The notes under the pieces: model-generated
The model's input: the letters and a program-made list of their open reading frames with translations, nothing else
The model's database searches: none
What the model was told of the DNA's origin: nothing
Shown here: positions 1-64,000 of the stretch, one piece after another
How positions within the stretch are numbered: position 1 is the stretch's first letter
Layout of the letters: the number at the start of each line of letters is the position of its first letter
NCBI RefSeq assembly: GCF_013122565.1
Contig: NZ_CP053258.1
Direction: 5' to 3' (one strand)
Length of the DNA stretch: 64,000 nt
DNA from: Escherichia coli
Lineage (GTDB): Bacteria; Pseudomonadota; Gammaproteobacteria; Enterobacterales; Enterobacteriaceae
Translations under genes and position numbers: made by a program

Positions 1-1
1 G

Positions 2-661
2 ATGCTGGCGCTGGGCTGTCAGTTTATTTCCCCCAGCCAGCATGTGGCTGACGCTTTCAATAGTCTGTACGGGCCAGGGCGTTGCCGGATTATCAATAAT
101 GGTATTGATATGGCAACCGAAGCGATTCTGGCGGACTTGCCTCCGGTGCGCGAAACCCAGGGCAAGCCGAAAATCGCGGTGGTGGCGCATGACCTGCGTT
201 ACGACGGCAAGACTAACCAGCAACTGGTGCGTGAGATGATGGCGCTGGGCGACAAAATTGAACTGCATACCTTTGGTAAGTTCTCGCCGTTCACCGCTGG
301 CAACGTGGTCAATCACGGCTTTGAAACCGACAAACGTAAGCTGATGAGCGCGCTCAATCAGATGGATGCGCTGGTGTTCAGTTCTCGTGTCGATAACTAC
401 CCACTGATTTTGTGTGAGGCGTTATCAATTGGCGTGCCGGTGATTGCCACCCATAGCGACGCGGCGCGTGAAGTGTTGCAAAAATCCGGCGGTAAAACCG
501 TCAGCGAAGAAGACGTGCTGCAACTGGTCCAGTTAAGCAAACCGGAAATCGCGCAGGCGATATTTGGTACCACACTGGCTGAGTTCAGCCAACGCAGCCG
601 CGCCGCCTACAGTGGACAACAGATGCTGGAGGAGTATGTCAACTTCTATCAGAATCTGTAG
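2..661 (+). CDS. wcaC: Colanic acid biosynthesis glycosyltransferase WcaC, C-terminal part (5' end lies before the window)
   Basis: ORF runs from the window edge to a stop at 661; position immediately upstream of wcaD-wcaE-wcaF-gmd matches the conserved E. coli colanic acid cluster order; GT4-like C-terminal motifs (recalled). Confidence 0.8.
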   Translation: MLALGCQFISPSQHVADAFNSLYGPGRCRIINNGIDMATEAILADLPPVRETQGKPKIAVVAHDLRYDGKTNQQLVREMMALGDKIELHTFGKFSPFTAGNVVNHGFETDKRKLMSALNQMDALVFSSRVDNYPLILCEALSIGVPVIATHSDAAREVLQKSGGKTVSEEDVLQLVQLSKPEIAQAIFGTTLAEFSQRSRAAYSGQQMLEEYVNFYQNL

Positions 662-1853
662 CTACCTGCTGCTGCCGCTGATCTACCTGCTGGTTAACGT
701 CAAAATCGCCCAGCTTGGTGAAAGTTTCCCCATCACTATCGTCACTTTTTTACCTGTCTTGTTACTGCTGTTTTTAGAACGCATCAGCGTTAAAAAATTG
801 ATGATTGCCTTAGGGATTGGTGCGGGACTCACGGCGTTTAACTATCTGTTTGGTCAGTCGCTGGATGCCAGTAAATACGTCACTTCAACCATGCTGTTTG
901 TCTATATTGTGATCATTATTGGCATGGTGTGGAGTATTCGCTTTAAAACGATTTCGCCACACAACCATCGCAAGATATTACGTTTCTTTTATCTGGTGGT
1001 CGGGCTGGTGGTGGCGCTGGCGGCGGTGGAGATGGCGCAAATTATCCTCACCGGCGGCAGCAGTATTATGGAGTCGATTTCGAAATATCTGATTTACAGC
1101 AACAGCTATGTGCTGAATTTCATCAAATTCGGCGGCAAGCGCACGACAGCACTTTATTTCGAACCGGCATTTTTCGCTCTGGCATTAATCTCAATTTGGC
1201 TCAGCATCAAACAGTTTGGTATCAAAACGCCTAAAACCGATGCTATGATTCTCGCAGGGATAATATTATCCGGATCGTTTTCAGGGGTTATGGCCTTTAT
1301 CCTGTTTTATTTGCTGGAGTGGGCATTTCAATATCTGAATAAAGAGGCGATTAAGAAAAAGTTACCGTTAGCATTGATTTCTCTGGCTGTATTCCTGGTT
1401 GGTGTAGTAATTGCATTTCCTTATATTTCCACCCGTCTGGGCGATTTAGGTACGGAAGGATCGTCATCGTATTATCGTATTGTCGGTCCGCTGGTGATGG
1501 TCGGTTATTCTTTGACCCATATTGACGGTGTAGTCAGATTTGGCTCACTTTATGAATATGTCGCATCATTCGGAATATTTAACGGTGCGGATGTCGGAAA
1601 AACCATAGACAATGGTTTGTATCTGCTGATTATTTATTTTTCCTGGTTTGCGGTGTTTTTATCGCTGTGGTACATGGGGAAAGTGATAAAAATGATGATC
1701 AACGCTTTTGGTGATAACCGCAATTTTCGCGTGCAATTATATCTTTTTACTCCGGTATCGCTGTTTTTTACCGGTTCGATATTTAGCCCGGAATATGCAT
1801 TTTTAATCGTCTGTCCGTTTATTTTGCGAAAAGCGTTAAATATTACGAGGTAA
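636..1853 (+). CDS. wcaD: Colanic acid polymerase WcaD (polytopic membrane protein)
   Basis: Track ORF 564..1853; internal Met gives 405 aa starting [19 protein letters not shown], matching recalled WcaD N-terminus and length; multiple hydrophobic segments; synteny. Confidence 0.85.
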
Positions 1854-1863
1854 GAATAAGAAC

Positions 1864-2610
1864 ATGTTGCTTAGCATAATCACTGTCGCGTTTCGTAACC
1901 TCGAAGGGATAGTCAAAACACATGCCTCGCTGGCGCATCTGGCGCAGGCGGACGATATGAGCTTCGAATGGATTGTTGTCGATGGCGGTTCCAACGACGG
2001 TACCCGTGAGTATCTGGAAAATCTCAATGGTATCTATAACCTACGCTTTGTCAGCGAGCCAGATAACGGTATCTACGACGCCATGAACAAAGGCATTGCG
2101 ATGGCACAAGGCAAGTTCGCGTTGTTTCTCAATTCGGGCGATATTTTTCATCAGGATGCCGCAAATTTTGTCCGTAAGTTAAAAGTGCAAAAAGATAACG
2201 TGATGATCACCGGCGATGCGCTGCTGGATTTTGGCGACGGGCATAAAATTAAACGTAGCGCCAAACCGGGCTGGTATATTTATCACAGCCTGCCCGCCAG
2301 TCATCAGGCGATATTTTTCCCGGTATCCGGCTTGAAAAAATGGCGTTATGACCTGGAATATAAAGTTTCTTCTGATTACGCGCTGGCGGCCAAAATGTAT
2401 AAAGCCGGTTATGCATTTAAAAAACTCAATGGCCTGGTGTCTGAATTTTCTATGGGTGGGGTATCTACCACCAATAATATGGAATTGTGTGCTGACGCGA
2501 AAAAAGTCCAACGGCAAATATTACATGTGCCTGGCTTCTGGGCAGAATTATCCTGGCATTTACGCCAACGTACTACCTCAAAGACGAAAGCCTTATATAA
2601 CAAAAGCTGA
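1864..2610 (+). CDS. wcaE: Colanic acid biosynthesis glycosyltransferase WcaE (GT2)
   Basis: 248 aa ORF starting [18 protein letters not shown]2-like DxD region (VVDGGSNDG); synteny. Confidence 0.9.
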
Positions 2611-2625
2611 ATATAAGGGAAAACG

Positions 2626-3174
2626 ATGCAAGATTTAAGCGGTTTCTCGGTGCCGAAAGGGTTCCGGGGCAGCAATGCTATTAAAGTGCAATTGTGGTGG
2701 GCGGTACAGGCAACAATATTTGCCTGGTCGCCACAAGTATTGTATCGCTGGCGGGCATTTTTATTACGTTTATTCGGCGCAAAAATAGGAAAAAACGTAA
2801 TTATTCGTCCGTCAGTAAAAATTACCTATCCGTGGAAATTAACTTTAGGTGATTACGCGTGGGTCGGCGATGACGTCAATTTATATACCCTCGGTGAAAT
2901 AACCATTGGCGCACATTCGGTGATATCGCAAAAAAGTTATTTATGCACCGGGAGCCACGACCATGCAAGTCAACATTTCACCATTAACGCCACGCCTATT
3001 GTGATTGGCGAGAAATGCTGGCTGGCAACCGATGTTTTTGTTGCCCCAGGCGTCACGATTGGCGACGGCACCGTCGTGGGTGCACGAAGCAGTGTTTTTA
3101 AATCGCTTCCGGCAAATGTGGTTTGCCGGGGGAATCCTGCAGTGGTGATACGCGAACGCGTTGAAACTGAATAA
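2626..3174 (+). CDS. wcaF: Colanic acid biosynthesis acetyltransferase WcaF (hexapeptide-repeat family)
   Basis: 182 aa ORF with left-handed beta-helix type repeats near the C-terminus; synteny. Confidence 0.9.
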   Translation: MQDLSGFSVPKGFRGSNAIKVQLWWAVQATIFAWSPQVLYRWRAFLLRLFGAKIGKNVIIRPSVKITYPWKLTLGDYAWVGDDVNLYTLGEITIGAHSVISQKSYLCTGSHDHASQHFTINATPIVIGEKCWLATDVFVAPGVTIGDGTVVGARSSVFKSLPANVVCRGNPAVVIRERVETE

Positions 3175-3200
3175 ATTCAAAAAATACAGAGGAATAAGAC

Positions 3201-4322
3201 ATGTCAAAAGTCGCTCTCATCACCGGTGTAACCGGACAAGACGGTTCTTACCTGGCAGAGTTTCTGCTGGAAAAAGGTTACGAGGTGCATGGTATTAAGC
3301 GTCGCGCATCGTCATTCAACACCGAGCGCGTGGATCATATTTATCAGGATCCGCACACCTGCAACCCGAAATTCCATCTGCATTATGGCGACCTGAGTGA
3401 TACCTCCAACCTGACGCGCATTTTGCGTGAAGTGCAGCCGGATGAAGTGTACAACCTGGGCGCAATGAGCCACGTTGCGGTTTCTTTTGAGTCACCGGAA
3501 TATACCGCTGACGTCGACGCGATGGGTACGCTGCGCCTGCTCGAGGCGATCCGCTTCCTCGGTCTGGAAAAGAAAACCCGTTTCTATCAGGCTTCCACCT
3601 CTGAACTGTATGGTCTGGTGCAGGAAATTCCGCAGAAAGAAACCACGCCGTTCTACCCGCGATCTCCGTATGCGGTCGCCAAACTGTACGCCTACTGGAT
3701 CACCGTTAACTACCGCGAATCCTACGGCATGTACGCCTGCAACGGTATTCTCTTCAACCATGAATCCCCGCGCCGTGGCGAAACCTTCGTTACCCGCAAA
3801 ATCACCCGCGCAATCGCCAACATCGCCCAGGGGCTGGAGTCGTGCCTGTACCTCGGCAATATGGATTCCCTGCGTGACTGGGGCCATGCCAAAGACTACG
3901 TAAAAATGCAGTGGATGATGCTGCAACAGGAACAGCCGGAAGATTTCGTTATCGCGACCGGCGTTCAGTACTCCGTACGTCAGTTCGTGGAAATGGCGGC
4001 AGCACAGCTGGGCATCAAACTGCGCTTTGAAGGCACGGGTGTTGAAGAGAAGGGCATTGTGGTTTCCGTCACCGGGCATGACGCGCCGGGCGTGAAACCG
4101 GGTGATGTGATTATCGCCGTTGACCCGCGTTACTTCCGTCCGGCTGAAGTTGAAACGCTGCTCGGCGACCCGACCAAAGCGCACGAAAAACTGGGCTGGA
4201 AACCGGAAATCACCCTCAGAGAGATGGTATCTGAAATGGTGGCTAATGACCTCGAAGCGGCGAAAAAACACTCTCTGCTGAAATCTCACGGCTACGACGT
4301 GGCGATCGCGCTGGAGTCATAA
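3201..4322 (+). CDS. gmd: GDP-mannose 4,6-dehydratase
   Basis: 373 aa; N-terminal Rossmann motif [14 protein letters not shown]; short-chain dehydrogenase/reductase-type YxxxK present; followed by fcl and gmm. Confidence 0.95.
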
Positions 4323-4324
4323 GC

Positions 4325-5290
4325 ATGAGTAAACAACGCATTTTTATTGCTGGCCATCGCGGGATGGTCGGTTCCGCCATCAGGCGGCAGCTCGAACAGC
4401 GCGGTGATGTGGAGCTGGTATTACGCACCCGCGATGAACTGAACCTGCTGGACAGCCGCGCGGTGCATGATTTCTTTGCCAGCGAAAGCATTGACCAGGT
4501 CTATCTGGCGGCGGCGAAAGTGGGCGGCATTGTTGCCAACAACACGTATCCGGCGGATTTCATCTATCAGAACATGATGATTGAGAGCAACATCATTCAC
4601 GCCGCGCATCAGAACGACGTGAACAAACTGCTGTTTCTCGGATCGTCCTGTATCTACCCCAAACTGGCAAAACAGCCGATGGCAGAAAGCGAGTTATTGC
4701 AGGGCACGCTGGAGCCGACCAACGAGCCTTACGCCATTGCCAAAATCGCCGGGATCAAACTGTGCGAATCTTACAACCGCCAGTATGGACGCGATTACCG
4801 CTCAGTCATGCCGACCAACCTGTATGGCCCGCATGACAACTTCCACCCGAGTAATTCGCATGTGATCCCTGCATTGCTGCGTCGCTTCCACGAGGCGACG
4901 GCACAGAATGCGCCGGACGTGGTGGTATGGGGCAGCGGTACACCGATGCGTGAATTCCTGCACGTCGATGATATGGCGGCGGCCAGCATTCACGTGATGG
5001 AGCTGGCGCACGAAGTCTGGCTGGAGAACACCCAGCCGATGCTGTCGCATATTAACGTCGGTACCGGTGTTGACTGCACTATCCGCGAGCTGGCGCAAAC
5101 CATCGCCAAAGTGGTGGGTTACAAAGGTCGGGTGGTTTTTGATGCCAGTAAACCGGATGGTACGCCGCGCAAACTGCTGGATGTGACGCGCCTGCATCAG
5201 CTTGGCTGGTATCACGAAATCTCACTGGAAGCGGGGCTTGCCAGCACTTACCAGTGGTTCCTTGAGAATCAAGACCGCTTTCGGGGGTAA
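4325..5290 (+). CDS. fcl: GDP-L-fucose synthase (GDP-4-keto-6-deoxymannose 3,5-epimerase/4-reductase)
   Basis: 321 aa; starts [19 protein letters not shown]; adjacent to gmd; length matches recalled Fcl. Confidence 0.95.
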
Positions 5291-5292
5291 TG

Positions 5293-5772
5293 ATGTTTTT
5301 ACGTCAGGAAGACTTTGCCACGGTAGTGCGCTCCACACCGCTTGTCTCTCTCGACTTTATTGTCGAGAACAGTCGCGGCGAGTTTCTGCTTGGCAAAAGA
5401 ACCAACCGCCCGGCGCAGGGTTACTGGTTTGTGCCGGGAGGGCGCGTGCAGAAAGACGAAACGCTGGAAGCCGCATTTGAGCGGCTGACGATGGCGGAAC
5501 TGGGGCTGCGTCTGCCGATAACAGCAGGCCAGTTTTACGGTGTCTGGCAGCACTTTTATGACGATAACTTCTCCGGCAAGGATTTCACCACTCACTATGT
5601 GGTGCTCGGTTTTCGCTTCAGAGTCGCTGAAGAAGAGCTGTTACTGCCGGATGAGCAGCATGACGATTACCGCTGGCTGACGCCGGACGCACTGCTCGCC
5701 AGTGACAATGTTCACGCTAACAGCCGCGCCTATTTTCTCGCTGAGAAGCGTGCCGGAGTACCCGGATTATGA
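5293..5772 (+). CDS. gmm: GDP-mannose mannosyl hydrolase (NUDIX family)
   Basis: 159 aa from the second of two tandem ATGs ([12 protein letters not shown]...); NUDIX-like region; start overlaps fcl stop. Confidence 0.9.
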
Positions 5773-6992
5773 AAATACTGGTCTACGGCATTAACTACTC
5801 GCCGGAGTTAACCGGCATCGGCAAATACACCGGCGAGATGGTGGAATGGCTGGCGGCACAAGGTCATGAGGTGCGGGTCATTACCGCACCGCCTTACTAC
5901 CCGCAGTGGCAGGTGGGCGAGAACTATTCCGCCTGGCGGTACAAACGAGAAGAGGGGGCCGCTACGGTGTGGCGCTGCCCGCTGTACGTGCCAAAACAGC
6001 CGAGCACCCTGAAACGCCTGTTGCATCTCGGCAGTTTTGCCGTCAGCAGTTTTTTCCCGTTGATGGCGCAACGTCGCTGGAAGCCGGATCGTATTATCGG
6101 CGTGGTGCCAACGCTGTTTTGCACGCCGGGAATGCGCCTGCTGGCGAAACTCTCTGGTGCGCGTACCGTGCTGCATATTCAGGATTACGAAGTGGACGCC
6201 ATGCTGGGGCTGGGCCTTGCCGGAAAAGGCAAAGGCGGCAAAGTGGCACAGCTGGCAACGGCGTTCGAACGTAGCGGACTGCATAACGTCGATAACGTCT
6301 CCACGATTTCGCGTTCGATGATGAATAAAGCCATCGAAAAAGGCGTGGTGGCGGAAAACGTCATCTTCTTCCCCAACTGGTCGGAAATTGCCCGTTTTCA
6401 GCATGTTGCAGATGCCGATGTTGATGCCCTTCGTAACCAGCTTGGCCTGCCGGATAACAAAAAAATCATTCTTTACTCCGGCAATATTGGTGAAAAGCAG
6501 GGGCTGGAAAACGTTATTGAAGCTGCCGATCGCCTGCGCGATGAACCGCTGATTTTTGCCATTGTCGGGCAGGGCGGCGGCAAAGCGCGGCTGGAAAAAA
6601 TGGCGCAACAGCGTGGTCTGCGCAACATGCAATTTTTTCCGCTGCAATCGTATGACGCTTTACCCGCACTGCTGAAGATGGGCGATTGCCATCTGGTGGT
6701 GCAAAAACGCGGCGCGGCAGATGCCGTATTGCCGTCGAAACTGACCAATATTCTGGCGGTAGGCGGTAACGCGGTGATTACCGCAGAGGCCCACACAGAA
6801 CTGGGACAGCTTTGCGAAACCTTTCCGGGCATTGCGGTTTGCGTTGAACCAGAATCGGTCGAGGCGCTGGTGGCGGGGATCCGTCAGGCGCTCCTGCTGC
6901 CCAAACACAACACGGTGGCACGTGAATATGCCGAACGCACGCTCGATAAAGAGAACGTGTTACGTCAATTTATAAATGATATTCGGGGATAA
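5769..6992 (+). CDS. wcaI: Colanic acid biosynthesis glycosyltransferase WcaI (GT4)
   Basis: 407 aa starting [20 protein letters not shown]; 4-nt overlap with gmm stop; synteny. Confidence 0.9.
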
Positions 6993-6994
6993 TT

Positions 6995-8431
6995 ATGGCG
7001 CAGTCGAAACTCTATCCAGTTGTGATGGCAGGTGGCTCCGGTAGCCGCTTATGGCCGCTTTCCCGCGTACTTTACCCCAAGCAGTTTTTATGCCTGAAAG
7101 GCGATCTCACCATGCTGCAAACCACCATCTGCCGCCTGAACGGCGTGGAGTGCGAAAGCCCGGTGGTGATTTGCAATGAGCAGCACCGCTTTATTGTCGC
7201 GGAACAGCTGCGCCAACTGAACAAACTCACCGAGAACATTATTCTCGAACCAGCAGGGCGTAACACTGCACCAGCCATTGCGCTGGCGGCGCTGGCGGCA
7301 AAACGTCATAGCCCGGAGAGCGACCCGTTAATGCTGGTATTGGCGGCGGATCATGTGATTGCCGATGAAGACGCGTTCCGTGCCGCCGTGCGTAATGCCA
7401 TGCCATATGCCGAAGCGGGCAAGCTGGTGACCTTCGGCATTGTGCCGGATCTACCAGAAACCGGTTATGGCTATATTCGTCGCGGTGAAGTATCTGCGGG
7501 CGAGCAGGATACGGTGGCCTTTGAAGTGGCGCAGTTTGTCGAAAAACCGAATCTGGAAACCGCCCAGGCCTATGTGGCAAGTGGCGAATATTACTGGAAC
7601 AGCGGCATGTTCCTGTTCCGCGCCGGACGCTATCTCGAAGAACTGAAAAAATATCGCCCGGATATTCTCGATGCCTGTGAAAAAGCGATGAGCGCCGTCG
7701 ATCCGGATCTTGATTTTATTCGTGTGGATGAAGAAGCGTTTCTCGCCTGCCCGGAAGAGTCGGTGGATTACGCGGTCATGGAACGTACGGCAGATGCCGT
7801 TGTGGTGCCGATGGATGCGGGCTGGAGCGATGTCGGTTCCTGGTCTTCATTATGGGAGATCAGCGCCCACACCGCCGAGGGCAACGTTTGCCATGGCGAT
7901 GTGATTAATCACAAAACTGAAAACAGCTATGTGTACGCCGAATCTGGCCTGGTCACCACCGTCGGGGTGAAAGATCTGGTGGTGGTGCAGACCAAAGATG
8001 CGGTGCTGATTGCCGACCGCAACGCGGTGCAGGATGTGAAAAAAGTGGTCGAGCAGATCAAAGCCGATGGTCGCCATGAGCATCGGGTGCATCGCGAAGT
8101 CTATCGCCCGTGGGGCAAATATGACTCTATCGACGCGGGCGACCGCTACCAGGTGAAACGCATCACCGTGAAACCGGGCGAGGGTTTGTCGGTACAGATG
8201 CACCATCACCGCGCGGAACACTGGGTGGTGGTTGCGGGAACGGCAAAAGTCACCATTGACGGTGATATCAAACTGCTTGGTGAAAACGAGTCCATTTATA
8301 TTCCGCTGGGGGCGACGCACTGCCTGGAAAACCCGGGGAAAATTCCGCTCGATTTAATTGAAGTGCGCTCCGGCTCTTATCTCGAAGAGGATGATGTGGT
8401 GCGCTTCGCGGATCGCTACGGACGGGTGTAG
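6995..8431 (+). CDS. cpsB: Mannose-1-phosphate guanylyltransferase (bifunctional ManC family)
   Basis: 478 aa starting [24 protein letters not shown] (nucleotidyltransferase signature); C-terminal cupin-type domain; synteny. Confidence 0.95.
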
Positions 8432-8532
8432 TAGTTGAATAATCAACCGGAATAAATCTCCGGCAAATAACGACAAAAACAAAATTGGCCGCTTCGGTCA
8501 GGGCCAACTATTGCCTGAAAAAGGGTAACGAC

Positions 8533-9903
8533 ATGAAAAAATTAACCTGCTTTAAAGCCTATGATATTCGCGGGAAATTAGGCGAAGAACTGAATGAAGA
8601 TATTGCCTGGCGCATTGGTCGTGCCTATGGCGAATTTCTCAAACCGAAAACCATTGTGTTAGGCGGTGATGTCCGCCTCACCAGCGAAACCTTAAAACTG
8701 GCGCTGGCAAAAGGTTTACAGGATGCGGGCGTCGATGTGCTGGATATCGGCATGTCCGGCACCGAAGAGATCTATTTCGCCACGTTCCATCTCGGCGTGG
8801 ATGGCGGCATTGAAGTTACTGCCAGCCATAATCCGATGGATTACAACGGCATGAAACTGGTGCGCGAAGGGGCTCGCCCGATCAGCGGGGATACCGGACT
8901 GCGCGATGTCCAGCGTCTGGCAGAAGCCAACGACTTTCCTCCCGTCGATGAAACCAAACGCGGTCGCTATCAGCAAATCAATCTGCGTGACGCTTACGTT
9001 GATCACCTGTTCGGTTATATCAACGTCAAAAACCTCACGCCGCTCAAGCTGGTGATCAACTCCGGGAACGGCGCAGCGGGTCCAGTAGTGGACGCCATTG
9101 AAGCCCGCTTTAAAGCCCTCGGCGCGCCCGTGGAATTAATCAAAGTACACAACACACCGGACGGCAATTTCCCCAACGGTATTCCTAACCCGCTGCTGCC
9201 GGAATGCCGCGACGACACCCGTAATGCGGTCATCAAACACGGCGCGGATATGGGCATTGCCTTTGACGGTGATTTTGATCGCTGTTTCCTGTTTGACGAA
9301 AAAGGGCAGTTTATCGAGGGCTACTACATTGTCGGCCTGCTGGCAGAAGCGTTCCTCGAAAAAAATCCCGGCGCGAAGATCATCCACGATCCACGTCTCT
9401 CCTGGAACACCGTTGATGTGGTGACTGCCGCAGGCGGCACCCCGGTAATGTCGAAAACCGGACACGCCTTTATTAAAGAACGTATGCGCAAGGAGGACGC
9501 CATCTACGGTGGCGAAATGAGCGCCCACCATTACTTCCGTGATTTCGCTTACTGCGACAGCGGCATGATCCCGTGGCTGCTGGTCGCCGAACTGGTGTGT
9601 CTGAAAGGAAAAACGCTGGGTGAACTGGTGCGCGACCGGATGGCAGCGTTTCCGGCAAGCGGTGAGATCAACAGCAAACTGGCGCAACCCGTTGAGGCGA
9701 TTAACCGCGTGGAACAGCATTTTAGCCGTGAGGCGCTGGCGGTGGATCGTACCGATGGTATCAGCATGACCTTTGCTGACTGGCGCTTTAACCTGCGCTC
9801 CTCCAACACCGAACCGGTGGTGCGGTTGAATGTGGAATCGCGCGGTGATGTGCCGCTGATGGAAGCGCGAACGCGAACTCTGCTGACGTTGCTGAACGAG
9901 TAA
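8533..9903 (+). CDS. cpsG: Phosphomannomutase
   Basis: Track ORF 8485..9903; internal start gives 456 aa starting [14 protein letters not shown]; phosphohexomutase active-site region TASHNP present. Confidence 0.95.
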
Positions 9904-9957
9904 TGTCGGATCTTCCCTTACCCCACTGCGGGTAAGGGGCTAATAACAGGAACAACG

Positions 9958-11352
9958 ATGACAAATCTAAAAAAGCGCGAGCGAGCGAAAACCAATGCAT
10001 CGTTAATCTCTATGGTGCAACGCTTTTCAGATATCACCATCATGTTTGCCGGACTATGGCTGGTTTGCGAAGTCAGCGGACTGTCATTCCTCTACATGCA
10101 CCTGTTGGTGGCGCTGATTACGCTGGTGGTGTTCCAGATGCTGGGCGGCATCACCGATTTTTATCGCTCATGGCGCGGTGTTCGGGCAGCGACAGAATTT
10201 GCCCTGCTGCTACAAAACTGGACCTTAAGCGTGATTTTCAGCGCCGGACTGGTGGCGTTCAACAATGATTTCGACACGCAACTGAAAATCTGGCTGGCGT
10301 GGTATGGGCTGACCAGTATCGGACTGGTGGTTTGCCGTTCATGTATTCGTATTGGTGCGGGCTGGCTGCGTAATCATGGCTATAACAAGCGCATGGTCGC
10401 GGTGGCGGGGGATTTAGCCGCCGGACAAATGCTGATGGAGAGCTTCCGTAATCAGCCGTGGTTAGGGTTTGAAGTGGTGGGCGTATACCATGACCCAAAA
10501 CCGGGCGGCGTTTCTAACGACTGGGCGGGCAATCTGCAACAGCTGGTCGAGGACGCGAAAGCGGGCAAGATTCATAACGTCTATATCGCGATGCAAATGT
10601 GCGACGGCGCGCGAGTGAAAAAACTGGTCCATCAATTGGCGGACACCACCTGTTCGGTGCTGCTGATCCCCGATGTCTTTACCTTCAACATTCTCCATTC
10701 ACGTCTTGAAGAGATGAACGGCGTTCCGGTGGTGCCGCTTTACGACACGCCGCTTTCCGGGGTTAACCGCCTGCTCAAACGTGCGGAAGACATTGTGCTG
10801 GCGACGCTTATCCTGCTGCTGATCTCCCCGGTGCTGTGCTGTATTGCGCTGGCGGTGAAACTCAGTTCACCAGGGCCGGTTATTTTCCGCCAGACTCGCT
10901 ATGGCATGGATGGCAAGCCGATCAAAGTGTGGAAGTTTCGTTCCATGAAAGTGATGGAGAACGACAAAGTGGTGACCCAGGCGACGCAGAACGATCCGCG
11001 CGTCACCAAAGTGGGGAACTTTCTGCGCCGCACCTCGCTGGATGAATTGCCGCAGTTTATCAATGTGCTGACCGGCGGGATGTCGATTGTCGGGCCACGT
11101 CCGCACGCAGTAGCGCATAACGAACAGTATCGACAGCTCATTGAAGGCTACATGCTGCGCCATAAGGTGAAACCGGGCATTACCGGCTGGGCGCAGATTA
11201 ACGGCTGGCGCGGCGAAACCGACACGCTGGAGAAAATGGAAAAACGCGTCGAGTTCGACCTTGAGTACATCCGCGAATGGAGCGTCTGGTTCGATATCAA
11301 AATCGTTTTCCTGACGGTATTCAAAGGCTTCGTTAACAAAGCGGCATATTGA
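9958..11352 (+). CDS. wcaJ: Undecaprenyl-phosphate glucose-1-phosphate transferase WcaJ (initiating enzyme for colanic acid)
   Basis: 464 aa; N-terminal transmembrane segments and C-terminal sugar-transferase domain (…PGITGWAQINGWRGE…); synteny. Confidence 0.9.
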   Translation: MTNLKKRERAKTNASLISMVQRFSDITIMFAGLWLVCEVSGLSFLYMHLLVALITLVVFQMLGGITDFYRSWRGVRAATEFALLLQNWTLSVIFSAGLVAFNNDFDTQLKIWLAWYGLTSIGLVVCRSCIRIGAGWLRNHGYNKRMVAVAGDLAAGQMLMESFRNQPWLGFEVVGVYHDPKPGGVSNDWAGNLQQLVEDAKAGKIHNVYIAMQMCDGARVKKLVHQLADTTCSVLLIPDVFTFNILHSRLEEMNGVPVVPLYDTPLSGVNRLLKRAEDIVLATLILLLISPVLCCIALAVKLSSPGPVIFRQTRYGMDGKPIKVWKFRSMKVMENDKVVTQATQNDPRVTKVGNFLRRTSLDELPQFINVLTGGMSIVGPRPHAVAHNEQYRQLIEGYMLRHKVKPGITGWAQINGWRGETDTLEKMEKRVEFDLEYIREWSVWFDIKIVFLTVFKGFVNKAAY

Positions 11353-11353
11353 T

Positions 11354-21853: not shown

Positions 21854-23377
21854 TTGAGTGTGATGGTAAAAATGTTTGACTCTATGCATGTTCGGGTTGC
21901 TGTAAATTTTGCATCAAAGATAACATTTGCTTTGATATCTATAATTACAATCCCAGTTATAAAATCAAAATTAGGAGTAAATGCTTATGGTGTCCTAACA
22001 TTCTTTCTATCAATCCAGGTAGTTATATTACTGCTTGAGGGGGGAATGAGTGCCACAATGGCTAGAGGACTATTGAATAAAAAATATAAGATATACAATA
22101 TAAGTAAAGCAGAGTACCAAAGTGTTTATTTTATCTTTTTTATCTTAGTGTCATTATTTGTATTTTCAATTTTTATTGTCTTTAACCATAATATTTCCAC
22201 ATTGATTTACAACCTTGATGATAGGGAAGTCTATAGTTTTATTAGTGCTGATTATGTTATTTTGCTGGCTGGTGCAATGATTGCCTTGCAGTTTTATATC
22301 ATATATTATGAAGCATTATTTGTGGCTTATGAAAAACAAGTCTCTTATGGAATTCATATAATAGTATTTAATGTAGTCAAAACCATAATATCATTATTCT
22401 TGTTGATTGTTTTTAATCTTGGGTTGGATGTTTATTTTTTAGTTCATGTATTTTGTACCTTTATACTTATTATTTTATTGCACATTAAGGCAATAAAAAA
22501 CGGATTATTAGAAATAACAACATTGCGAGTAAAAAAAATATACACAAAAATATCATTTATGAAAGAAGAATTTCATTTTTCTAAAAATATATTATGCGTG
22601 TCCATTCTTTCTGCAATTGCATTCCAAGCTGACAGACTATTTATTACAAAATATATGGGTATTAGTGCTGTTGGAATGTATGGCATTGCTTATACATTAT
22701 CAACAGTACCAACTTTATTTACATCATCATTGTATAATGTTATCTATCCAAGACTTATTATTTTAACAAGAGAGCAAAGCAGCAGTGCGATTTCATTTTT
22801 TGAATTAGTATCGAAATTAATATATATTATCATAATACCCACTTGTGTGATTATTTCGCTTAATTCGACCCAAATCCTAAATATTTGGATAGGAAAGCAC
22901 GAAGGAATAATATCATTGCTGTTAAGTATTCTAATAATAGCGACGTTATTTCAGGGGTTGCAGGTGATTCCTTTTGCACTACAGATGGCTCAAGAACGAC
23001 TAAAATTTACAGTTTTCATGAATGCTATATTTGTGCCCAGCCTAATATTGGCATATTATTTGGTTAGTATTCATAAAATTCTGTTATACATCTCCATAGT
23101 GTGGTCGGTATATAATATAATAACTTTTTTCTCTTTAACTATTTATTTATATGCTAAAAATAAAATGTATACAAGACTACTTATTTTATATTTTAATATA
23201 TGCTTGTGTGCTGTCGTAACAGTAGTTATATGTAGCATTTTTAAAAATCAAGAATCTCAAATATTCTTGTCTCTAGTTAATATTTCTCTTCAGTTTTTTA
23301 TGTCGATGAGCTTGTGCATAATACTGTTGTTCTGGAAAACTATATATGGAGCATTGAGATGTGTTTGTTGTCGGTAG
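21854..23377 (+). CDS. wzx: O-antigen flippase Wzx (polytopic membrane protein)
   Basis: Very hydrophobic ORF with many predicted TM segments; N-terminal region …ITFALISIITIPVIKSKLGVNAYGVLTFF… resembles Wzx/MOP-family signatures; true start may be an internal Met (track ORF 507 aa). Confidence 0.7.
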   Translation: MSVMVKMFDSMHVRVAVNFASKITFALISIITIPVIKSKLGVNAYGVLTFFLSIQVVILLLEGGMSATMARGLLNKKYKIYNISKAEYQSVYFIFFILVSLFVFSIFIVFNHNISTLIYNLDDREVYSFISADYVILLAGAMIALQFYIIYYEALFVAYEKQVSYGIHIIVFNVVKTIISLFLLIVFNLGLDVYFLVHVFCTFILIILLHIKAIKNGLLEITTLRVKKIYTKISFMKEEFHFSKNILCVSILSAIAFQADRLFITKYMGISAVGMYGIAYTLSTVPTLFTSSLYNVIYPRLIILTREQSSSAISFFELVSKLIYIIIIPTCVIISLNSTQILNIWIGKHEGIISLLLSILIIATLFQGLQVIPFALQMAQERLKFTVFMNAIFVPSLILAYYLVSIHKILLYISIVWSVYNIITFFSLTIYLYAKNKMYTRLLILYFNICLCAVVTVVICSIFKNQESQIFLSLVNISLQFFMSMSLCIILLFWKTIYGALRCVCCR

Positions 23378-24528
23378 TAATTGCGACTCATAATCGCGCG
23401 GGATATGCTAAAAAAAGCATAGAAAGTATTCTTTCAATTGATGTTGAAGAATTTCAACTAATTATTCATGATACAAGCGATAATAATGTACTTGAGGAAT
23501 TTTGCGCTGAAATCCAGGATGCTAGATTAAAATATATCCATTGCAATGAATTATTGTCGATGACAGAAAATTTTAATAGAGCATTAGAATATGTTCAGGG
23601 AGAATATACTATAATGATAGGAGATGATGATACGATTTTATCGACAGCGATAAAATATTGTAGATATGCGAAAGAAAAAAAAATTGATGTAATCTCGCAG
23701 AAGATATCTGCAGAGTATTGTTGGCCGGATTTTAGATCTAAGATCTCAGGGGATTTTAACGCATCGTCTCTGATAGTGAACAAATTTACAAGTAACCAAG
23801 TTACTTATGAGGGGCGTAAACAATACTATGAAGCAGTTAAAAACTGTTTTCAAGGTACTGCAAGCCTCCCCAAGTTATATCATGGTATTGTTAAAACTTC
23901 TTTATTGTTAAAGATAAAAGAAAATACAGGTACTTACTTTCATGGGGTTAGCCCTGATATTTCAATTGCATTGTCGTTAGCGTATAACTGCGAACGATAT
24001 ATTGAAGTGGATTATCCAATTACCCTTCCAGGATCTTCGGGGGGAAGTAACGCAGGTAGAAGTGCAATGCGTACTCATGTTGGTAAATTAGACGACGATC
24101 CACATATGAAAAGATTTAAAAGTTATGTCTGGCCAAACTTATTGCCAAGATATTTCAGTGTAGAGACTGTGTGGGCTCAGGCAGGCTTAGTAACAATCCA
24201 AAAAATAGATAATAATAAAGGATTTAATTTTATTAAGTTCTATGCATTATGTTTGATTAAACATCGACCCTATAAAAAATTTATTATTGATGAGATAAAA
24301 AAATACAAGAAAGTAAAAGGAGGGTTTAATTGTATAATTTATACAAAAATTATTTATCACATGTCTTATTTTTATATTAATGGAATATCAAATCTTTCTA
24401 AAAAAATTATAAAATATGTCTTCAAAAAACTTAAGTCTCAAGAGAAGCAAAAAAATATAAAAGCAAATGATATTTTTGAAGCCAGGATGATAATTGAAAA
24501 GGAATTATCAAAGGAAACATTTGAATGA
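23362..24528 (+). CDS. Glycosyltransferase, GT2 family (O-antigen)
   Basis: Track ORF 23314..24528; GT2 N-terminal signature LLSVVIATHNRAGYAKKSIESI and a DxD-like IGDDD; start chosen at MCLLSVV…, overlapping the wzx 3' end. Confidence 0.75.
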   Translation, partial: CLLSVVIATHNRAGYAKKSIESILSIDVEEFQLIIHDTSDNNVLEEFCAEIQDARLKYIHCNELLSMTENFNRALEYVQGEYTIMIGDDDTILSTAIKYCRYAKEKKIDVISQKISAEYCWPDFRSKISGDFNASSLIVNKFTSNQVTYEGRKQYYEAVKNCFQGTASLPKLYHGIVKTSLLLKIKENTGTYFHGVSPDISIALSLAYNCERYIEVDYPITLPGSSGGSNAGRSAMRTHVGKLDDDPHMKRFKSYVWPNLLPRYFSVETVWAQAGLVTIQKIDNNKGFNFIKFYALCLIKHRPYKKFIIDEIKKYKKVKGGFNCIIYTKIIYHMSYFYINGISNLSKKIIKYVFKKLKSQEKQKNIKANDIFEARMIIEKELSKETFE

Positions 24529-25610
24529 TTATATTTTTTACTTTTCTACTTTTCTACTTTTTTATTTTTCTTTCATTGCTTCCTGTTTTAATTAAAGAGA
24601 GAACTAGAGGGAATGGCAAATATTTTTATTTCTTTGATTTATATATTTACTTAGTATTAGCTAGTCTTATTATTTATATAATTTGTACACGAGATATTTT
24701 TTCTGACTCCGATACAGAACGTTATCTTAGTATATTAGAATATTATAGAATAAATGGCTTTTATCTTTTTGATAAGAACTATATTTTTGCTGTGTATACA
24801 TATTTGTACTCTCTATATATAGATGGTTACTATATGTATATGATAATCCCACTTATTACCCTGCTATATTCATATTGTAAGTTAGTAAAACCACTAAAAT
24901 ATCCTGTTTATAGTTTTTCTTTAGTATTAATAGCAACATTTCCTGTTTTTTGGCAATTGAGCGCAAGCGCATTTAAACAATGCATTGCAATATCTTTTAT
25001 TCTTTTAGCATTAGTGCATATTATACAAACAAAATATAAACAAGCGGTGCTTTTATCTCTTATAGCTAGTTCCTTCCATTTCACAGCATTAACATTTTTT
25101 ATATTTTCGTTGTTTTTCTATATTAGAAAGGAAAGGGTCAGTTTAAATTTATTTTTTTTTATTTGGTTTTTTAGTGTCATTTTTAGCATAAGCGGATTAA
25201 ATTCGTATATTCCTTCAATTATACCTTTTTATGATTTAGTGGGTGAAAGTAAGGTCAATATTTATCTTGAATCAACAAATAATGCAACTGGTTTTCGTGT
25301 TGATTTCTTTTTGTTTTCACTAGCCCCTGTGTTAATTATATTTATTAACAGAACATTAGTAATAAAAGATCGCTATATTAAAATGATTGCATTAAGTTAT
25401 TTATATTTCAATTCTATATATAATATAATGTCATTCATCCCATTTTCAGATAGAGTTGCCGCATATTCATGGTGTCTTTCCCCCATTATTCTATTATGGA
25501 GTGCTCTTAAGTGTAGATCATCAATTTATATGTTAAGTTCTATAGGGATTGCGTTATTAAATCCTTTGATTTTTATGTACTATAATTCATTGTTTATTTT
25601 TTTAAAGTGA
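24525..25610 (+). CDS. wzy: O-antigen polymerase Wzy (polytopic membrane protein)
   Basis: 361 aa, extremely hydrophobic and AT-rich with about 10 predicted TM segments; positioned between GT genes as in typical Wzx/Wzy-dependent clusters. Assignment is by composition and context, since Wzy sequences are poorly conserved. Confidence 0.6.
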   Translation: MIIFFTFLLFYFFIFLSLLPVLIKERTRGNGKYFYFFDLYIYLVLASLIIYIICTRDIFSDSDTERYLSILEYYRINGFYLFDKNYIFAVYTYLYSLYIDGYYMYMIIPLITLLYSYCKLVKPLKYPVYSFSLVLIATFPVFWQLSASAFKQCIAISFILLALVHIIQTKYKQAVLLSLIASSFHFTALTFFIFSLFFYIRKERVSLNLFFFIWFFSVIFSISGLNSYIPSIIPFYDLVGESKVNIYLESTNNATGFRVDFFLFSLAPVLIIFINRTLVIKDRYIKMIALSYLYFNSIYNIMSFIPFSDRVAAYSWCLSPIILLWSALKCRSSIYMLSSIGIALLNPLIFMYYNSLFIFLK

Positions 25611-25616
25611 GTATAT

Positions 25617-26630
25617 ATGTTTAACGGTAAAAAGATTTTAATCACTGGTGGTACTGGGTCATTTGGTAATGCAGTGTTACGTCGGTTTCTTGAGACAGAT
25701 ATTCAAGAGGTTATTATTTTCAGTAGAGATGAAAAAAAACAAGATGAGATGAGAACGCTATATCGCAATGATAAAATGAAATTTATTATAGGTGATATTA
25801 GAGATTATACATCTGTTTTAGCTGCAACTAGTGACGTTGACTATATATTCCATGCTGCGGCTTTAAAACAGGTGCCTTCATGTGAATTTTATCCATGGGA
25901 AGCAGTTAAAACGAATATAATTGGTACAGAAAATTTATTAAATGCTGCAAAACAAAATAAAGTTAAAAAAACAATTTGTTTGAGCACTGATAAAGCTGTG
26001 TATCCAATTAACGCAATGGGAATTTCGAAGGCTATGATGGAAAAAGTGATGACAGCAAAGGCTAGGACGTTCAACAATGAAGATTCAGTTGTTTGCGGAA
26101 CTCGTTATGGCAATGTTATGGCATCACGCGGCTCTGTTATCCCTCTGTTCATTCAGCAGATTCAAACAAATCAACCATTAACTATAACAGACCCTGAAAT
26201 GACTAGATTCATGATGACGTTAGATGATGCTGTAGATCTCGTATTATTTGCATTTAATAACGGGCAAAACGGTGACATTTTTGTTCAGAAAGCGCCTGCC
26301 GCGACAATTGCTGTGCTTGCTAAAGCATTAGTTGAATTGATGGGGGTGCCAAACCATCCTATTAAAGTAGTTGGTTCACGTCATGGGGAAAAGATATATG
26401 AAACCTTACTTAGCCGTGAAGAAATGGCAAAAGCGATTGATCATGGAGATTATTATCAGATTCAACCAGATAATCGTGATCTGAATTATGACAAATATTT
26501 AAGCGAAGGGAGTAAAAAAATTGAGCTGTTTGATGATTACAATTCCCATAATACATATAGACTCAATGTTGATGAAATGAAAAAATTATTGTTAAAACTC
26601 AATATCATTCAAAATGTGTTAAATAGTTAA
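25617..26630 (+). CDS. UDP-N-acetylglucosamine 4,6-dehydratase/5-epimerase (FnlA/WbvB/CapE family)
   Basis: 337 aa starting MFNGKKILITGGTGSFGNAVLRRFLETDI with …YIFHAAALKQVPSCEF… and …CLSTDKAVYPINAMGISKAMMEKV…, closely resembling recalled FnlA/Cap5E sequences. Confidence 0.85.
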   Translation: MFNGKKILITGGTGSFGNAVLRRFLETDIQEVIIFSRDEKKQDEMRTLYRNDKMKFIIGDIRDYTSVLAATSDVDYIFHAAALKQVPSCEFYPWEAVKTNIIGTENLLNAAKQNKVKKTICLSTDKAVYPINAMGISKAMMEKVMTAKARTFNNEDSVVCGTRYGNVMASRGSVIPLFIQQIQTNQPLTITDPEMTRFMMTLDDAVDLVLFAFNNGQNGDIFVQKAPAATIAVLAKALVELMGVPNHPIKVVGSRHGEKIYETLLSREEMAKAIDHGDYYQIQPDNRDLNYDKYLSEGSKKIELFDDYNSHNTYRLNVDEMKKLLLKLNIIQNVLNS

Positions 26631-26642
26631 GGATAATTTATA

Positions 26643-27512
26643 ATGCAAAAAATATTGATCTTAGGTGTGAGTGGTATGCTTGGGCATACCCTCTTTCGTT
26701 TTTTATCATCTCAGCAGGATCTTTTAGTAACTGGTACAGTACGCCATATTACGCAAGAAATAAAATTAGTATCATCTAAGAATATAGTCCTGATGAGAGA
26801 TGTCTTTAACAAAGAAAAATTAGAAAACATTATAAATTCGAATGATGTTATTATAAATTGCATTGGCGCAATTAAGCAGAAATATGATAATAAAAATACA
26901 GATTATATTCTGTTAAATTCGTACTTTCCACATCTTCTTAATGAAATTTGTATAGAATCTAATAAAAGGCTAATTCATTTCTCAACAGATTGTATTTTTA
27001 ACGGTGAGAAAGGAAATTATGATGATGGTAGTTTATCAAATGTTATAGATATGTATGGTAAATCTAAATATTTAGGTGAGGTTTATGGTGATAAAACACT
27101 TACTTTAAGGACATCATTAATTGGGCATGAATTAAAATCATCGTATAGTTTGATTGATTGGTTTTTGAACTCAAACTCAACTGTCAATGGTTATACAAAA
27201 GCTATTTTCAGTGGATTGCCAACCATAGAAATTGCGCATTTTTTATATGAGCATGTTTTACAATCCCAGTTGCATGGTATTTATAATTTATCAGCAGCAC
27301 CAATTTCAAAATTCGATTTATTGACTTTAGTCAATGAAGTATACAAACTTAATAAAACCATCGTTCCTAAAAGTGACTTTGTGATTGATCGTTCTCTTGA
27401 CTCTCATAGGTTGCGTTCATTAACTAAGTATACACCTCCTGACTGGAATACTCTTGTTGTAAAGATGTATTTAGATTACTTAAGTTTAGGGGCATTGCTT
27501 AATGAAAGATAA
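26643..27512 (+). CDS. RmlD-like NAD(P)-dependent sugar-nucleotide 4-reductase (WbvR/QnlB-like)
   Basis: 289 aa starting MQKILILGVSGMLGHTLFRFL (Rossmann GxxGxxG) with YGKSK catalytic dyad; length and family fit dTDP-4-dehydrorhamnose reductase-like enzymes that follow FnlA-type dehydratases in L-QuiNAc/L-RhaNAc pathways. Confidence 0.7.
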   Translation: MQKILILGVSGMLGHTLFRFLSSQQDLLVTGTVRHITQEIKLVSSKNIVLMRDVFNKEKLENIINSNDVIINCIGAIKQKYDNKNTDYILLNSYFPHLLNEICIESNKRLIHFSTDCIFNGEKGNYDDGSLSNVIDMYGKSKYLGEVYGDKTLTLRTSLIGHELKSSYSLIDWFLNSNSTVNGYTKAIFSGLPTIEIAHFLYEHVLQSQLHGIYNLSAAPISKFDLLTLVNEVYKLNKTIVPKSDFVIDRSLDSHRLRSLTKYTPPDWNTLVVKMYLDYLSLGALLNER

Positions 27513-27969
27513 CTTATCTTTTTCTAAACTGATTTCTGAAGCTGAGATTAACTCCAGAAATCGTTCTCATCTTAATTTGCATGAATCTTTTTCTGATCCT
27601 ATACAGAAAACTTTGATTTGCTGTTGTTCGAACACGTATATTCCTCCTCACTATCATAAATTTGCCCATCAAAGTGAATTGTTTATTAGATTAAAAGGAT
27701 GTTTTAGTCTATTAATTTTTTCTGTTGATGGAGTGCTTACCCGTCGTATAACTATAGATGAGGAAAATCCTCTTTATGAGATAAAACCAGGTGTTATTCA
27801 TACGGTGGTAGCTTTAGACAGACATAACATTTTACTTGAAATTAAGAGGGGACCGTATGTCGAATCTGAAGCGAAAAATTTTCCTGATTGGGTAACATTA
27901 GAAAATAGCGATAATCAACTTGATTTAGAGCGATTGCGAACATTGAAGGTCGGTGATAAGTTATCATAA
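27502..27969 (+). CDS. WbuC-like cupin-fold protein of unknown function
   Basis: 155 aa; start overlaps the reductase stop; His-rich motif (…YIPPHYHKFAHQSE…) consistent with a cupin metal site; recalled co-occurrence of WbuC-family cupins with fnl-type genes in O-antigen clusters. Confidence 0.5.
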   Translation: MKDNLSFSKLISEAEINSRNRSHLNLHESFSDPIQKTLICCCSNTYIPPHYHKFAHQSELFIRLKGCFSLLIFSVDGVLTRRITIDEENPLYEIKPGVIHTVVALDRHNILLEIKRGPYVESEAKNFPDWVTLENSDNQLDLERLRTLKVGDKLS

Positions 27970-28003
27970 CAAGGCTATTATAAATTTATTTTAGGTGATA
28001 TCT

Positions 28004-28801
28004 ATGCTTCCATTAATATCTATTATTACACCGACATATAATAGAGCATATACTCTAGATCGGTTATATAATTCTTTAGTAACACAAGACTCTGAAAAAT
28101 TCGAATGGATAATAATCGACGATGGTAGTGCAGATGAAACACGGAAGAAATGTTTAGGTTATATAAATGATTCCATTTTTAAAATACAATATTACAAACA
28201 AGATAATAGTGGTAAACCCGCAGCTATCAATTTAGGAGTAACCAAAGCTGTTGGCGATTATATTTTTATTGTAGATAGTGATGATGCTTTAACATTAAAT
28301 GCAATTGGTACTATTTATGACTGTATTGTAAAATACACAGTCGCATCTGACTTTGAATTTTCCGGCTTAGGATTTAGAAAATCTTTTTTTGATGGGAAAA
28401 TGCTCGGCAAACATATTGAGCGGAATACGAATTCACCTATGCTGTTACATAGCACAGATTGTAATAATTTATTTAAAGTCGATTTAGCATATTGTTTTAA
28501 ACGAGAATTGATGATTAAATATCCTTTCCCAAAGTTTAAAGATGAAAAATTTGTTCCAGAACTGTTTATATGGAATAAAATTACAGATGTTGCCAAAGTA
28601 ATATTTTTTCCTAATGTTGTTGTATATTATTGTGAGTATCTGGCTGATGGACTTACAAATAATTTTAAAAAACAACTTCGACATAATCCAATTGGCTTTG
28701 CAGTATACTATAAAGATCAGTTCCATAGAGAACATTCTATATGGGGGAAAATAAAAATGGCAATAAGATATATCCAATGTATTATATATAAATTCATATA
28801 G
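28004..28801 (+). CDS. Glycosyltransferase, GT2 family (O-antigen)
   Basis: Track ORF from a GTG at 27995; ATG at 28004 preceded by aggtga; GT2 signature ISIITPTYNRAYTLDRLYNSL and DxD (IIDDGSADE, VDSDD). Confidence 0.75.
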   Translation: MLPLISIITPTYNRAYTLDRLYNSLVTQDSEKFEWIIIDDGSADETRKKCLGYINDSIFKIQYYKQDNSGKPAAINLGVTKAVGDYIFIVDSDDALTLNAIGTIYDCIVKYTVASDFEFSGLGFRKSFFDGKMLGKHIERNTNSPMLLHSTDCNNLFKVDLAYCFKRELMIKYPFPKFKDEKFVPELFIWNKITDVAKVIFFPNVVVYYCEYLADGLTNNFKKQLRHNPIGFAVYYKDQFHREHSIWGKIKMAIRYIQCIIYKFI

Positions 28802-28848
28802 TCATGCAGGGTTCATCCATTCATTTAATTAGTTGCTATGATTTTTAT

Positions 28849-29922
28849 ATGAAAATATTACATGTTGTACCACAGTTAAAGCATGGTGGTGTCGAAACTG
28901 CTGTTTTTAATTCTATTGAAAGGATAAGAAAGAGTGGATATGATTTTAATGTTTTGACTATTGAAAGAGGAAACTGCTTTAACAATTCATATGTAAAAGT
29001 AGAACACTGCTTAAATTCTTCTGTATACAATCCAGTTTGTTTTTATAAATTTATTAGATTTATTCATAAAGAAAAACCTGATTTGATAGTTTATTCTTTA
29101 TGGAAATCTGCATTGTTAGGAATTGCATTGTGTCTTTTAAAACCTTTTCTCAAAAGTAAGCCTAAAACCGCGTTAATTATACATAATACTAGGTTTGCAC
29201 ATTTTGTTGATTACATAATAACAAAACTTTCACTTAAAATAACCGACTCTATATATTTTGATTCGGAAAAATCAAAAGCTTACTTTCTGAATAGAGATTA
29301 TGCAACAGGCGAGGTTATTAGTTTTATCGATAAAAAGATGGTGGCAAAAAAATTTAATAATATCAATGGTGAGATTAAGTTTGTATTTATTGGTAGGTTG
29401 CACTCTCAAAAAGGGGTTGATAGGGCATTAAAATATATACATCTTTTTAAAAAGCAACATGAAGAAATACGATTTGATATATATGGTCCAGACGAAGGAG
29501 AATTGAATAATATTATAAATAAGATAAATAAATTAGGATTGCAGGATAAAGTTGTCTATAAAGGTGTTGTCGATAATAACAAAGTTAATGATATATTAAC
29601 CCAATATGACTTTTATCTTCAATTCAGCCATTTTGAAGGAATGGCAATGTCTGTTGTTGATGCGATGCAGGTTGGGGTTATTCCAATCGTTAATAATGTT
29701 GGTGAGATACCAAATTACGTAAAAAACAATATTAACGGCATTATCTTAGATGATAAAAAGCTTGGTGATGAAAACTATCTTAATTTAAATGTATCATGCT
29801 TATTAAATATCATAAAGAATGATGGTGGGTATTTTTTATATAATAACGCGATAAAGACATTTCAGGATAATAATACTTATGTAGATGACTATATAAAGAA
29901 AATAATAAATGCTAACAACTGA
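28849..29922 (+). CDS. Glycosyltransferase, GT4 family (O-antigen)
   Basis: Track ORF 28804..29922; start chosen at MKILHVVPQLKHGGVETAV; C-terminal …FSHFEGMAMSVVDAMQVGVIPIV… is GT4-like; last gene before gnd. Confidence 0.75.
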   Translation: MKILHVVPQLKHGGVETAVFNSIERIRKSGYDFNVLTIERGNCFNNSYVKVEHCLNSSVYNPVCFYKFIRFIHKEKPDLIVYSLWKSALLGIALCLLKPFLKSKPKTALIIHNTRFAHFVDYIITKLSLKITDSIYFDSEKSKAYFLNRDYATGEVISFIDKKMVAKKFNNINGEIKFVFIGRLHSQKGVDRALKYIHLFKKQHEEIRFDIYGPDEGELNNIINKINKLGLQDKVVYKGVVDNNKVNDILTQYDFYLQFSHFEGMAMSVVDAMQVGVIPIVNNVGEIPNYVKNNINGIILDDKKLGDENYLNLNVSCLLNIIKNDGGYFLYNNAIKTFQDNNTYVDDYIKKIINANN

Positions 29923-30041
29923 TATCATGTGTTAAAATTGATTATTTAAAATGGTTTATATAGCTCCTACTAAATAATTTGGCTTTTTCGTAATGGCTGT
30001 GTAGCCGCAATCTCGCAGTAACCCCCTGACAGGAGTAAACA

Positions 30042-31448
30042 ATGTCAAAGCAACAGATCGGCGTCGTCGGTATGGCAGTGATGGGACGCAACCTTGCGCT
30101 CAACATCGAAAGCCGTGGTTATACCGTCTCTATTTTCAACCGTTCCCGTGAAAAGACGGAAGAAGTGATTGCCGAAAATCCAGGCAAAAAACTGGTTCCT
30201 TACTATACGGTGAAAGAGTTCGTTGAATCTCTTGAAACGCCTCGTCGCATCCTGTTAATGGTGAAAGCAGGTGCAGGCACGGATGCTGCTATTGATTCCC
30301 TCAAACCATATCTCGATAAAGGTGACATCATCATTGATGGTGGTAACACCTTCTTCCAGGACACTATTCGTCGTAATCGTGAGCTTTCAGCAGAGGGCTT
30401 TAACTTCATCGGTACCGGTGTTTCCGGCGGTGAAGAGGGGGCGCTGAAAGGGCCTTCCATTATGCCTGGTGGGCAGAAAGAAGCCTATGAACTGGTTGCT
30501 CCGATCCTGACCAAAATCGCCGCCGTTGCTGAAGATGGCGAACCGTGCGTTACCTATATTGGTGCCGATGGCGCGGGTCACTATGTGAAGATGGTTCACA
30601 ACGGTATTGAATACGGTGATATGCAACTGATTGCTGAAGCCTATTCTCTGCTTAAAGGTGGCCTTAATCTTTCCAACGAAGAACTGGCGCAGACGCTTAC
30701 CGAGTGGAATAACGGTGAACTGAGCAGCTACCTGATCGACATCACCAAAGACATCTTCACTAAAAAAGATGAAGACGGTAACTACCTGGTTGATGTGATC
30801 CTGGATGAAGCGGCTAACAAAGGTACCGGTAAATGGACCAGCCAGAGCGCGCTTGATCTCGGCGAACCGCTGTCGCTGATTACCGAGTCTGTGTTTGCAC
30901 GTTATATCTCTTCTCTGAAAGAGCAGCGTGTTGCCGCATCTAAAGTTCTCTCTGGCCCGCAAGCGCAGCCAGCTGGCGACAAAGGTGAGTTCATCGAAAA
31001 AGTTCGTCGTGCTCTGTATCTGGGCAAAATCGTTTCTTACGCTCAGGGCTTCTCTCAGCTGCGTGCGGCGTCTGAAGAGTACAACTGGGATCTGAATTAC
31101 GGCGAAATCGCGAAGATTTTCCGTGCTGGCTGCATCATCCGTGCGCAGTTCTTGCAGAAAATCACCGATGCTTATGCCGAAAATCCGCAGATCGCTAACC
31201 TGCTGCTGGCTCCGTACTTCAAGCAAATTGCCGATGACTACCAGCAGGCGCTGCGTGATGTCGTTGCTTATGCAGTACAGAACGGTATCCCGGTTCCGAC
31301 CTTCGCTGCTGCGGTTGCCTATTACGATAGCTACCGTGCCGCTGTTCTGCCTGCGAACCTGATCCAGGCACAGCGTGACTATTTCGGTGCGCATACTTAT
31401 AAGCGCATTGATAAAGAAGGTGTGTTCCATACTGAATGGCTGGATTAA
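30042..31448 (+). CDS. gnd: 6-phosphogluconate dehydrogenase, decarboxylating
   Basis: 468 aa starting [30 protein letters not shown]; canonical right flank of the O-antigen locus. Confidence 0.97.
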
Positions 31449-31476
31449 TCTGATTTAACCAACAATAAAATTGAGG

Positions 31477-31507
31477 CCCGGCGTATATTGCACCGGGCTT
31501 TTTTTTG
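31477..31507 (+). terminator. Rho-independent terminator downstream of gnd
   Basis: Direct reading: gcccgg-loop-ccgggc stem followed by a T8 run (ggcccggcgtatattgcaccgggcttttttttg). Confidence 0.6.
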
Positions 31508-31687
31508 CCAATTATCTTATAGACTAAATTTCACTGCTTAATATTAACTTAATAAATATCAGCTATTCTTATAAAGAAAATCTGAATTGTTTTTCGTTGC
31601 GTTGACCATCGAACAACGTAGCGTTAAAACTTTTAGCTCTTATCAGGATGCTAAAAACATCATGATTCACAGTTAAGTTAATTCTGA

Positions 31688-32863
<1,176 letters not shown>

Positions 32864-32872
32864 CATCTTGTT

Positions 32873-32906
32873 ATCAGGGCTATTTACGCCCTGATTGTCT
32901 TTTGTT
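32873..32906 (+). terminator. Probable rho-independent terminator downstream of ugd
   Basis: atcagggc-tattta-gccctgat stem-loop followed by a T-rich tract (ttgtcttttgtt). Confidence 0.45.
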
Positions 32907-33005
32907 ACTTACGCAACAATTCATTATTTTTATCACTTATCCTATAGCATTCACGAGGATTATCGCTAAACTATGCGGACTTGGAAATTTCCGTCAGTTA
33001 GGGTA

Positions 33006-33986
33006 ATGATGAGAGTAGAAAATAATAATGTTTCTGGGCAAAACCATGACCCGGAACAGATTGATTTGATTGATTTACTAGTGCAGTTGTGGCGTGGCAA
33101 GATGACAATCATCATTTCCGTCATTGTGGCTATTGCCCTGGCTATTGGATATTTGGCAGTAGCGAAGGAGAAATGGACGTCAACAGCAATTATCACTCAG
33201 CCCGACGTGGGGCAAATTGCTGGCTATAACAATGCCATGAATGTTATCTATGGTCAGGCTGCGCCGAAAGTATCGGATTTACAGGAGACGTTGATTGGTC
33301 GCTTTAGTTCTGCCTTCTCTGCATTAGCAGAAACGCTGGATAATCAGGATGAACCAGAAAAACTTACCATCGAACCTTCTGTTAAGAACCAGCAATTACC
33401 ATTGACTGTTTCTTATGTTGGGCAAACTGCAGAGGGCGCACAAATAAAGTTGGCCCAATACATTCAGCAAGTTGACGATAAAGTGAATCAAGAGCTTGAA
33501 AAGGATCTCAAGGACAACATTGCTCTGGGACGCAAAAACTTGCAGGACTCTTTAAGAACCCAGGAAGTAGTCGCGCAGGAGCAGAAAGATCTGCGTATCC
33601 GTCAGATTCAGGAAGCGTTGCAGTATGCGAATCAGGCGCAGGTGACAAAGCCACAGGTTCAGCAGACTGAAGATGTGACGCAAGATACGTTGTTCCTTTT
33701 GGGGAGCGAAGCGCTGGAGTCGATGATTAAGCATGAGGCGACCCGTCCGTTGGTGTTCTCGCCAAACTACTATCAGACTCGTCAAAACCTGCTGGATATC
33801 GAAAGCTTAAAAGTTGATGATCTTGATATTCATGCTTACCGTTATGTGATGAAACCGACGTTACCTATTCGTCGTGATAGCCCGAAAAAGGCAATTACCT
33901 TGATTCTGGCGGTGCTGCTGGGCGGCATGGTTGGCGCGGGGATTGTGCTGGGGCGTAATGCTCTGCGTAATTACAACGCGAAGTAA
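33006..33986 (+). CDS. wzzB: O-antigen chain-length determinant WzzB (polysaccharide co-polymerase PCP-1)
   Basis: Track ORF 32973..33986; recalled WzzB N-terminus MRVENNNVSGQNHDPEQIDLIDLLVQLWRGK; two tandem ATGs (33006/33009) make the exact start ambiguous; two TM segments flank a coiled-coil-rich periplasmic region. Confidence 0.85.
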   Translation: MMRVENNNVSGQNHDPEQIDLIDLLVQLWRGKMTIIISVIVAIALAIGYLAVAKEKWTSTAIITQPDVGQIAGYNNAMNVIYGQAAPKVSDLQETLIGRFSSAFSALAETLDNQDEPEKLTIEPSVKNQQLPLTVSYVGQTAEGAQIKLAQYIQQVDDKVNQELEKDLKDNIALGRKNLQDSLRTQEVVAQEQKDLRIRQIQEALQYANQAQVTKPQVQQTEDVTQDTLFLLGSEALESMIKHEATRPLVFSPNYYQTRQNLLDIESLKVDDLDIHAYRYVMKPTLPIRRDSPKKAITLILAVLLGGMVGAGIVLGRNALRNYNAK

Positions 33987-34040
33987 TCTTTTCGGTTTTA
34001 AAGAAAACGGGCAGGGTGGTGACACCTTGCCCGTTATTTT

Positions 34041-34120
34041 GCCGGATGCGATGCTGGCGCAACTTATCCAGCCTACATGTGCAGAGCGAATAGTAGGCCC
34101 GATAAGCTTGCGCATCGGGC
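34041..34120. repeat. REP-type palindromic elements between wzzB and the his operon 3' end
   Basis: gccggatgcg…cttatccagcctac and gcccgataagcttgcgcatcgggc palindromes typical of enterobacterial REP units. Confidence 0.5.
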
Positions 34121-34165
34121 AATGGCTCCGGATGTGACAACAACATCACATCCAGCACCAGCAAC

Positions 34166-34770
34166 TCACTGATGCCGTTTACGTAGGTTCTCAATTACCG
34201 TCGTTAAATCCAGCTCCTGATCCTGCAACAGCACCAGCAAGTGATACATCAAGTCGGACGCTTCGTTGGTCAGTTCAAAGCGGTCATGTACCGTCGCGGC
34301 CAGTGCGGTTTCCACCCCTTCTTCGCCCACTTTCTGCGCAATGCGTTTGGTGCCGCTGGCATACAGTTTGGCTGTGTAAGAGGTTTCCGGGTCGGCAGAT
34401 TTACGCTCGGCGAGCAGTTGTTCCAGTTGATACAGGAACAGCCATTGGTGAGCGGTGTCGCCGAAGCAGCTGCTGGTGCCTTTATGGCAGGTTGGTCCGA
34501 TAGGATTCGCCAGCACCAGTAGCGTGTCGTTGTCGCAGTCCGGCGCAATATTTACTACGTTGAGGAAATTGCCTGATGTTTCGCCTTTGGTCCACAGCCG
34601 CTGTTTAGTGCGCGAGAAGAAGGTGACTTTGCCGCTTTCGACGGTTTTGTCCAGAGCTTCCGGGTTCATATAGCCCAGCATTAGCACTTCGCCAGATACC
34701 GCGTGTTGCACAATCACCGGCATAAGTCCGTCGGTTTTTTCCCAGTCCAGTTCGCGACGTTGTTGTTCTG

Positions 34771-34777
<7 letters not shown>
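34166..34777 (-). CDS. hisI: Bifunctional phosphoribosyl-AMP cyclohydrolase / phosphoribosyl-ATP pyrophosphatase
   Basis: 203 aa starting [25 protein letters not shown]; last gene of the his operon. Confidence 0.95.
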
Positions 34778-36855
<2,078 letters not shown>

Positions 36856-36856
<1 letters not shown>

Positions 36857-37922
36857 TACAGCACTCCTTTCGACGAGGGCAGGGTGTCGCCTTCCACGCG
36901 GATGGCCTGGCGCAGGGTGCGACCAAAGGCTTTAAAGAGACTCTCTACACGGTGATGATCGTTTTTACCTTTGGTTTTCAGGTGCAACGTCACGCCCATG
37001 GTGTAAGAGAGCGAACGGAAGAAGTGCTCGATCATCTCGGTGCTGAGATCGCCCACGCGCTGGTAGGTAAATTCGGCTTTATATTCCAGGTGCGGGCGAC
37101 CAGAGATATCCAGCGCGCAGCGGGCAAGGCATTCGTCCATCGGTAGCACAAAACCAAAGCGACAAATACCGCGTTTATCGCCGAGGGCAATTTTTAACGC
37201 TTCGCCCAGCGCCAGGCCGGTATCTTCGACGGTGTGGTGATCGTCGATATAGAGGTCGCCTTTGACGTTGATTTCCATGCGGAAACCGCCGTGGGTGGCG
37301 ATCTGATCCAGCATATGATCAAAGAAGCCAACGCCGGTGTTAATCTTGCTGCCACCTTCGCGATCCAGCCACACCTGGACGTCAATTTGCGTCTCTTTGG
37401 TGTTGCGCACTACATGGGCGTAACGGTCTCGTTTAGTGAGCTGCTCGCCAATCATCGGCCAGTTCAGGGTTTCGCGGTCGTAGCGTAAACCATTAATGCC
37501 CATGTTTTCCGCCAGTTGAATGTCGGTCGCGCGATCGCCAATCACATAACTGTTAGCTCGATCCATCGCTTGCTCAGCCAGATAACGCTCCACCAGTTTT
37601 ACTTTCGGCTTACGGCAGTCGCACTCATCGGCGGGCAGGTGCGGACAAATCAGCACTTCATCAAACTGTACGCCTTGCGAGGTGAAGATCTGCATCATCA
37701 GGTTGTGCGGGCCATCAAAATCCGCCTGCGGGAAACTTTGTGTTCCCAGACCATCCTGATTAGTGATCATCACCAGCTTGTAGCCCGCTTTTTGCAGCTT
37801 CAGTAGCTCCGGGATCACGCCTGGTTCAAAGGCGAGTTTGTCAAAACGGTCCACCTGAAAATCACTCGGCGGTTCGCTAATCAGGGTTCCATCGCGATCG
37901 ATAAAAAGATACTTCTGACTCA

Positions 37923-37923
<1 letters not shown>
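36856..37923 (-). CDS. hisB: Bifunctional histidinol-phosphatase / imidazoleglycerol-phosphate dehydratase
   Basis: 355 aa starting [15 protein letters not shown] (HAD phosphatase motif) with C-terminal IGPD domain. Confidence 0.95.
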
Positions 37924-40294
<2,371 letters not shown>

Positions 40295-40299
40295 GGCGA

Positions 40300-41199
40300 T
40301 CACTCCATCATCTTCTCAATCGGCAGGACCAGGATTGAACTGGCACCCAGCGCTTTCAGTTTTTCCATCGTTTCCCAGAACAGGGTTTCGCTACTGACCA
40401 TGTGCATCGCTACGCGCTGTTGGTCACCCGCCAGCGGCAGAATAGTTGGGCGTTCGGCACCTGGCAGCAGGGCGATGACTTCATCCAGACGTTCGGTCGG
40501 TGCGTGCATCATGATGTATTTTGATTCGCGCGCCTGGATCACACCCTGAATACGGGTCAGCAGTTTGTCGATCAGTTGCTGTTTGGATTCTTCCATTTCA
40601 CCATCGCGCTGGATCAGGCAGGCTTTCGAGCGGTAGATAACTTCGACTTCGCGCAGGCCGTTTGCTTCCAGCGTGGCACCGGTGGAAACCAGATCGCAAA
40701 TCGCATCCGCCAGTCCGGCACGCGGGGCGACTTCAACAGAACCGTTCAGTAAGCAGGATTTAAAAGAGATGCCTTTCTGGTCGAGATAACGCTTGAGCAG
40801 GTGAGGATAAGAGGTGGCGATACGTTTACCATTTAAGGAGAGCGGGCCGTCCCAGGCTTCATCAACCGGCGTTGCCAGCGAAAGACGGCAGCCGCCGAAA
40901 TCCAGACGACGCAGGGTAAAGTAGCGTGGATCTTCACCCTGGGCGCGGCGGTTAAGCAGCTCTTCTTCCAGCACGTTTTCGCCGATAATCCCAAGATCTA
41001 CCACGCCGTCCATTACCAGACCGGGAATGTCGTCGTCACGCACGCGCAGAATATCAATCGGCATGTTTTCTGCCATCGCGATCAGGCGCTGGGTGTGAAG
41101 ATTGATTTTAATGCCACAGCGCGCCAGCAATTCGCGTGAGTCATCACTTAAACGGCCGGATTTCTGCATAGCTATGCGTAAACGAGTGTTGTCTGTCAT
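40300..41199 (-). CDS. hisG: ATP phosphoribosyltransferase
   Basis: Track ORF to 41238; internal start gives 299 aa starting [21 protein letters not shown]; first structural gene of the his operon. Confidence 0.95.
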
Positions 41200-41245
41200 T
41201 TTGTTATTCCTCTTTAAACCTGTCTGAACCGTTATCAACCGCGCA

Positions 41246-41282
41246 ATAAAAAAGCCCCCGGAAGGTGATCTTCCGGGGGCTT
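41246..41282 (-). terminator. his operon attenuator (leader terminator hairpin with U-tract)
   Basis: Minus-strand reading: agcccccggaagatcaccttccgggggcttttttatt, a GC-rich perfect stem followed by a T-run, between hisL and hisG. Confidence 0.85.
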
Positions 41283-41344
41283 TCTCATGCGTTCATGCAC
41301 CACTGGAAGATCTGAATGTCTTCCAGCACACATCGCCTGAAAGA

Positions 41345-41395
41345 CTAGTCAGGATGATGGTGATGATGGTGGTGTTTAAATTGAACGCGTGTCAT
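41345..41395 (-). CDS. hisL: his operon leader peptide (16 aa, seven consecutive His codons)
   Basis: Minus-strand translation ATG ACA CGC GTT CAA TTT AAA CAC CAC CAT CAT CAC CAT CAT CCT GAC TAG = MTRVQFKHHHHHHHPD*, not in the ORF track because it is too short. Confidence 0.9.
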   Translation of the reverse strand: MTRVQFKHHHHHHHPD

Positions 41396-41599
41396 AAAAG
41401 TCTCTGTGAATGTTTATTCAACTGATGTCTTTTAACCTAAACCACTTTCACGTTAGAAAGCAAGGGCTTTTTTATATATTTTATGGCGATGGATTTGTTT
41501 AATGAATGAGCGGGGAAAGGAGGGTGCCTGGAGTGACTACGTTAGAAAAGAAATCGTGAAAATATGTCTTTAAAACCCTCAAGAACATTGTGTTCTGTA

Positions 41600-41730
41600 A
41601 CTCAAGTGGGCTTTGTTCCTGCCGGATGCGGAGTGAATGCCTTATCTGGTCTACAAATGTTGCGTAAATTCAATATATTGATGTTTTTTGTAGGACTGAT
41701 AAGCGGAGCGCATCAGGCAATGGTATATTT
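41600..41730. repeat. REP-like palindromic elements between the his leader region and yeeZ
   Basis: gccggatgcggagtgaatgccttatctggtctac and gtaggactgataagcggagcgcatcaggca resemble REP units; the only ORF here (41564..41761) is translation across these palindromes. Confidence 0.45.
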
Positions 41731-41822
41731 GCTAACCGTTTCGATTTCATTCATAGAATGAATTGTCAGTTTTGATACGCTAGCGTAGCCTTATAGATCT
41801 AAGGTGTATCAGGAGATAACGG

Positions 41823-42647
41823 ATGAAAAAGGTCGCAATTGTCGGGTTAGGGTGGTTAGGCATGCCGCTGGCGATGTCACTTTCAGCGCGAGGCTGGCAA
41901 GTCACCGGGAGTAAAACCACACAAGATGGTGTCGAAGCGGCCCGAATGAGTGGCATTGATAGCTATCTGCTTCGCATGGAGCCTGAGTTAGTTTGCGATT
42001 CTGACGATCTGGATGCCCTGATGGATGCCGATGCGCTGGTCATTACGCTTCCGGCACGTCGTAGCGGCCCCGGCGATGAGTTCTATTTACAAGCGGTACA
42101 AGAGTTAGTGGATAGCGCGCTGGCTCATCGTATTCCCCGCATTATTTTCACCAGCTCAACATCTGTCTATGGCGATGCGCAAGGCACGGTGAAAGAAACC
42201 ACCCCGCGTAATCCGGTAACCAACAGTGGACGAGTATTAGAAGAACTCGAAGACTGGCTGCACAATTTACCCGGTACTTCGGTCGATATTCTGCGTCTTG
42301 CGGGGCTGGTCGGACCGGGACGTCATCCCGGACGCTTCTTTGCCGGAAAAACTGCGCCTGATGGTGAATATGGTGTTAATTTAGTCCATTTAGAAGATGT
42401 TATTGGCGCTATCACCCTGTTGTTACAGGCACCTAAAGGCGGACACATCTATAATATATGTGCGCCAGCTCACCCTGCGCGTAATGTTTTCTATCCGCAG
42501 ATGGCCCGTTTACTGGGGCTGGAACCTCCGCAGTTCCGAAATAGTCTGGACAGCGGAAAAGGTAAGATTATTGATGGCAGTCGGATTTGTAATGAACTGG
42601 GATTTGAATACCAGTATCCCGATCCGCTGGTAATGCCGCTGGAGTAA
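41823..42647 (+). CDS. yeeZ: NAD(P)-binding epimerase/dehydratase-family protein YeeZ
   Basis: 274 aa starting MKKVAIVGLGWLGMPLA (Rossmann fold); synteny with yeeY-plaP-sbcB. Confidence 0.85.
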   Translation: MKKVAIVGLGWLGMPLAMSLSARGWQVTGSKTTQDGVEAARMSGIDSYLLRMEPELVCDSDDLDALMDADALVITLPARRSGPGDEFYLQAVQELVDSALAHRIPRIIFTSSTSVYGDAQGTVKETTPRNPVTNSGRVLEELEDWLHNLPGTSVDILRLAGLVGPGRHPGRFFAGKTAPDGEYGVNLVHLEDVIGAITLLLQAPKGGHIYNICAPAHPARNVFYPQMARLLGLEPPQFRNSLDSGKGKIIDGSRICNELGFEYQYPDPLVMPLE

Positions 42648-42692
42648 ACGATCACGCCAGCAGGACGCCGCATGCACTGCAAGGGGGCGTGT

Positions 42693-43622
42693 ATGAAACC
42701 ACTGCTGGATGTGTTGATGATCCTCGATGCCTTAGAAAAAGAAGGCAGTTTTGCGGCGGCGTCGGCCAAACTCTACAAGACGCCGTCCGCTCTGAGTTAC
42801 ACCGTTCACAAGCTGGAAAGCGACCTTAATATTCAATTGCTTGATCGTAGCGGACACCGCGCTAAATTCACCCGCACCGGAAAAATGTTATTAGAGAAAG
42901 GGCGGGAAGTTCTGCATACCGTGCGGGAACTGGAAAAGCAGGCGATCAAACTGCACGAAGGCTGGGAAAACGAGCTGGTGATTGGCGTGGACGACACGTT
43001 TCCTTTTTCTCTGCTTGCGCCACTCATTGAAGCTTTTTATCAACATCATAGCGTGACGCGCCTGAAGTTTATCAATGGCGTACTCGGTGGTTCCTGGGAT
43101 GCCCTGACTCAGGGGCGAGCGGATATTATTGTTGGCGCGATGCATGAGCCACCATCTTCCAGTGAGTTTGGTTTTTCACGGTTGGGCGATCTGGAACAAG
43201 TCTTTGCGGTCGCGCCTCATCATCCGTTAGCCCAGGAAGAAGAACCGTTAAACCGTCGTATCATTAAGCGATATCGGGCGATTGTGGTGGGGGACACTAC
43301 GCAGGCAGGCGCTTCTACGGCCTCACAACTTCTCGACGAACAAGAAGCCATTACCGTTTTCGATTTTAAAACCAAGCTGGAGCTGCAAATTAGCGGCCTC
43401 GGCTGCGGCTATTTACCCCGTTATCTGGCGCAACGTTTTCTCGATAGTGGCGCGTTAATCGAGAAGAAAGTGGTCGCCCAAACTCTCTTTGAACCCGTCT
43501 GGATTGGCTGGAATGAACAGACCGCAGGACTTGCCAGTGGCTGGTGGCGGGATGAAATTTTAGCAAATAGTGCGATCGCCGGTGTTTATGCAAAATCTGA
43601 TGACGGAAAATCAGCCATTTAA
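42693..43622 (+). CDS. yeeY: LysR-family transcriptional regulator YeeY
   Basis: Internal start gives 309 aa starting MKPLLDVLMILDALEKEGSFAAASAKLYKTPSALS (LysR helix-turn-helix); synteny. Confidence 0.85.
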   Translation: MKPLLDVLMILDALEKEGSFAAASAKLYKTPSALSYTVHKLESDLNIQLLDRSGHRAKFTRTGKMLLEKGREVLHTVRELEKQAIKLHEGWENELVIGVDDTFPFSLLAPLIEAFYQHHSVTRLKFINGVLGGSWDALTQGRADIIVGAMHEPPSSSEFGFSRLGDLEQVFAVAPHHPLAQEEEPLNRRIIKRYRAIVVGDTTQAGASTASQLLDEQEAITVFDFKTKLELQISGLGCGYLPRYLAQRFLDSGALIEKKVVAQTLFEPVWIGWNEQTAGLASGWWRDEILANSAIAGVYAKSDDGKSAI

Positions 43623-43888
43623 AGAAAAATTATTATGACAAGCCTCTCATTCTCTTGTCATTTCCCCCCCATTTAGGCACAATGCGCCGCTGTCAAAAAA
43701 TGACTAAAAACCGACGTTTCATCAGCGTCGGTTATTTTTTGCTTCAAACCAATCATTCATACCAAGAGGCCGGGCTTCGTACCGGATAGATATTTACTAA
43801 AAATCGACAGTTGTTGTCGCTGAGGAATCCAAAAAAATGGGGCAATTTTTTGCTTACGCGACGGTTATCACCGTAAAGGAGAATGACC

Positions 43889-45247
43889 ATGTCGCATAAC
43901 GTTACTCCAAACACCTCTCGCGTGGAATTGCGTAAAACGCTTACGTTAGTTCCGGTTGTAATGATGGGTCTTGCCTATATGCAGCCGATGACGCTGTTTG
44001 ATACTTTTGGTATCGTTTCAGGCCTCACGGATGGTCATGTGCCGACAGCCTATGCGTTCGCATTGATTGCGATCCTGTTTACGGCTCTGAGCTACGGGAA
44101 GCTGGTTCGCCGCTATCCTTCTGCTGGCTCTGCATACACTTACGCCCAGAAATCCATTAGCCCGACTGTCGGCTTTATGGTGGGTTGGTCTTCTCTGCTC
44201 GACTATCTGTTCGCGCCGATGATCAACATTCTGCTGGCGAAAATCTATTTTGAAGCTCTGGTGCCTTCCATCCCATCGTGGATGTTTGTGGTGGCGCTGG
44301 TGGCCTTTATGACCGCCTTTAACCTGCGTAGTCTGAAATCCGTAGCGAACTTCAACACTGTAATCGTCGTGTTGCAGGTAGTGCTGATCGCGGTGATTCT
44401 GGGCATGGTTGTTTATGGCGTATTTGAAGGTGAAGGCGCTGGTACGCTGGCGAGCACTCGTCCGTTCTGGTCTGGCGATGCGCATGTTATCCCGATGATT
44501 ACCGGGGCGACAATCCTGTGCTTCTCCTTTACCGGCTTTGACGGCATCAGCAACCTGTCGGAAGAAACCAAAGATGCAGAGCGCGTGATCCCGCGTGCGA
44601 TTTTCCTGACCGCGCTGATTGGCGGCATGATCTTCATCTTTGCAACTTACTTCCTGCAGCTGTACTTCCCGGATATCTCTCGCTTTAAAGATCCGGATGC
44701 GTCACAGCCTGAAATCATGCTGTATGTTGCGGGTAAAGCGTTCCAGGTTGGCGCGCTGATCTTCTCCACCATTACCGTACTGGCGTCCGGTATGGCGGCG
44801 CACGCAGGCGTAGCGCGTCTGATGTACGTAATGGGTCGTGACGGCGTATTCCCGAAAAGCTTCTTCGGTTATGTACACCCGAAATGGCGTACTCCGGCGA
44901 TGAACATCATCCTGGTTGGCGCGATTGCCTTGCTGGCAATCAACTTCGACCTGGTAATGGCTACGGCGCTGATTAACTTTGGTGCGTTGGTGGCGTTCAC
45001 CTTCGTTAACCTGTCGGTCATCTCGCAGTTCTGGATCCGTGAGAAGCGTAATAAGACGCTGAAAGATCACTTCCAGTATCTGTTCCTGCCGATGTGTGGT
45101 GCGCTGACCGTTGGTGCGCTGTGGGTTAACCTGGAAGAAAGCTCAATGGTTCTGGGTCTGATCTGGGCTGCTATCGGTCTGATTTACCTGGCTTGCGTAA
45201 CCAAGAGTTTCCGTAACCCGGTTCCGCAGTACGAAGACGTAGCATAA
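43889..45247 (+). CDS. plaP: Putrescine importer PlaP (APC-family amino acid/polyamine permease)
   Basis: 452 aa from [18 protein letters not shown]; 12 predicted TM segments; synteny. Confidence 0.85.
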
Positions 45248-45285
45248 TCTTACAAGCCGGATGACATCATCATCCGGTAAATCTC

Positions 45286-45318
45286 AAAAAGCCGGAGTTT
45301 GTCGCTCCGGCTTTTTTC
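45286..45318. terminator. Bidirectional rho-independent terminator between convergent plaP and sbcB
   Basis: aaaaagccggag-tttgtcg-ctccggcttttttc: perfect GC-rich stem flanked by an A-run and a T-run, so it works on either strand. Confidence 0.65.
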
Positions 45319-45320
45319 TT

Positions 45321-46748
45321 TCAGACAATCTCTTCCGCGTACTGCCAAAGCGCTTTTAACAGCGCCACTTTTTCTTTATCGTCGGCATACTGCTGCGCCA
45401 GCATCTGAATCTCTTCTGCATAGCCTTGTAAAAACTCGGGTGTGAATACCTGGCGGCGGTGCTCCAGCCAACGTTGCTGCTCGGCATAATCCAGCGTCCC
45501 TGGGAAGTTGCGCGCCCGATAATTGAACAACAGCTTTTCAATTCGTTTATCAACAAAAGTGATATCCAGTGCCGGTAAATTACGCGGCTCGGTTTCCAGC
45601 ACAATTTTCATTGCTGCACGATCGGCGTCACTGAAAAAGCCGTTATAAAGCTGTGCATCCACGTTATCTGAAGGCGTAAACGGTTCGGCTTCCGCGAATA
45701 TCGCCACCACTTTTTCGCGCACTTGCGGATTTTCACGCAGAATTTTCAGGTTATCGAGGCAATGCTGACGATTAATTCCCAGTCGGTCGGCATCTTCCGG
45801 GCGTAGCGTATTCGCCTGGGCCAGCACCGGACATTTATTGATATGCACCAGCTTAACCGGAACGGCGGCGTTATCGCTAAGATCGGTTTTTGCGGTATAT
45901 AAACGCTCGCGCAATGTGTCGCTATCCAGTTCCAGTAATGGCGAAATGTCTCCTGCCAAATCCACCATAATTACGGCATTGCGATTTTCAGGATGCCACG
46001 CCAGCGGTGCCACCCAGCTGGTATTGCCGCGCCATGCCCCAAACATTCCGGAAACGTGCACCAGGGGTTTCATCTGCGGAACATCAATCAACGCCATCAG
46101 TTTGTGTTTATTACGATGGGTAAAGAGATAATCAAACAGACGTGGCTGACACGTTTTTACCAGTTTCGCCATCGCAATAGTAGCGTACACGTCAGCCATC
46201 GCATCGTGGGCATTGCTATGTTCAATACCATTCGCTTTGGTTAAATGCTCAAGGCGAAAGCTCGGTAGACCGTCATCATTTTCAGGCCAATTTATTCCTT
46301 CCGGGCGCAGGGCATAACAGGCACGCATAACATCCAGTAAATCCCAGCGCGAGTTATCATGCTGCCAGCTCCAGGCGTAAGGATCGTAGAAATTACGATA
46401 AAAAATGTTGCGTGTGACTTCGTCGTCGAAACGCACATTGTTGTAGCCCAGAATACAGGTCTTCGGTACGGTAAAAAGCGAGTGAATACGAGCGGCAAAT
46501 GCGGCTTCGTTTTCTCCTTTCGCCCGAGCTTCCTGCGGGGTAATACCGGTAATTAATACTGCTCCAGGCTGGGGTAAATAGTCATCCGCGGGCTTGCAGT
46601 AAAAGACTTCGGGTTCGCCGATGATATTGAATTCGCTATCGGTGCGAATGGCTGCGAACTGTGCAGGGCGATCTAACGCGGGGTGCGTGCCAAAGGTTTC
46701 GTAATCGTGAAACAAAAAGGTAGATTGTTGCTTACCGTCATTCATCAT
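45321..46748 (-). CDS. sbcB: Exodeoxyribonuclease I
   Basis: Track ORF to 46796; internal start gives 475 aa starting MMNDGKQQSTFLFHDYETFGTHPALDRPAQFAAIRTD (DEDDh exonuclease motif). Confidence 0.95.
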   Translation of the reverse strand: MMNDGKQQSTFLFHDYETFGTHPALDRPAQFAAIRTDSEFNIIGEPEVFYCKPADDYLPQPGAVLITGITPQEARAKGENEAAFAARIHSLFTVPKTCILGYNNVRFDDEVTRNIFYRNFYDPYAWSWQHDNSRWDLLDVMRACYALRPEGINWPENDDGLPSFRLEHLTKANGIEHSNAHDAMADVYATIAMAKLVKTCQPRLFDYLFTHRNKHKLMALIDVPQMKPLVHVSGMFGAWRGNTSWVAPLAWHPENRNAVIMVDLAGDISPLLELDSDTLRERLYTAKTDLSDNAAVPVKLVHINKCPVLAQANTLRPEDADRLGINRQHCLDNLKILRENPQVREKVVAIFAEAEPFTPSDNVDAQLYNGFFSDADRAAMKIVLETEPRNLPALDITFVDKRIEKLLFNYRARNFPGTLDYAEQQRWLEHRRQVFTPEFLQGYAEEIQMLAQQYADDKEKVALLKALWQYAEEIV

Positions 46749-46956
46749 TAGGTTAAATCCGTTATTTCTGCTGTCTGCCAGAGTATCAAATATCATCGTG
46801 CTAATCAGCTTTAGCGCGACAATTTGACAGCGAGTGGCAACAGATCATGTCAGATGAAAATGAGCGGGTAGTCACATTTTCTTGCACTTTATTCCAGCCA
46901 GTTCATAAGTATTTCCGTAAAAAGAACAGCTATTTGAAACTCCTGAGGGTTTGCTG

Positions 46957-48123
46957 TTGAAACGCCGTCTTATTATTGCTGCTTCTTTGTTCGTTTTTAA
47001 CTTATCGTCTGGTTTTGCGGCGGAAAACGTTCCTTTTTCACCTCAGCCTCCAGAGATTCATGCCGGGTCCTGGGTATTGATGGATTACACCACCGGTCAG
47101 ATCCTCACCGCGGGTAATGAGCATCAACAGCGCAATCCCGCCAGCCTGACAAAGCTGATGACAGGCTATGTCGTGGATCGCGCTATCGATAGTCATCGCA
47201 TTACGCCAGACGATATTGTCACCGTGGGGCGCGATGCGTGGGCGAAAGATAATCCGGTGTTTGTCGGTTCTTCACTGATGTTTTTGAAAGAGGGCGATCG
47301 CGTATCGGTACGTGATTTAAGCCGTGGTTTAATTGTGGATTCCGGAAATGACGCTTGTGTTGCTCTGGCTGACTATATTGCCGGTGGGCAACGGCAGTTT
47401 GTTGAAATGATGAACAACTATGCCGAGAAGCTGCATCTCAAGGATACGCATTTTGAAACAGTGCATGGTCTGGATGCACCAGGCCAGCATAGCTCGGCTT
47501 ATGATTTAGCTGTGCTTTCTCGCGCTATCATCCACGGCGAGCCCGAGTTTTATCATATGTACAGTGAGAAAAGCCTCACCTGGAACGGTATCACCCAGCA
47601 AAACCGTAACGGGTTATTGTGGGATAAAACCATGAATGTTGACGGCCTGAAAACGGGTCATACTTCTGGTGCCGGGTTTAATCTCATTGCTTCGGCTGTC
47701 GATGGGCAGCGTCGTCTCATTGCAGTGGTAATGGGTGCTGACAGCGCAAAAGGTCGTGAGGAAGAGGCAAGAAAATTACTGCGTTGGGGGCAACAAAACT
47801 TTACTACGGTGCAAATTTTGCACCGTGGGAAAAAGGTCGGTACGGAACGCATCTGGTATGGCGATAAAGAAAATATCGCCCTGGGAACAGAACAAGAGTT
47901 CTGGATGGTACTACCGAAAGCCGAAATTCCACATATCAAAGCCAAATATACCCTTGATGGTAAAGAGCTCACCGCGCCAATTAGCGCCCATCAGCGGGTA
48001 GGGGAAATTGAACTTTATGACCGTGATAAACAGGTGGCGCACTGGCCGCTGGTTACCCTGGAATCTGTCGGGGAAGGCAGCATGTTTTCTCGCCTGAGTG
48101 ATTATTTCCACCATAAGGCCTGA
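46957..48123 (+). CDS. dacD: D-alanyl-D-alanine carboxypeptidase DacD (PBP6b)
   Basis: 388 aa from an apparent TTG start (MKRRLIIAASLFVFNLSSGFAAEN); active-site SxxK (ASLTK) and SGN motifs; gaggg Shine-Dalgarno upstream. Confidence 0.9.
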   Translation: MKRRLIIAASLFVFNLSSGFAAENVPFSPQPPEIHAGSWVLMDYTTGQILTAGNEHQQRNPASLTKLMTGYVVDRAIDSHRITPDDIVTVGRDAWAKDNPVFVGSSLMFLKEGDRVSVRDLSRGLIVDSGNDACVALADYIAGGQRQFVEMMNNYAEKLHLKDTHFETVHGLDAPGQHSSAYDLAVLSRAIIHGEPEFYHMYSEKSLTWNGITQQNRNGLLWDKTMNVDGLKTGHTSGAGFNLIASAVDGQRRLIAVVMGADSAKGREEEARKLLRWGQQNFTTVQILHRGKKVGTERIWYGDKENIALGTEQEFWMVLPKAEIPHIKAKYTLDGKELTAPISAHQRVGEIELYDRDKQVAHWPLVTLESVGEGSMFSRLSDYFHHKA

Positions 48124-48241
48124 CCTTTCTTTTGCAGCAGACTGGCAGGAGTGCGAGTCTGCTCGCATAATCAACACTCATTCCTTGTGGTTTTAACATT
48201 GCAACTACACTGTATATAAAAACAGTATTAATGGAGGCGTC

Positions 48242-48715
48242 ATGAACTACGAGATTAAGCAGGAAGATAAACGTACCGTTGCAGGTTTCCATCTCGTTGG
48301 CCCGTGGGAACAGACGGTAAAGAAAGGTTTTGAGCAGTTGATGATGTGGGTAGATAGCCAAAATATTGTGCCGAAGGAGTGGGTTGCTGTCTATTACGAC
48401 AATCCAGATGAAACACCCGCCGAAAAATTACGCTGCGACACCGTCGTGACGGTGCCGGGTTACTTTACGCTCCCCGAAAACAGTGAGGGCGTCATTCTGA
48501 CAGAAATTTCAGGTGGTCAGTATGCGGTGGCGGTAGCTCGTGTAGTCGGTGATGATTTTGCTAAACCCTGGTATCAGTTCTTTAATAGCCTCTTGCAGGA
48601 CAGTGCTTATGAAATGTTACCAAAGCCCTGCTTCGAGGTTTATTTGAACAATGGCGCGGAAGATGGGTACTGGGATATCGAAATGTATGTTGCGGTGCAG
48701 CCAAAACATCACTAA
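48242..48715 (+). CDS. sbmC: DNA gyrase inhibitor SbmC (GyrI)
   Basis: 157 aa starting [36 protein letters not shown]; synteny. Confidence 0.95.
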
Positions 48716-48913
48716 TTCATCTCAGGGCGGTGTGTTAACGCGATGACCACTCTTTTTTTTGAAAGCGAAAAGAGTAAGATGCGCCTTTCAATTTTTTCGC
48801 TCCTGCCGGGAAATTACACTGTTCCCGGTTTGTCCGTCGGATAATTCAGAGGCGCGCCTTCTGGCCGACAGATGAGTTATGAGCGCTTTTAATCTTCATT
48901 ACGGAGTTTCTGC

Positions 48914-49972
48914 GTGCGTGCCGATAAGTCATTATGCCCGTTTGAAATCCGGGTATACCGCCATTACCGCATTGTGCATGGTACTCGGGTCGCGCTGGCA
49001 TTCCTGCTCACTTTTCTCATTATCCGCCTGTTTACTATCCCGGAAAGCACCTGGCCGCTGGTCACCATGGTGGTGATTATGGGGCCAATCTCGTTCTGGG
49101 GTAACGTTGTCCCTCGCGCCTTCGAACGTATTGGCGGTACGGTGTTGGGTTCGATATTAGGTCTTATCGCTCTGCAACTGGAGTTAATCTCGTTACCGCT
49201 GATGTTAGTCTGGTGCGCGGCGGCTATGTTTCTTTGCGGTTGGCTGGCGCTGGGCAAGAAACCGTATCAAGGATTATTGATTGGGGTGACGCTGGCAATT
49301 GTTGTGGGTTCCCCGACAGGTGAAATTGATACGGCGTTATGGCGAAGCGGTGATGTGATCCTCGGCTCTTTACTGGCAATGTTGTTTACCGGTATCTGGC
49401 CACAACGGGCGTTCATCCACTGGCGCATTCAACTGGCGAAAAGTCTGACCGAGTATAATCGGGTCTATCAATCAGCATTCTCACCGAACTTACTCGAACG
49501 CCCACGTCTTGAAAGCCATCTACAAAAACTCCTGACCGATGCCGTGAAAATGCGTGGGCTGATTGCGCCCGCCAGCAAAGAAACTCGTATTCCAAAATCG
49601 ATATATGAAGGTATCCAGACCATTAACCGCAATCTGGTTTGTATGCTGGAGTTGCAAATCAATGCATACTGGGCCACGCGCCCCAGCCATTTCGTGTTAT
49701 TGAACGCGCAAAAACTTCGTGATACCCAGCACATGATGCAGCAAATACTGCTGAGCCTTGTTCATGCGTTGTACGAAGGTAATCCGCAGCCGGTTTTTGC
49801 CAATACGGAAAAATTGAACGATGCTGTGGAAGAGCTGCGTCAGTTGCTCAATAACCACCATGACCTTAAGGTTGTGGAAACACCAATCTATGGTTATGTG
49901 TGGCTGAACATGGAAACGGCACATCAGCTTGAGTTGCTATCGAATCTGATTTGCCGGGCCTTGCGCAAATAA
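48914..49972 (+). CDS. yeeA: Inner membrane protein YeeA (FUSC-like)
   Basis: 352 aa starting MRADKSL…FEIRVYRHYRIVHGTRVALAFLLTF; hydrophobic N-terminal half; synteny. Confidence 0.85.
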   Translation: MRADKSLCPFEIRVYRHYRIVHGTRVALAFLLTFLIIRLFTIPESTWPLVTMVVIMGPISFWGNVVPRAFERIGGTVLGSILGLIALQLELISLPLMLVWCAAAMFLCGWLALGKKPYQGLLIGVTLAIVVGSPTGEIDTALWRSGDVILGSLLAMLFTGIWPQRAFIHWRIQLAKSLTEYNRVYQSAFSPNLLERPRLESHLQKLLTDAVKMRGLIAPASKETRIPKSIYEGIQTINRNLVCMLELQINAYWATRPSHFVLLNAQKLRDTQHMMQQILLSLVHALYEGNPQPVFANTEKLNDAVEELRQLLNNHHDLKVVETPIYGYVWLNMETAHQLELLSNLICRALRK

Positions 49973-50143
49973 TTCCTGAACTTCAGAATCATCTTGCTGC
50001 TGCTTCGATTCAGCAAGGATAAAGGGTATGATAGTGAAAAGGGATAAAAGCATTGTCATCTGCGGCAGCTATGAGTAATGTTGGCCCTAACGAATAGCGG
50101 TTGCTTAAACGAATCCGACTCTCACATTATCAGGGGTATAAAA

Positions 50144-50473
50144 ATGGAAACTACCAAGCCTTCATTCCAGGACGTACTGGAATTTGTTCGTCTGTTCCGT
50201 CGTAAGAACAAACTGCAACGTGAAATTCAGGACGTTGAGAAAAAGATCCGTGACAACCAGAAGCGCGTCCTGCTGCTGGACAACCTGAGCGATTACATCA
50301 AGCCGGGGATGAGCGTTGAAGCAATCCAGGGCATCATCGCCAGCATGAAAGGTGACTATGAAGATCGCGTTGACGATTACATCATCAAAAATGCCGAGCT
50401 CTCCAAAGAACGCCGCGATATCTCCAAAAAGCTGAAAGCTATGGGCGAAATGAAAAACGGCGAAGCGAAGTAA
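50144..50473 (+). CDS. yeeX: UPF0265-family protein YeeX
   Basis: Track ORF 50078..50473; internal start [41 protein letters not shown] gives 109 aa. Confidence 0.85.
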
Positions 50474-50488
50474 TTCCTGTTTTATTCA

Positions 50489-50513
50489 ATGAGGGTTGCC
50501 CGGCAACCCTCAT
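50489..50513. terminator. Palindromic hairpin between convergent yeeX and pduV (putative shared terminator)
   Basis: atgagggttgcc-c-ggcaaccctcat, a 12-bp perfect inverted repeat, with T-rich sequence on the plus side and ttgaataaaac on the minus side. Confidence 0.5.
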
Positions 50514-50573
50514 TGCTCATTGATTCTTTTCTGTGTATCACAGTCATCATTCCCATCTGATAACCTATCGAAA

Positions 50574-51017
50574 TTAGCGACAGACATCTTCTGTATGCAG
50601 CAAGGAAAAAAGTTCTGTAACTCCATTGTTATTAACCGCACTGGTTACTAACACGTTCTGCGCTCCAGCTTCCCGTAACCAACATTTCACCAAAGATATT
50701 TGTTCCATGCTGGCTAAATCTGCTTTGGTTACTACTCCAATGACCGGGCGATTCATTGACGAGGTAAAGCCTGGCGAAAAAGGTGACCACGGTGCGTCCG
50801 CATTAAGCACCAGCGCGATAATGTCTGCTTCGCAGGCACTGACCAACAGTGCACTGTAGAGGCTGCGGTTTTCGAGGTATTCGCCTGGTGTATCAATGGT
50901 GGTCGGGGACCAGACGATTGCCTGCGTTTTCTGATAATGAATATTTTCGCCACGCAGACATTGCGTGAGTGACGTTTTTCCGCACTGGCTGGGGCCGATG
51001 AGCATCATACGTTGCAT
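50574..51017 (-). CDS. pduV: PduV, EutP/PduV-family small GTPase associated with the microcompartment
   Basis: 147 aa; P-loop [15 protein letters not shown]; last gene of the pdu operon in this window. Confidence 0.85.
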
Positions 51018-51021
51018 AATG

Positions 51022-51372
51022 TCAGGTCCGCGTAATGGGGCAGGCGGTAAAGCGCATCATTTCACCCAGCGTACGGGTAACCTGGCTAAGTGCATATTCA
51101 ATTGCAGAAACATCACCAGTCAGCACTACGGCACCGGTAAAACGATCAAGAAAACCGATCTCTACAGCGCCTGATTTTGTGGCGATATCGCATGCGATGA
51201 TAGATGCTTCGCTGGGGGTAATCGTCAGAATGCCAATAGCAGAAACGGTGTCTGGTAAACCCAATTTCTTAAACAGATCCTTCCCTGGATTGGCGATGAC
51301 ATGTGCCAGCGTGACCTGCTTACCAGGGACATATTCCTGAATCATCCGTTCAGTTGTGTGCTGAGTTGTCAT
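51022..51372 (-). CDS. pduU: PduU, microcompartment shell protein (circularly permuted BMC domain)
   Basis: 116 aa from the internal ATG overlapping the pduT stop (TAATG); …[32 protein letters not shown]… matches recalled PduU/EutS-type sequence. Confidence 0.85.
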
Positions 51373-51926
51373 TATCCCTCCACCATCTGACGCCACATGG
51401 CTTCATGTGGGCGGGCAATCACCGACCGATAGACCAACAAACCTTTTTCCCCCGCACGCTCGCTGGCGACAGAGACCGCGTTATTAACATCTGAAATATC
51501 GCCAGCAACCACCATGTAGCATTTACCGCCAATGCCAAAAGCCATATGCACGCGAACGAGAATGACATTCGCAGCTTTGACTGCACAATCGGCAGCGTCA
51601 ATGCAGGCGGCGACACTCCAGGTTTCGACTACGCCGACAGCCCGGTGCTGTTCAGCATGGTTAAGTCCGCTGATTGCAGAAAGGATGCTGGGATGAATAT
51701 TCGGCAGGACAAGACTGTCGACCAGCATTTCGCCAGCAAGGGAAGCGCCGCTGTTGATGGCCTGTTGCACCGCGCCCACATCGCCACCGAGCATCAGTAG
51801 AAATTTTCCGGGGCATAGCGTTTTGCTGACCAGTAACTCAACGTTGGCGCTTTTCAGCATGGCATCGCCGGTTTCCATCCCTTTCGCGATACTGCTAAGT
51901 TCTAAAATACCTACCGCTTTCGACAT
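51372..51926 (-). CDS. pduT: PduT, tandem-BMC-domain shell protein (Fe-S binding)
   Basis: 184 aa starting [32 protein letters not shown]; two BMC repeats. Confidence 0.9.
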
Positions 51927-51928
51927 GG

Positions 51929-53272
51929 TTAACCTCTCACAAGCGTAATCGCGTTTTCTGTCACATCGCTGACCATGCCATCAATGCTGGCATGAATGGG
52001 GGCACCTAATGTGCCGTGTGGAATTTGACCTACACATTGTCCATGAACGACGCGATCGCCTTTTTGTACACACGCAATTGCGCTGGCACCGATGTGTTGG
52101 CGTAACAATAACGTCACTTTTTCGGGCTGAGGCACCTGTTCAGACAATGGCGCATCCTGATACCACGGGGTTAAGCCCAGTCTGGTTACCAGCCGTTTTA
52201 CGGGAATCAGTCGATAATTTGCCATTGGATCTGCAGGATTTAAGGCACCTTCGTAGCGGAGATTTTGTGCGCGTAATTCCTGCTTAAGCAGGCGGTTTAT
52301 GCGCATTGGTGAAATTCCTACCGGACAGGCGATGCTGGCGCAGACGTTGCACTCCGAACAGGTGAGCGCCGTCAGTAACAGTTGTGGCGTAGCGAGCTGT
52401 TGGTAGTTAACCGCACGTACTAATAAATGGGGTGCCAGTTCGTGACCGATTAAATGACGAGGGCAGAGATCGGTACACAAGCGGCATTGCTCACAAACAG
52501 TTTTCGCGACGGCAAGTACGCTGCGGTCATTCTGCATTCGACGTTGGATCAGTGAATGAGAGTTGGGTAAAACCAGCAAGCCGCCAGTGGTTTTGCTGAC
52601 TGGTGTGTCGAGCGATGTGATCAAACTTCCCATCGTCGGCCCGCCATTGATAAAACCAGGAGCATCTACTGTTGCGCCGCCCGCCAGCGCCAGGACTTCA
52701 CGTAAAGACATGCCGATGGGGACGGTTACCGTTATTGGTTTCGCCACTGCACCATTAACGGTGAGTGTGCGGCGCGTCACTGGATACTGTTGCTCGACGG
52801 CTCTGGCAATATTAAGTACGGTTTGAACATTATTGACCACCACACCGACGCTAACGGGTAATGCAGCGGGTGGAACGCGGCGACCAGTTGCCATCCAGAT
52901 GGTCAGCACTTCGTCTCCTGCGGGGTAAACGTCGGGCAAAATATGCAGGCGGATATCCGGTGGTAACAGTGGTGTGAGTGCGTTTATTGCCAGTTGATAT
53001 TTCTCTTTCAGCGCGATGATTCCGCTACTGGCCCCGGTGGCTTTCATCGCATAGTGAACACCGCGAAGCAGGCGGCTGGCTTGCTGCGCCATTAACTGTT
53101 GATCCACTTTCAACATGGGTTCGCATTCCGCCGCATTCACCAGGAAAGTGTCAACACGCGCTTGTAGCTTAATATGGGTTGGAAAACCTGCGCCGCCAGC
53201 ACCCACGACACCTGCTGCCTGTACTCGCTCGCGGATAGTCTGGTCGTCGCAGGAGGTTAATCCGACGTTCAT
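51929..53272 (-). CDS. pduS: PduS, cobalamin reductase (RnfC/NuoF-like flavoprotein with 4Fe-4S clusters)
   Basis: 447 aa; two ferredoxin-like cysteine clusters ([25 protein letters not shown]). Confidence 0.9.
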
Positions 53273-54381
53273 AACAATTCCTCGAGCAGTTCTGCAATCG
53301 CGGAGGCATCAGCCGCATGCGGGTTGGTACGCAACGTTGCATCCGCCAGCGCCGCCTGAACCATATCTGGTATGCGTATTGACCATTCTGCTTTTTTTTC
53401 TTTCAGCGCATTGGCAAGAGTCGGCAGCGTACAGGTTGTTTTAAGCTGTTCAATATGTTGAATAAGTGCATTCAGGCTGGCGGTGTCATTGGCGTTGTCC
53501 GGGCATAAATGGCACGTTTTCGCCAGCCGGGCGTAGCGTTTGGCTGCGCGCGGATCGCCAGCATTAAAGCGGATAACCGCCGTGAGCAGGAGCGCATTCG
53601 CCAGGCCGTGCGGCAGATGAAACTGTCCGCCGAGTTGATGAGCAATTGCATGGTTTAAACCGAGTCCGGCCTGGCTAAAGGCCACTCCTGCAAGCGTCGA
53701 AGCATTATGCATTTTGCCACGGGTGGCAAGACAATCGCCTTTCTTCACTGCAGTGGGCAGGTATTGAAAAACAATTTGCACGGCTTTTTCGACCAGTGCA
53801 TCCGTGAAGTCGCTGGCGCGGGGAGAAACATAAGCTTCAAGCGCATGGGTTAAAACATCCATCCCGGTATTGGCCGTTATCGCCGGTGGCACGCTGACGA
53901 CCAGAGATGGATCAAGGATCGCGATATCCGGATAAAGTGCATTATCGAAAAGGGGATATTTAATCCCTTTCTCAGGATCGCTGATGACACAAGCACTGGT
54001 CACTTCGGAACCGGTACCGCTGGTGGTAGGAATGGCTACGCAGGTTTCAATTTCAATGCCACACTGGCGACCGAACCAGACAATCGCTTTTGCGGCGTCC
54101 AGGGCAGAACCGCCGCCAAAACCGATAACCACATCCGGGCGTAAAGTCTGCATTTGCGCAATGCCTTTCACCACGATCTGGATAGTTGGGTCAGGCGTTA
54201 TTTCGCTAAAAATACTGAGACGATTACTGTCGGGCAGCGCCTGATGCAACGTGTCAATGAGTGGTGAGCGTGCCAGAAAGGCGTCGCAAATAATCCAGAT
54301 GTGTTTATGAGAGAAACGGCTAAGTACCTTGAGACTTCCCGGTCCGCTGTATAAACGCGTCTGCAGTGAAAAAGTATTCAT
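53269..54381 (-). CDS. pduQ: PduQ, 1-propanol dehydrogenase (iron-containing alcohol dehydrogenase family)
   Basis: 370 aa; Fe-ADH motifs (…GGGSALDAAKAI…, metal-binding His residues). Confidence 0.9.
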   Translation of the reverse strand: MNTFSLQTRLYSGPGSLKVLSRFSHKHIWIICDAFLARSPLIDTLHQALPDSNRLSIFSEITPDPTIQIVVKGIAQMQTLRPDVVIGFGGGSALDAAKAIVWFGRQCGIEIETCVAIPTTSGTGSEVTSACVISDPEKGIKYPLFDNALYPDIAILDPSLVVSVPPAITANTGMDVLTHALEAYVSPRASDFTDALVEKAVQIVFQYLPTAVKKGDCLATRGKMHNASTLAGVAFSQAGLGLNHAIAHQLGGQFHLPHGLANALLLTAVIRFNAGDPRAAKRYARLAKTCHLCPDNANDTASLNALIQHIEQLKTTCTLPTLANALKEKKAEWSIRIPDMVQAALADATLRTNPHAADASAIAELLEELL

Positions 54382-54391
54382 TTCCGTTTCT

Positions 54392-55777
54392 CTAGCGAAT
54401 TGAAAAGCCGCTGGTTAACACGCAGCGTCGTGAGCGGGCAAAAGTCCGTGCTGACGTTGTCCCTTCTCCGGTCGGTGTTGCAATGGTAAAGGTCGTAAAG
54501 CCTTCGCCGCCGACGCCAATACCCGCCCAGGAGGGGCCGTTTTTGACAAAGATTGAGGTTTGCATAACGCGCGCAGCAAGGTTGAGCCGTGAGACGTTCT
54601 GCGAGTGCATAATTGCCGTGTGGTGCAAGCCGTCTTCCACTTTCAACGCCAGAGTGAGAGCGCTGTCAAAATCGTTGACCTTCACAATGGGCAGCATTGG
54701 CATCAGTTGTTCACAAGTAACCCAACTATCATCGGCGTCAACAACAGCAATCAGTAGGCGCGGCGCTTTTGCGGGCAAAGGGAGGCCCGCTGCTCCCAGC
54801 AAGGCTGATGGGCTTTTCCCAACCAGTTTTTTGTTGGTGCTACCGTCTGGCAGGCAAATTGCACGCAATTTCTCCGTTTGTTCACGGTTAAGAAGAAGTG
54901 CGCCAAAGCTTTGCATCTGCTGAATTAAATAATCTGCCACTGATGCCACGACAATCAGGCTTTTTTCAGCGATACACGGCAGGTTGTAATCAAAAGAAGC
55001 GCCGTTGATGATGTCCTCGGCGGCTTTCACAATATCAGCCGTTTCATCGACGATACACGGAGGGTTACCCGCTCCGGCACCAATCACTTTCTTGCCACTT
55101 TTCATTCCCATGGTGACGATCCCCGGACCGCCGGTAATCGCCAGAACGCTGATTTTAGGGTGCGCCATCATCTGTTCGGTGGCAGCAAAGGTCGGTTCAG
55201 ATACGGTAACGATCAGGTTATGAATGCCACTACAGCGAAACGCGATGTCTTCGATTGTGGTAATCAGTTTTAACGAAACGTATTTGGCTCCCGGGTGTGG
55301 ACTGAAGTAGACGCTATTACCTGCTGCCAGCATGCTGATGCTGTTGTTAATGATGGTTTCCGTGGGGTTGGTGCTTGGCGTGACCGAGCCAATAACCCCA
55401 AACGGAGAGTACTCAAACAAAACCATGCCACCATCACCGGTTAGTGCTGTGGTGGTTAAATCTTCAATTCCTGGCGTGTTATCAAGTGCCGCTTTGTTTT
55501 TTAGGTACTTATCTTCTTTATTTCCCATCCCCGTTTCTTTGGCGCTTTCTTCTGCCAGTTCGGTAAGGCGGGGCATTAATTCTTCGCGAATGGCGCTGAT
55601 AATGGCGCTACGGGTTTTAAGCGGGCACTGTTGAAAGCGTAAAAAGGCCTGGTGTGCTGCGCAGACCGCTTCATCGACAGTCTGGAAAATAGCGTTTCTT
55701 TGCGTTCGTGGTGTAGCGGGGACAAGTTGCTCACGCAGAATAATGCGGATCAGTGTTTCTAATTCAGAGTTATTCAT
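54392..55777 (-). CDS. pduP: PduP, CoA-acylating propionaldehyde dehydrogenase
   Basis: 461 aa starting MNNSELETLIRIIL…; aldehyde dehydrogenase catalytic Cys region (…NLPCIAEKSLIV…); close match to recalled Salmonella PduP. Confidence 0.92.
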   Translation of the reverse strand: MNNSELETLIRIILREQLVPATPRTQRNAIFQTVDEAVCAAHQAFLRFQQCPLKTRSAIISAIREELMPRLTELAEESAKETGMGNKEDKYLKNKAALDNTPGIEDLTTTALTGDGGMVLFEYSPFGVIGSVTPSTNPTETIINNSISMLAAGNSVYFSPHPGAKYVSLKLITTIEDIAFRCSGIHNLIVTVSEPTFAATEQMMAHPKISVLAITGGPGIVTMGMKSGKKVIGAGAGNPPCIVDETADIVKAAEDIINGASFDYNLPCIAEKSLIVVASVADYLIQQMQSFGALLLNREQTEKLRAICLPDGSTNKKLVGKSPSALLGAAGLPLPAKAPRLLIAVVDADDSWVTCEQLMPMLPIVKVNDFDSALTLALKVEDGLHHTAIMHSQNVSRLNLAARVMQTSIFVKNGPSWAGIGVGGEGFTTFTIATPTGEGTTSARTFARSRRCVLTSGFSIR

Positions 55778-56781
55778 TGGTTTACTCCCACGTTAATTGC
55801 CGCCATTGCGCTTTGGGCAATATCCATGTCTTGTTCAACGCTACCGCCGCTGATGCCAAGCCCGCCAAGCAATTTTCCGTCACGCCAGAGGGGGAAGCCG
55901 CCACCAAAAGTGACGACTTTTCCTTGCATATGGCTTTCGAGCCCGTAAAGCGGCGCGCCGGGTTGCACGGTATCAGCAAGCTTGTGGGTTGCCGTTTTCA
56001 TCGCCACGGCGGTCCAGGCTTTTTTCGGTGCCAGTTCACTGCTGACCAACAGGGCATCAGGCATCCGCCAGGTAACACTTTCTGTTCCGTTGGCATCAAC
56101 AATGCTGATGACAACGGGAATATGCAGTTCATCTGCGCGCATTGCCGCACTACGAATGAGTTGGTGAAGATCCTGAAAAGTGAGCGGCATTGTGCGTTCC
56201 TTCATTGCTGGTGTGTGGTTGGCTTCGTGATAACGTTTTGTGATTTCCTGAATTATCAGATTTTGATGAGCAACGTTGTCTTCCACGCGGGCGAGGGCAT
56301 ACAGGCAATCGGAAAGTCGGTTGATATAGTGCAGCAAAACATTCCGGACGGTGGTTTCCGTTGTCAGTTCAACCAGCCGTCTTTCAGCCCGTCGAGCCAC
56401 CGTGCGGGCGAAATGCATGCGGCTTGCGGCTTCACATCGACCAGGCAGAATGAAGCTGTGAACTGGGGGGACGGCGTTCATTGCACTATCGATCGCGTTT
56501 TCCAGCACGGCAATTTCTTCCGTACCGACGTAACGCTGCTGCGCTGACGGCTGTTCGCTTTCACTGGCGAGTTCGGCGCTAAACCAAAATATCTGTTGTT
56601 GAATGGCTTCCAGTAAGATGCGATGGCTTTCAATGGAGGTGGCGCAATAACACAGACTAAGTGTCGCGTTCAGTTCATCCAGCGTGCCATAGGTTTCGAC
56701 ACGTAGATGAGTTTTGCTTACGCGCTGTCCGGTAAATAAAGACGTACTTCCTGAATCACCTGTTCGGGTATAAATTGCCAT
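55774..56781 (-). CDS. pduO: PduO, ATP:cob(I)alamin adenosyltransferase with C-terminal domain of unknown function
   Basis: 335 aa starting MAIYTRTGDSGSTSLFTGQRVSKTHLRVETYGTLDELNA (PduO-type ATR signature). Confidence 0.92.
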   Translation of the reverse strand: MAIYTRTGDSGSTSLFTGQRVSKTHLRVETYGTLDELNATLSLCYCATSIESHRILLEAIQQQIFWFSAELASESEQPSAQQRYVGTEEIAVLENAIDSAMNAVPPVHSFILPGRCEAASRMHFARTVARRAERRLVELTTETTVRNVLLHYINRLSDCLYALARVEDNVAHQNLIIQEITKRYHEANHTPAMKERTMPLTFQDLHQLIRSAAMRADELHIPVVISIVDANGTESVTWRMPDALLVSSELAPKKAWTAVAMKTATHKLADTVQPGAPLYGLESHMQGKVVTFGGGFPLWRDGKLLGGLGISGGSVEQDMDIAQSAMAAINVGVNQ

Positions 56782-56792
56782 CTTTCAGCTCC

Positions 56793-57068
56793 TTAGCGCG
56801 AAAGCGTATCGACAATGCCGACCACTGCCAGGTCGATGGCCTCGTTAGGGCCGGAAAACACATGTCTGGCGCTGGAACCACTGCTGAGGAGTACCAACTC
56901 ACCAACGCCTGCGCCGACTGAATCAACGGCAACTTCGTCGCCGGTTAAAGGCGTGAGAGGCAGTTCGCCGTCAGCACTGACCCGGCGAACCAGCAGTAGT
57001 TTTTTCCCGATCAGAGAAGGTGATTTTTGCGTGGATACTACCGCGCCAGTGACTCGAGCCAGATGCAT
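56793..57068 (-). CDS. pduN: PduN, microcompartment vertex protein (EutN/CcmL family)
   Basis: 91 aa starting [30 protein letters not shown]. Confidence 0.9.
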
Positions 57069-57071
57069 AGG

Positions 57072-57563
57072 TTACTCCTGCCTGATTAACTGAATATTTC
57101 GGGTAATTGCCGCTTCACGAGCCAGTGCGGTCACACAACATTTCCGCTGTAACACCAGTATTCCAGAGCTTAACTGCGCAATATCGGCATAACTTAAAAG
57201 TCGATCACGATGAAGGTAGATCGGTTGCCCTTGCTCGTCGCACCAGCTTAGCGGTAGACGGGCGAGAGTCTTCAATTCAATGGCGTTCAGGAAATGATGC
57301 TGCAACGACAATTGAATGTGCATTCCCCAGGCTAACGCTTCGTGTATCTGGATTGCTGCTCGATCTGACGTTTCGTTCTCCGCAAGTTGTCGCAGCAGCG
57401 GCAGATCGACATATCGGATTTGTAATGACGCATACTGATGAACGCTCTCTTGAACGCTGGCGTCTCGCAGTTGAAAAACAGTCAGCACGAGTGTTTTTCC
57501 CGCACGTTGTTTAAGGCGAAAAACCACTTCGTCAACAATACGTTGCATCAGCATGTTATTCAT
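57072..57563 (-). CDS. pduM: PduM, microcompartment structural protein
   Basis: 163 aa; position between pduL and pduN; recalled PduM length. Confidence 0.8.
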   Translation of the reverse strand: MNNMLMQRIVDEVVFRLKQRAGKTLVLTVFQLRDASVQESVHQYASLQIRYVDLPLLRQLAENETSDRAAIQIHEALAWGMHIQLSLQHHFLNAIELKTLARLPLSWCDEQGQPIYLHRDRLLSYADIAQLSSGILVLQRKCCVTALAREAAITRNIQLIRQE

Positions 57564-58192
57564 GGCACTGACACCAGTGTGGCAAAAACGTCAGGGCTAT
57601 CAGCGCCTGCGGCGTTGGCCTCATCGGTATCAATATGCATTTCAAGACGCATATCCGGAGAGACGCGAACAGCGACGTTTTCGAATATCAGTCGTCGCTC
57701 ATCACCTTCAATGGAAACCGCCACTTTATCGCCATGCGTAACGCCATAAATCAGGGCATCCAGCGGAGACATATGAATATGCCGTTGCGCGACAATAACG
57801 CCAGATGTGATCTCCAGTTCCGCAAATGGGCTTATCAAACGAATCCCCGGAGTGCCGCTGAGATCGCCTGACATGCGTAGCGGGGCGGTGATCCCTAACG
57901 TTCTGGCGTCCGTACGGGAAATTTCCACCTGGCTTGCATTGCGTAGCGGCCCCAACAAGCGAACGTTGTGCAATTTACCTTTTGGTCCCTCCAACGTAAC
58001 AACCTGTTCAGCCGCGAATTGGCCAGGCTGCATTAACGGCTTTTTCTCGCTAATCGGTTGTTCAGGAAAAAGACGCAAATAATCCGCTGTTGAAAGATGA
58101 ATATGACGACTGGAAACACCCAGAGGGATAGGGCGCTCGCGCATCTCATCCAGAATCTGACTCACTGTTTCCTGCAAGGTTTGTTTATCCAC
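57560..58192 (-). CDS. pduL: PduL, phosphate propanoyltransferase
   Basis: 210 aa; starts MDKQTLQETVSQILDEMRERP… with a region …LGVSSRHIHLSTADYL… (PduL/EutD-type fold). Confidence 0.9.
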   Translation of the reverse strand: MDKQTLQETVSQILDEMRERPIPLGVSSRHIHLSTADYLRLFPEQPISEKKPLMQPGQFAAEQVVTLEGPKGKLHNVRLLGPLRNASQVEISRTDARTLGITAPLRMSGDLSGTPGIRLISPFAELEITSGVIVAQRHIHMSPLDALIYGVTHGDKVAVSIEGDERRLIFENVAVRVSPDMRLEMHIDTDEANAAGADSPDVFATLVSVP

Positions 58193-58194
58193 TG

Positions 58195-58617
58195 CTACTC
58201 CCCTCGCTTATTGGCGTGCAGGCAAAGTGAGCGGGGCTCGCCTTTTTGCCGCTGACATGCCGGGTCAAGACACAAATTACAACTGATAATCTCTGAGGTG
58301 ACGGTTGTTGCTGGTGTTTCGCTTGTTTCAACCGTCACAGTCAATGCTTCAGTTGTGTGGGGCAGGATGCCCTCTCCCGGGCGGGCAATCACTTTGTGTG
58401 CGACAAGGCCATTTCGCTGTCCGGCGAAACTGGCTCCCGTCGCGATCGCCGCATTAACCGAGGCGACGTCACCGTTGATTTTGATGAGCGTCCAGCCTGA
58501 GCCATTGGTCTTCTCAAGGCCAACCAGCGTGATGGACGCGGCTTTTGCCATAGCGTCTGCGCAACTGATGGCGAGTGCCAGACCACTGACTTCAAGTAAT
58601 CCCAGTGATTGCTTCAC
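58195..58617 (-). CDS. pduK: PduK, BMC-domain shell protein with C-terminal Cys-rich extension
   Basis: 140 aa starting MKQSLGLLEVSGLALAISCADAMAKAASITLVGLEK; C-terminal CNLCLDPACQRQ motif. Confidence 0.88.
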   Translation of the reverse strand: MKQSLGLLEVSGLALAISCADAMAKAASITLVGLEKTNGSGWTLIKINGDVASVNAAIATGASFAGQRNGLVAHKVIARPGEGILPHTTEALTVTVETSETPATTVTSEIISCNLCLDPACQRQKGEPRSLCLHANKRGE

Positions 58618-58640
58618 GCTGTGCTCCTTAGCAAATGGGG

Positions 58641-58916
58641 TTATGCCGATTTAGGTAAAATAGCCTCAACATCACTGTGTGGACGCGGGATGACATGGCA
58701 GGATTTCACTTCGCCAACGGCGCTTGCCGCAGCGCTACCCGCATCAACGGCGGCCTTTACTGCGCCAACATCACCGCGGACCATAACCGTAATCAGACCC
58801 GAACCAATCTTTTCATAGCCAACCAGCTGCACGTTGGCGGATTTAACCATGGCATCTGCAGCTTCAATTGCGCCAACTAACCCTTTTGTTTCAACCAGTC
58901 CTAGTGCGTTGTTCAT
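58641..58916 (-). CDS. pduJ: PduJ, major hexameric BMC shell protein
   Basis: 91 aa starting [41 protein letters not shown] (canonical BMC-H). Confidence 0.92.
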
Positions 58917-58935
58917 ACAGCGTTTCTCCTGTGGA

Positions 58936-59286
58936 TTATGAGTGGCATTCCCTGAAGGGAATGCCTTTTACCAGGCGGGCAGCGTTATTGCCGATGCTGC
59001 GCCGGGCATGGTTATCTTGTTGATACATCAGCGTAAACAGTGGCGCTGATGCCGGTAAGTTTTTGTAATGCACAATCAGCTTTTCCCGGTCGCAGGCTAT
59101 GCCAACCAACAGGGGGGACTGACGAGCAGCCTGCCAGGCGCTATCGATGACTTCACCTGACGGGATATGTTGAATGCGAAAGGGGATGCCTTCCTCTTCA
59201 ATGCCAAGAAGCACCTCATTCCATGTACTGATACAGTCACCTATTTCCGTAACGACAATAGCGGGCGTATGTTCTTTACTTTCCAT
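58936..59286 (-). CDS. pduH: PduH, diol dehydratase reactivase small subunit
   Basis: 116 aa; follows pduG with an 11-nt overlap. Confidence 0.85.

Positions 59287-64000: not shown

Follow-up and report, generated by a model that had tools for sequence, protein, structure and literature searches.

The O3 gene cluster and the wzx-wclS junction

The DNA studied here is a window of 64,000 nt from Escherichia coli (contig NZ_CP053258.1), in which the segment at ~19.8 to 29.9 kb is, as its sequence indicates, the known and already annotated E. coli O3 O-antigen gene cluster. Within this cluster lie wzx, the gene for the O-antigen flippase, and wclS, the gene for a family 2 glycosyltransferase (GT2), which share a short region that is read in two frames (Table 1).

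Table 1. Features at the junction of wzx and wclS, in coordinates of the window
Feature	Position	Strand	Description
wzx	21872..23377	+	O3-family O-antigen flippase; ORF, Pfam PF01943/PF13440, RefSeq annotation
Open GT2 frame upstream of the predicted wclS start	23314..23358	+	3' part of wzx only, not wclS coding
Shine-Dalgarno-like GGAG of wclS	23348..23351	+	Inside wzx codons Y-G-A; 7-nt spacer to ATG; same in contig L002
Region read in two frames	23359..23377	+	19 nt; wzx and wclS
wclS	23359..24528	+	Family 2 glycosyltransferase, 389 aa, from ATG 23359

When 5,426 complete E. coli genomes were searched by megablast with positions 21800 to 24600 (2.8 kb), 16 of them matched at 99.4 to 99.6% identity, and the RefSeq annotation of these 16 reads O3 family O-antigen flippase, glycosyltransferase family 2 protein, and O3 family O-antigen polymerase. 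The assignment to O3 is carried by the serogroup-specific genes wzx and wzy, which are near-identical in DNA to their O3-typed counterparts, and by the location of the cluster between galF and gnd with the gene order of O3, as seen from its collinearity with NZ_CP104681.1, the O3 reference genome used for our alignments (locus L001). The collinear series runs through the colanic acid genes, galF, ISAs1, a GT4 gene, wzx, the GT2 gene, wzy, an FnlA-like gene, a reductase gene, wbuC, a further GT2 and a further GT4 gene, gnd, ugd, wzzB, and his. Pfam identifies the GT4 upstream of wzx, EpsG (a Wzy type) as the product of the gene after wclS, and, further on, a dehydratase that resembles FnlA. L-RhaNAc is present in no other E. 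coli O antigen than O3 (PMC7685785), and the occurrence of an FnlA-like gene and a reductase gene after wzy is in keeping with this serogroup. Beyond the cluster, the yeeZ-plaP flank shares 99.0% identity with ordinary E. coli.

The divergence between the window and NZ_CP104681.1 is mosaic (19400 to 34050 compared), the O3 genes showing ~1 to 10 differences per 500 nt and gnd-ugd-wzzB (29500 to 34000) 15 to 39 per 500 nt; the colanic acid genes are 96 to 97% identical. The G+C content is 30.2% in the O3 cluster compared to ~52% in its flanks. Mosaic divergence of this kind, together with the contrast in G+C, is what horizontal transfer and recombination usually leave behind at an O-antigen locus.

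The O-antigen operon has its RfaH site, the ops element GGCGGTAG, at 18364 to 18371. An inserted ISAs1 transposase ORF (349 aa; 18613 to 19662; PF13808, PF01609) separates this element from the first O3 gene, and NZ_CP104681.1 carries the same transposase with the annotation of a frameshifted gene. Upstream of wzx, the ~840 nt that follow the first GT4 gene (21013 to 21853) have no long ORF, and their counterpart measures only 116 nt in L002, a syntenic contig described below. At this gap the RefSeq locus-tag series omits one number, and the gap holds, at 21328 to 21540, a stop-interrupted remnant of the N terminus of an ISAs1-family transposase (PF13808, DDE_Tnp_1_assoc; E = 1.5e-6, below the gathering score). 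Further upstream, the wzxC-wcaK intergenic region contains a repeat unit of ~188 nt (12860 to 13047; about 2 × 94 nt) that matches three staggered positions in the reference locus L001 (2413 to 2792), which suggests that the copy number of this repeat varies between strains.

The ends of wzx and wclS

The wzx frame is a 507-codon ORF with its maximal start at TTG 21854 and, as originally predicted, it extends to 23377, where it closes with TAG (23375 to 23377). Its product scores above the Pfam cut-offs of both PF01943 (Polysacc_synt; 33.6 bits, cut-off 28.2) and PF13440 (27.1 bits, cut-off 23), and a hydropathy scan finds multiple hydrophobic segments along the 501-aa protein. With its Polysacc_synt match and its polytopic membrane profile, Wzx is a predicted O-unit flippase of the Wzx/MOP superfamily. 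According to the same scan, the last hydrophobic segment lies at about residues 466 to 488 (centers at ~473 to 491) and is followed by a tail, KTIYGALRCVCCR, with three positive charges; the overlap with wclS encodes just the final six residues of this tail. The 5' end of wzx is ambiguous, the candidates being TTG 21854, ATG 21863, ATG 21872, and ATG 21884, ahead of none of which a clear Shine-Dalgarno (SD) sequence was seen. We favor ATG 21872 (501 aa), because the N termini of the homologs P0002 and P0003, which start four residues ahead of the H/Q in 'HVRVAVNF', align there. The 501-aa form occurs on 97 contigs, and RefSeq/PGAP uses ATG 21884 (497 aa).

The GT2 frame, a different frame of the same strand, opens at GTG 23314, its first possible start—again in line with the original prediction—and ends at 24528. 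Its product carries an N-terminal Glycos_transf_2 domain (PF00535; 48.7 bits, cut-off 23.3, E = 1e-12), with residues 5 to 101, counted from ATG 23359, matching profile positions 1 to 99, and WclS is predicted from this domain to be a family 2 glycosyltransferase with the GT-A fold. The GT2 motif had been placed at about 23362, three bases too far downstream: the ATG with which the peptide MCLLSVVIATHNR begins occupies 23359 to 23361, and this codon is the predicted start of wclS. Aligned to the maximal ORF of 404 aa, ~120 GT2 homologs have their N termini 0 to 6 residues ahead of the LLSxVxxTHNR motif, with MFLLSVVIATHNR as the N terminus of the closest one, at the equivalent ATG. The 389-aa protein that starts here is recorded as WclS (UniRef B5T074_ECOLX); a literature search for the name 'wclS' returned unrelated abbreviations only.

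Two other starts deserve consideration, namely, GTG 23314, which as the first start codon of the open frame would give a protein of 404 aa and an overlap of 64 nt, and TTG 23368, which would give 386 aa and an overlap of 10 nt and is the PGAP call in both RefSeq O3 records examined. Either is very unlikely to be the true start. The ATG is kept in L002 and in the Limnobaculum locus L003, whereas L002 has TAT at the position of GTG 23314 and CTT at that of TTG 23368; the GGAG lies 7 nt from ATG 23359, an optimal spacing, compared to 16 nt from TTG 23368; and the 389-aa form is the commonest in annotation, with 772 contigs in an exact-sequence look-up compared to about 82. None of the 120 aligned homologs covers the 15 residues that a start at GTG 23314 would add. 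Moreover, a manual count of codon changes between the window and L002 over 23314 to 23358 gave 6 synonymous and 7 nonsynonymous changes in the wzx frame and 2 synonymous and 9 nonsynonymous changes in the GT2 frame, a pattern in which only the wzx frame behaves as coding. We therefore rejected a longer GT2 protein from GTG 23314, given the lack of homolog support, a start codon that is not conserved, and substitutions that fit the wzx frame alone. The RefSeq/PGAP protein that starts at TTG 23368 (WP_157916699.1) is probably three codons too short, and the evidence favors the original 389-aa model of WclS as the better of the two.

Within 23359 to 23393, the start of wclS also forms an AUGUG motif, a type of start treated for E. 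coli in PMC9841429, whose GUG at 23361 would open a 10-codon ORF in the third frame (VFVVGSNCDS). Since L002 does not keep AUGUG and has ATGTT instead, the motif is probably meaningless.

Conservation and origin of the overlap

Because the wclS ATG lies at 23359 and the wzx TAG ends at 23377, the two genes overlap by 19 nt. An overlap had indeed been foreseen, and it is upheld by the conserved ATG and by the ~120 homologs that start near the motif; its expected length of 16 nt has to be corrected. Read in the wzx frame, the 19 nt encode the last base of codon R496, C-V-C-C-R, and the stop, and read in the wclS frame they encode M-C-L-L-S-V-(V). We regard it as very probable that this site is the wzx-wclS junction of the known O3 operon, with a 19-nt overlap read in two frames and with the origin and translation scheme proposed below.

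The overlap is real and conserved and is no property of this assembly alone. Positions 23312 to 23460 are identical in 16/16 complete E. coli O3 genomes, and a 201-nt query centered on the junction met a single mismatch in all 16 (5,426 E. coli genomes searched), the one difference from NZ_CP104681.1 in this interval being a substitution at 23311. Outside Escherichia, the nearest Wzx is P0002 (501 aa, 48% identity; Logan assembly of run ERR14048323), which aligns in frame to the very last Wzx residue (...ILLFWKKLFGAIKCFCFR versus ...ILLFWKTIYGALRCVCCR). Its contig, L002 (9.2 kb, 31% G+C), is fully syntenic with E. coli O3, with the genes for GT4, Wzx, GT2, an EpsG-type Wzy, an FnlA-like protein, a reductase, DUF6016/WbuC, GT2, and GT4 in the same order as in the window. 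There, wzx (1701 to 3206) ends with TAG and overlaps the GT2 gene (3188 to 4354) by 19 nt, and the architecture of the junction is alike, with GGAG-cgataaa-ATGTTTTTGCTTTCGGTAG in L002 and GGAG-cattgag-ATGTGTTTGTTGTCGGTAG in the window. In the overlap, 16/19 bases are identical between the two, compared to a DNA identity of 61.6% for the whole of wzx and 65.4% for the whole of wclS.

The suspicion that the 3' end of wzx is an extension produced by a frameshift—either a homopolymer error or a recent, strain-specific indel, with the true Wzx ending upstream of the GT2 start—draws on the AT-rich sequence of the cluster (30.2% G+C), on the short T runs of the junction region, and on the Wzx of Limnobaculum, which aligns 9 residues shorter. 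It is nevertheless hardly conceivable in view of the comparisons. Relative to NZ_CP104681.1, wzx and wclS show substitutions and no indels, with 34 differences over 21000 to 25700 and 0 in 23314 to 23377, and the junction is the same in 16 independent complete genomes, that is, in 16/16 O3 genomes among the 5,426 of E. coli; on these two grounds we rejected a frameshift or assembly error. The Wzx protein cluster has 257 members and includes E. albertii, in which the protein is the same. P0002, at 48% identity, ends at the same residue, in a locus with the same 19-nt overlap. Finally, the six synonymous changes just upstream of the ATG in the manual codon count imply that the wzx frame is under selection up to the junction.

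The alignment of homologs, which had been proposed for this purpose, fixed the C terminus of Wzx at TAG 23375 to 23377 and the N terminus of the GT2 at ATG 23359. Our word-indexed search yielded four Wzx homologs, the lineages outside Escherichia being two, and their proteins do not end well upstream of 23362, the result that would have spoken against an overlap: P0002 ends at the same codon, and the Limnobaculum protein ends 9 codons earlier, with its aligned end 12 nt before the ATG of the window.

O3-like clusters were found outside Escherichia in L002, in L003 (Limnobaculum zhutongyuii CP034752.1), and in L004 (a Logan contig), with protein identities of 39 to 61%, and L002 may mark the kind of donor lineage behind the O3 cluster. 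In L. zhutongyuii, where Wzx is 39% and the GT2 51% identical, as well as in the related L004, the TAA of wzx directly abuts the ATG of the GT2 gene. Longer overlaps typically arise by loss of the upstream stop, so that reading continues into the downstream gene until a stop comes up in frame (PMC10666635). Because the Limnobaculum wzx ends directly before the ATG, the overlap probably stems from an old loss or shift of the wzx stop: the stop beside the wclS ATG would have been lost or shifted long ago, translation would then have run to the next in-frame stop inside wclS, and the abutting TAA-ATG arrangement would survive in Limnobaculum. The comparison behind this direction of change, in which the overlap is gained and not lost, comprises only three lineages.

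R-C-V-C-C-R, the six residues with which Wzx ends, would close a short tail of positive charge beyond the final membrane helix, and the sequence of these residues may be largely dictated by the conserved N terminus of WclS, M-x-L-L-S-V-V, which would start the first GT-A strand. This N-terminal motif could by itself account for the high conservation of the 19 nt. The tail residues are C-V-C-C-R in the window and C-F-C-F-R in L002, and C-x-C-x-R is conserved between the two overlap-bearing lineages. If the 19-nt geometry were selected in its own right—either as a coupling device that sets the ratio of WclS to Wzx or by virtue of a function of the cysteine-rich Wzx tail, such as acylation or metal binding—then the overlap would be no by-product of the WclS motif; we hold such selection to be highly improbable.

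Translation of wclS and comparison with known overlaps

In the scheme that we propose, wclS would be translated mainly through its own, unstructured SD and ATG, on a polycistronic mRNA with its 5' end ahead of the ops element (18364). A degree of coupling may be contributed by ribosomes that terminate on wzx, 16 nt farther on, and that would either leave the initiation site accessible or reinitiate there. Coupling of this kind is possible and plausible from the geometry, with an SD inside wzx and a stop 16 nt past the ATG.

In a stricter form of coupling, the ribosomes that make WclS would solely or mostly be those that have just completed wzx: after termination at TAG 23375 they would move back 16 nt and reinitiate at ATG 23359, and the output of the transferase would thereby be tied to that of the flippase. 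Such a scheme agrees with a wclS start and an SD that both lie within the upstream gene and with a geometry that is conserved in L002. It also has a precedent in the coat and lysis genes of phage fr, which overlap by 34 nt and in which, according to the account of Adhin and van Duin (1990) given in PMC10666635, starts upstream of a stop can be reached by post-termination ribosomes; stop and start experiments on coat-lysis are described also in PMC12548453. We nevertheless consider strict coupling unlikely. In native E. coli pairs, termination-reinitiation is most efficient at overlaps of -4/-1 nt and falls steeply with distance from this spacing (PMC10666635). Folding found no RNA structure that masks the initiation site, so that de novo initiation at wclS is not blocked. 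The spacing of wzx and the GT2 gene differs in Limnobaculum, which implies that the two genes can do without the 19-nt geometry. Moreover, Wzx and a cytoplasmic glycosyltransferase are not known to associate in a complex of fixed stoichiometry, and we count this against strict coupling as well.

The folding analysis covered segments of 81 and 121 nt at the junction, for which the z-scores were +1.09 and +0.99 in the window and -0.58 and -0.66 in L002. The minimum free energies were no better than those of shuffled sequence, and the pairings predicted for the window are not those predicted for L002. With z-scores this near to shuffled sequence and no pairing in common, there is no evidence for a structure that masks the SD, and the stable structure sequestering SD or start by which coupling through RNA unfolding would be recognized was found neither in the window nor in L002. 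An attenuator or coupling by RNA unfolding at this junction was therefore rejected (z from -0.66 to +1.09; no shared structure); in general, the unfolding and scanning models of coupling both remain open (review, PMC12548453). An internal promoter or terminator was rejected too, as the junction had 0 terminators and 10 promoter-like matches (7.2 ± 2.6 expected), with no convincing promoter on the + strand nearby. The CGGTAG inside the overlap resembles ops by chance: it lacks the first two bases of GGCGGTAG, the codons for S-V-V explain it, and the true ops lies at 18364.

The overlap is part of an already annotated cluster. What the analysis contributes is the removal of a suspected frameshift and, as useful by-products, a set of corrected coordinates (wzx stop, 23377; wclS ATG, 23359; overlap, 19 nt) and the indication that RefSeq has probably placed the start of wclS wrongly. 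The location of the wclS ribosome-binding site inside wzx is also of practical relevance for the expression of WclS and for the deletion of wzx in O3 strains: because this site and the first six codons of wclS lie inside wzx, a clean wzx deletion must spare 23340 to 23377.

Compared to the E. coli O3 cluster as recorded in RefSeq and UniProt (WclS B5T074_ECOLX), the window is 99.4 to 99.6% identical over wzx-wclS-wzy and has the same galF-gnd order and the same junction sequence. From the O3 reference genome it differs by scattered substitutions, with flanks that are more divergent (96 to 98%), as expected for recombination around O-antigen loci. As to the overlap itself, 19 nt between co-directional genes are not statistically remarkable and are ordinary in tightly packed bacterial operons, given that the shared region is shorter than 30 bp in over 80% of the overlapping gene pairs of prokaryotes (PMC12548453). 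In the same cluster, wclS and wzy overlap by 4 nt in the canonical ATGA arrangement (24525 to 24528), and an 11-nt overlap joins the reductase gene to wbuC (27502 to 27512). Canonical coupled pairs of the ATGA/TGATG type, such as trpB/trpA (PMC6728339, PMC10666635), likewise belong to one operon, are co-directional, and have the downstream start and SD inside the upstream gene; they overlap by 4 or 1 nt compared to 19 nt for wzx/wclS, a pair that may be coupled to judge by its geometry. The same geometry recurs in the window itself, where hisA and hisF, genes of the E. coli his operon on the minus strand, have exactly 19 nt in common (35529 to 35547). Like wzx and wclS, these two genes are co-directional, and the SD of hisF, an AGGAGG upstream of its ATG, is located inside the upstream gene. 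The his pair differs in that it encodes two enzymes of one pathway, and its sequence is unrelated to the wzx-wclS junction; it provides a handy internal control for the geometry described here.

Follow-up and report, generated by a model that had tools for sequence, protein, structure and literature searches.

A nucleotide-sugar module in the O-antigen locus of Escherichia coli O3, very probably producing UDP-L-RhaNAc and accompanied by a WbuC-family cupin

Within the O-antigen cluster of E. coli O3, three consecutive genes, located between positions 25,617 and 27,969 of the window (the whole 64,000-nucleotide stretch of E. coli DNA analysed here), very probably constitute the nucleotide-sugar module, in which UDP-2-acetamido-2,6-dideoxy-L-mannose (UDP-L-RhaNAc) is made. 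The gene identities, the serogroup, the absence of a 2-epimerase and the co-occurrence of the genes in other loci derive from the present analysis, while the sugar composition of the O3 antigen and the activities of the homologous enzymes follow published work. Such a case has been described before, in that the sugar deduced for the cluster from the raw sequence agrees with the published O3 chemistry, and it adds nothing new to O-antigen biology. What value is left is narrow and lies in the cupin encoded alongside the two biosynthetic enzymes.

Over the whole 10-kb cluster, the galF-gnd O-antigen locus in the window shares at least 99% DNA identity with 16 complete E. coli genomes. These carry annotated O3 wzx and wzy genes, and on the basis of this identity the locus is assigned as the galF-gnd O-antigen locus of serogroup O3 (Table 1). 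The O3 O-antigen gene cluster was reportedly described by Ren et al. in 2008 (GenBank EU694097), and the O3 polysaccharide is said to be the subject of an earlier report by Medina et al. in 1994. The gene order of the annotated O3 cluster matches that in the window, including the ISAs1 element 3′ of galF. The ISAs1 ORF is split in strain Ceylon31, whereas it forms a single 349-aa frame in the window, but there is otherwise no difference of substance. The positions and lengths (337, 289 and 155 aa) that an earlier note on this DNA had given for the three module ORFs are correct, and its family assignments agree with the profile searches. Identical or 99%-identical proteins occur in public databases (P0001, P0121), which, together with the conservation of the cluster in the 16 genomes, shows that the ORFs represent real genes.

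Table 1. Features of the O3 O-antigen locus in the window, with coordinates, strand and assignment
Feature	Coordinates	Strand	Remarks
galF	17173..18078	+	upstream boundary of the O-antigen locus
GT4 glycosyltransferase, 387 aa	19849..21012	+	O3 cluster; between ISAs1 copy and ISAs1 remnant
wzx, O3 flippase	21854..23377	+	16 genomes carry the annotation 'O3 family O-antigen flippase'
GT2 glycosyltransferase	23314..24528	+	profile match
wzy, O3 O-antigen polymerase	24525..25610	+	annotated in matching O3 genomes
fnlA-type gene, 337 aa	25617..26630	+	predicted UDP-GlcNAc 4,6-dehydratase/5-epimerase; putative first step toward UDP-L-RhaNAc
qnlA/wbvR-type gene, 289 aa	26643..27512	+	predicted UDP-2-acetamido-2,6-dideoxy-L-hexos-4-ulose 3-epimerase/4-reductase, yielding UDP-L-RhaNAc
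wbuC-family cupin gene, 155 aa	27502..27969	+	TIGR04366 match
GT2 glycosyltransferase, 268 aa	27995..28801	+	profile match
GT4 glycosyltransferase, 372 aa	28804..29922	+	only GT4-family NCBIfam matches; 2-epimerase-sized
gnd	30042..31448	+	downstream boundary of the O-antigen locus

The translated product of the first module gene matches the FnlA model over residues 1–334 (TIGR04130; Bitscore: 573.9), as compared to a Bitscore of 322.1 for PseB. The equivalog cut-off of the FnlA model is 730 bits, with both the window enzyme and its O98 counterpart (631.7 bits) falling below this value and the O26 FnlA (760.6 bits) above it. The protein contains a GGTGSFG motif at residue 11, as well as D125-K126 and M134xxxK138, and the latter two share their residue numbers with CapE, the signature of which is the replacement of the SDR tyrosine by methionine, giving MxxxK for YxxxK (PMC3699295). 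These sequence features place the predicted enzyme in the FnlA/CapE/WbvB family of UDP-GlcNAc 4,6-dehydratase/5-epimerases. The second gene starts 12 nt downstream of fnlA and codes for a protein which shares 48–49% amino acid identity with the reductases encoded between fnlA and the 2-epimerase gene in E. coli O98 and V. cholerae. The GxxGxxG motif, Y138xxxK142, C117 (in STDC) and H162 (in IGHE), all of which are invariant in this family, are present, and the protein is as such a predicted member of the QnlA/WbvR-type UDP-4-keto-6-deoxy-L-HexNAc 3-epimerase/4-reductases. Its length also falls in the size range expected of these short RmlD-like SDRs (approximately 270–300 aa).

In the proposed pathway, FnlA would convert UDP-D-GlcNAc, through 4,6-dehydration and C5 epimerisation, into a UDP-4-keto-6-deoxy-L-HexNAc intermediate, which the 289-aa QnlA/WbvR-type SDR would epimerise at C3 and reduce at C4 with NAD(P)H to yield UDP-L-RhaNAc. 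A glycosyltransferase of the cluster would then attach L-RhaNAc to the O3 repeat unit as a side branch. The O3 enzymes are expected to act like their homologues, and the C4 reduction would probably give the L-manno rather than the L-talo configuration, as is suggested by the family membership of the reductase together with the published O3 structure. According to a review of E. coli O antigens, L-RhaNAc is restricted to O3, where it forms a side branch (PMC7685785). FnlA and QnlA produce UDP-L-RhaNAc, which is then converted into UDP-L-QuiNAc by QnlB (PMC5560731). A 2-epimerisation would convert L-RhaNAc into L-QuiNAc, a sugar which O3 does not use. The lack of a 2-epimerase would thus follow from the presence of L-RhaNAc, and not L-QuiNAc, in the O3 antigen, and, since this enzyme is needed only for L-QuiNAc, the O3 pathway would be complete for its product. 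The view taken in the earlier note, that the dehydratase and the short RmlD-like reductase lead to UDP-L-RhaNAc and no further, therefore agrees with the O3 chemistry (PMC7685785, PMC5560731), while its description of the pathway as truncated, with the cupin in place of a 2-epimerase, is not supported, as the product requires no 2-epimerisation.

A close parallel is the WbvB-WbvR-WbvD system for L-QuiNAc of V. cholerae O37, the counterpart of FnlA-QnlA-QnlB in Proteus and E. coli O98. Purified WbvB, WbvR and WbvD produce UDP-L-QuiNAc (PMC6765297). The first two O3 enzymes are homologous to those of this system and encoded in the same order, and the product of the second step is UDP-L-RhaNAc. 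The O3 locus, however, lacks both the 2-epimerase and the WbuB-type GT4 glycosyltransferase that follows it, and without the third enzyme the pathway would stop at L-RhaNAc. A likeness in logic is seen in Megavirus chilensis, where Mg534 and Mg535 alone produce UDP-β-L-RhaNAc from UDP-GlcNAc in vitro, Mg535 being an RmlD-like bifunctional 3-epimerase and 4-reductase (PMC9614988). Unlike the O3 module, this viral system lacks a cupin partner and also encodes a 2-epimerase (Mg536). The L-FucNAc pathway (FnlA-FnlB-FnlC, also CapE-CapF-CapG and WbjB-WbjC-WbjD), as found for example in O26, shares the first enzyme with O3 and has WbuC at the end of the module. It differs from O3 in that its reductase is an SDR and cupin fusion of approximately 368 aa with an L-talo product and in that a 2-epimerase is present. 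A published Acinetobacter baumannii K-locus, considered as a source of L-RhaNAc genes, was set aside, as it concerns L-RhaNAc3NAc.

The third gene of the module has an 11-nt overlap with the reductase gene and encodes an intact cupin of the WbuC family (cupin_WbuC, TIGR04366; Bitscore: 132; cut-off: 42), a family also covered by Pfam DUF6016. All of its invariant or near-invariant residues (R19, R21, H27, Q35, H50, H52, E59, H100, E113 and K115) are retained, including the conserved His/Glu metal motif (H50, H52, E59 and H100), and its AF2 model consists of a single cupin barrel (pLDDT 95.2). The O3 protein is a clear but divergent member of the family, sharing approximately 31% amino acid identity with the WbuC of E. 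coli O98, and its gene is located directly 3′ of the reductase gene rather than 3′ of a WbuB-type GT4 gene. WbuC is encoded alongside a 2-epimerase in O26, O98 and the loci L014, L049, L052, L083 and L094. The fnlA-reductase-wbuC triplet without an epimerase gene also recurs in two other clusters, one of them O3-like (L007) and the other unrelated (L011–L013). Both the dehydratase and the epimerase are encoded in 57 related loci of other species, and 53 of these are devoid of WbuC. WbuC is a frequent yet non-essential companion of FnlA-based modules. A 128-aa ORF in a wbvB-R-D-like locus of V. cholerae was considered as a possible WbuC homologue and rejected as unrelated.

WbuC is annotated in many enterobacterial O-antigen clusters. 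Among the publications listed for it, none is a functional study, and it is mainly encountered as an annotation beside mcr-9 or blaCTX-M. The remark in the earlier note that no function has been assigned to the family still seems to be right. A tentative and rather unlikely role is that of a metal-dependent cupin acting on the UDP-4-keto-6-deoxy-L-HexNAc released by FnlA, which would either assist in C3 epimerisation or, as an isomerase, bring an off-pathway by-product back into the pathway. WbuC would in this case be the free-standing counterpart of the C-terminal Zn-cupin domain of CapF/FnlB, aiding the short reductase by catalysing or speeding up C3 epimerisation or by recycling the by-product. 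Sequence searches against the PDB returned only marginal matches to generic cupins and FdtA, the Foldseek matches were generic metallo-cupins, and alignment with the C-terminal cupin of CapF/FnlB (PF14667, the C3-epimerase domain) by hhalign gave a probability of 59% which extended to the metal motif only. The likeness to the CapF cupin domain appears non-specific, and a split CapF, made up of the short SDR and WbuC, is retained as an unlikely alternative rather than adopted as an explanation. It bears on the cupin alone and would not conflict with UDP-L-RhaNAc as the product of the module. The O3 dehydratase-reductase-cupin module represents the simplest natural context in which to probe the role of WbuC and, should the cupin act on FnlA products, fnlA-qnlA-wbuC, lacking both a 2-epimerase and WbuB, would provide a minimal natural demonstration system.

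A replacement of the missing 2-epimerase by the cupin, with UDP-L-QuiNAc as the actual product of the module, is very improbable. The cupin gene does lie 3′ of the reductase gene, in the place occupied by qnlB in O98, and some cupins are sugar epimerases or isomerases, but L-RhaNAc rather than L-QuiNAc is the sugar reported for the O3 antigen, WbuC bears no similarity to the Epimerase_2 family, and it coexists with a 2-epimerase in the clusters named above. Furthermore, the published two- and three-enzyme reconstitutions, yielding UDP-L-RhaNAc and UDP-L-QuiNAc, respectively, were achieved with purified enzymes in the absence of any cupin, which argues against the speculation in the earlier note that the cupin supplies an epimerase step. 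In the favoured two-enzyme route to UDP-L-RhaNAc, WbuC would be no substitute for a 2-epimerase.

The absence of a 2-epimerase gene from the cluster, as stated in the earlier note, was confirmed and could be extended to the complete window and to the O3 genomes. A phmmer comparison of three FnlC/QnlB/WbvD seed proteins with every ORF of 70 aa or more in the six reading frames of the 64-kb window yielded no match with an e-value of 1e-5 or lower. The sole ORF of approximately 375 aa in the cluster, that of the 372-aa protein encoded upstream of gnd, was considered as the missing 2-epimerase and rejected, as it codes for a GT4 glycosyltransferase and is not matched by any of the seeds. At the genome level, a chimeric DNA query composed of the O3 wzx-wzy region and the O98 qnlB gene matched 438 genomes at one place each, namely the 16 O3 genomes and 422 epimerase-bearing genomes. 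Given a single match place per genome, the 16 complete O3 genomes contain no FnlC/QnlB-type gene at approximately 65% DNA identity or better, a level at which a very divergent 2-epimerase paralogue would be missed and at which wecB of the ECA pathway is likewise not picked up.

A 2-epimerase encoded at an unlinked site, completing a route to L-QuiNAc or L-FucNAc, is highly improbable. In favour of such an enzyme, the housekeeping gene wecB, a member of the same superfamily, is generally present in E. coli genomes, and the genome search was conducted at the DNA level. However, the 422 epimerase-bearing genomes carry one copy each, which adjoins the reductase gene among the matches listed, and the chemistry of O3 requires no such step.

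A role of the 289-aa protein as a genuine RmlD with dTDP sugars as substrates had been put forward in the earlier note as an outcome that would overturn its reading. Such a role, in which the fnlA-like gene would serve another pathway, is highly improbable: although rmlD (TIGR01214) and Pfam RmlD_sub_bind are the best and only strong NCBIfam and Pfam matches of the reductase, and its RefSeq name is 'dTDP-4-dehydrorhamnose reductase family protein', it reaches just 57.7 bits on the rmlD model (curated cut-off: 224), against 328.8 bits for the genuine RfbD of O26, with which it shares 22% amino acid identity, and rmlA, rmlB and rmlC are all absent from the O3 cluster. True RmlD proteins have Tyr, and Tyr or Ala, at the positions of C117 and H162, respectively, so that their STDY motif is altered to STDC in the O3 reductase. 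The gene is furthermore tightly linked to fnlA, as it is in all QnlA loci. Among 80 related loci surveyed by means of the reductase family, an FnlA-type gene is located within 10 kb of the reductase gene in 58, nearly all of which have the two genes directly side by side.

The window is a piece of the E. coli chromosome extending from the colanic-acid genes, by way of galF, a low-GC block, gnd, ugd and wzz, to the his operon; G+C content drops to 27-33% at 20-30 kb, compared with flanking values of about 50-55%. Genes of this block make up an O-antigen cluster and are arranged in the order ISAs1 transposase, GT4 glycosyltransferase, wzx, GT2 glycosyltransferase, wzy, fnlA-type dehydratase, reductase, wbuC, a further GT2 enzyme and a further GT4 enzyme. 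When positions 19800-29950 served as a megablast query on 5,426 complete E. coli genomes, sixteen were matched over the full length with at least 99% identity, all carrying the annotation "O3 family O-antigen flippase/polymerase". On the basis of this match, the locus is assigned to the E. coli serogroup O3 O-antigen cluster, the first description of which is credited to Ren et al. 2008 (GenBank EU694097).

Coordinates of features in and around the O3 O-antigen cluster
Feature	Position	Strand	Remarks
galF	17173-18078		
ISAs1-family (H-repeat) transposase gene	18613-19662		between galF and first O-antigen gene; 376 bits
First GT4 gene	19849-21012		
ISAs1 remnant	~21162-21752		decayed and internally deleted; 71-74% DNA identity to upstream ISAs1 copy
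fnlA-type gene	25617-26630	+	337 aa
qnlA/wbvR-type reductase gene	26643-27512	+	289 aa
wbuC cupin gene	27502-27969	+	155 aa
gnd	30042-31448		

The three consecutive reading frames proposed in the earlier note were confirmed exactly, in both coordinates and lengths. The first translated product is covered over its full length by the FnlA equivalog model, at 573.9 bits (PseB: 322), and contains the residues D125-K126 and M134xxxK138, a D-K pair and MxxxK signature which sets CapE/FnlA enzymes apart from the Tyr-containing SDRs (PMC3699295). The NCBIfam FnlA equivalog cut-off of 730 is missed by QnlA-linked FnlA proteins, namely that of O3 and that of O98 (L006:9001-10038; 631.7 bits), and as such these are labelled only "polysaccharide biosynthesis protein" in RefSeq; the FnlB-linked FnlA of O26 clears it (760.6 bits).

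With the rmlD model (cut-off: 224) the second product reaches 57.7 bits, as opposed to 328.8 bits for the genuine E. coli O26 RfbD, which is 22% identical to the O3 reductase; the latter can be termed RmlD-like in a loose sense only. By sequence, it is instead placed in the QnlA/WbvR family, sharing 48% and 49% identity with the O98 and Vibrio cholerae enzymes, respectively, both of which are encoded between fnlA and an Epimerase_2 gene. A database homologue, P0037, carries the name UDP-sugar 3-epimerase/4-reductase. Residues Y138, K142, C117 and H162 are invariant among 26 aligned family members, with STDC and IGHE motifs where true RmlD proteins have STDY and WVYA. The C117/H162 pattern is consistent with the chemistry of Mg535, a bifunctional 3-epimerase/4-reductase for which a conserved cysteine has been discussed (PMC9614988).

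[quoted passage not shown] The latter product has been obtained with purified WbvB/WbvR/WbvD (PMC6765297), and UDP-L-RhaNAc with two purified enzymes alone, Mg534 and Mg535 (PMC9614988). According to PMC7685785 (primary reference: Medina et al. 1994), L-RhaNAc occurs among E. coli O antigens in O3 only, and as a side-branch sugar only. The main inference of the earlier note, that dehydratase and reductase would yield UDP-L-RhaNAc, is confirmed and is established knowledge for E. coli O3. Its description of the pathway as truncated is not borne out: since two enzymes suffice and the O3 antigen contains L-RhaNAc, the module is not truncated in any functional sense and would end at the sugar found in the O3 antigen itself.

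The absence of a 2-epimerase (FnlC/QnlB/WbvD type) was upheld by inspection of reading frames, by phmmer on the window and by a DNA search of genomes. FnlC (O26), QnlB (O98) and V. cholerae WbvD-like seeds gave no match when run against every six-frame ORF in the 64-kb window, and a 372-aa ORF of epimerase size was rejected as a GT4 enzyme. A chimeric DNA query joining 2.85 kb of O3 wzx-wzy to O98 qnlB matched 438 genomes at exactly one place each, its O3 part being hit in the 16 O3 genomes and its epimerase part in 422 others. No unlinked FnlC/QnlB-type gene is therefore present at a DNA-detectable level in the 16 complete O3 genomes.

That the cupin stands in place of the epimerase is not supported. 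The gene orders of E. coli O26 (fnlA-fnlB-fnlC-GT4-wbuC-gnd) and O98 (fnlA-qnlA-qnlB-GT4-wbuC-gnd), the latter shared by a further enterobacterial cluster (L094), show that WbuC normally occurs alongside a 2-epimerase, and in locus L008 it directly follows fnlC. Eighty QnlA-family loci of species-representative genomes were surveyed with our own ORF and HMM scan for neighbours within 10 kb. FnlA and an epimerase accompany the reductase in 57/80, only four of which also encode WbuC, all as fnlA-qnlA-qnlB-wbuB-wbuC. The fnlA-reductase-wbuC arrangement without an epimerase recurs in L007 and in a different cluster (L011-L013). Judged by this co-occurrence, WbuC often accompanies FnlA modules but is dispensable to them. 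Its occurrence depends neither on a 2-epimerase being there nor on one being missing, and is not restricted to FnlA pathways; more distant relatives (L095 and L096) lie in two housekeeping neighbourhoods. Another of these more distant WbuC/DUF6016 members (L097:7001-7489) is located within an arn (lipid A L-Ara4N) operon, directly after ugd and before PMT_2-family genes, which may encode ArnT-type transferases. In the literature, wbuC is mostly mentioned as a gene adjoining mcr-9 or blaCTX-M. The arn context and the mcr-9 link hint that the family is connected with LPS modification beyond FnlA pathways.

L007, a 10-kb metagenomic contig (Logan ERR14048323), has the complete O3 order (GT4, wzx, GT2, wzy, fnlA, reductase, wbuC, GT2, GT4), with 54% (reductase) and about 55% (cupin) protein identity, and probably derives from another organism with an O3-like polysaccharide. 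In Micromonospora antibiotica (L027), FnlA-like and QnlA-like genes are adjacent, with neither 2-epimerase nor WbuC within 10 kb, the only such case among the 80 loci, which makes this organism another possible L-RhaNAc producer. An 11-nt overlap joins the reductase and cupin genes both in O3 (27502-27512) and in the unrelated cluster (L011:4022-4032), and in O26 the cupin gene shares 10 nt with the GT4 gene before it; translation of WbuC genes thus appears to be coupled to that of the gene in front, whichever it is.

The third product clearly belongs to the WbuC family of cupins (132 bits, against a cut-off of 42), for which an exhaustive search gave 1,023 representatives at E ≤ 0.001. It keeps all residues invariant (H27, E59, G66, H100 and G117) or nearly invariant (R19, R21, Q35, P49, H50, H52, F73, E113, K115 and P118) in a 69-sequence WbuC alignment, and so is an intact, probably metal-binding family member. 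AlphaFold models it with confidence (pLDDT: 95.2) as one cupin barrel carrying a helix at the N terminus. As FnlB/CapF combines in one protein an SDR and a Zn-cupin, the latter epimerising the CapE product (PMC5393024), the short reductase and WbuC could conceivably represent a split version of this protein. We consider this unlikely: Foldseek with WbuC retrieved archaeal cupin phosphoglucose isomerases, oxalate decarboxylase and similar proteins, with CapF absent from the best 50, the WbuC profile gave only marginal matches against the PDB (OxdC: 0.0018; sugar ketoisomerase FdtA: 0.002), and hhalign against FnlB C-terminal domains (58.7% probability; 66 columns) aligned only the HxH...E...H core. 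Full-length FnlB is, furthermore, also accompanied by WbuC, so that simple complementation logic fails. The O3 triplet offers a convenient minimal test case for WbuC-family function.

At the galF end of the cluster, the ISAs1 transposase is encoded by a single 349-aa ORF, whereas in strain Ceylon31 the annotation of this element is split into two CDSs. The first GT4 gene and wzx are separated by 870 bp that contain no long ORF; here, tblastn fragments with in-frame stops mark an ISAs1 remnant. Two ISAs1 sequences that share one orientation thus flank the GT4 gene, an arrangement suggestive of acquisition or rearrangement mediated by the IS.

Follow-up and report, generated by a model that had tools for sequence, protein, structure and literature searches.

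A WbuC-family cupin gene in a three-gene sugar module of the Escherichia coli O3 O-antigen cluster

The O-antigen cluster of Escherichia coli O3 holds what is almost certainly a real and, by its looks, expressed gene encoding a cupin-fold protein of the WbuC family, the third in a three-gene module behind an FnlA-like dehydratase/epimerase and a short QnlA/WbvR-like 4-reductase. For the window (the whole 64,000-nucleotide stretch of DNA analysed here), the identity of the gene is already known, as RefSeq names wbuC correctly, and nothing about this gene is unexpected. Many pathogens, among them E. coli O26, O25 and O145, Staphylococcus aureus types 5 and 8, Pseudomonas aeruginosa O11 and Rickettsia, build L-FucNAc, L-QuiNAc and L-RhaNAc into their O antigens and capsules, and the enzyme for C3 epimerisation in 6-deoxy-L-HexNAc pathways is debated. 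Tentatively, we propose that WbuC is a cytoplasmic, metal-dependent helper acting on FnlA's UDP-4-keto-6-deoxy-HexNAc product, in which case it would most probably be an epimerase/isomerase.

The O3 module and its wbuC gene

The window carries the E. coli O3 O-antigen cluster, whose wzx and wzy genes bear O3-family annotations. The features discussed below are as follows.

25617..26630, + strand: FnlA/WbvB-like UDP-GlcNAc 4,6-dehydratase/5-(3-)epimerase, first gene of the module (Pfam Polysacc_synt_2, 357 bits; TIGR04130 FnlA, 574 bits)
26643..27512, + strand: short RmlD-like / QnlA-WbvR-like C4 reductase, 289 aa, without a cupin domain (RmlD_sub_bind, 57.5 bits)
27488..27492, + strand: Shine-Dalgarno-like AGGGG within the 3' end of the reductase gene, 9 nt 5' of the wbuC ATG (read from the sequence)
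27502..27512, + strand: overlap of wbuC start and reductase stop, 11 nt, ATGAAAGATAA (read from the sequence)
27502..27969, + strand: wbuC-type gene for a WbuC-family cupin fold (putative metallo)protein, 155 aa (ORF, TIGR04366, RefSeq, AF2 model)
27649..27657, + strand: His50-Tyr51-His52 codons, cupin motif 1, predicted metal ligands (conservation in 134 homologs; HxH alignment with OxdC and the FnlB cupin)
27676..27678, + strand: Glu59 codon, for an invariant residue predicted to act as metal ligand or catalytic base (same alignment position as the Glu ligand in OxdC and FnlB)
27799..27801, + strand: His100 codon, cupin motif 2 (PGxxH), invariant (conservation; alignments with OxdC and the FnlB cupin)

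The TIGR04130 score of the FnlA-like protein (574 bits) lies under the equivalog cut-off of 730. The reductase, which RefSeq calls a 'dTDP-4-dehydrorhamnose reductase family protein', shares 47-54% identity with FnlA-adjacent reductases in O98 and in metagenome loci. The O3 cluster includes neither a WecB-type 2-epimerase nor a WbuB GT4, and it has no aminotransferase. Among E. coli O antigens, L-RhaNAc occurs in O3 only (PMC7685785). Based on their sequences, the O3 genes appear to fit a UDP-L-RhaNAc module, with an FnlA-like protein, a short RmlD-like reductase, no 2-epimerase and L-RhaNAc in the polysaccharide. The predicted product of the three-gene module is UDP-L-RhaNAc, for the rare sugar in the O3 side branch.

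The wbuC ORF (27502..27969, + strand) encodes 155 aa from an ATG start. An earlier note had argued for a real gene from an 11-nt overlap with the reductase stop. Indeed, this overlap is present exactly: the reductase TAA lies at 27510-27512, within the shared ATGAAAGATAA, and an identical 11-nt overlap is found in an unrelated metagenome cluster, L017 (4022 vs 4032). The arrangement is compatible with translational coupling. The ribosome-binding site of wbuC is weak. A longer alternative start is excluded because an in-frame stop lies just four codons 5' of the ATG, and the ORF list contains no overlapping ORF of at least 80 aa on the opposite strand. A promoter/terminator scan around the gene gave nothing specific. 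By alignment, RefSeq WP_016242239.1 has the same coordinates; PGAP names it WbuC family cupin fold metalloprotein, and RefSeq annotates its gene in 16 complete E. coli genomes. Compared with another O3 strain, wbuC has three nucleotide differences, all synonymous and all at third positions, and compared with a 53%-identical ortholog, differences number 59/36/86 at codon positions 1/2/3. The wbuC substitutions follow a purifying pattern. The gene's reality, as the earlier note had it, is further borne out by the profile match and the many homologs described below.

Family, fold and conserved site

The protein matches the NCBIfam profile TIGR04366 (WbuC family cupin fold metalloprotein) at 132 bits against a cut-off of 42 (E 1.2e-38) and end-to-end, with residues 3-131 on profile positions 3-131 of 132; the suggestion of a WbuC-type cupin, for which the earlier note had proposed a profile search, was therefore correct. 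Pfam DUF6016 (PF19480) matches residues 8-73 only and stays under its gathering threshold (20 vs 27 bits); homologs carry a precomputed PF19480 match. At E<=1e-3 there are 1023 homologous clusters at 50% identity. Sequence searches of the PDB returned no solved structure of the WbuC family, a viral contig scan found no WbuC, and a literature search found no published function for the family.

An AF2 model built from an alignment of 134 sequences (pLDDT 95.3; single-sequence AlphaFold gave only pLDDT 40) is a canonical cupin barrel, in agreement with the cupin fold proposed in the earlier note. The His-rich motif that had been read as a cupin metal site comprises PPH50-Y-H52-KFAH56QSE59 and PGVIH100. 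Across the 134 family members, H50 and H52 are at least 90% conserved and E59 and H100 are invariant, and these four residues align with the Mn ligands of oxalate decarboxylase (OxdC) and with the HxH..E..H of the FnlB cupin. Through this conserved HxH...E...H set, WbuC is predicted to bind metal. The best Foldseek matches of the model are cupin phosphoglucose and phosphomannose isomerases, which are metal-dependent and use enediol chemistry. Overall, the model comes closest to sugar isomerases that depend on a metal and to the cupin domain of CapF, but at the general cupin level only. The isomerases in question (D-lyxose isomerase 7NZO, archaeal cupin PGI 1X82 and PMI 7ZVM) share 15-20% identity with WbuC; their substrates are free sugars or sugar phosphates of central metabolism, and they have no genomic link to O-antigen genes.

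Within the family, the O3 protein and O26 WbuC (TIGR04366/DUF6016) share the R-x-R...H, PH-x-H, E, PGxxH and E-x-K-x-GP motifs, and both genes lie in an O-antigen cluster, on the same strand as an FnlA-type module and on its distal side. However, O3 WbuC is only 30-35% identical to the O26, O25, O15, O145 and O98 proteins, and it has 155 aa with a full C-terminal tail, whereas those have 132-135 aa. It also directly follows the reductase, whereas O26-type WbuC follows a 2-epimerase and the WbuB GT4.

By the tests applied, the O3 protein did not belong to any of three other cupin types. The C-terminal cupin of CapF/WbjC/FnlB (PDB 2ZKL; PF14667) belongs to the same family of pathways from UDP-GlcNAc to 6-deoxy-L-HexNAc, and its HxH..E..H motifs align with those of WbuC; however, that domain is fused to an SDR whereas WbuC is a separate polypeptide that accompanies FnlB rather than replacing it. 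Homology to the FnlB cupin is generic, at the cupin-core level (hhalign probability 66%, 18% identity, 68 core columns), and the conserved N-terminal D-x-R-G of FnlB is absent from WbuC, which has its own S-x-R-x-R-x-H..H. The FdtA/QdtA dTDP-4-keto-6-deoxyglucose 3,4-ketoisomerases (PDB 2PA7, 4ZU7; PF05523) are likewise small (~140 aa) single-domain cupins, with 4-keto-6-deoxy sugar nucleotide substrates, and they are the best but weak PDB sequence matches of WbuC profiles (E 0.002-0.14, not significant). WbuC has no Pfam PF05523 match, the Glu ligand is missing from FdtA, where Gln takes the place of WbuC E59, and the O3 cluster offers no aminotransferase for a 3-keto product. RmlC (dTDP-4-dehydrorhamnose 3,5-epimerase), with which a comparison had been suggested, offers a functional analogy, as a cupin whose 6-deoxy sugar nucleotide substrate is epimerised at the positions beside its 4-keto group. 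WbuC does not match the dTDP_sugar_isom profile (PF00908), and RmlC is not its nearest structure.

Distribution and genomic context

The association of WbuC with fnl genes raised in the earlier note held up in five E. coli serogroups and in metagenomes. In O26, O25, O15, O145 and O98, the gene order is fnlA-reductase-2-epimerase-GT4-wbuC. Within the O3-like subfamily, 32 of the 35 informative metagenome loci have WbuC co-directional with, and directly behind (abutting or overlapping), an fnl-type module, the gene directly before it being a 2-epimerase or WbuB-like GT4. The FnlA-reductase-WbuC trio recurs, syntenic or analogous, in two other cluster types, and in the O3, L012 and L017 clusters WbuC is kept with a coupled start while both the 2-epimerase and WbuB are missing. 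WbuC is linked to modules with long (FnlB) and short (QnlA) reductases alike, and it co-occurs about equally often with full-length FnlB, which has its own cupin domain. The common denominator of WbuC-bearing modules is FnlA plus a 4-reductase, i.e. the 4-keto intermediate.

WbuC is nonetheless a recurrent but dispensable accessory gene. It lies within 10 kb of 6/80 QnlA-type loci and is missing near the other 74, and at least one FnlA-FnlB-FnlC-GT4 module is without it. In the related E. coli strain M23314, wbuC is truncated or split. Solitary members lie between queG/gltX and pgi/ppc, beside an opp permease and fpg, or after plsB, and 657 plasmids carry a homolog adjoining mcr-9 or blaCTX-M, or feoAB in Pantoea; these housekeeping-context and plasmid members have no fnl neighbours. 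In two samples, a fusion of WbuC to an LbH acetyltransferase has genes for a DegT aminotransferase and a GFO/IDH/MocA oxidoreductase as neighbours; another fusion joins WbuC to a NUDIX domain. Thus, of the idea that WbuC is a conserved, uncharacterised partner of the pathway, recurrence stands, as does the lack of any paper found that assigns a function; universality does not, given the 6/80 QnlA-type loci.

Possible roles of WbuC

As a helper of the kind proposed, WbuC would be a single-domain cytoplasmic cupin in which His50, His52, Glu59 and His100 hold a divalent metal. Its substrate would be FnlA's keto-sugar nucleotide, UDP-2-acetamido-2,6-dideoxy-L-hex-4-ulose, with the UDP diphosphate held by the conserved Arg19/Arg21 and the sugar in a pocket lined by His27, Tyr46, Glu113 and Lys115. 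The most probable activity would be to speed proton exchange beside the 4-keto group, i.e. C3 epimerisation from L-arabino to L-lyxo via a metal-stabilised enediolate, which would give the 4-reductase more of the correct isomer. In favour of this proposal are the conserved site, the best Foldseek matches to isomerases with enediol chemistry and the linkage to modules that share the 4-keto intermediate. The LbH and NUDIX fusions, together with the weak FdtA/QdtA matches, hint at a nucleotide keto-sugar substrate. CapF, an SDR with a cupin domain, is credited in the literature with C4 reduction and with C3 epimerisation of the same 4-keto intermediate (PMC3699295).

Several observations count against a helper epimerase. 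The pathway works without WbuC: for UDP-L-RhaNAc a cupin-free route of two Megavirus proteins is enough, in which the short reductase is credited with the 3-epimerisation (PMC10117803), and UDP-L-QuiNAc is made by WbvB/WbvR/WbvD alone (PMC6765297). WbuC stands about equally often alongside FnlB, which bears a cupin of its own, and a C3-epimerase role there would be redundant; the homology between WbuC and the FnlB cupin is, moreover, only generic. The 74/80 QnlA-type loci without WbuC and the family members without fnl neighbours argue in the same direction.

These last observations also suit another possible, if doubtful, explanation, that WbuC is a pathway-independent small metallo-cupin with a common metabolite or stress function, merely travelling at the distal end of fnl modules. 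Such a protein could sit alone among housekeeping genes, on 657 plasmids beside mcr-9, blaCTX-M or (Pantoea) feoAB, and in just 6/80 QnlA-type loci; moreover, WbuC is always the last gene of its module, and the O26-type E. coli copies lack the C-terminal ~25 residues. A mere passenger is harder to reconcile with 32/35 informative O3-like loci in which WbuC is co-directional with the fnl module and abuts or overlaps it, with its retention and coupled start in the rearranged O3, L012 and L017 modules, with intact conserved residues and purifying substitutions, or with fusions to sugar-nucleotide enzymes elsewhere. Rather unlikely, in our view, is a different keto-sugar nucleotide enzyme, either an FdtA/QdtA-like 3,4-ketoisomerase or a damage-control enzyme that removes or re-isomerises by-products of FnlA or the 2-epimerase (4-keto or glycal compounds that are unstable or off-pathway). 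The weak matches in sequence to FdtA (E 0.002-0.02) and QdtA point this way, as do one family member that scores 28 bits against the cut-off of 23 for FdtA in Pfam and the LbH acetyltransferase fusion, which mimics the WxcM/FdtD architecture; the fusion to NUDIX suggests that nucleotide sugars are hydrolysed or cleaned up, and the optional distribution suits a repair or helper role. Yet a ketoisomerase would find no aminotransferase in the O3 cluster, where the sugar is not a 3-amino sugar, E. coli O182 has an FnlA-like gene and aminotransferases without WbuC, and metal-free FdtA has Gln where WbuC has the invariant Glu59.

The 3-His/1-Glu site and weak profile matches to oxalate decarboxylase could also suggest a cupin that depends on oxygen, as a dioxygenase or oxidase akin to cysteine dioxygenase, quercetinase or oxalate oxidase. 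We consider this highly improbable: the O3 cluster holds neither a redox partner nor a plausible substrate, the presence of homologs in fnl modules of a MAG from Erysipelotrichia may point away from oxygen use, and WbuC is no more similar to dioxygenases than to sugar isomerases. Finally, AT-rich DNA (about 32% GC) gives ORFs readily, DUF6016 scores under its gathering threshold (20 vs 27 bits), and the broken M23314 copy could be taken for decay. That the O3 gene is a spurious ORF or a decaying remnant is nevertheless refuted by the end-to-end TIGR04366 match with all family-invariant residues present, the synonymous-only differences from the other O3 strain, the confident fold prediction and the conserved syntenic orthologs.

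Returning to the helper proposal in its wider form, it is possible, though far from assured, that WbuC proteins are an unrecognised class of stand-alone metal-dependent nucleotide keto-sugar enzymes, acting as epimerase/isomerase or in damage control and tuning 6-deoxy-L-HexNAc (L-FucNAc, L-QuiNAc, L-RhaNAc) flux. If so, the same keto-sugar chemistry would explain the LbH acetyltransferase and NUDIX fusions and might explain the mcr-9/blaCTX-M-mobilised copies. Establishing what WbuC does would resolve part of the debate on C3 epimerisation and provide an annotation for roughly a thousand protein clusters, among them the "orf477/wbuC" found on hundreds of mcr-9 and CTX-M plasmids.

The wbuC gene and its protein family

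The wbuC-type gene of the O3 cluster lies downstream of a dehydratase gene and a reductase gene:

25617-26630, FnlA-like UDP-GlcNAc 4,6-dehydratase/epimerase, upstream of wbuC (Polysacc_synt_2, 357 bits)
26643..27512, + strand, upstream reductase ORF, 289 aa, 3' end ...CTT AAT GAA AGA TAA
27502..27969, + strand, wbuC-type gene, ATG start, 155 aa

The earlier note had placed a real gene here, and its position and length were matched exactly. The wbuC ATG lies inside the reductase ORF, and the claimed 11-nt overlap with the reductase stop is seen as ATGAAAGATAA. There is an AGGGG element 9 nt 5' of the ATG, and an in-frame stop four codons before it makes a longer reading frame impossible; no ORF of at least 80 aa was found on the opposite strand over wbuC. 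The gene differs from that of strain 2022CK-00450 at three nucleotides, all synonymous and in third codon positions, and from a 53%-identical ortholog by 59/36/86 differences at codon positions 1/2/3. Every residue conserved in the 134-sequence family alignment is present in this copy. Together with the family match described below, the complete conserved residues and synonymous-only differences mark the ORF as a functional gene and refute a spurious ORF, which has practically no chance of being correct.

The O3 protein matches NCBIfam TIGR04366 (cupin_WbuC) end-to-end (132 bits, cut-off 42, E 1.2e-38), so the proposed assignment to the WbuC cupins holds; the sole Pfam offer, DUF6016, is under threshold (20 bits, threshold 27). 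A HMMER scan of 1.84 billion representatives gave 1023 clusters with E<=1e-3, of which 257 reach E<=1e-10. Almost all of them are single-domain proteins of ~160 aa, the nearest with 55% identity. In the family alignment (n=134), H27, E59, G66, H100 and G117 are invariant, and R19, R21, Q35, Y46, P49, H50, H52, F73, G77, E113, K115, P118 and W130 are at least 90% conserved. The His-rich motif reads P-P-H50-Y-H52-K-F-A-H56-Q-S-E59, then P-G-V-I-H100.

An AlphaFold model built with the alignment (pLDDT 95.3, pTM 0.89) predicts a nine-strand cupin barrel preceded by an N-terminal helix; H50/H52 close one strand, E59 opens the next, and H100 lies in the motif-2 strand. The top Foldseek matches are archaeal cupin phosphoglucose isomerase and phosphomannose isomerase. 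PDB sequence profile searches gave weak matches only, including oxalate decarboxylase (E ~1e-3), whose Mn ligands align with H50/H52/E59/H100; the claimed cupin motif is conserved and a metal site is predicted. The nucleotide-sugar ketoisomerases FdtA and QdtA match the WbuC profile weakly (E 0.002-0.14), and when profiles were compared, 30 C-terminal cupin domains of FnlB matched with a probability of 66% over 68 core columns. By every criterion that could be tested (HMM score, fold, ligand motif and context), the O3 protein is a WbuC family member; tested likewise for RmlC, FnlB-cupin and FdtA family membership, it belongs to none of the three.

The O3 cluster and related E. coli clusters

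The gene order of colanic-acid genes, galF, a low-GC block (27-39%), gnd, ugd, wzz and the his operon identifies an E. coli O-antigen locus. Over 4.3 kb around wbuC, the sequence is 99.5% identical to that of 16 among 5426 complete E. coli genomes, whose wzx and wzy carry the annotation "O3 family". RefSeq holds the exact protein in those genomes under the right family name ("WbuC family cupin fold metalloprotein", WP_016242239.1), so the identification was already known. Against the FnlA equivalog TIGR04130, the FnlA-like protein reaches 574 bits, under the cut-off of 730, and its RefSeq name is therefore just 'polysaccharide biosynthesis protein'. The protein groups with FnlA partners of short QnlA-type reductases, not with true FnlA.

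The second of the genes upstream of wbuC is a short RmlD-like reductase, and the O3 cluster contains neither a WecB-type 2-epimerase nor a WbuB-type GT4. Among E. coli O antigens, L-RhaNAc occurs in O3 only, and as a side branch only (review, PMC7685785). In the accepted scheme, FnlA/WbvB forms UDP-2-acetamido-2,6-dideoxy-L-lyxo-hex-4-ulose, QnlA/WbvR reduces it to UDP-L-RhaNAc, and C2 epimerisation by QnlB/WbvD leads to L-QuiNAc (PMC5560731, PMC6765297). Under this scheme, a module predicted by homology to consist of dehydratase and reductase, and lacking a 2-epimerase, fits UDP-L-RhaNAc.

Elsewhere in the locus, galF is separated from the first O3 glycosyltransferase by an ISAs1-family transposase ORF (349 aa, 18613-19662). 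The O15 cluster has an ISAs1 copy at the same position, and in strain 2022CK-00450 (L001 4637-6046) RefSeq marks a frameshift and a separate fragment. An AT-rich stretch of ~840 bp between the first GT4 and wzx (21013-21853), where RefSeq skips locus tag RS08930, contains no ORF >48 aa and may be a decayed gene or regulatory spacer.

E. coli O26, O25, O15 and O145 carry fnlA, a long FnlB/WbjC reductase, a 2-epimerase, a WbuB GT4 and wbuC. O98 and M23314 share this order, with a short QnlA-type and a split FnlB-type reductase, respectively, and the block fnlA-fnlB-fnlC-wbuB-wbuC has also been noted in Salmonella (PMC6712391). We did not find wbuC in the O182 cluster, which has an FnlA-like gene and aminotransferases. 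The M23314 cluster (L005 8014-9134, 10264-11745) looks degraded: its reductase is in two pieces, its GT4 is frameshifted, and its wbuC is truncated or split (matches in two frames, at 102 and 43 bits).

The O3 protein is only 30-35% identical to other E. coli WbuC proteins, and its gene is unusual in being coupled directly to the reductase. The WbuB-linked proteins of O26, O25, O15, O145 and O98 (132-135 aa) end directly after the conserved Trp, whereas O3 WbuC, like most family members, has the full C-terminal tail of ~25 residues (…E…L…VGD). These features place O3 WbuC in a divergent lineage of the family.

Occurrence with and without fnl modules

Of the closest relatives of O3 WbuC, P0009 (55% identity) comes from an O3-like cluster with full synteny. 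P0012 (43%) comes from another cluster, yet one with an FnlA-like protein, a 292-aa reductase and WbuC, no 2-epimerase and the same 11-nt reductase-wbuC overlap. P0010 directly follows FnlA-FnlB-FnlC, and P0014 follows a QnlA-type reductase, a 2-epimerase and a GT4. A metagenome scan for WbuC relatives gave 42 loci, seven of them too short to judge. The gene directly 5' on the same strand was a WbuB-like GT4 in 17 and a 2-epimerase in 14, and a reductase only in the O3 cluster itself (1/42); long and short reductases were about equally frequent. Three loci with at least 2 kb of upstream sequence had no fnl gene.

For the converse test, the short reductase served to retrieve 80 genomes from many phyla, and WbuC was within 10 kb of it in only six. 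In this set, QnlA-FnlA-2-epimerase modules of Legionella, Rickettsia and Burkholderiales type had no WbuC within that distance; WbuC was missing from one FnlA-FnlB-FnlC-GT4 module as well. In Kangiella sp. MAG NORP56, FnlA-QnlA-2-epimerase modules on two contigs (L082, L083) have identical HMM scores and reflect either duplication or assembly/binning redundancy. Of the claim that WbuC is a conserved fnl partner, recurrence stands (32 metagenome loci and the E. coli serogroups) and universality does not (6/80): wbuC accompanies FnlA-type pathways repeatedly but is dispensable to them.

Members of the family also occur outside sugar clusters and in fusion proteins:

L113 7986-8480; L132 6389-6925; L024 6001-6477, solitary WbuC homologs in housekeeping neighbourhoods
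L003 4971-5447; L004 3965-4441; L002 7977-8450, plasmid wbuC genes
L105 1428-2384; L106 2582-3538, fusion of WbuC with an LbH (hexapeptide) acetyltransferase, in two samples
L107 66-1049, fusion of WbuC with a NUDIX hydrolase

The solitary homologs lie between queG/gltX and pgi/ppc, beside the opp permease and fpg, or directly after plsB, with no polysaccharide genes within 6-8 kb. In PLSDB, 657 plasmids carry a homolog, mostly adjoining mcr-9 or blaCTX-M; the sites are directly downstream of mcr-9.1, convergent with blaCTX-M-55 (the classical 'orf477') or adjoining feoAB (Pantoea). These proteins share about 29-31% identity with the O3 protein over aligned profile columns, and no fnl genes are near the three plasmid genes. 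The LbH fusion has a GFO/IDH/MocA oxidoreductase and a DegT aminotransferase as its neighbours, which is another keto-sugar nucleotide pathway, and both fusions hint at a nucleotide-sugar substrate.

Possible functions of WbuC

All WbuC-linked modules have FnlA and a 4-reductase, and therefore share the UDP-4-keto-6-deoxy-L-HexNAc intermediate; the 2-epimerase and WbuB transferase are not common to them, because the O3 type has neither. In its predicted metal site WbuC resembles sugar isomerases of the enediol type, a pair of conserved arginines would suit a diphosphate, and the modelled fold is similar to the CapF cupin. This last likeness counts because CapF is credited with C3 epimerisation of the same intermediate (PMC3699295). 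Along with the fusions, these features point to an enzyme handling a keto-sugar nucleotide. The most economical reaction would be C3 epimerisation (L-arabino to L-lyxo) as a flux helper, which we put forward tentatively, as the evidence against it is substantial: cupin-free two- and three-enzyme systems yield UDP-L-RhaNAc and UDP-L-QuiNAc (PMC10117803, PMC6765297), WbuC coexists with FnlB, which carries its own cupin, most QnlA-type loci have no WbuC, and solitary family members exist.

That WbuC is instead a pathway-independent, hitch-hiking cupin is a doubtful reading. A different activity on keto-sugars, for instance ketoisomerase or the clean-up of by-products, is rather unlikely, and an oxygenase very improbable. 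Our first idea, that WbuC stands in for a cupin domain which the short reductase lacks, was tested and does not hold as a general rule.

The literature on WbuC, DUF6016, TIGR04366 and orf477 gave epidemiological mentions only, and we found no biochemical function there. The earlier interpretation of wbuC is supported in a qualified form, as accessory, not universal and not RmlC-like. Altogether, an annotated gene had been identified correctly.

Follow-up and report, generated by a model that had tools for sequence, protein, structure and literature searches.

The minus strand immediately upstream of hisG in this stretch of Escherichia coli DNA – the 64,000 nucleotides that were analysed as a whole and are referred to here as the window – carries, with a probability that we put at about 97%, the leader and transcription attenuator of the hisLGDCBHAFI operon, acting by ribosome-mediated attenuation. 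The element is the known E. coli hisL attenuator itself rather than a mere relative of it, and as such it was already known; the his attenuator ranks among the founding cases of transcription attenuation. A first-pass annotation, made from the letters alone, had proposed textbook attenuation control upstream of hisG, and on this the Rfam match, the identity to K-12, the RefSeq annotation, the his operon downstream and the B:C and D:E helices all agree, and no result of the analysis speaks against it.

The leader peptide gene is defined by two features, the coordinates of which descend along the minus strand.

41395-41345, minus strand: hisL, with the ATG at 41395-41393, codons running from 41395 to 41348 and the stop codon TAG at 41347-41345, from the reverse-complement translation and the RefSeq annotation.
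41374-41354, minus strand: codons 8-14 of hisL, the run of seven His codons (CAC CAC CAU CAU CAC CAU CAU).

Translated from the reverse complement of 41345-41395, the product of these 16 codons is MTRVQFKHHHHHHHPD, followed by the stop; the translation and the codon listing confirm the 16-codon leader with seven consecutive His codons that had been described before. The placement of leader and attenuator in the first-pass annotation also holds, and the strand, which it had left unstated, is added here as minus. One mark of the His_leader family – a short translatable ORF with consecutive His codons – is accordingly present (16 codons, seven of them His).

The family assignment itself comes from Rfam, where His_leader (RF00514) matches 41369-41246 on the minus strand with 131.6 bits against a gathering score of 49 (E = 1.4e-21), over the whole of the model (positions 1-126 of 126) and with no non-canonical pairs. 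Genes for histidine biosynthesis can also be placed under a T-box riboswitch, which senses uncharged tRNA-His directly, and such control exists in Corynebacterium and other Gram-positive bacteria (PMC3896937). Against its operating here, neither a T-box nor any other riboswitch family reaches its Rfam gathering score anywhere in the window, and the leader contains a translated ORF with His codons, which is absent from T-box leaders (PMC3896937). Only His_leader matches at the leader in Rfam, and T-box control was rejected as exceedingly improbable.

The match to K-12 extends to single bases. The promoter, leader ORF, five helices, U tract and hisG start are identical to those of hisL (b2018) in E. 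coli K-12 MG1655, and the window is base-identical to MG1655 from about 41527 to the hisG start except for two SNPs upstream of the promoter, which the alignment places at window positions 41523 and 41487. A megablast search with 41150-41560 found the region in 5423 of the 5426 complete E. coli genomes, where RefSeq labels the homologous stretch 'hisL: his operon leader peptide', 'His leader region' and 'hisG'. Alignment with the E. coli and Salmonella leaders, suggested earlier as a way of checking the element, shows the window to equal K-12 at every leader base and Salmonella to differ by a few substitutions.

Downstream of the leader, on the same strand, lie the genes that it would control.

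40300-41199, minus strand: hisG, ATP phosphoribosyltransferase, 299 aa (TIGR00070 and TIGR03455, RefSeq).
34166-40303, minus strand: the his genes past hisG, each protein scoring above the curated cut-off of its NCBIfam equivalog.

The HisG protein, with 193 bits for TIGR00070 against a cut-off of 75.75, is translated from an ATG at 41199-41197 that is preceded, about 8 nt upstream, by the Shine-Dalgarno sequence AAGAGGA; with HisG identified by TIGR00070 and its ATG at 41199, the leader does precede hisG, as had been claimed. This first structural gene is the next one downstream on the leader's strand, and it is followed on that strand, in canonical order, by HisD, C, B, H, A, F and IE, so that the operon hisGDCBHAFI is complete and the leader directly precedes histidine biosynthesis genes that share its strand. 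K-12 and the window agree in the gene order hisL-hisGDCBHAFI.

Between hisL and hisG lies the attenuator proper.

41245-41283, minus strand: helix E:F, the intrinsic terminator (attenuator), from folding and as the third Rfam helix.

Its two arms, E (AAAGCCCCCGGAAG, 41283-41270) and F (CUUCCGGGGGCUUU, 41264-41251), pair over 14 bp around the 5-nt loop AUCAC (41269-41265), with an energy of -26.9 kcal/mol, and 3' of the stem come T6 (41253-41248), A and TT (41246-41245), which read U6AUU in the RNA. From the end of the hisL stop codon (41345) to the stem the distance is 61 nt if the A-U pairs are included and 64 nt for the G+C core only; a GC-rich hairpin with a U tract had been reported about 60 nt past the leader, and the measured distance, the 14-bp stem and the U6AUU tail match that description. 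The last U of the tract (41245) is separated from the hisG ATG (41199) by 46 nt, and an intrinsic (Rho-independent) terminator is consequently found between hisL and hisG. The 161-nt leader as a whole has a minimum free energy (MFE) of -68.4 kcal/mol, compared with -36.9 +/- 3.8 kcal/mol for shuffled sequences (z = -8.3), none of the 200 shuffles being as good. A simple consensus terminator scan of the window did not report this hairpin, probably because maximal stem extension pairs the U tract with the 5' flank GAGAAA and leaves no free T run; the miss is a caution against taking the silence of such a scan as evidence that a terminator is absent.

Short ORFs are frequent in general, as are hairpins, and the consensus scans for terminators and promoters flagged nothing here; this might be held to speak for a coincidence, a chance short ORF next to an ordinary terminator that belongs to a transcription unit upstream, the two being uncoupled in regulation. 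Yet 100 dinucleotide-preserving shuffles contain no match to (CAY)7, a pattern that the 64-kb window matches at a single place; there is no same-strand upstream gene to terminate, yeeZ being divergent; the E-value of the His_leader match is of the size given above; and the H7-P-D-stop end of the peptide is kept, together with all helices, in at least 53 distinct Enterobacteriaceae leaders. The Rfam match, the conservation and the shuffle test led us to reject this coincidence, the likelihood of which we consider negligible.

These relatives were collected by scanning a species-level genome collection for (CAY)7-CCN-GAY, which gave at least 120 loci. Among the matches listed, at least about 70 are true leaders (ending in H7-P-D-stop), from Escherichia, Salmonella, Citrobacter, Enterobacter, Kluyvera, Leclercia, Kosakonia, Mangrovibacter, Siccibacter, Atlantibacter and other genera, and none of the true leaders among them comes from a more distant genus; the loci from Tolumonas, Aeromonadales, Ignatzschineria, Pseudomonas, Granulosicoccaceae and Desulfuromusa gave no His_leader match in Rfam. 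With duplicates and incomplete loci removed, 53 leaders, all from Enterobacteriaceae, were aligned with the window (54 rows, 53 of them distinct).

The classical model of the his attenuator divides the leader RNA into six segments, A to F, all of which are present here, and each of which is shared between two mutually exclusive helices. Five helices result, A:B, C:D and E:F as opposed to B:C and D:E; in addition to E:F, which is paired at 99.2% among the 53 leaders, they are as follows.

41327-41362, minus strand: helix A:B, -11.7 kcal/mol, the first Rfam helix, 100% paired in the 53 leaders.
41318-41345, minus strand: helix B:C, part 1 of the antiterminator, GUCUUUCAGG with CUGGAAGAC, -10.6 kcal/mol, 100% paired in the 53 leaders.
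41302-41327, minus strand: helix C:D, GCUGGAAGA with UCUUCCAGU, -11.9 kcal/mol, the second Rfam helix, 100% paired.
41267-41312, minus strand: helix D:E, part 2 of the antiterminator, GAUCUUCC (41312-41305) with GGAAGAUC (41274-41267), -15.2 kcal/mol, 99.2% paired.

Segment A consists of His codons 12-14 with the Pro and Asp codons, and D:E ties up the 3' half of terminator arm E plus the terminator loop. Taken over the 53 leaders, the terminator conformation is paired in 99.7% of alignment cells and the antiterminator in 97.5%, as against 38-53% with slid partners. The stems are near-invariant, and variation falls in the C:D loop, the spacer between D and E, the terminator loop and the region downstream of the U tract. 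A covariation test on the 53 distinct Enterobacteriaceae leaders found no pair changed on both sides, the shuffles equalling the observed value, and since the stems are invariant in the sampled Enterobacteriaceae, covariation is uninformative for the helices, for or against. The only common stem substitution is an A/G exchange at alignment column 83, in segment C, which keeps the pairs of both helices, turning A-U into G-U in C:D and U-A into U-G in B:C; this is the behaviour expected of a nucleotide with two partners.

The his leader of Salmonella enterica, to which the model of Johnston et al. (1980) applies, has the same peptide, MTRVQFKHHHHHHHPD, and the same stems A-F, as read in subsp. 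arizonae, whose leader scores 129.7 bits with Rfam His_leader. It differs from the window in His codon 14 (CAC, here CAU), in the terminator loop (AUCAU, here AUCAC) and in a longer U tract, and it has an A to G change in segment C by which an A-U pair becomes G-U, with pairing kept in both helices.

Several of the collected leaders vary at the 5' end of hisL. In six Enterobacter/Lelliottia loci an ATG lies upstream in frame, from which the product would be MNKHSSRIYMTRVQFKH7PD; another locus (L121) has ten consecutive His codons (MSVQFKH10PD), and hisL of E. coli E69 begins MVRVQFK. None of these variants alters the C-terminal H7-P-D-stop or any of the stems.

The same logic, with a leader ORF rich in codons for the amino acid whose genes are controlled, is found in trpL, pheL, leuL, thrL and ilvL, whose regulatory codons and sequences differ from those of the his leader. 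Among these attenuators the his leader has the longest known uninterrupted regulatory run, of seven His codons, and six segments, A-F, compared with four in trp. Also common to amino-acid attenuators are an intrinsic terminator, a pause hairpin, and antiterminator helices that overlap those of the terminator (PMC1183508, PMC9291695).

Transcription of the leader can be assigned a promoter, a start and a pause with varying confidence.

41434-41463, minus strand: probable primary his promoter (hisLp/hisp1), read from the sequence and the same as in K-12.
41426, minus strand: back-calculated start of transcription (+1), for a leader RNA of about 180 nt.
41324-41325, minus strand: predicted RNA polymerase pause, with U 41325 at -1, G 41324 at +1 and G 41334 at -10.

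The promoter elements, TTGCTT at -35 (41463-41458) and TAGGTT at -10 (41439-41434), are separated by an 18-nt spacer, and an A/T-rich stretch lies upstream of them at about 41485-41465. The consensus promoter scan did not flag this promoter, each hexamer matching at only three of six positions; as the position of the two hexamers fits the start deduced below, they are probably the primary his promoter. The start was placed at 41426 because the DnaA-box positions published as +46-56, +126-134 and +187-195 (PMC10989985) then map onto the only matching 9-mers, at 41381-41371, 41301-41293 and 41240-41232; with +1 there, the RNA up to the end of the U tract measures about 180 nt, in agreement with the length of the leader RNA stated in that paper.

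In the upper A:B stem, CCUGA (41353-41349) pairs with UCAGG (41340-41336) around an 8-nt loop that contains the hisL stop codon. We take this upper 5-bp stem to be the his pause hairpin, on the basis of PMC9291695 and of what is generally known of the his pause. Both the hisL pause hairpin and a G-10 Y-1 G+1 pause consensus are described in PMC9291695. The stem is followed, 11 nt further on, by a putative pause at which the sequence GCGAUGUGUGCU precedes the G at +1, exactly as in K-12, and RNA polymerase would be expected to pause at U41325, where both the consensus and the hairpin spacing fit.

On these elements the attenuation model, set out for the his leader in PMC4046918 and reviewed in PMC3896937, would operate as follows. 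Transcription of the minus strand would start at about 41426, and RNA polymerase would pause past the A:B hairpin until a ribosome begins to translate hisL. With charged tRNA-His plentiful, the ribosome would pass the seven His codons, reach the stop codon and cover B; C:D would then pair and leave E free for E:F, and the G+C-rich hairpin with its U tract would end transcription at about 180 nt. With charged tRNA-His scarce, the ribosome would stall on the His codons and cover only A, so that B:C and D:E could form, the terminator would come too late and the polymerase would continue into hisG. If hisL were not translated at all, A:B, C:D and E:F would form and transcription would terminate. 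For the same 16-codon peptide and helix set, the mechanism was experimentally established in Salmonella (PMC4046918), where the his attenuator has also served as a translation-speed reporter (PMC4046918); the response to charged tRNA-His and the need for leader translation are documented in Salmonella (PMC4046918) and for the identical E. coli sequence (PMC10989985).

Folding of the alternative antiterminator and terminator structures, which had been put forward as a further check, found all five helices, and the switch between them is reproduced by staged folding and not by equilibrium folding. At equilibrium, no switch was visible when the full-length leader was folded with 30 nt masked as the footprint of a ribosome, codon by codon: the terminator had a probability of about 1.0 (0.999-1.00) at every ribosome position. 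Since the equilibrium always gives the terminator, the antiterminator can act only kinetically, and the switch is not thermodynamic. Staged folding used truncated nascent transcripts with a moving 3' end, and only the RNA 3' of the ribosome's leading edge; it replaced truncated folding that allowed 5'-3' pairing across the ribosome, which was noisy.

At the stage when C has just been transcribed, staged folding gives B:C a probability of 0.75-0.86 with the ribosomal A site on His codons 8-13, of 0.22 at codon 14 and of 0.00 at the Pro, Asp and stop codons, while in the absence of a ribosome A:B has a probability of 0.83. Once E and the loop have emerged and F is still unmade, a ribosome on codons 8-13 is associated with B:C at 0.70-0.86 and D:E at 0.93-1.00, which sequesters E; at the same stage and with no ribosome, A:B stands at 0.97, C:D at 0.82 and D:E at 0.00, so that E is free for F. 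The mutually exclusive pair of helices typical of a His_leader, B:C with D:E, is accordingly seen in staged folding to sequester the 5' arm of the terminator under a stall. Two results of the same folding qualify this: with D only just transcribed, C:D outweighs B:C at equilibrium although the ribosome is stalled, and at the E-plus-loop stage a ribosome on the stop codon leaves D:E (0.96) favoured over C:D at equilibrium. As the equilibria of the stalled and the reached-stop states are not separated, the distinction between them rests on the order in which helices form rather than on their stability, and, as far as these folding models go, this dependence accords with the classical kinetic model. 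Equilibrium folding cannot reveal the his switch, since in thermodynamic terms the terminator always wins; the choice would be a kinetic one, made while transcription proceeds.

The MFE fold of the untranslated leader contains two additional, long-range helices, both of which enclose A:B and C:D. In the first, GCGUUCA pairs with UGAACGC (41388-41382 with 41295-41289, minus strand; hisL codons 3-5), and in the second, CACCAC pairs with GUGGUG (41374-41369 with 41303-41298, minus strand; His codons 8-9). They are paired at 98.8% across the 53 leaders, against 15-35% when slid, and the changes in them are one-sided and of the wobble-preserving kind only. These helices may explain conserved synonymous sites in the 5' half of hisL, and they may be related to the tRNA-His-like shape of the his leader that is mentioned in PMC10989985.

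The same paper provides a rival to a purely ribosomal sensor. In the DnaA-dependent riboswitch model (Yao et al. 2023), the DnaA protein binds 'rDnaA boxes' in the leader RNA, as a layer on ribosome sensing or in partial replacement of it: on the RNA ahead of the His codons, DnaA would obstruct the ribosome, and between C:D and E:F it would tip the balance towards E:F. A dnaA(A345S) mutant shows about 4-fold higher his transcription, an effect for which the hisL-SL region is needed, and the leader RNA co-immunoprecipitates with DnaA in vivo (PMC10989985). The four published boxes are present in the window (41381-41373, 41379-41371, 41301-41293 and 41240-41232), because its sequence equals that of K-12. 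However, each of them has two mismatches to the 9-mer consensus, and the window has 1351 equally weak matches, an average of one in about 47 nt; nine of them fall in the 255-nt leader region, against 5.4 expected from the density in the window. With matches that weak and frequent, sequence alone gives the DnaA reading no support. Binding of DnaA to the RNA was, moreover, not found in vitro, the authors themselves state that direct binding lacks conclusive evidence (PMC10989985), and the effect of dnaA on his transcription could be indirect. We regard a role for bound DnaA as unlikely; DnaA is a possible modulatory layer and no alternative to sensing by the ribosome, which the authors of PMC10989985 also confirm.

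Somewhat less probable still is the wider conjecture that the leader RNA is more than a ribosome sensor, with a DnaA-like protein or tRNA-His biasing the choice between its structures, or with the abundant 180-nt terminated RNA acting in trans. Such an extra regulatory layer could include the two conserved long-range helices, GCGUUCA/UGAACGC and CACCAC/GUGGUG.

The chromosomal surroundings differ from K-12 in several respects that leave the his leader unaffected. The intergenic region between hisL and yeeZ (41396-41822, 427 bp) is without the yefM-yoeB toxin-antitoxin pair found there in K-12, and the breakpoint relative to K-12 lies at about 41527. This toxin-antitoxin-less allele has query coverage of at least 80% in 1192 of 5416 complete E. 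coli genomes, and in partial-coverage matches sampled down the ranking yefM-yoeB is annotated between hisL and yeeZ. The same intergenic region contains, at 41620-41655 on the plus strand, a degenerate REP-like palindromic element, TGCCGGATGCGGAGTGAATGCCTTATCTGGTCTACA, read from the sequence.

Further along, plaP (43883-45247) directly precedes sbcB (45321-46796, minus strand) with a gap of 45248-45320, and the thiosulfate transporter genes tsuA-tsuB (yeeE-yeeD), which lie between the two in K-12, are absent; E. coli strain ET201 has the same plaP-sbcB layout. From about 50500 to 64000, on the minus strand, propanediol-utilisation microcompartment genes (pduV/U/T, a 4Fe-4S protein, and pduQ onward) adjoin tmaR and occupy the K-12 site of the cryptic prophage CP4-44. 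For 44800-52000 the best E. coli match is only 98.6% identical.

Four other RNA elements of the window reach their Rfam gathering scores.

8479-8528, plus strand: algC RNA.
12918-12988, minus strand: naRNA4, a REP-derived nucleoid-associated RNA.
18337-18375, plus strand: JUMPstart, upstream of the presumed O-antigen cluster.
43668-43742, plus strand: the sRNA STnc240, upstream of yoeI/plaP.

In the Salmonella, Siccibacter and Mangrovibacter loci, too, STnc240 lies close to hisL.

Because the attenuator is identical to that of K-12, it teaches nothing new about attenuation, and an extra function of the leader RNA, if true, would belong to every E. coli his leader and not to this window in particular. 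The value of the attenuator here lies in annotation: it shows where regulation of the his operon begins, fixes the minus strand, and identifies the window as Escherichia coli-like chromosome from the wca / O-antigen / gnd / his / sbcB region.

What the first reader, a model, noticed from the sequence alone, without database searches (positions are those of the whole stretch)
41396..41822. No yefM-yoeB toxin-antitoxin pair between hisL and yeeZ; REP remnants instead
In E. coli K-12 the yefM-yoeB module lies between the his leader region and yeeZ (recalled). Here that interval is about 430 bp with REP-like palindromes and no credible ORF, so the toxin-antitoxin pair is absent, consistent with it being a variable insertion.
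Basis: partly seen in the sequence, partly recalled or inferred. Interest (0 to 1): 0.3.

Follow-up and report, generated by a model that had tools for sequence, protein, structure and literature searches.

The report
Known toxin-antitoxin-free hisL–yeeZ spacer
This E. coli window carries the common, already published version of the his–yeeZ spacer that lacks the yefM-yoeB toxin-antitoxin genes and instead holds 209 bp of non-coding DNA, including an ordinary repetitive palindromic (REP/BIME) element.

Summary
hisL starts at 41395 (minus strand), yeeZ starts at 41823, and the 427-bp spacer has no yefM/yoeB coding potential, no credible ORF and two REP palindromes.

K-12 does have yeeZ–yoeB–yefM–hisL. 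The difference is a replacement, not an empty site: window 41534–41742 (209 bp) sits where K-12-type genomes have a 649-bp cassette (promoter, yefM, yoeB). The two fills share no homology.

The 209 bp comprises single-copy sequence plus one complete BIME: a y-type REP, a 35-nt linker with an IHF-like core, and a short z-type REP.

Among 5,426 complete E. coli genomes, about 22% (including O157:H7 and BL21) carry this allele and about 78% carry the toxin-antitoxin (TA) allele. The two alleles are mutually exclusive.

All 75 species of other genera examined have a 155–188-bp spacer with neither fill. E. albertii and two other Escherichia species carry the BIME allele. The BIME allele is therefore probably ancestral in the genus and the TA cassette a later replacement.

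Iguchi et al. 2011 already reported both the missing genes and the REPs at this spot in O157 Sakai. The finding is ordinary and already known.

The parts
40300..41199 (-). hisG (ATP phosphoribosyltransferase), first gene of the his operon; context only
   Evidence: ORF. Orthologous CDS annotated.
41246..41369 (-). His leader / attenuator RNA
   Evidence: Rfam RF00514, 131.6 bits, E = 1.6e-23.
41345..41395 (-). hisL leader peptide (MTRVQFKHHHHHHHPD)
   Evidence: Sequence read. Position mapped from the annotated hisL of L001-L003.
41396..41475 (-). his promoter region, conserved across Enterobacteriaceae. Plus-strand AACCTA at 41434-41439 is the -10 TAGGTT; AAGCAA at 41458-41463 is the -35 TTGCTT.
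   Evidence: Near-invariant block in 17 taxa. The hexamer assignment is from my own knowledge of the his promoter; the consensus scan did not call it.
41476..41533 (.). Escherichia-specific spacer sequence shared by both alleles and absent from other genera
   Evidence: Alignments. The window has a local variant, GGGTGCCTGGAG, where O157 and K-12 have GGGGGCTAAGAG.
41534..41742 (.). Allele-specific fill (209 bp) that occupies the place of the 649-bp yefM-yoeB cassette of K-12-type genomes
   Evidence: Breakpoints. No homology to the TA cassette (p = 0.26 and 0.14).
41534..41618 (.). Single-copy non-REP part of the fill; origin unknown; no coding or RNA-family signal
   Evidence: Exactly one place per genome in 1,198 of 5,426 genomes, 91.8-98.8% identity. 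No Rfam or Pfam hit.
41620..41654 (-). y-type REP (GTAGACCAGATAAGGCATTCACTCCGCATCCGGCA), mildly decayed
   Evidence: GTAG-anchored scan. 30 of 35 bases match the window's own y REP at 12957-12991. Orthologs in other Escherichia are closer to consensus.
41655..41689 (.). 35-nt BIME linker with an IHF-like core, ATCAATATATTG, on the minus strand at 41671-41682
   Evidence: Motif scan. The linker is conserved in a paralogous copy at yiiF-fdhE. IHF binding is inferred, not tested.
41690..41719 (+). Short z-type REP (GTAGGACTGATAAGCGGAGCGCATCAGGCA)
   Evidence: GTAG-anchored scan. The paralog at yiiF-fdhE has the same 30-nt form.
41743..41822 (+). Right flank shared by both alleles. Holds a candidate yeeZ promoter (TTGTCA 41763-41768, 17-nt spacer, TAGCCT 41786-41791) and a Shine-Dalgarno AGGAG at 41811-41815.
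   Evidence: The blocks AATTGTCAG and GGCGTAGCCTTA are conserved across genera. Promoter assignment is inference; the scan did not call it.
41823..42647 (+). yeeZ (SDR-family oxidoreductase / putative epimerase)
   Evidence: ORF. Annotated orthologs.

Best explanation
The interval is the toxin-antitoxin-free allele of the divergent his / yeeZ promoter spacer of Escherichia.

Both alleles keep the his promoter and leader on the left and the conserved yeeZ upstream region on the right. Between fixed breakpoints (...GGGGGCTAAGAG | and | GATTCATTCATAG...) this allele carries 209 bp of non-coding DNA: about 85 bp of single-copy sequence, one complete BIME (a y REP and a short z REP, head to head around a 35-nt linker with an IHF-like site), and a short tail. 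K-12-type genomes carry a 649-bp minimal yefM-yoeB cassette there instead (promoter/operator plus two ORFs, ending 3 nt after the yoeB stop).

The BIME allele is most likely the older state in the genus. The TA cassette most likely arrived once by illegitimate replacement and then spread by homologous recombination through the conserved flanks, in a region (his / O-antigen) that is a known recombination hotspot.

Functionally this strain has no YoeB/YefM at this address, so yeeZ must be transcribed from its own promoter in the shared right flank. The BIME is expected to behave like other BIMEs (IHF and gyrase binding, hairpins); that part is inferred, not shown.
For: Shown here:
- No YefM/YoeB coding potential in 64 kb.
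- K-12 order yeeZ-yoeB-yefM-hisL.
- Exact breakpoints, and unrelated fills.
- REP features, and a paralog with the same architecture at yiiF-fdhE.
- Allele counts: the BIME allele in 1,193 genomes by full-length match and 1,198 by its unique 85 bp; full-length yefM-yoeB in 4,212 genomes, any yefM-yoeB-like DNA in 4,218. Never both; yefM-yoeB never on a plasmid.

Direction of change:
- All 75 species of other genera have a 155-188-bp spacer with neither fill.
- E. albertii, Escherichia sp. E1V33, sp. MOD1-EC7003 and E. coli E69 have the 424-426-bp BIME allele, with species-level divergence.
- The TA allele retains the Escherichia-specific 41476-41533 stretch, which is contiguous with the BIME fill in those species.
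- The E. whittamii TA cassette is 97.4% identical to the K-12-type one (about 100% across yefM), against 84-96% in flanking genes, suggesting exchange between species.

Literature:
- Iguchi 2011 (PMC3158064) reports that Sakai lacks yoeB/yefM between yeeZ and hisL and that REPs lie in yeeZ-hisL.
- PMC5120126 describes TA modules as horizontally transferred promoter-plus-ORF cassettes without terminators, integrated in intergenic regions.
Against: - Direction is inferred from one representative per species, not from a tree. E. fergusonii was not among the 80 loci returned, and E. whittamii carries the TA allele.
- Two independent insertions at the same two breakpoints cannot be strictly excluded.
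- Higher identity of the cassette between species could reflect purifying selection and not transfer.
- IHF or gyrase binding and yeeZ promoter use were not tested. The simple promoter scan did not call the proposed hexamers.
- Absence of yefM/yoeB-family paralogs elsewhere in the source genome cannot be checked from a 64-kb window.
Confidence: 0.8

Rival explanations
1. The TA module is ancestral at this site in Escherichia. This allele arose by deletion of yefM-yoeB, with the REP/BIME and extra sequence filling the scar (the literal 'remnants' reading).
For: The TA allele is the majority state in E. coli at 78%. E. whittamii also has it.
Against: - No residual similarity between the 209-bp fill and the cassette, and no YefM/YoeB fragments by tblastn.
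- E. albertii and two other Escherichia species carry the BIME allele with species-level divergence.
- All other genera lack the TA module.
- The E. whittamii cassette is unusually similar to the E. coli one.
Confidence: 0.1
2. Neither allele derives from the other. A shorter ancestral Escherichia spacer (with 41476-41533 but no fill) received the BIME-containing segment in one lineage and the TA cassette in another, at the same hot spot.
For: The fills are unrelated and share identical breakpoints. REP-rich intergenic sites are known targets for insertions (PMC1525189, listed).
Against: - No genome with the postulated fill-less intermediate was seen. The short-spacer E. coli outlier examined (H40) has a Kluyvera georgiana-like imported segment, not an Escherichia spacer.
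- This model needs two independent events at the same nucleotides on both sides.
Confidence: 0.12
3. The interval encodes an unannotated small protein or sRNA (for example the 65-aa ORF at 41564-41761) that functionally substitutes for the TA module.
For: A 65-aa ATG ORF exists. The fill is retained across Escherichia species.
Against: - The ORF runs through both REPs, has no Pfam match and is not annotated in genomes sharing the allele.
- No Rfam family matches outside the His leader.
- Divergence of the fill between species and within E. coli (91.8-98.8%) is about neutral.
Confidence: 0.04

Closest known systems
yeeZ-hisL intergenic region of E. coli O157:H7 Sakai, as described by Iguchi et al. 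2011 (PMC3158064)
   Same: Same architecture: no yoeB/yefM between yeeZ and hisL, and REP sequences in that spacer. The O157 locus L003 aligns end to end with the window and has a 425-bp spacer.
   Different: About 2% sequence divergence. The window has a junction variant (GGGTGCCTGGAG where O157 has GGGGGCTAAGAG) and a canonical seven-His hisL, whereas O157 hisL has Gln in place of the first His.
E. coli K-12 yefM-yoeB locus (b2017 / b4539)
   Same: Same flanking genes, his promoter/leader and yeeZ upstream region. The shared flanks are nearly identical.
   Different: K-12 has a 649-bp cassette with yefM and yoeB where the window has 209 bp of unrelated non-coding DNA with a BIME.
BIME-1 / IHF-site-bearing BIMEs of E. 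coli (Ton-Hoang et al. 2012, PMC3333891), for example the copy between yiiF and fdhE
   Same: Two inverted REPs with GTAG feet facing a long conserved linker that carries an IHF-like core. Single unit at the locus. Same architecture and about 85% identity to the yiiF-fdhE copy.
   Different: The z partner is the short 30-nt form, not the 37-nt form seen at 12915-13047 in this window. By the published definition (BIME-1 = z1 + y), that makes it BIME-1-like or atypical. It also lies between divergent promoters and not at the 3' end of a transcription unit.
ccdO157 toxin-antitoxin polymorphism in E. coli (Mine et al. 2009, cited in PMC7167474)
   Same: A chromosomal type II TA cassette present in some E. 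coli lineages and absent in others at one fixed intergenic address. The analogy is from my own knowledge; the reference was seen.
   Different: Different TA family and locus. I did not examine that locus here.

Membership tests
YefM-YoeB type II toxin-antitoxin module | An antitoxin ORF of the Phd/YefM type (~83 aa) in the interval | tested here: not met
   tblastn of K-12-type YefM against the whole window: best E = 2.9, and that hit is not in the interval. No Pfam hit for any spacer ORF.
YefM-YoeB type II toxin-antitoxin module | A YoeB/Txe-type toxin ORF (~84 aa) overlapping or following the antitoxin | tested here: not met
   tblastn of YoeB: best E = 1.3, a 12-aa match inside yeeZ on the opposite strand.
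REP (repetitive extragenic palindrome) of E. coli | A 30-40-nt imperfect palindrome with the conserved GTAG tetranucleotide at its foot (definition read in PMC3333891) | tested here: met
   35-nt copy at 41620-41654 (minus) and 30-nt copy at 41690-41719 (plus), both starting with GTAG. Both fold as imperfect hairpins of -4.7 to -11.9 kcal/mol depending on the strand.
REP (repetitive extragenic palindrome) of E. coli | High copy number, dispersed in intergenic regions | tested here: met
Other copies lie in this window at 12915-13047. The location here is extragenic.
BIME (bacterial interspersed mosaic element) | [quoted passage not shown] | tested here: met
   y REP (minus) and z REP (plus), head to head, with a 35-nt linker at 41655-41689. 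Same arrangement in the yiiF-fdhE paralog.
BIME-1 subtype | Composed of y and z1, a single unit, with a long well-conserved L linker that frequently carries an IHF site (PMC3333891) | tested here: inconclusive
   Met: single unit, long linker conserved with a paralog, IHF-like core ATCAATATATTG. Not clearly met: the z partner is the short 30-nt form, not the 37-nt form. Assigning z1 versus z2 rests on my recollection of the consensus sequences, because the paper's figure is not held.
BIME-1 subtype | IHF actually binds the linker | not testable with these tools
   Only a sequence match to the core of the IHF consensus is available.
His operon leader / attenuator (context) | Match to Rfam RF00514 above the gathering score, next to a His-run leader peptide | tested here: met
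   131.6 bits against a gathering score of 49. hisL encodes seven consecutive His.

The most novel reading that the evidence does not exclude
The BIME itself was the target or substrate of the event that installed yefM-yoeB. That could be REP-hairpin- or RAYT (TnpA-REP)-mediated illegitimate recombination that swapped a BIME-bearing segment for a minimal TA cassette. The hisL-yeeZ spacer would then be a natural example of REP-directed capture of a toxin-antitoxin cassette, which afterwards spread across Escherichia species by homologous recombination through the flanks.
Probability: 0.12. Interest if true: 0.3.

Novelty: already known. Interest (0 to 1): 0.1.

Why it matters
It matters little on its own. 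It is a correct annotation call: this strain has no yefM-yoeB at the K-12 address, like O157:H7 and BL21. It also illustrates the established view that chromosomal type II TA modules are accessory cassettes dropped into conserved intergenic regions.

The modest added value here is threefold:
- Exact breakpoints, showing a replacement and not an insertion into an empty site.
- The population split: 22% versus 78% of 5,426 complete genomes.
- Outgroup evidence that the BIME-bearing allele is probably the ancestral Escherichia state.

Anyone deleting or comparing yefM-yoeB should remember that yeeZ then sits behind a different upstream context.

Tried and rejected
1. A diverged internal duplication of the his promoter region (41425-41475 against 41564-41619), suggested by short direct repeats. 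Local alignment found only a 10-nt exact match, no better than shuffles at p ≈ 0.05. Rejected.
2. Residual homology between the 209-bp fill and the K-12 cassette. None found (p = 0.26 and 0.14).
3. A hidden RNA gene in the spacer. The only Rfam hit above noise is the His leader.
4. A hidden small protein. No Pfam match for five spacer ORFs.
5. Using K-12's curated record to name the REP/RIP element. The 49-kb stretch fetched lists no repeat features, so classification rests on the published definition and on paralogs.
6. Reading Ramisetty & Santhosh 2016 (FEMS Microbiol Lett). The paper is not held.
7. Identifying the source strain. No complete E. coli genome exceeds about 98.3% identity over 14-kb pieces. 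Other Escherichia species are at 92-95%. So it is E. coli in the broad sense, from a lineage not closely represented.
8. The short-spacer E. coli outlier H40 as a candidate 'empty' Escherichia allele. It is a Kluyvera georgiana-like import.
9. The promoter/terminator consensus scan gave nothing above shuffle expectation.

Full report
**What is there**

The window reads as the E. coli his / O-antigen neighbourhood. hisG lies at 40300-41199 and hisL at 41345-41395, both on the minus strand. The Rfam His leader is at 41246-41369 (131.6 bits). On the plus strand, yeeZ starts at 41823, followed by yeeY and plaP.

**Is the toxin-antitoxin pair absent?**

Yes. I translated YefM and YoeB from a K-12-type locus (L001) and searched all six frames of the 64-kb window. 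The best hits had E = 1.3-5.8, and none was a plausible fragment.

The longest ORF in the spacer is 65 aa (41564-41761). It runs straight through both palindromes and has no Pfam match. RefSeq annotates nothing between hisL and yeeZ in genomes with the same spacer.

The recalled reference fact is correct. NC_000913.3 lists yeeZ (b2016), yoeB (b4539), yefM (b2017) and hisL (b2018) in that order.

**Anatomy of the difference**

Aligning the window, two same-type genomes (FDAARGOS_497 and O157 ATCC 43894) and a K-12-type genome shows common flanks and an unrelated middle.
- The left flank is shared through ...GGGGGCTAAGAG (window 41533). The window itself carries a local variant, GGGTGCCTGGAG.
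- The right flank is shared from GATTCATTCATAG (window 41743).
- Between these points the window has 209 bp. K-12-type genomes have 649 bp: the yefM promoter/operator, yefM and yoeB, ending 3 nt after the yoeB stop codon.
- The two fills share no detectable similarity (p = 0.26 and 0.14 against shuffles).

This is therefore a replacement polymorphism, not an insertion into an otherwise identical empty site.

**The palindromes**

A GTAG-anchored scan finds two REPs:
- a 35-nt y-type REP at 41620-41654, minus orientation;
- a 30-nt short z-type REP at 41690-41719, plus orientation.

Their GTAG feet face a 35-nt linker (41655-41689) that contains ATCAATATATTG, the core of the IHF consensus.

The window supplies its own reference copies: a z1-y-z1 cluster at 12915-13047 in the wcaK-wzxC spacer. 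The y copy in the finding matches that reference y at 30 of 35 positions. Orthologous copies in other Escherichia species are closer to consensus. The element is complete but mildly decayed, so 'remnants' overstates its condition.

Full-length matches of 80-90% identity occur even in genomes that lack this allele.

One such paralog, between yiiF and fdhE, has the same y-linker-short-z architecture and a conserved linker.

By the published definitions (PMC3333891) this is a BIME. The single unit, the long conserved linker and the IHF-like site are BIME-1 features. The short z partner makes it BIME-1-like or atypical and not a textbook BIME-1.

**The rest of the fill**

The 85 bp at 41534-41618 is strictly single-copy. 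It occurs exactly once in 1,198 of 5,426 genomes at 91.8-98.8% identity, and never in the others. It gives no RNA-family or protein-family signal. A suspected internal duplication of the his promoter region did not hold up.

**Population frequency**

| Query | Genomes matched (of 5,426) |
|---|---|
| Window-type spacer, full length | 1,193 |
| Unique 85 bp of the window's fill | 1,198 |
| K-12-type spacer, full length | 4,212 |
| yefM-yoeB coding DNA at ~70% identity sensitivity, any match | 4,218 |
| yefM-yoeB coding DNA, full length | 4,212 |

The window-type allele is found in O157:H7, BL21 and SMS-3-5, among others. yefM-yoeB is never on a plasmid and almost always present once per genome.

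The two alleles are mutually exclusive and account for all but a handful of genomes. Genomes with the BIME allele have no K-12-like yefM-yoeB anywhere.

**Which state is older?**

A scan of species-representative genomes with YeeZ returned 80 loci.
- All 75 loci from other genera (Salmonella, Citrobacter, Enterobacter, Klebsiella, Kluyvera and others) have a 155-188-bp hisL-yeeZ spacer with no TA module.
- In those genera the his promoter block and the yeeZ upstream block are conserved, and neither fill is present.
- Escherichia spacers carry about 270 extra bp (41476-41745).
- E. albertii, Escherichia sp. E1V33, Escherichia sp. MOD1-EC7003 and E. coli E69 have the 424-426-bp BIME allele, with substitutions in line with species divergence.
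- The TA allele keeps the Escherichia-specific stretch 41476-41533, which is contiguous with the BIME fill in those species.
- E. whittamii has the TA allele, with YefM and YoeB 100% identical in amino acids to K-12. Its cassette is 97.4% identical in DNA (about 100% across yefM), against 84-96% in flanking genes. That hints at exchange between species.

Together this favours the BIME allele as ancestral in the genus and the TA cassette as a later one-step replacement that spread by homologous recombination. I put this direction at roughly 0.75. It rests on one genome per species and lacks E. fergusonii.

**How it works (inferred)**

Both alleles keep the his promoter and attenuator. Both also keep a right flank with genus-spanning conserved blocks: TTGTCA at 41763-41768, a 17-nt spacer, TAGCCT at 41786-41791, and AGGAG at 41811-41815. 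I read these blocks as the yeeZ promoter and ribosome-binding site.

In this strain yeeZ therefore cannot be read through from yefM-yoeB, as has been suggested for K-12 (PMC5120126). It must use its own promoter.

The BIME would be expected to bind IHF, and possibly gyrase, like other members of the family (PMC3333891). Nothing here tests that.

**Comparison with what is known**

The polymorphism is published. Iguchi et al. [quoted passage not shown] Reviews treat chromosomal type II TA modules of E. coli as accessory and unevenly distributed (PMC7167474). Another paper describes them as promoter-plus-ORF cassettes integrated in intergenic regions (PMC5120126).

**Verdict**

Novelty is 'already known' and interest is low.

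The one limit is that genome-wide absence of yefM/yoeB-family paralogs in the source strain cannot be checked from a 64-kb window.

Noticed in passing
L004 (NZ_CM149565.1, 'E. coli' MEI4BO-21) 1-6307: This RefSeq E. coli genome has a 178-bp hisL-yeeZ spacer, no yeeY, and a hisC-to-tsuA segment 95.3% identical to Kluyvera georgiana (L072) but only 72-86% identical to the window. About 7-8 genomes in the collection fall in this low-identity class. It is either an intergeneric import at the his / O-antigen hotspot or a mislabelled record.
   Followed up: partly
window 49900-64000: This part of the window is a pdu (propanediol utilisation) gene cluster. It is present at full length in only 637 of 5,426 complete E. 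coli genomes, best identity 98.3%. K-12 has the CP4-44 prophage next to yeeA instead.
   Followed up: no
window 18100-30000: The O-antigen gene cluster is annotated in its best matches as the O3 family (wzx/wzy). Only 16 genomes cover at least 80% of it, best identity 99.2%.
   Followed up: no
window 36000-64000: No complete E. coli genome is more than about 98.3% identical over 14-kb pieces, and other Escherichia species are at 92-95%. The source lineage is not closely represented in the collection. The window also shares the junction variant GGGTGCCTGGAG (about 41522-41533) with Escherichia sp. E1V33.
   Followed up: partly
window 12915-13047: A three-REP cluster (z1 at 12915-12951, y at 12957-12991 in the opposite orientation, z1 at 13011-13047) lies in the wcaK-wzxC spacer. 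Iguchi 2011 also reports variable REP numbers in this spacer.
   Followed up: partly
window 41763-41815, and the aligned columns of L005-L084: The blocks AATTGTCAG and GGCGTAGCCTTA upstream of yeeZ are conserved across more than 15 genera, while the surrounding spacer is not. They fit a -35 TTGTCA / 17 nt / -10 TAGCCT promoter, or a regulator site (possibly for the LysR-type regulator YeeY).
   Followed up: no
L003 (O157 ATCC 43894) hisL, aligned to window about 41372: O157 hisL has one substitution that turns the first of the seven His codons into Gln, and it has its own protein accession (WP_010904803.1). The window has the canonical seven-His leader.
   Followed up: no
L001 1868-1900 (left junction of the K-12-type TA cassette): The left junction of the TA cassette forms a near-perfect 9-bp inverted repeat, CTAAGAGGA-CTG-TCCTCTAAG. 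It spans the shared flank and the first bases of the cassette. It could be chance or a trace of the insertion event.
   Followed up: no
L005 (CP089930.1, E. coli E69) 1-7822: The his-yeeZ region of E. coli E69 is only 94.1% identical to the window, no closer than other Escherichia species. That points to an imported or highly divergent his-region haplotype.
   Followed up: no

Follow-up and report, generated by a model that had tools for sequence, protein, structure and literature searches.

The question raised by this locus is at which codon the translation of dacD, the gene for PBP6b, begins in Escherichia coli. In the window, by which we mean the whole stretch of 64,000 nucleotides of E. 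coli DNA analysed here, a mechanical ORF finder gives the frame as 46951..48123 with a TTG start and 390 amino acids, and a second TTG in the same frame, at 46957, gives 388 amino acids. An earlier note on this DNA had preferred the second codon, remarking correctly that the listed ORF begins two codons earlier at another TTG, and had proposed a comparison with curated dacD annotations and N-terminal proteomics as checks. We consider it very probable that dacD is translated from UUG at 46957. This TTG start is already known as the established annotation of E. coli, and the new part of the present study is the comparative support for it.

Identity of the gene and its product

The dacD CDS (46957..48123, + strand) consists of 388 codons and a TAA stop, and its product is PBP6b, a DD-carboxypeptidase. 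The protein scored 848.4 bits with the NCBIfam equivalog model for DacD (NF008489; cut-off 610), and the paralog models on the same protein, DacA (457) and DacC-type (426), were both under their own cut-offs. The crystallised PBP6b of E. coli (PDB 5FSR) is near-identical to the protein of the window (E=1e-243). The motifs of class C low-molecular-weight PBPs are all found in the translation: SxxK as SLTK (S63-K66 in the 388-amino-acid numbering, codons 47143-47154, with the catalytic Ser63 codon at 47143-47145), SxN as SGN in VDSGNDA and KTG in GLKTGHT. The window has the gene order sbcB-dacD-sbmC, the same as in K-12, and a 501-nt probe around the dacD start found a match with at least 95% identity in 5415 of 5426 complete E. 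coli genomes. In comparison with dacD of K-12 MG1655, the window is identical from the TTCCGTAAAAAG block (-45) to +54, with the same TTG, the same length of 388 amino acids and conserved synteny. Visible differences from K-12 DacD include I25V and D312A, and none of them is relevant to the start codon. Over positions 46800-47300, the identity of the window is 100% with strain ET201 and 98.6% with K-12.

The first 21 codons (46957..47019, +) encode a predicted signal peptide, MKRRLIIAASLFVFNLSSGFA, with the inferred cleavage after GFA. By inspection, it has Sec-type features, namely the n-region MKRR, the hydrophobic core LIIAASLFVFNL and the c-region SSGFA, which is followed by AE and provides small residues at -3/-1. 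Peters et al. (2016; PMC4916385) assigned the first 21 residues to the signal peptide and residues 22-388 to the mature protein, with S63 as the catalytic residue (S63A). The start of their constructs at residue 22 is a design choice and not a measured mature N-terminus. The first residues of the construct in PDB 5FSR are AENIPF. As a separate observation within the gene, an intragenic sigma-54 binding site pointing toward sbmC was reported in dacD (Bonocora et al., 2015; PMC4591121), and this site, IS25 (ACGGTGCAAATTTTGCA), is present at 47806-47822 (+) with zero mismatches in the window.

The start region and its Shine-Dalgarno element

The dacD frame is closed upstream by an in-frame TAA at 46918-46920 (+), and the ten codons after it contain no ATG, GTG or TTG until TTG 46951-46953. 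From 46951 the frame reads TTG CTG TTG(46957) AAA CGC CGT CTT ATT ATT, and K-R-R-L-I-I follow after 46957. The upstream TTG (46951..46953, +) is the first codon of the mechanical 390-amino-acid ORF. The CTG between both TTGs (46954..46956, +) has an acceptable SD spacing but would be a very weak start, and this codon varies among orthologs. The TTG (UUG) at 46957..46959 (+) is favoured as the initiation codon by annotation, SD spacing and ortholog conservation, and the second codon after it, AAA (Lys; 46960..46962, +), is fixed at the nucleotide level. Further along the frame, canonical starts are found at TTG 46987, in the hydrophobic core of the signal peptide, and, within the mature domain, at TTG 47077 and ATG 47080. 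ATG 47080 is the first ATG of the frame, which agrees with the earlier statement that the interval from the upstream stop to the signal peptide is free of ATG.

The Shine-Dalgarno core GAGG at 46945..46948 (+) is the sole anti-SD-complementary element upstream of dacD. It belongs to the gaggg that the earlier note had seen ahead of the TTG and that is indeed present at 46945-46949. Pairing of GAGG with the 3' end of 16S rRNA gave -6.1 kcal/mol, and other sites in 46925-46940 did not go beyond about -1. In the ortholog set described below, A, G and G of this core are invariant (81/81) and the first G is kept in 80 of 81. GAGG stands 8 nt ahead of TTG 46957, 5 nt ahead of CTG 46954 and 2 nt ahead of TTG 46951. 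These distances were calibrated with genes of the ET201 region corresponding to the window, which were measured on the sequence of the ET201 record itself, because collinearity between the window and ET201 begins only at about 41.7 kb. In this region, 37 annotated genes have a single clear SD core; its spacing is 4-10 nt in 35 of them, and a spacing of 2 nt occurred in none. Among the 65 annotated genes of the ET201 region, the start codons are 61 ATG, 2 GTG, 1 TTG (dacD) and 1 ATA.

Existing annotation and literature

The curated entry for MG1655 b2010 (NP_416514.4, version 4) has a 1167-nt CDS of 388 amino acids beginning at the base that corresponds to 46957 of the window, so that the proposed comparison with curated annotations supports the earlier choice. 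The RefSeq/PGAP annotations of ET201, HMS174, MS10858, O157:H7 F8952 and 51008369SK1 also have a 1167-nt CDS with this first base. All six RefSeq records of E. coli that were sampled agree on this start, and the sequence from -45 to +15 around the start is identical or nearly so across those compared. In an exact-sequence lookup, the 388-amino-acid protein of K-12 was found on at least 1000 contigs and the 390-amino-acid E. coli form on 7. The agreement within RefSeq is not independent evidence, since PGAP propagates one model, and for this reason we sought independent comparative support. The numbering in the PBP6b literature (21-residue signal peptide, mature residues 22-388, S63) fits the 388-amino-acid form only.

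With regard to experiments, neither the searchable literature nor the initiation-site datasets that were searched gave a direct experimental determination of where dacD initiates, and the TRAINSPOTTER supplements do not include dacD. At neutral pH, about 29 molecules of PBP6b are produced per generation (PMC4916385), and standard initiation datasets probably contain no dacD signal for this reason. Proteomics of the mature N-terminus cannot discriminate between the two TTGs, because the signal peptide is removed and both starts lead to the same mature N-terminus, AENVPF....

Codon conservation across orthologs

We compared 80 orthologous loci from different Enterobacteriaceae species together with the window (81 sequences in total), anchored on the aligned start. 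They range from Escherichia to Klebsiella, Enterobacter, Kluyvera and Kosakonia, with 79-99% protein identity. The codon homologous to 46957 is TTG without exception (81/81), neither ATG nor GTG occurring there, and codon 2 is AAA in all 81. On the other hand, the two codons before it vary. The codon homologous to 46954 (-1) is CTG in 39, CCG in 34, TCA in 3, CCC in 2, TCG in 2 and CTA in 1 of the 81 sequences. At the codon homologous to 46951 (-2), we found ATG in 38, ATA in 19, TTG in 8, TTA in 6, ATT in 4, ACA in 2, and ACG, GTT, TTT and CTG in 1 each. Hence the -2 codon is ATG or TTG in 46 of 81 and not a canonical start in 35 of 81. The -2 ATG (in our numbering, loci L008, L010, L012-L021 and others; locus positions 1495-1497) lies 2 nt after the SD. 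The changes at both positions are non-synonymous, M/L/I/T/V/F at -2 and then L/P/S at -1.

An ordinary leucine codon would be expected to drift as the other leucine codons of the gene do, and this TTG does not. Among the 24 columns of invariant Leu in the 81 proteins, a single codon is used at column 1 only, and the other 23 columns use 4-6 codons each. When all 188 invariant columns of degenerate amino acids are taken, only three have a single codon, namely TTG (column 1), AAA (column 2) and one CAG. The same holds within the 38 species with ATG at -2, where TTG is the sole single-codon column among 26 columns of invariant Leu. Free codons at -2 and -1 followed by a frozen TTG-AAA are the pattern expected of a start codon and its second codon, and would be hard to explain with a start two codons earlier, although some other constraint of the initiation region could in principle freeze TTG-AAA at the nucleotide level.

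Moreover, in 23 of the 81 loci no canonical start precedes the conserved TTG on the way from the upstream in-frame stop. No alternative start codon is available in these 23 orthologs, whereas in E. coli one is available, the TTG two codons upstream. Most loci of Enterobacter, Lelliottia and Leclercia have TGA 18 nt upstream of the TTG, and the next downstream start lies at +30 to +123 nt, that is, within or beyond the signal peptide, so that no other start there gives a complete signal peptide. At the protein level, MKRR and the hydrophobic core region are kept in all 81 orthologs. The start of dacD at TTG 46957 with 388 amino acids, as the earlier note had it, is thus in agreement with MG1655 and the sampled RefSeq records of E. 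coli, with the PBP6b numbering and with the conservation in 81 sequences. The note had argued that this TTG is the only start giving the expected N-terminus. The start stands but the argument does not, because it is circular: the expectation itself came from the existing annotation. The independent arguments for TTG 46957 are the SD spacing and the conservation.

Alternative starts

The earlier note regarded a downstream ATG as the finding that would speak against TTG 46957, but the real rival is the codon two codons upstream, which is TTG in E. coli and ATG in 38 of 81 orthologs. If translation started at TTG 46951 alone, it would give a 390-residue precursor, MLLKRRL.... This codon is the first canonical start that follows the in-frame stop and the longest-ORF choice, its homologous codon is ATG in 38 and TTG in 8 of 81, DacD forms of 390 amino acids exist in databases and are dominant in Salmonella RefSeq, and MLLKRR is still a valid n-region of a signal peptide. 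We had tried the features of the signal peptide as a discriminator, and they were uninformative, MKRR... and MLLKRR... both being acceptable n-regions. On the other hand, 46951 lies only 2 nt from the sole SD, outside the range seen in 35 of 37 neighbouring genes. Since its codon is non-canonical in 35 of 81 sequences and most loci of the Enterobacter group have a stop upstream of it, it is not an ancestral or general start. Such a start would also leave unexplained that codons 3-4 of its ORF (TTG, AAA) are nucleotide-invariant and codon 2 is free, and the curated K-12 record, already in version 4, has the 388-amino-acid form. TTG 46951-46953 is most likely not the main initiation codon, and its exclusive use seems very improbable to us.

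Alternatively, both codons may be used, mainly 46957 and to a minor extent 46951, the latter more where it is ATG (Salmonella, Citrobacter, Klebsiella), and the two precursors would yield the same mature PBP6b. Two start-capable codons 6 nt apart behind one SD would allow this, and there would be little selection against leakage because the products are equivalent after cleavage of the signal peptide. The presence of ATG or TTG at -2 in 46 of 81 orthologs is above the expectation for a wholly neutral codon and counts against a reading in which only TTG 46957 is used. However, the 2-nt SD spacing speaks against efficient use of 46951, and the -2 codon, with 10 different codons, has no selective signature, so we hold this dual use to be unlikely. 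A start further downstream, at TTG 46987 or ATG 47080, would make the signal peptide shorter or absent. In its favour, ATG 47080 is the first in-frame ATG and has a weak anti-SD match (-5.2 kcal/mol, interrupted helix) 3 nt before it. However, TTG 46987 belongs to the hydrophobic core and lacks an SD (-1.0 kcal/mol), and a start at 47080 would leave a periplasmic enzyme with no signal peptide at all and would cost it about 20 residues of the mature part, which are ordered in the 5FSR construct. The conservation of the signal peptide in 81 of 81 orthologs effectively refutes the downstream starts, and we regard their probability as negligible.

A model of initiation at TTG 46957

For the preferred start at TTG 46957, we suppose that the 30S subunit would be placed by pairing of the 3' end of 16S rRNA with GAGG at 46945-46948, which would bring the codon 8 nt downstream into the P site. 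The initiator fMet-tRNA would read UUG 46957, so that the first residue would be Met and not Leu, and the A-rich second codon AAA would be part of the initiation region. TTG 46951 would be too near to the SD for efficient use. The 388-residue precursor would then be exported, and signal peptidase I would remove the Sec signal peptide of 21 residues, leaving mature AENVPF....

UUG is one of three strong bacterial start codons, yet in well-annotated genomes it makes up only about 4% of the annotated starts (bioRxiv 10.1101/063800). Similarly to UUG-initiated bacterial genes in general, dacD has its UUG behind an SD at normal spacing. It differs from them in that the weak codon is unusually stable (TTG in 81 of 81). 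The number of PBP6b is reported to be 6-30 copies per cell at pH 7.5, and its transcription is induced 25-40-fold at pH 5 (PMC4916385); acid induction of dacD was also reported in PMC13251458. The combination of a weak start codon and a short (4-nt) SD match would fit the very low basal amount of PBP6b.

One T-to-A change would turn the TTG start of dacD into ATG, and still ATG occurs there in none of the 81 sequences. This fact leads to a bolder idea, that UUG and AAA of dacD are actively kept weak, so that the basal amount of PBP6b would stay at a few molecules per cell. Expression would then be set almost entirely by acid-induced transcription, maybe via the conserved block at 46871-46891 described below, and the upstream ATG of 38 species, which shares the SD, would be an additional start that yields little or no product. 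We regard this whole scheme as rather doubtful, and selection for a weak dacD start codon is speculation.

dacD in Salmonella and other relatives

DacD of Salmonella enterica (390 amino acids in RefSeq, MLLKRRLF...) has the same layout as the window with regard to the SD (GAGGA), TTG-AAA and the signal peptide, but differs in that its -2 codon is ATG, and gene callers start there for this reason. Database forms are not uniform: for an S. diarizonae sequence, the 388-amino-acid form was found on 824 contigs and the 390-amino-acid form on 921, and DacD entries of Citrobacter and Klebsiella are a mixture of 388 and 390 amino acids. The comparison suggests that TTG may be the functional start in Salmonella, too, and the DacD models of 390 amino acids in Salmonella and in some Citrobacter and Klebsiella are probably two codons too long.

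This matter is mainly one of annotation hygiene, since the longest-ORF rule mis-starts dacD by two codons, and the E. coli reference is already correct. Whichever start is used, the mature enzyme is the same, since the signal peptide is cleaved off, and the biological consequence is limited to the translation efficiency of a low-abundance, acid-induced carboxypeptidase.

Upstream region and other loci

Among the orthologs, non-coding conservation between sbcB and dacD is highest in the block GTCACATTTTCTTGCACTTTA at 46871-46891 (+). This 21-bp sequence has exact matches in Escherichia, Salmonella and many Citrobacter loci, and resembles two tandem OmpR-type 10-bp half-sites (GTTACATTTT). We regard it as a possible operator for the induction of dacD by acid; the papers that mention both OmpR and dacD document no link between them. 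Another conserved block, TTCCGTAAAAAG at 46912-46924 (+), includes the in-frame TAA and is situated 33-45 nt ahead of the start codon. Possibly it represents the -10/discriminator region of a promoter that depends on an activator. Transcription-start data for dacD were not found, and a scan of 46700-47100 for sigma-70 promoters and terminators gave none on the + strand. Known RNA families were also absent from 46700-47100 at E<=1 (Rfam).

Folds of single sequences suggested a hairpin that would sequester the start codon and that seemed by eye to covary, between AACAGC (46925-30) and GCUGUU (46953-58), but it did not survive closer inspection. The E. coli fold was no better than shuffled sequences (z = +0.66), 76.0% of the cells were paired in 69 distinct orthologs compared with 77.4% in column shuffles, the covariation score was below the shuffles, and RNAalifold gave no consensus pairs.

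Several other observations were made on the window. Its positions 1-41700, the colanic-acid / O-antigen / his region, are not collinear with ET201 (offsets of 2157, 2335 and 82 nt), so that the strain of the window differs from ET201 and has another O-antigen region. The neighbouring gene sbcB (-) is given by the ORF finder with a start at ATG 46796 (491 amino acids), compared with the RefSeq/K-12 start at 46748 (1428 nt, 475 amino acids), and here too the longest-ORF rule over-extends the gene. At 58642-58644 (-), a pduK-like gene for a BMC-domain protein in the PGAP annotation of ET201 starts at ATA, which overlaps the stop of pduJ (ATAA), and the sequence of the window is identical there. 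This ATA start is another non-canonical start call that is worth checking.

Follow-up and report, generated by a model that had tools for sequence, protein, structure and literature searches.

The window, a stretch of 64,000 nucleotides of Escherichia coli DNA, carries on one side the his operon, sbcB, dacD, sbmC, yeeA and tmaR (yeeX), in this order, and on the other side a pdu operon that converges on tmaR. The tmaR gene, which encodes a DUF496 PTS regulator, occupies 50144..50473 on the + strand, with its stop codon (TAA) at 50471-50473. Comparison with the TmaR/DUF496 equivalog of NCBIfam gave 188-198 bits for tmaR, and the gene bears the same name in the matching annotated E. coli genomes. 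The terminal gene of the pdu operon is pduV (50574..51017, - strand; stop codon at 50574-50576), which encodes a EutP/PduV small GTPase-like protein of 147 aa. The protein matches the NCBIfam family TIGR02528 with 187 bits against a cut-off of 138 and is 76-79% identical to the PduV proteins of Citrobacter and Salmonella. The C-terminus of PduV reads TEDVCR in the window and EPSCLTK in these relatives, in which the final pduV codons overlap the pduW start. The intergenic spacer between the two stop codons, assigned to neither strand, measures exactly 100 bp (50474..50573). Direct reading of the sequence and the ORF list concur on these positions, as given in the original prediction (pduV stop at 50574, convergent yeeX stop at 50473, about 100 bp between them).

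The remaining pdu genes in the window, pduU, T, S, Q, P, O, N, M, L, K, J, H, G, E, D and C, extend from 51022 to 63993 on the - strand as ORFs of normal length. Their names were taken from an annotated pdu-positive E. coli genome with 99% identity across the junction. The B12-dependent diol dehydratase PduCDE and the reactivase PduGH are represented by ORFs of 554, 222, 172, 610 and 116 aa at 58936-63993. For the shell proteins (PduA/B/J/K/N/T/U) and for PduL, PduP, PduQ, PduO and PduS as core enzymes, the ORFs from pduK to pduU have normal lengths; pduA and pduB are positioned past the window end. In the Salmonella-type arrangement pduW directly follows pduV and pduX is the final gene, whereas here tmaR comes 100 bp past pduV and pduX is absent from the window. 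A tblastn search of the whole 64-kb window with Salmonella PduW and PduX as queries (E <= 1e-5) gave no homolog of either protein, in agreement with the predicted absence of both genes before yeeX. By every core criterion, the operon in the window is a Pdu microcompartment operon, minus the two terminal genes and the adjacent cbi genes of the Salmonella form.

The spacer contains a perfect inverted repeat at 50487..50515, on no particular strand, whose arms CAATGAGGGTTGCC (50487-50500) and GGCAACCCTCATTG (50502-50515) are separated by one base. The repeat had been described as a perfect 12-bp palindrome; it is indeed perfect, but it is an inverted repeat with 14-nt arms around a 1-nt centre. 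The folding energy of the RNA hairpin is -24.8 kcal/mol (z = -5.2 vs shuffles). A T-rich tract, TTCTTTTCT, is located at 50524..50532 on the + strand, 8 nt past the hairpin on the tmaR strand and behind a duplicated CTCATTG, and may take part in termination. On the - strand the tail is A-rich. The hairpin is probably a transcription terminator common to tmaR and the pdu operon. A simple promoter/terminator scan of the spacer did not call the hairpin, because the T-run does not immediately follow the stem, and called nothing else there. The tandem duplication CTCATTG CTCATTG at the 3' foot of the hairpin (50508-50523) permits an alternative pairing with 50486-50493 and moves the T-rich tract 8 nt off the stem. 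A hidden small RNA gene in the spacer was considered and is not supported, as both the promoter/terminator scan and a comparison of the spacer with Rfam, in which no family matched, were empty.

Comparisons with Salmonella and Citrobacter showed what occupies this site in the relatives. S. enterica subsp. diarizonae carries pduT, pduU, pduV (146 aa), pduW (404 aa) and pduX (300 aa), with the pduW start overlapping the pduV stop, and in subsp. arizonae pduV likewise precedes pduW (404 aa) and pduX (300 aa). The convergent yeeX/tmaR followed by yeeA, sbmC and dacD lies downstream of pduX in both subspecies. The Salmonella order pduV-pduW-pduX and then yeeX, as given in the original prediction, is therefore right. 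The Salmonella pduW product belongs to the NCBIfam equivalog NF009063, an acetate/propionate-family kinase, and the pduX product gives only weak GHMP-kinase-type matches in NCBIfam. The PDU1A-type pduA-X operons of Salmonella enterica and Citrobacter freundii resemble the E. coli operon in their site beside tmaR-yeeA-sbmC-dacD, in the order from pduA to pduV, in the presence of pocR and pduF upstream and in the identity of PduU and PduV (76-92%). They differ in that E. coli lacks pduW (propionate kinase) and pduX (L-threonine kinase), has a changed PduV C-terminus, and retains a 145-aa remnant where cbiA-P adjoin pdu in Salmonella and Citrobacter. The relatives have ~2.2 kb of pduW and pduX where the window has the 100-bp spacer. 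The hairpins of Citrobacter and Salmonella hold the pduX stop codon in their left arm and lie 10-15 nt from the tmaR stop, compared with 13 nt in the window. Their stem base (CAGTGAG...CTCACTG) is similar to that of the window (CAATGAG...CTCATTG), a similarity that is short and not significant by itself; the proposed homology of the hairpins rests on position together with the stem base.

An alignment scan for PduV across one genome per bacterial species returned 80 loci, which were screened by tblastn for PduU, PduV, PduW, PduX, TmaR and YeeA. Neither PduW nor PduX was detected at the four Escherichia loci (two divergent 'E. coli' lineages, E. whittamii and E. albertii), where tmaR-yeeA adjoins 108-116 bp past pduV. 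The spacer, hairpin included, can be aligned across the E. coli of the window, K-12, the divergent 'E. coli', E. whittamii and E. albertii, and the E. whittamii stem shows compensatory changes in this alignment. At the loci of 53 other gammaproteobacterial species, including Citrobacter, Salmonella, Klebsiella, Phytobacter, Kosakonia, Yersinia, Hafnia, Brenneria, Mangrovibacter, Aeromonas and Tolumonas, PduW directly follows PduV in every case (53/53) and PduX is present in 52/53. The sole gammaproteobacterial locus outside Escherichia that has PduW and no PduX detectable within 8 kb downstream of pduV is that of Enterobacteriaceae bacterium RIT691. In Citrobacter, Salmonella, Pseudocitrobacter, Phytobacter, Intestinirhabdus and Entomohabitans, tmaR-yeeA adjoins the pdu operon convergently after pduV-pduW-pduX. 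The Firmicute PduV loci in the scan have no adjacent PduW or PduX.

The spread of the short junction within the species was examined with a 1,323-bp query (tmaR, spacer, pduV and pduU) against 5,426 complete E. coli genomes. The query matched 5,417 of these at 95-99% identity, all 5,417 with tmaR, and the matches cover >= 80% of the query in 640 genomes, in which the junction is intact into pduU. Among 30 evenly sampled rows, 29 extend at least into the 3' part of pduV. Nearly all the remaining matches end at query base 679 (window position 50756), leaving tmaR, the spacer and the last ~60 pduV codons. This retained 3' part of pduV (50574..50756, - strand) stands beside tmaR in most pdu-negative E. 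coli and corresponds to the K-12 pseudogene yoeF. In K-12 MG1655, yoeF is separated from tmaR by 100 bp and borders directly on the cryptic prophage CP4-44, and tblastn with PduV showed 88% identity over 60 aa; the arrangement in O157:H7 is the same. The 100-bp spacer, the hairpin and the 3' end of pduV in K-12 are all as in the window, whereas everything upstream of window position 50756 is replaced by CP4-44 in K-12 and retained as a full operon in the window. The absence of pduW and pduX was thus misjudged in scale when it was ascribed to this lineage: it is standard for E. coli, extends to E. whittamii and E. albertii and is seen in the K-12 remnant, and the E. coli reference genomes also lack both genes at this junction, which the original prediction had itself named as grounds for its refutation. 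The pdu operon that ends with pduV is the normal form across the E. coli/E. albertii group and is ordinary there.

The breakpoint inside pduV at 50756/50757 is shared by most pdu-negative E. coli, with CP4-44-type prophage or transposase remnants beyond it; such replacement was seen in K-12 (yoeF/yoeD) and O157:H7. A single breakpoint suggests one ancient replacement event that later spread through the species. Another pdu-negative form is found in NZ_CM196106.1 (4497-5131), in which the pduV 3' fragment runs straight into the cbi remnant and cobUST; here pduA-V', pduF and pocR are cleanly deleted, and no prophage is present.

The region of ~58 bp from the pduV stop to the hairpin was searched for relics of pduW and pduX. 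The E. albertii spacer contains an exact 15-mer, GAAGAGTTAATGATC, which corresponds to the EELMI codons near the 3' end of the Salmonella and E. fergusonii pduW. None of 100-200 shuffles was as good, and a further test gave p = 0.004; among the local, ungapped profile and spliced alignments compared with shuffles, this is the only significant relic signal. The E. coli spacer yielded no robust pduW or pduX remnant, with most local, profile and spliced alignments no better than shuffles. The homologous E. coli segment has its weak best match at the same place in pduW, and the 3' part of the C. amalonaticus pduX fits it too; as the segment can be matched to either gene, we make no claim on the exact breakpoints or the number of deletion events. 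A search with nhmmer, using a profile of 21 Citrobacter and Salmonella pduW-pduX regions, gave no matches in the Escherichia spacers, which are too short as targets. MAFFT aligned the spacer with the first 50 nt of pduW, but this apparent match failed testing.

The identities of the pdu genes and of their flanks (dacD, sbmC and yeeA) were compared at the nucleotide level. Relative to the window they are ~88-93% for the divergent 'E. coli' lineage, ~83-93% for E. whittamii, 86-92% for E. albertii and ~70-81% for Citrobacter and Salmonella. As the pdu genes and the flanks diverge in parallel in every comparison, the operon appears to have descended vertically at this site rather than to have been imported recently. 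We propose that the common ancestor with Citrobacter and Salmonella carried pduV-pduW-pduX at the same site, facing tmaR (yeeX), and that ~2.2 kb with pduW and pduX would have been deleted in place in the line from which E. coli, E. whittamii and E. albertii descend. The deletion would have left behind the end of pduV and ~58 bp of degraded sequence, together with the hairpin originally located at the pduX end. Sequence comparisons support a deletion in place well, on the grounds of synteny, parallel divergence, the hairpin and the E. fergusonii locus described below. We regard as very probable the full explanation, in which pdu is inherited vertically, pduW and pduX were deleted in situ long ago, and the losses would be tolerated because the cbi genes are gone and AckA and TdcD would serve instead. 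Within it, the gene content, its distribution over genomes, the common site and the parallel divergence are observations, and we infer how the deletion came about, why each gene was lost and that other kinases substitute for PduW. The parallel divergence (window 46951-56781) fits poorly with the long-standing view that Salmonella reacquired cob/pdu by transfer once it had separated from E. coli.

Of the two origins first put forward for the short junction, a shorter island or a deletion, the evidence thus favours the second. For the first, Escherichia would never have had pduW and pduX, and a shorter pduA-V island gained horizontally would have landed beside tmaR by chance. Microcompartment loci of this kind exist: PDU1B is a recognised subtype of the pdu locus in the Axen-Kerfeld BMC taxonomy, defined partly by the absence of PduW (PMC4207490), and its likeness to the Escherichia locus is one of gene content only. 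The Firmicute loci without adjacent PduW and PduX, and the lack of a statistically solid remnant in the E. coli spacer, could be read in the same way. However, Citrobacter, Salmonella and Phytobacter carry pduW-pduX at the identical insertion site, the nearest PduV relatives outside Escherichia all have pduW, and the pdu genes co-diverge with their flanks. In addition, the hairpin of the window occupies the position of the hairpin at the pduX end, pduW is present at this junction in E. fergusonii, and E. albertii retains the 15-mer pduW relic. A horizontal gain of a shorter island is therefore improbable.

A relocation of pduW and pduX to another part of the E. coli genome, which could have escaped a search of the genome collection at the DNA level if the copies were very divergent, is less probable still. 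Distant blastn with Citrobacter pduW and pduX DNA against the 5,426 E. coli genomes gave no match to pduX and a match to pduW in a single genome, where it belongs to a pdu island distinct from this one, flanked by IS elements, that has pduW and no pduX. Published protein searches gave only TdcD, 44% identical to PduW, in K-12 and in the pdu-positive Crohn's isolate ZvL2 (PMC7360682), and no PduW counterpart was found in E. coli (PMC3475010). The single genome (1/5,426) with pduW-like DNA is that of E. coli strain 48 from deer, whose island is of a second type, with a PduV 74% identical to that of the window, pduW present, pduX absent and fragments of IS66, IS21 and IS4 on its flanks. A deletion confined to this strain, or an error of assembly, can be set aside, given the identical intact junction in 640 complete genomes, the remnant in thousands more and the same state in other Escherichia species.

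The E. fergusonii-type locus, assigned to this species from the NCBI name of its PduV, has pduV-pduW, then a similar hairpin and then tmaR, without pduX. Its PduW has 404 aa and matches NF009063 at 815 bits. The locus shows that pduW and pduX can be lost separately at this junction. The site is the same as in the E. coli of the window, pduX is absent from both and cbi is cut to a homologous remnant in both, whereas E. fergusonii keeps pduW and has no cobUST at the site. The pdu genes and yeeA/sbmC of E. fergusonii are 71-82% identical to those of E. coli (window 46951-56781), as distant as those of Citrobacter. The plaP gene near the locus is ~96% identical to those of the divergent 'E. coli' lineage E69 and E. 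albertii. This contrast suggests an old recombinational replacement of the region in one lineage. Since the whole region, pdu and flanks, is as divergent as that of Citrobacter, E. fergusonii may have lost pduX independently, and it was rejected as a proven strict evolutionary intermediate. Several other features were observed at this locus: dacD is missing between sbmC and sbcB, pocR is followed by the cbi remnant and then directly by ldtA with no cobUST, and a glycyl-radical (choline-type) microcompartment cluster adjoins.

The surroundings of the operon were followed in the annotated pdu-positive E. coli genome that matches the window. This genome contains pduA-pduV, pduF, pocR, a cobalamin riboswitch, a 438-nt remnant annotated as a 'cobalamin biosynthesis protein' and cobUST, and cbiA-P, pduW and pduX are all absent from it. 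No complete cbi/cob operon is adjacent to pdu in this genome; the corresponding region lies outside the window. The remnant, between the cobalamin riboswitch and cobUST, is an ORF of 145 aa with weak similarity to the CbiG N-terminus, and the E. fergusonii remnant is homologous to it with 49% identity. PduX phosphorylates L-threonine and feeds CobD and CbiB for the formation of adenosylcobinamide-phosphate, whereby it provides the aminopropanol-phosphate linker of B12; of these pathways, E. coli possesses the nucleotide-loop salvage route through CobU/T/S/C alone (PMC6249242). Escherichia would have lost the cbi genes needed for de novo B12 synthesis, and PduX would then have been left without a pathway to serve. 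A likely reason for the dispensability of pduX, one missed in the original prediction, would thus be the loss of the cbi de novo B12 pathway; both pdu-positive E. coli and E. fergusonii are without the cbi pathway and without pduX.

Salmonella has three enzymes of the acetokinase family, PduW, AckA and TdcD. Palacios et al. reportedly found in 2003 that Ack can stand in for PduW in Salmonella. In pdu-positive E. coli, AckA and TdcD may replace PduW: propionyl-phosphate would be converted to propionate and ATP by these housekeeping enzymes, whose activity PduW (propionate kinase) would duplicate. The reliance on housekeeping kinases suggested at the outset is in line with published work. The pdu gene table of LF82 stops at pduV, and the operon is expressed and induced by bile salts (PMC6379400); reviews state that AIEC turn 1,2-propanediol into propionate (PMC9904308). 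That E. coli lacks PduW has already been published, and the K-12 reference genome already contains the pduV remnant next to tmaR; only the ordered picture of loss across Escherichia is mildly new.

This ordered picture is a stepwise reduction of an inherited cob/pdu supercluster, in which cbi would be lost before pduX (the E. fergusonii state), and pduW after it (the stage of E. coli, E. whittamii and E. albertii); most E. coli would in the end have lost the entire operon. We put it forward tentatively, as an order that is possible and slightly doubtful. If true, pduA-V of E. coli would be a natural minimal operon, PduX would matter for de novo B12 synthesis only and PduW would be fully replaceable. 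The parallel divergence would then favour the presence of pdu at this site in the ancestor of Escherichia, Citrobacter and Salmonella rather than a regain by Salmonella only. The comparative pattern makes a tidy case of accessory-gene loss once the partner pathway is gone. Beyond annotation the result carries little weight: an operon ending with pduV is what E. coli normally has rather than a defect, and pdu-positive E. coli, Crohn's-associated strains among them, ought not to be classed as 'incomplete'. Metabolic models of pdu-positive E. coli should route propionyl-phosphate through AckA/TdcD and have B12 or cobinamide supplied externally.

A further observation concerns the E. albertii type strain, in which pduO is split into two ORFs (237 and 96 aa), pduQ is read as 409 aa and PduV is shortened to 143 aa. 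The pdu operon of this strain may be decaying.
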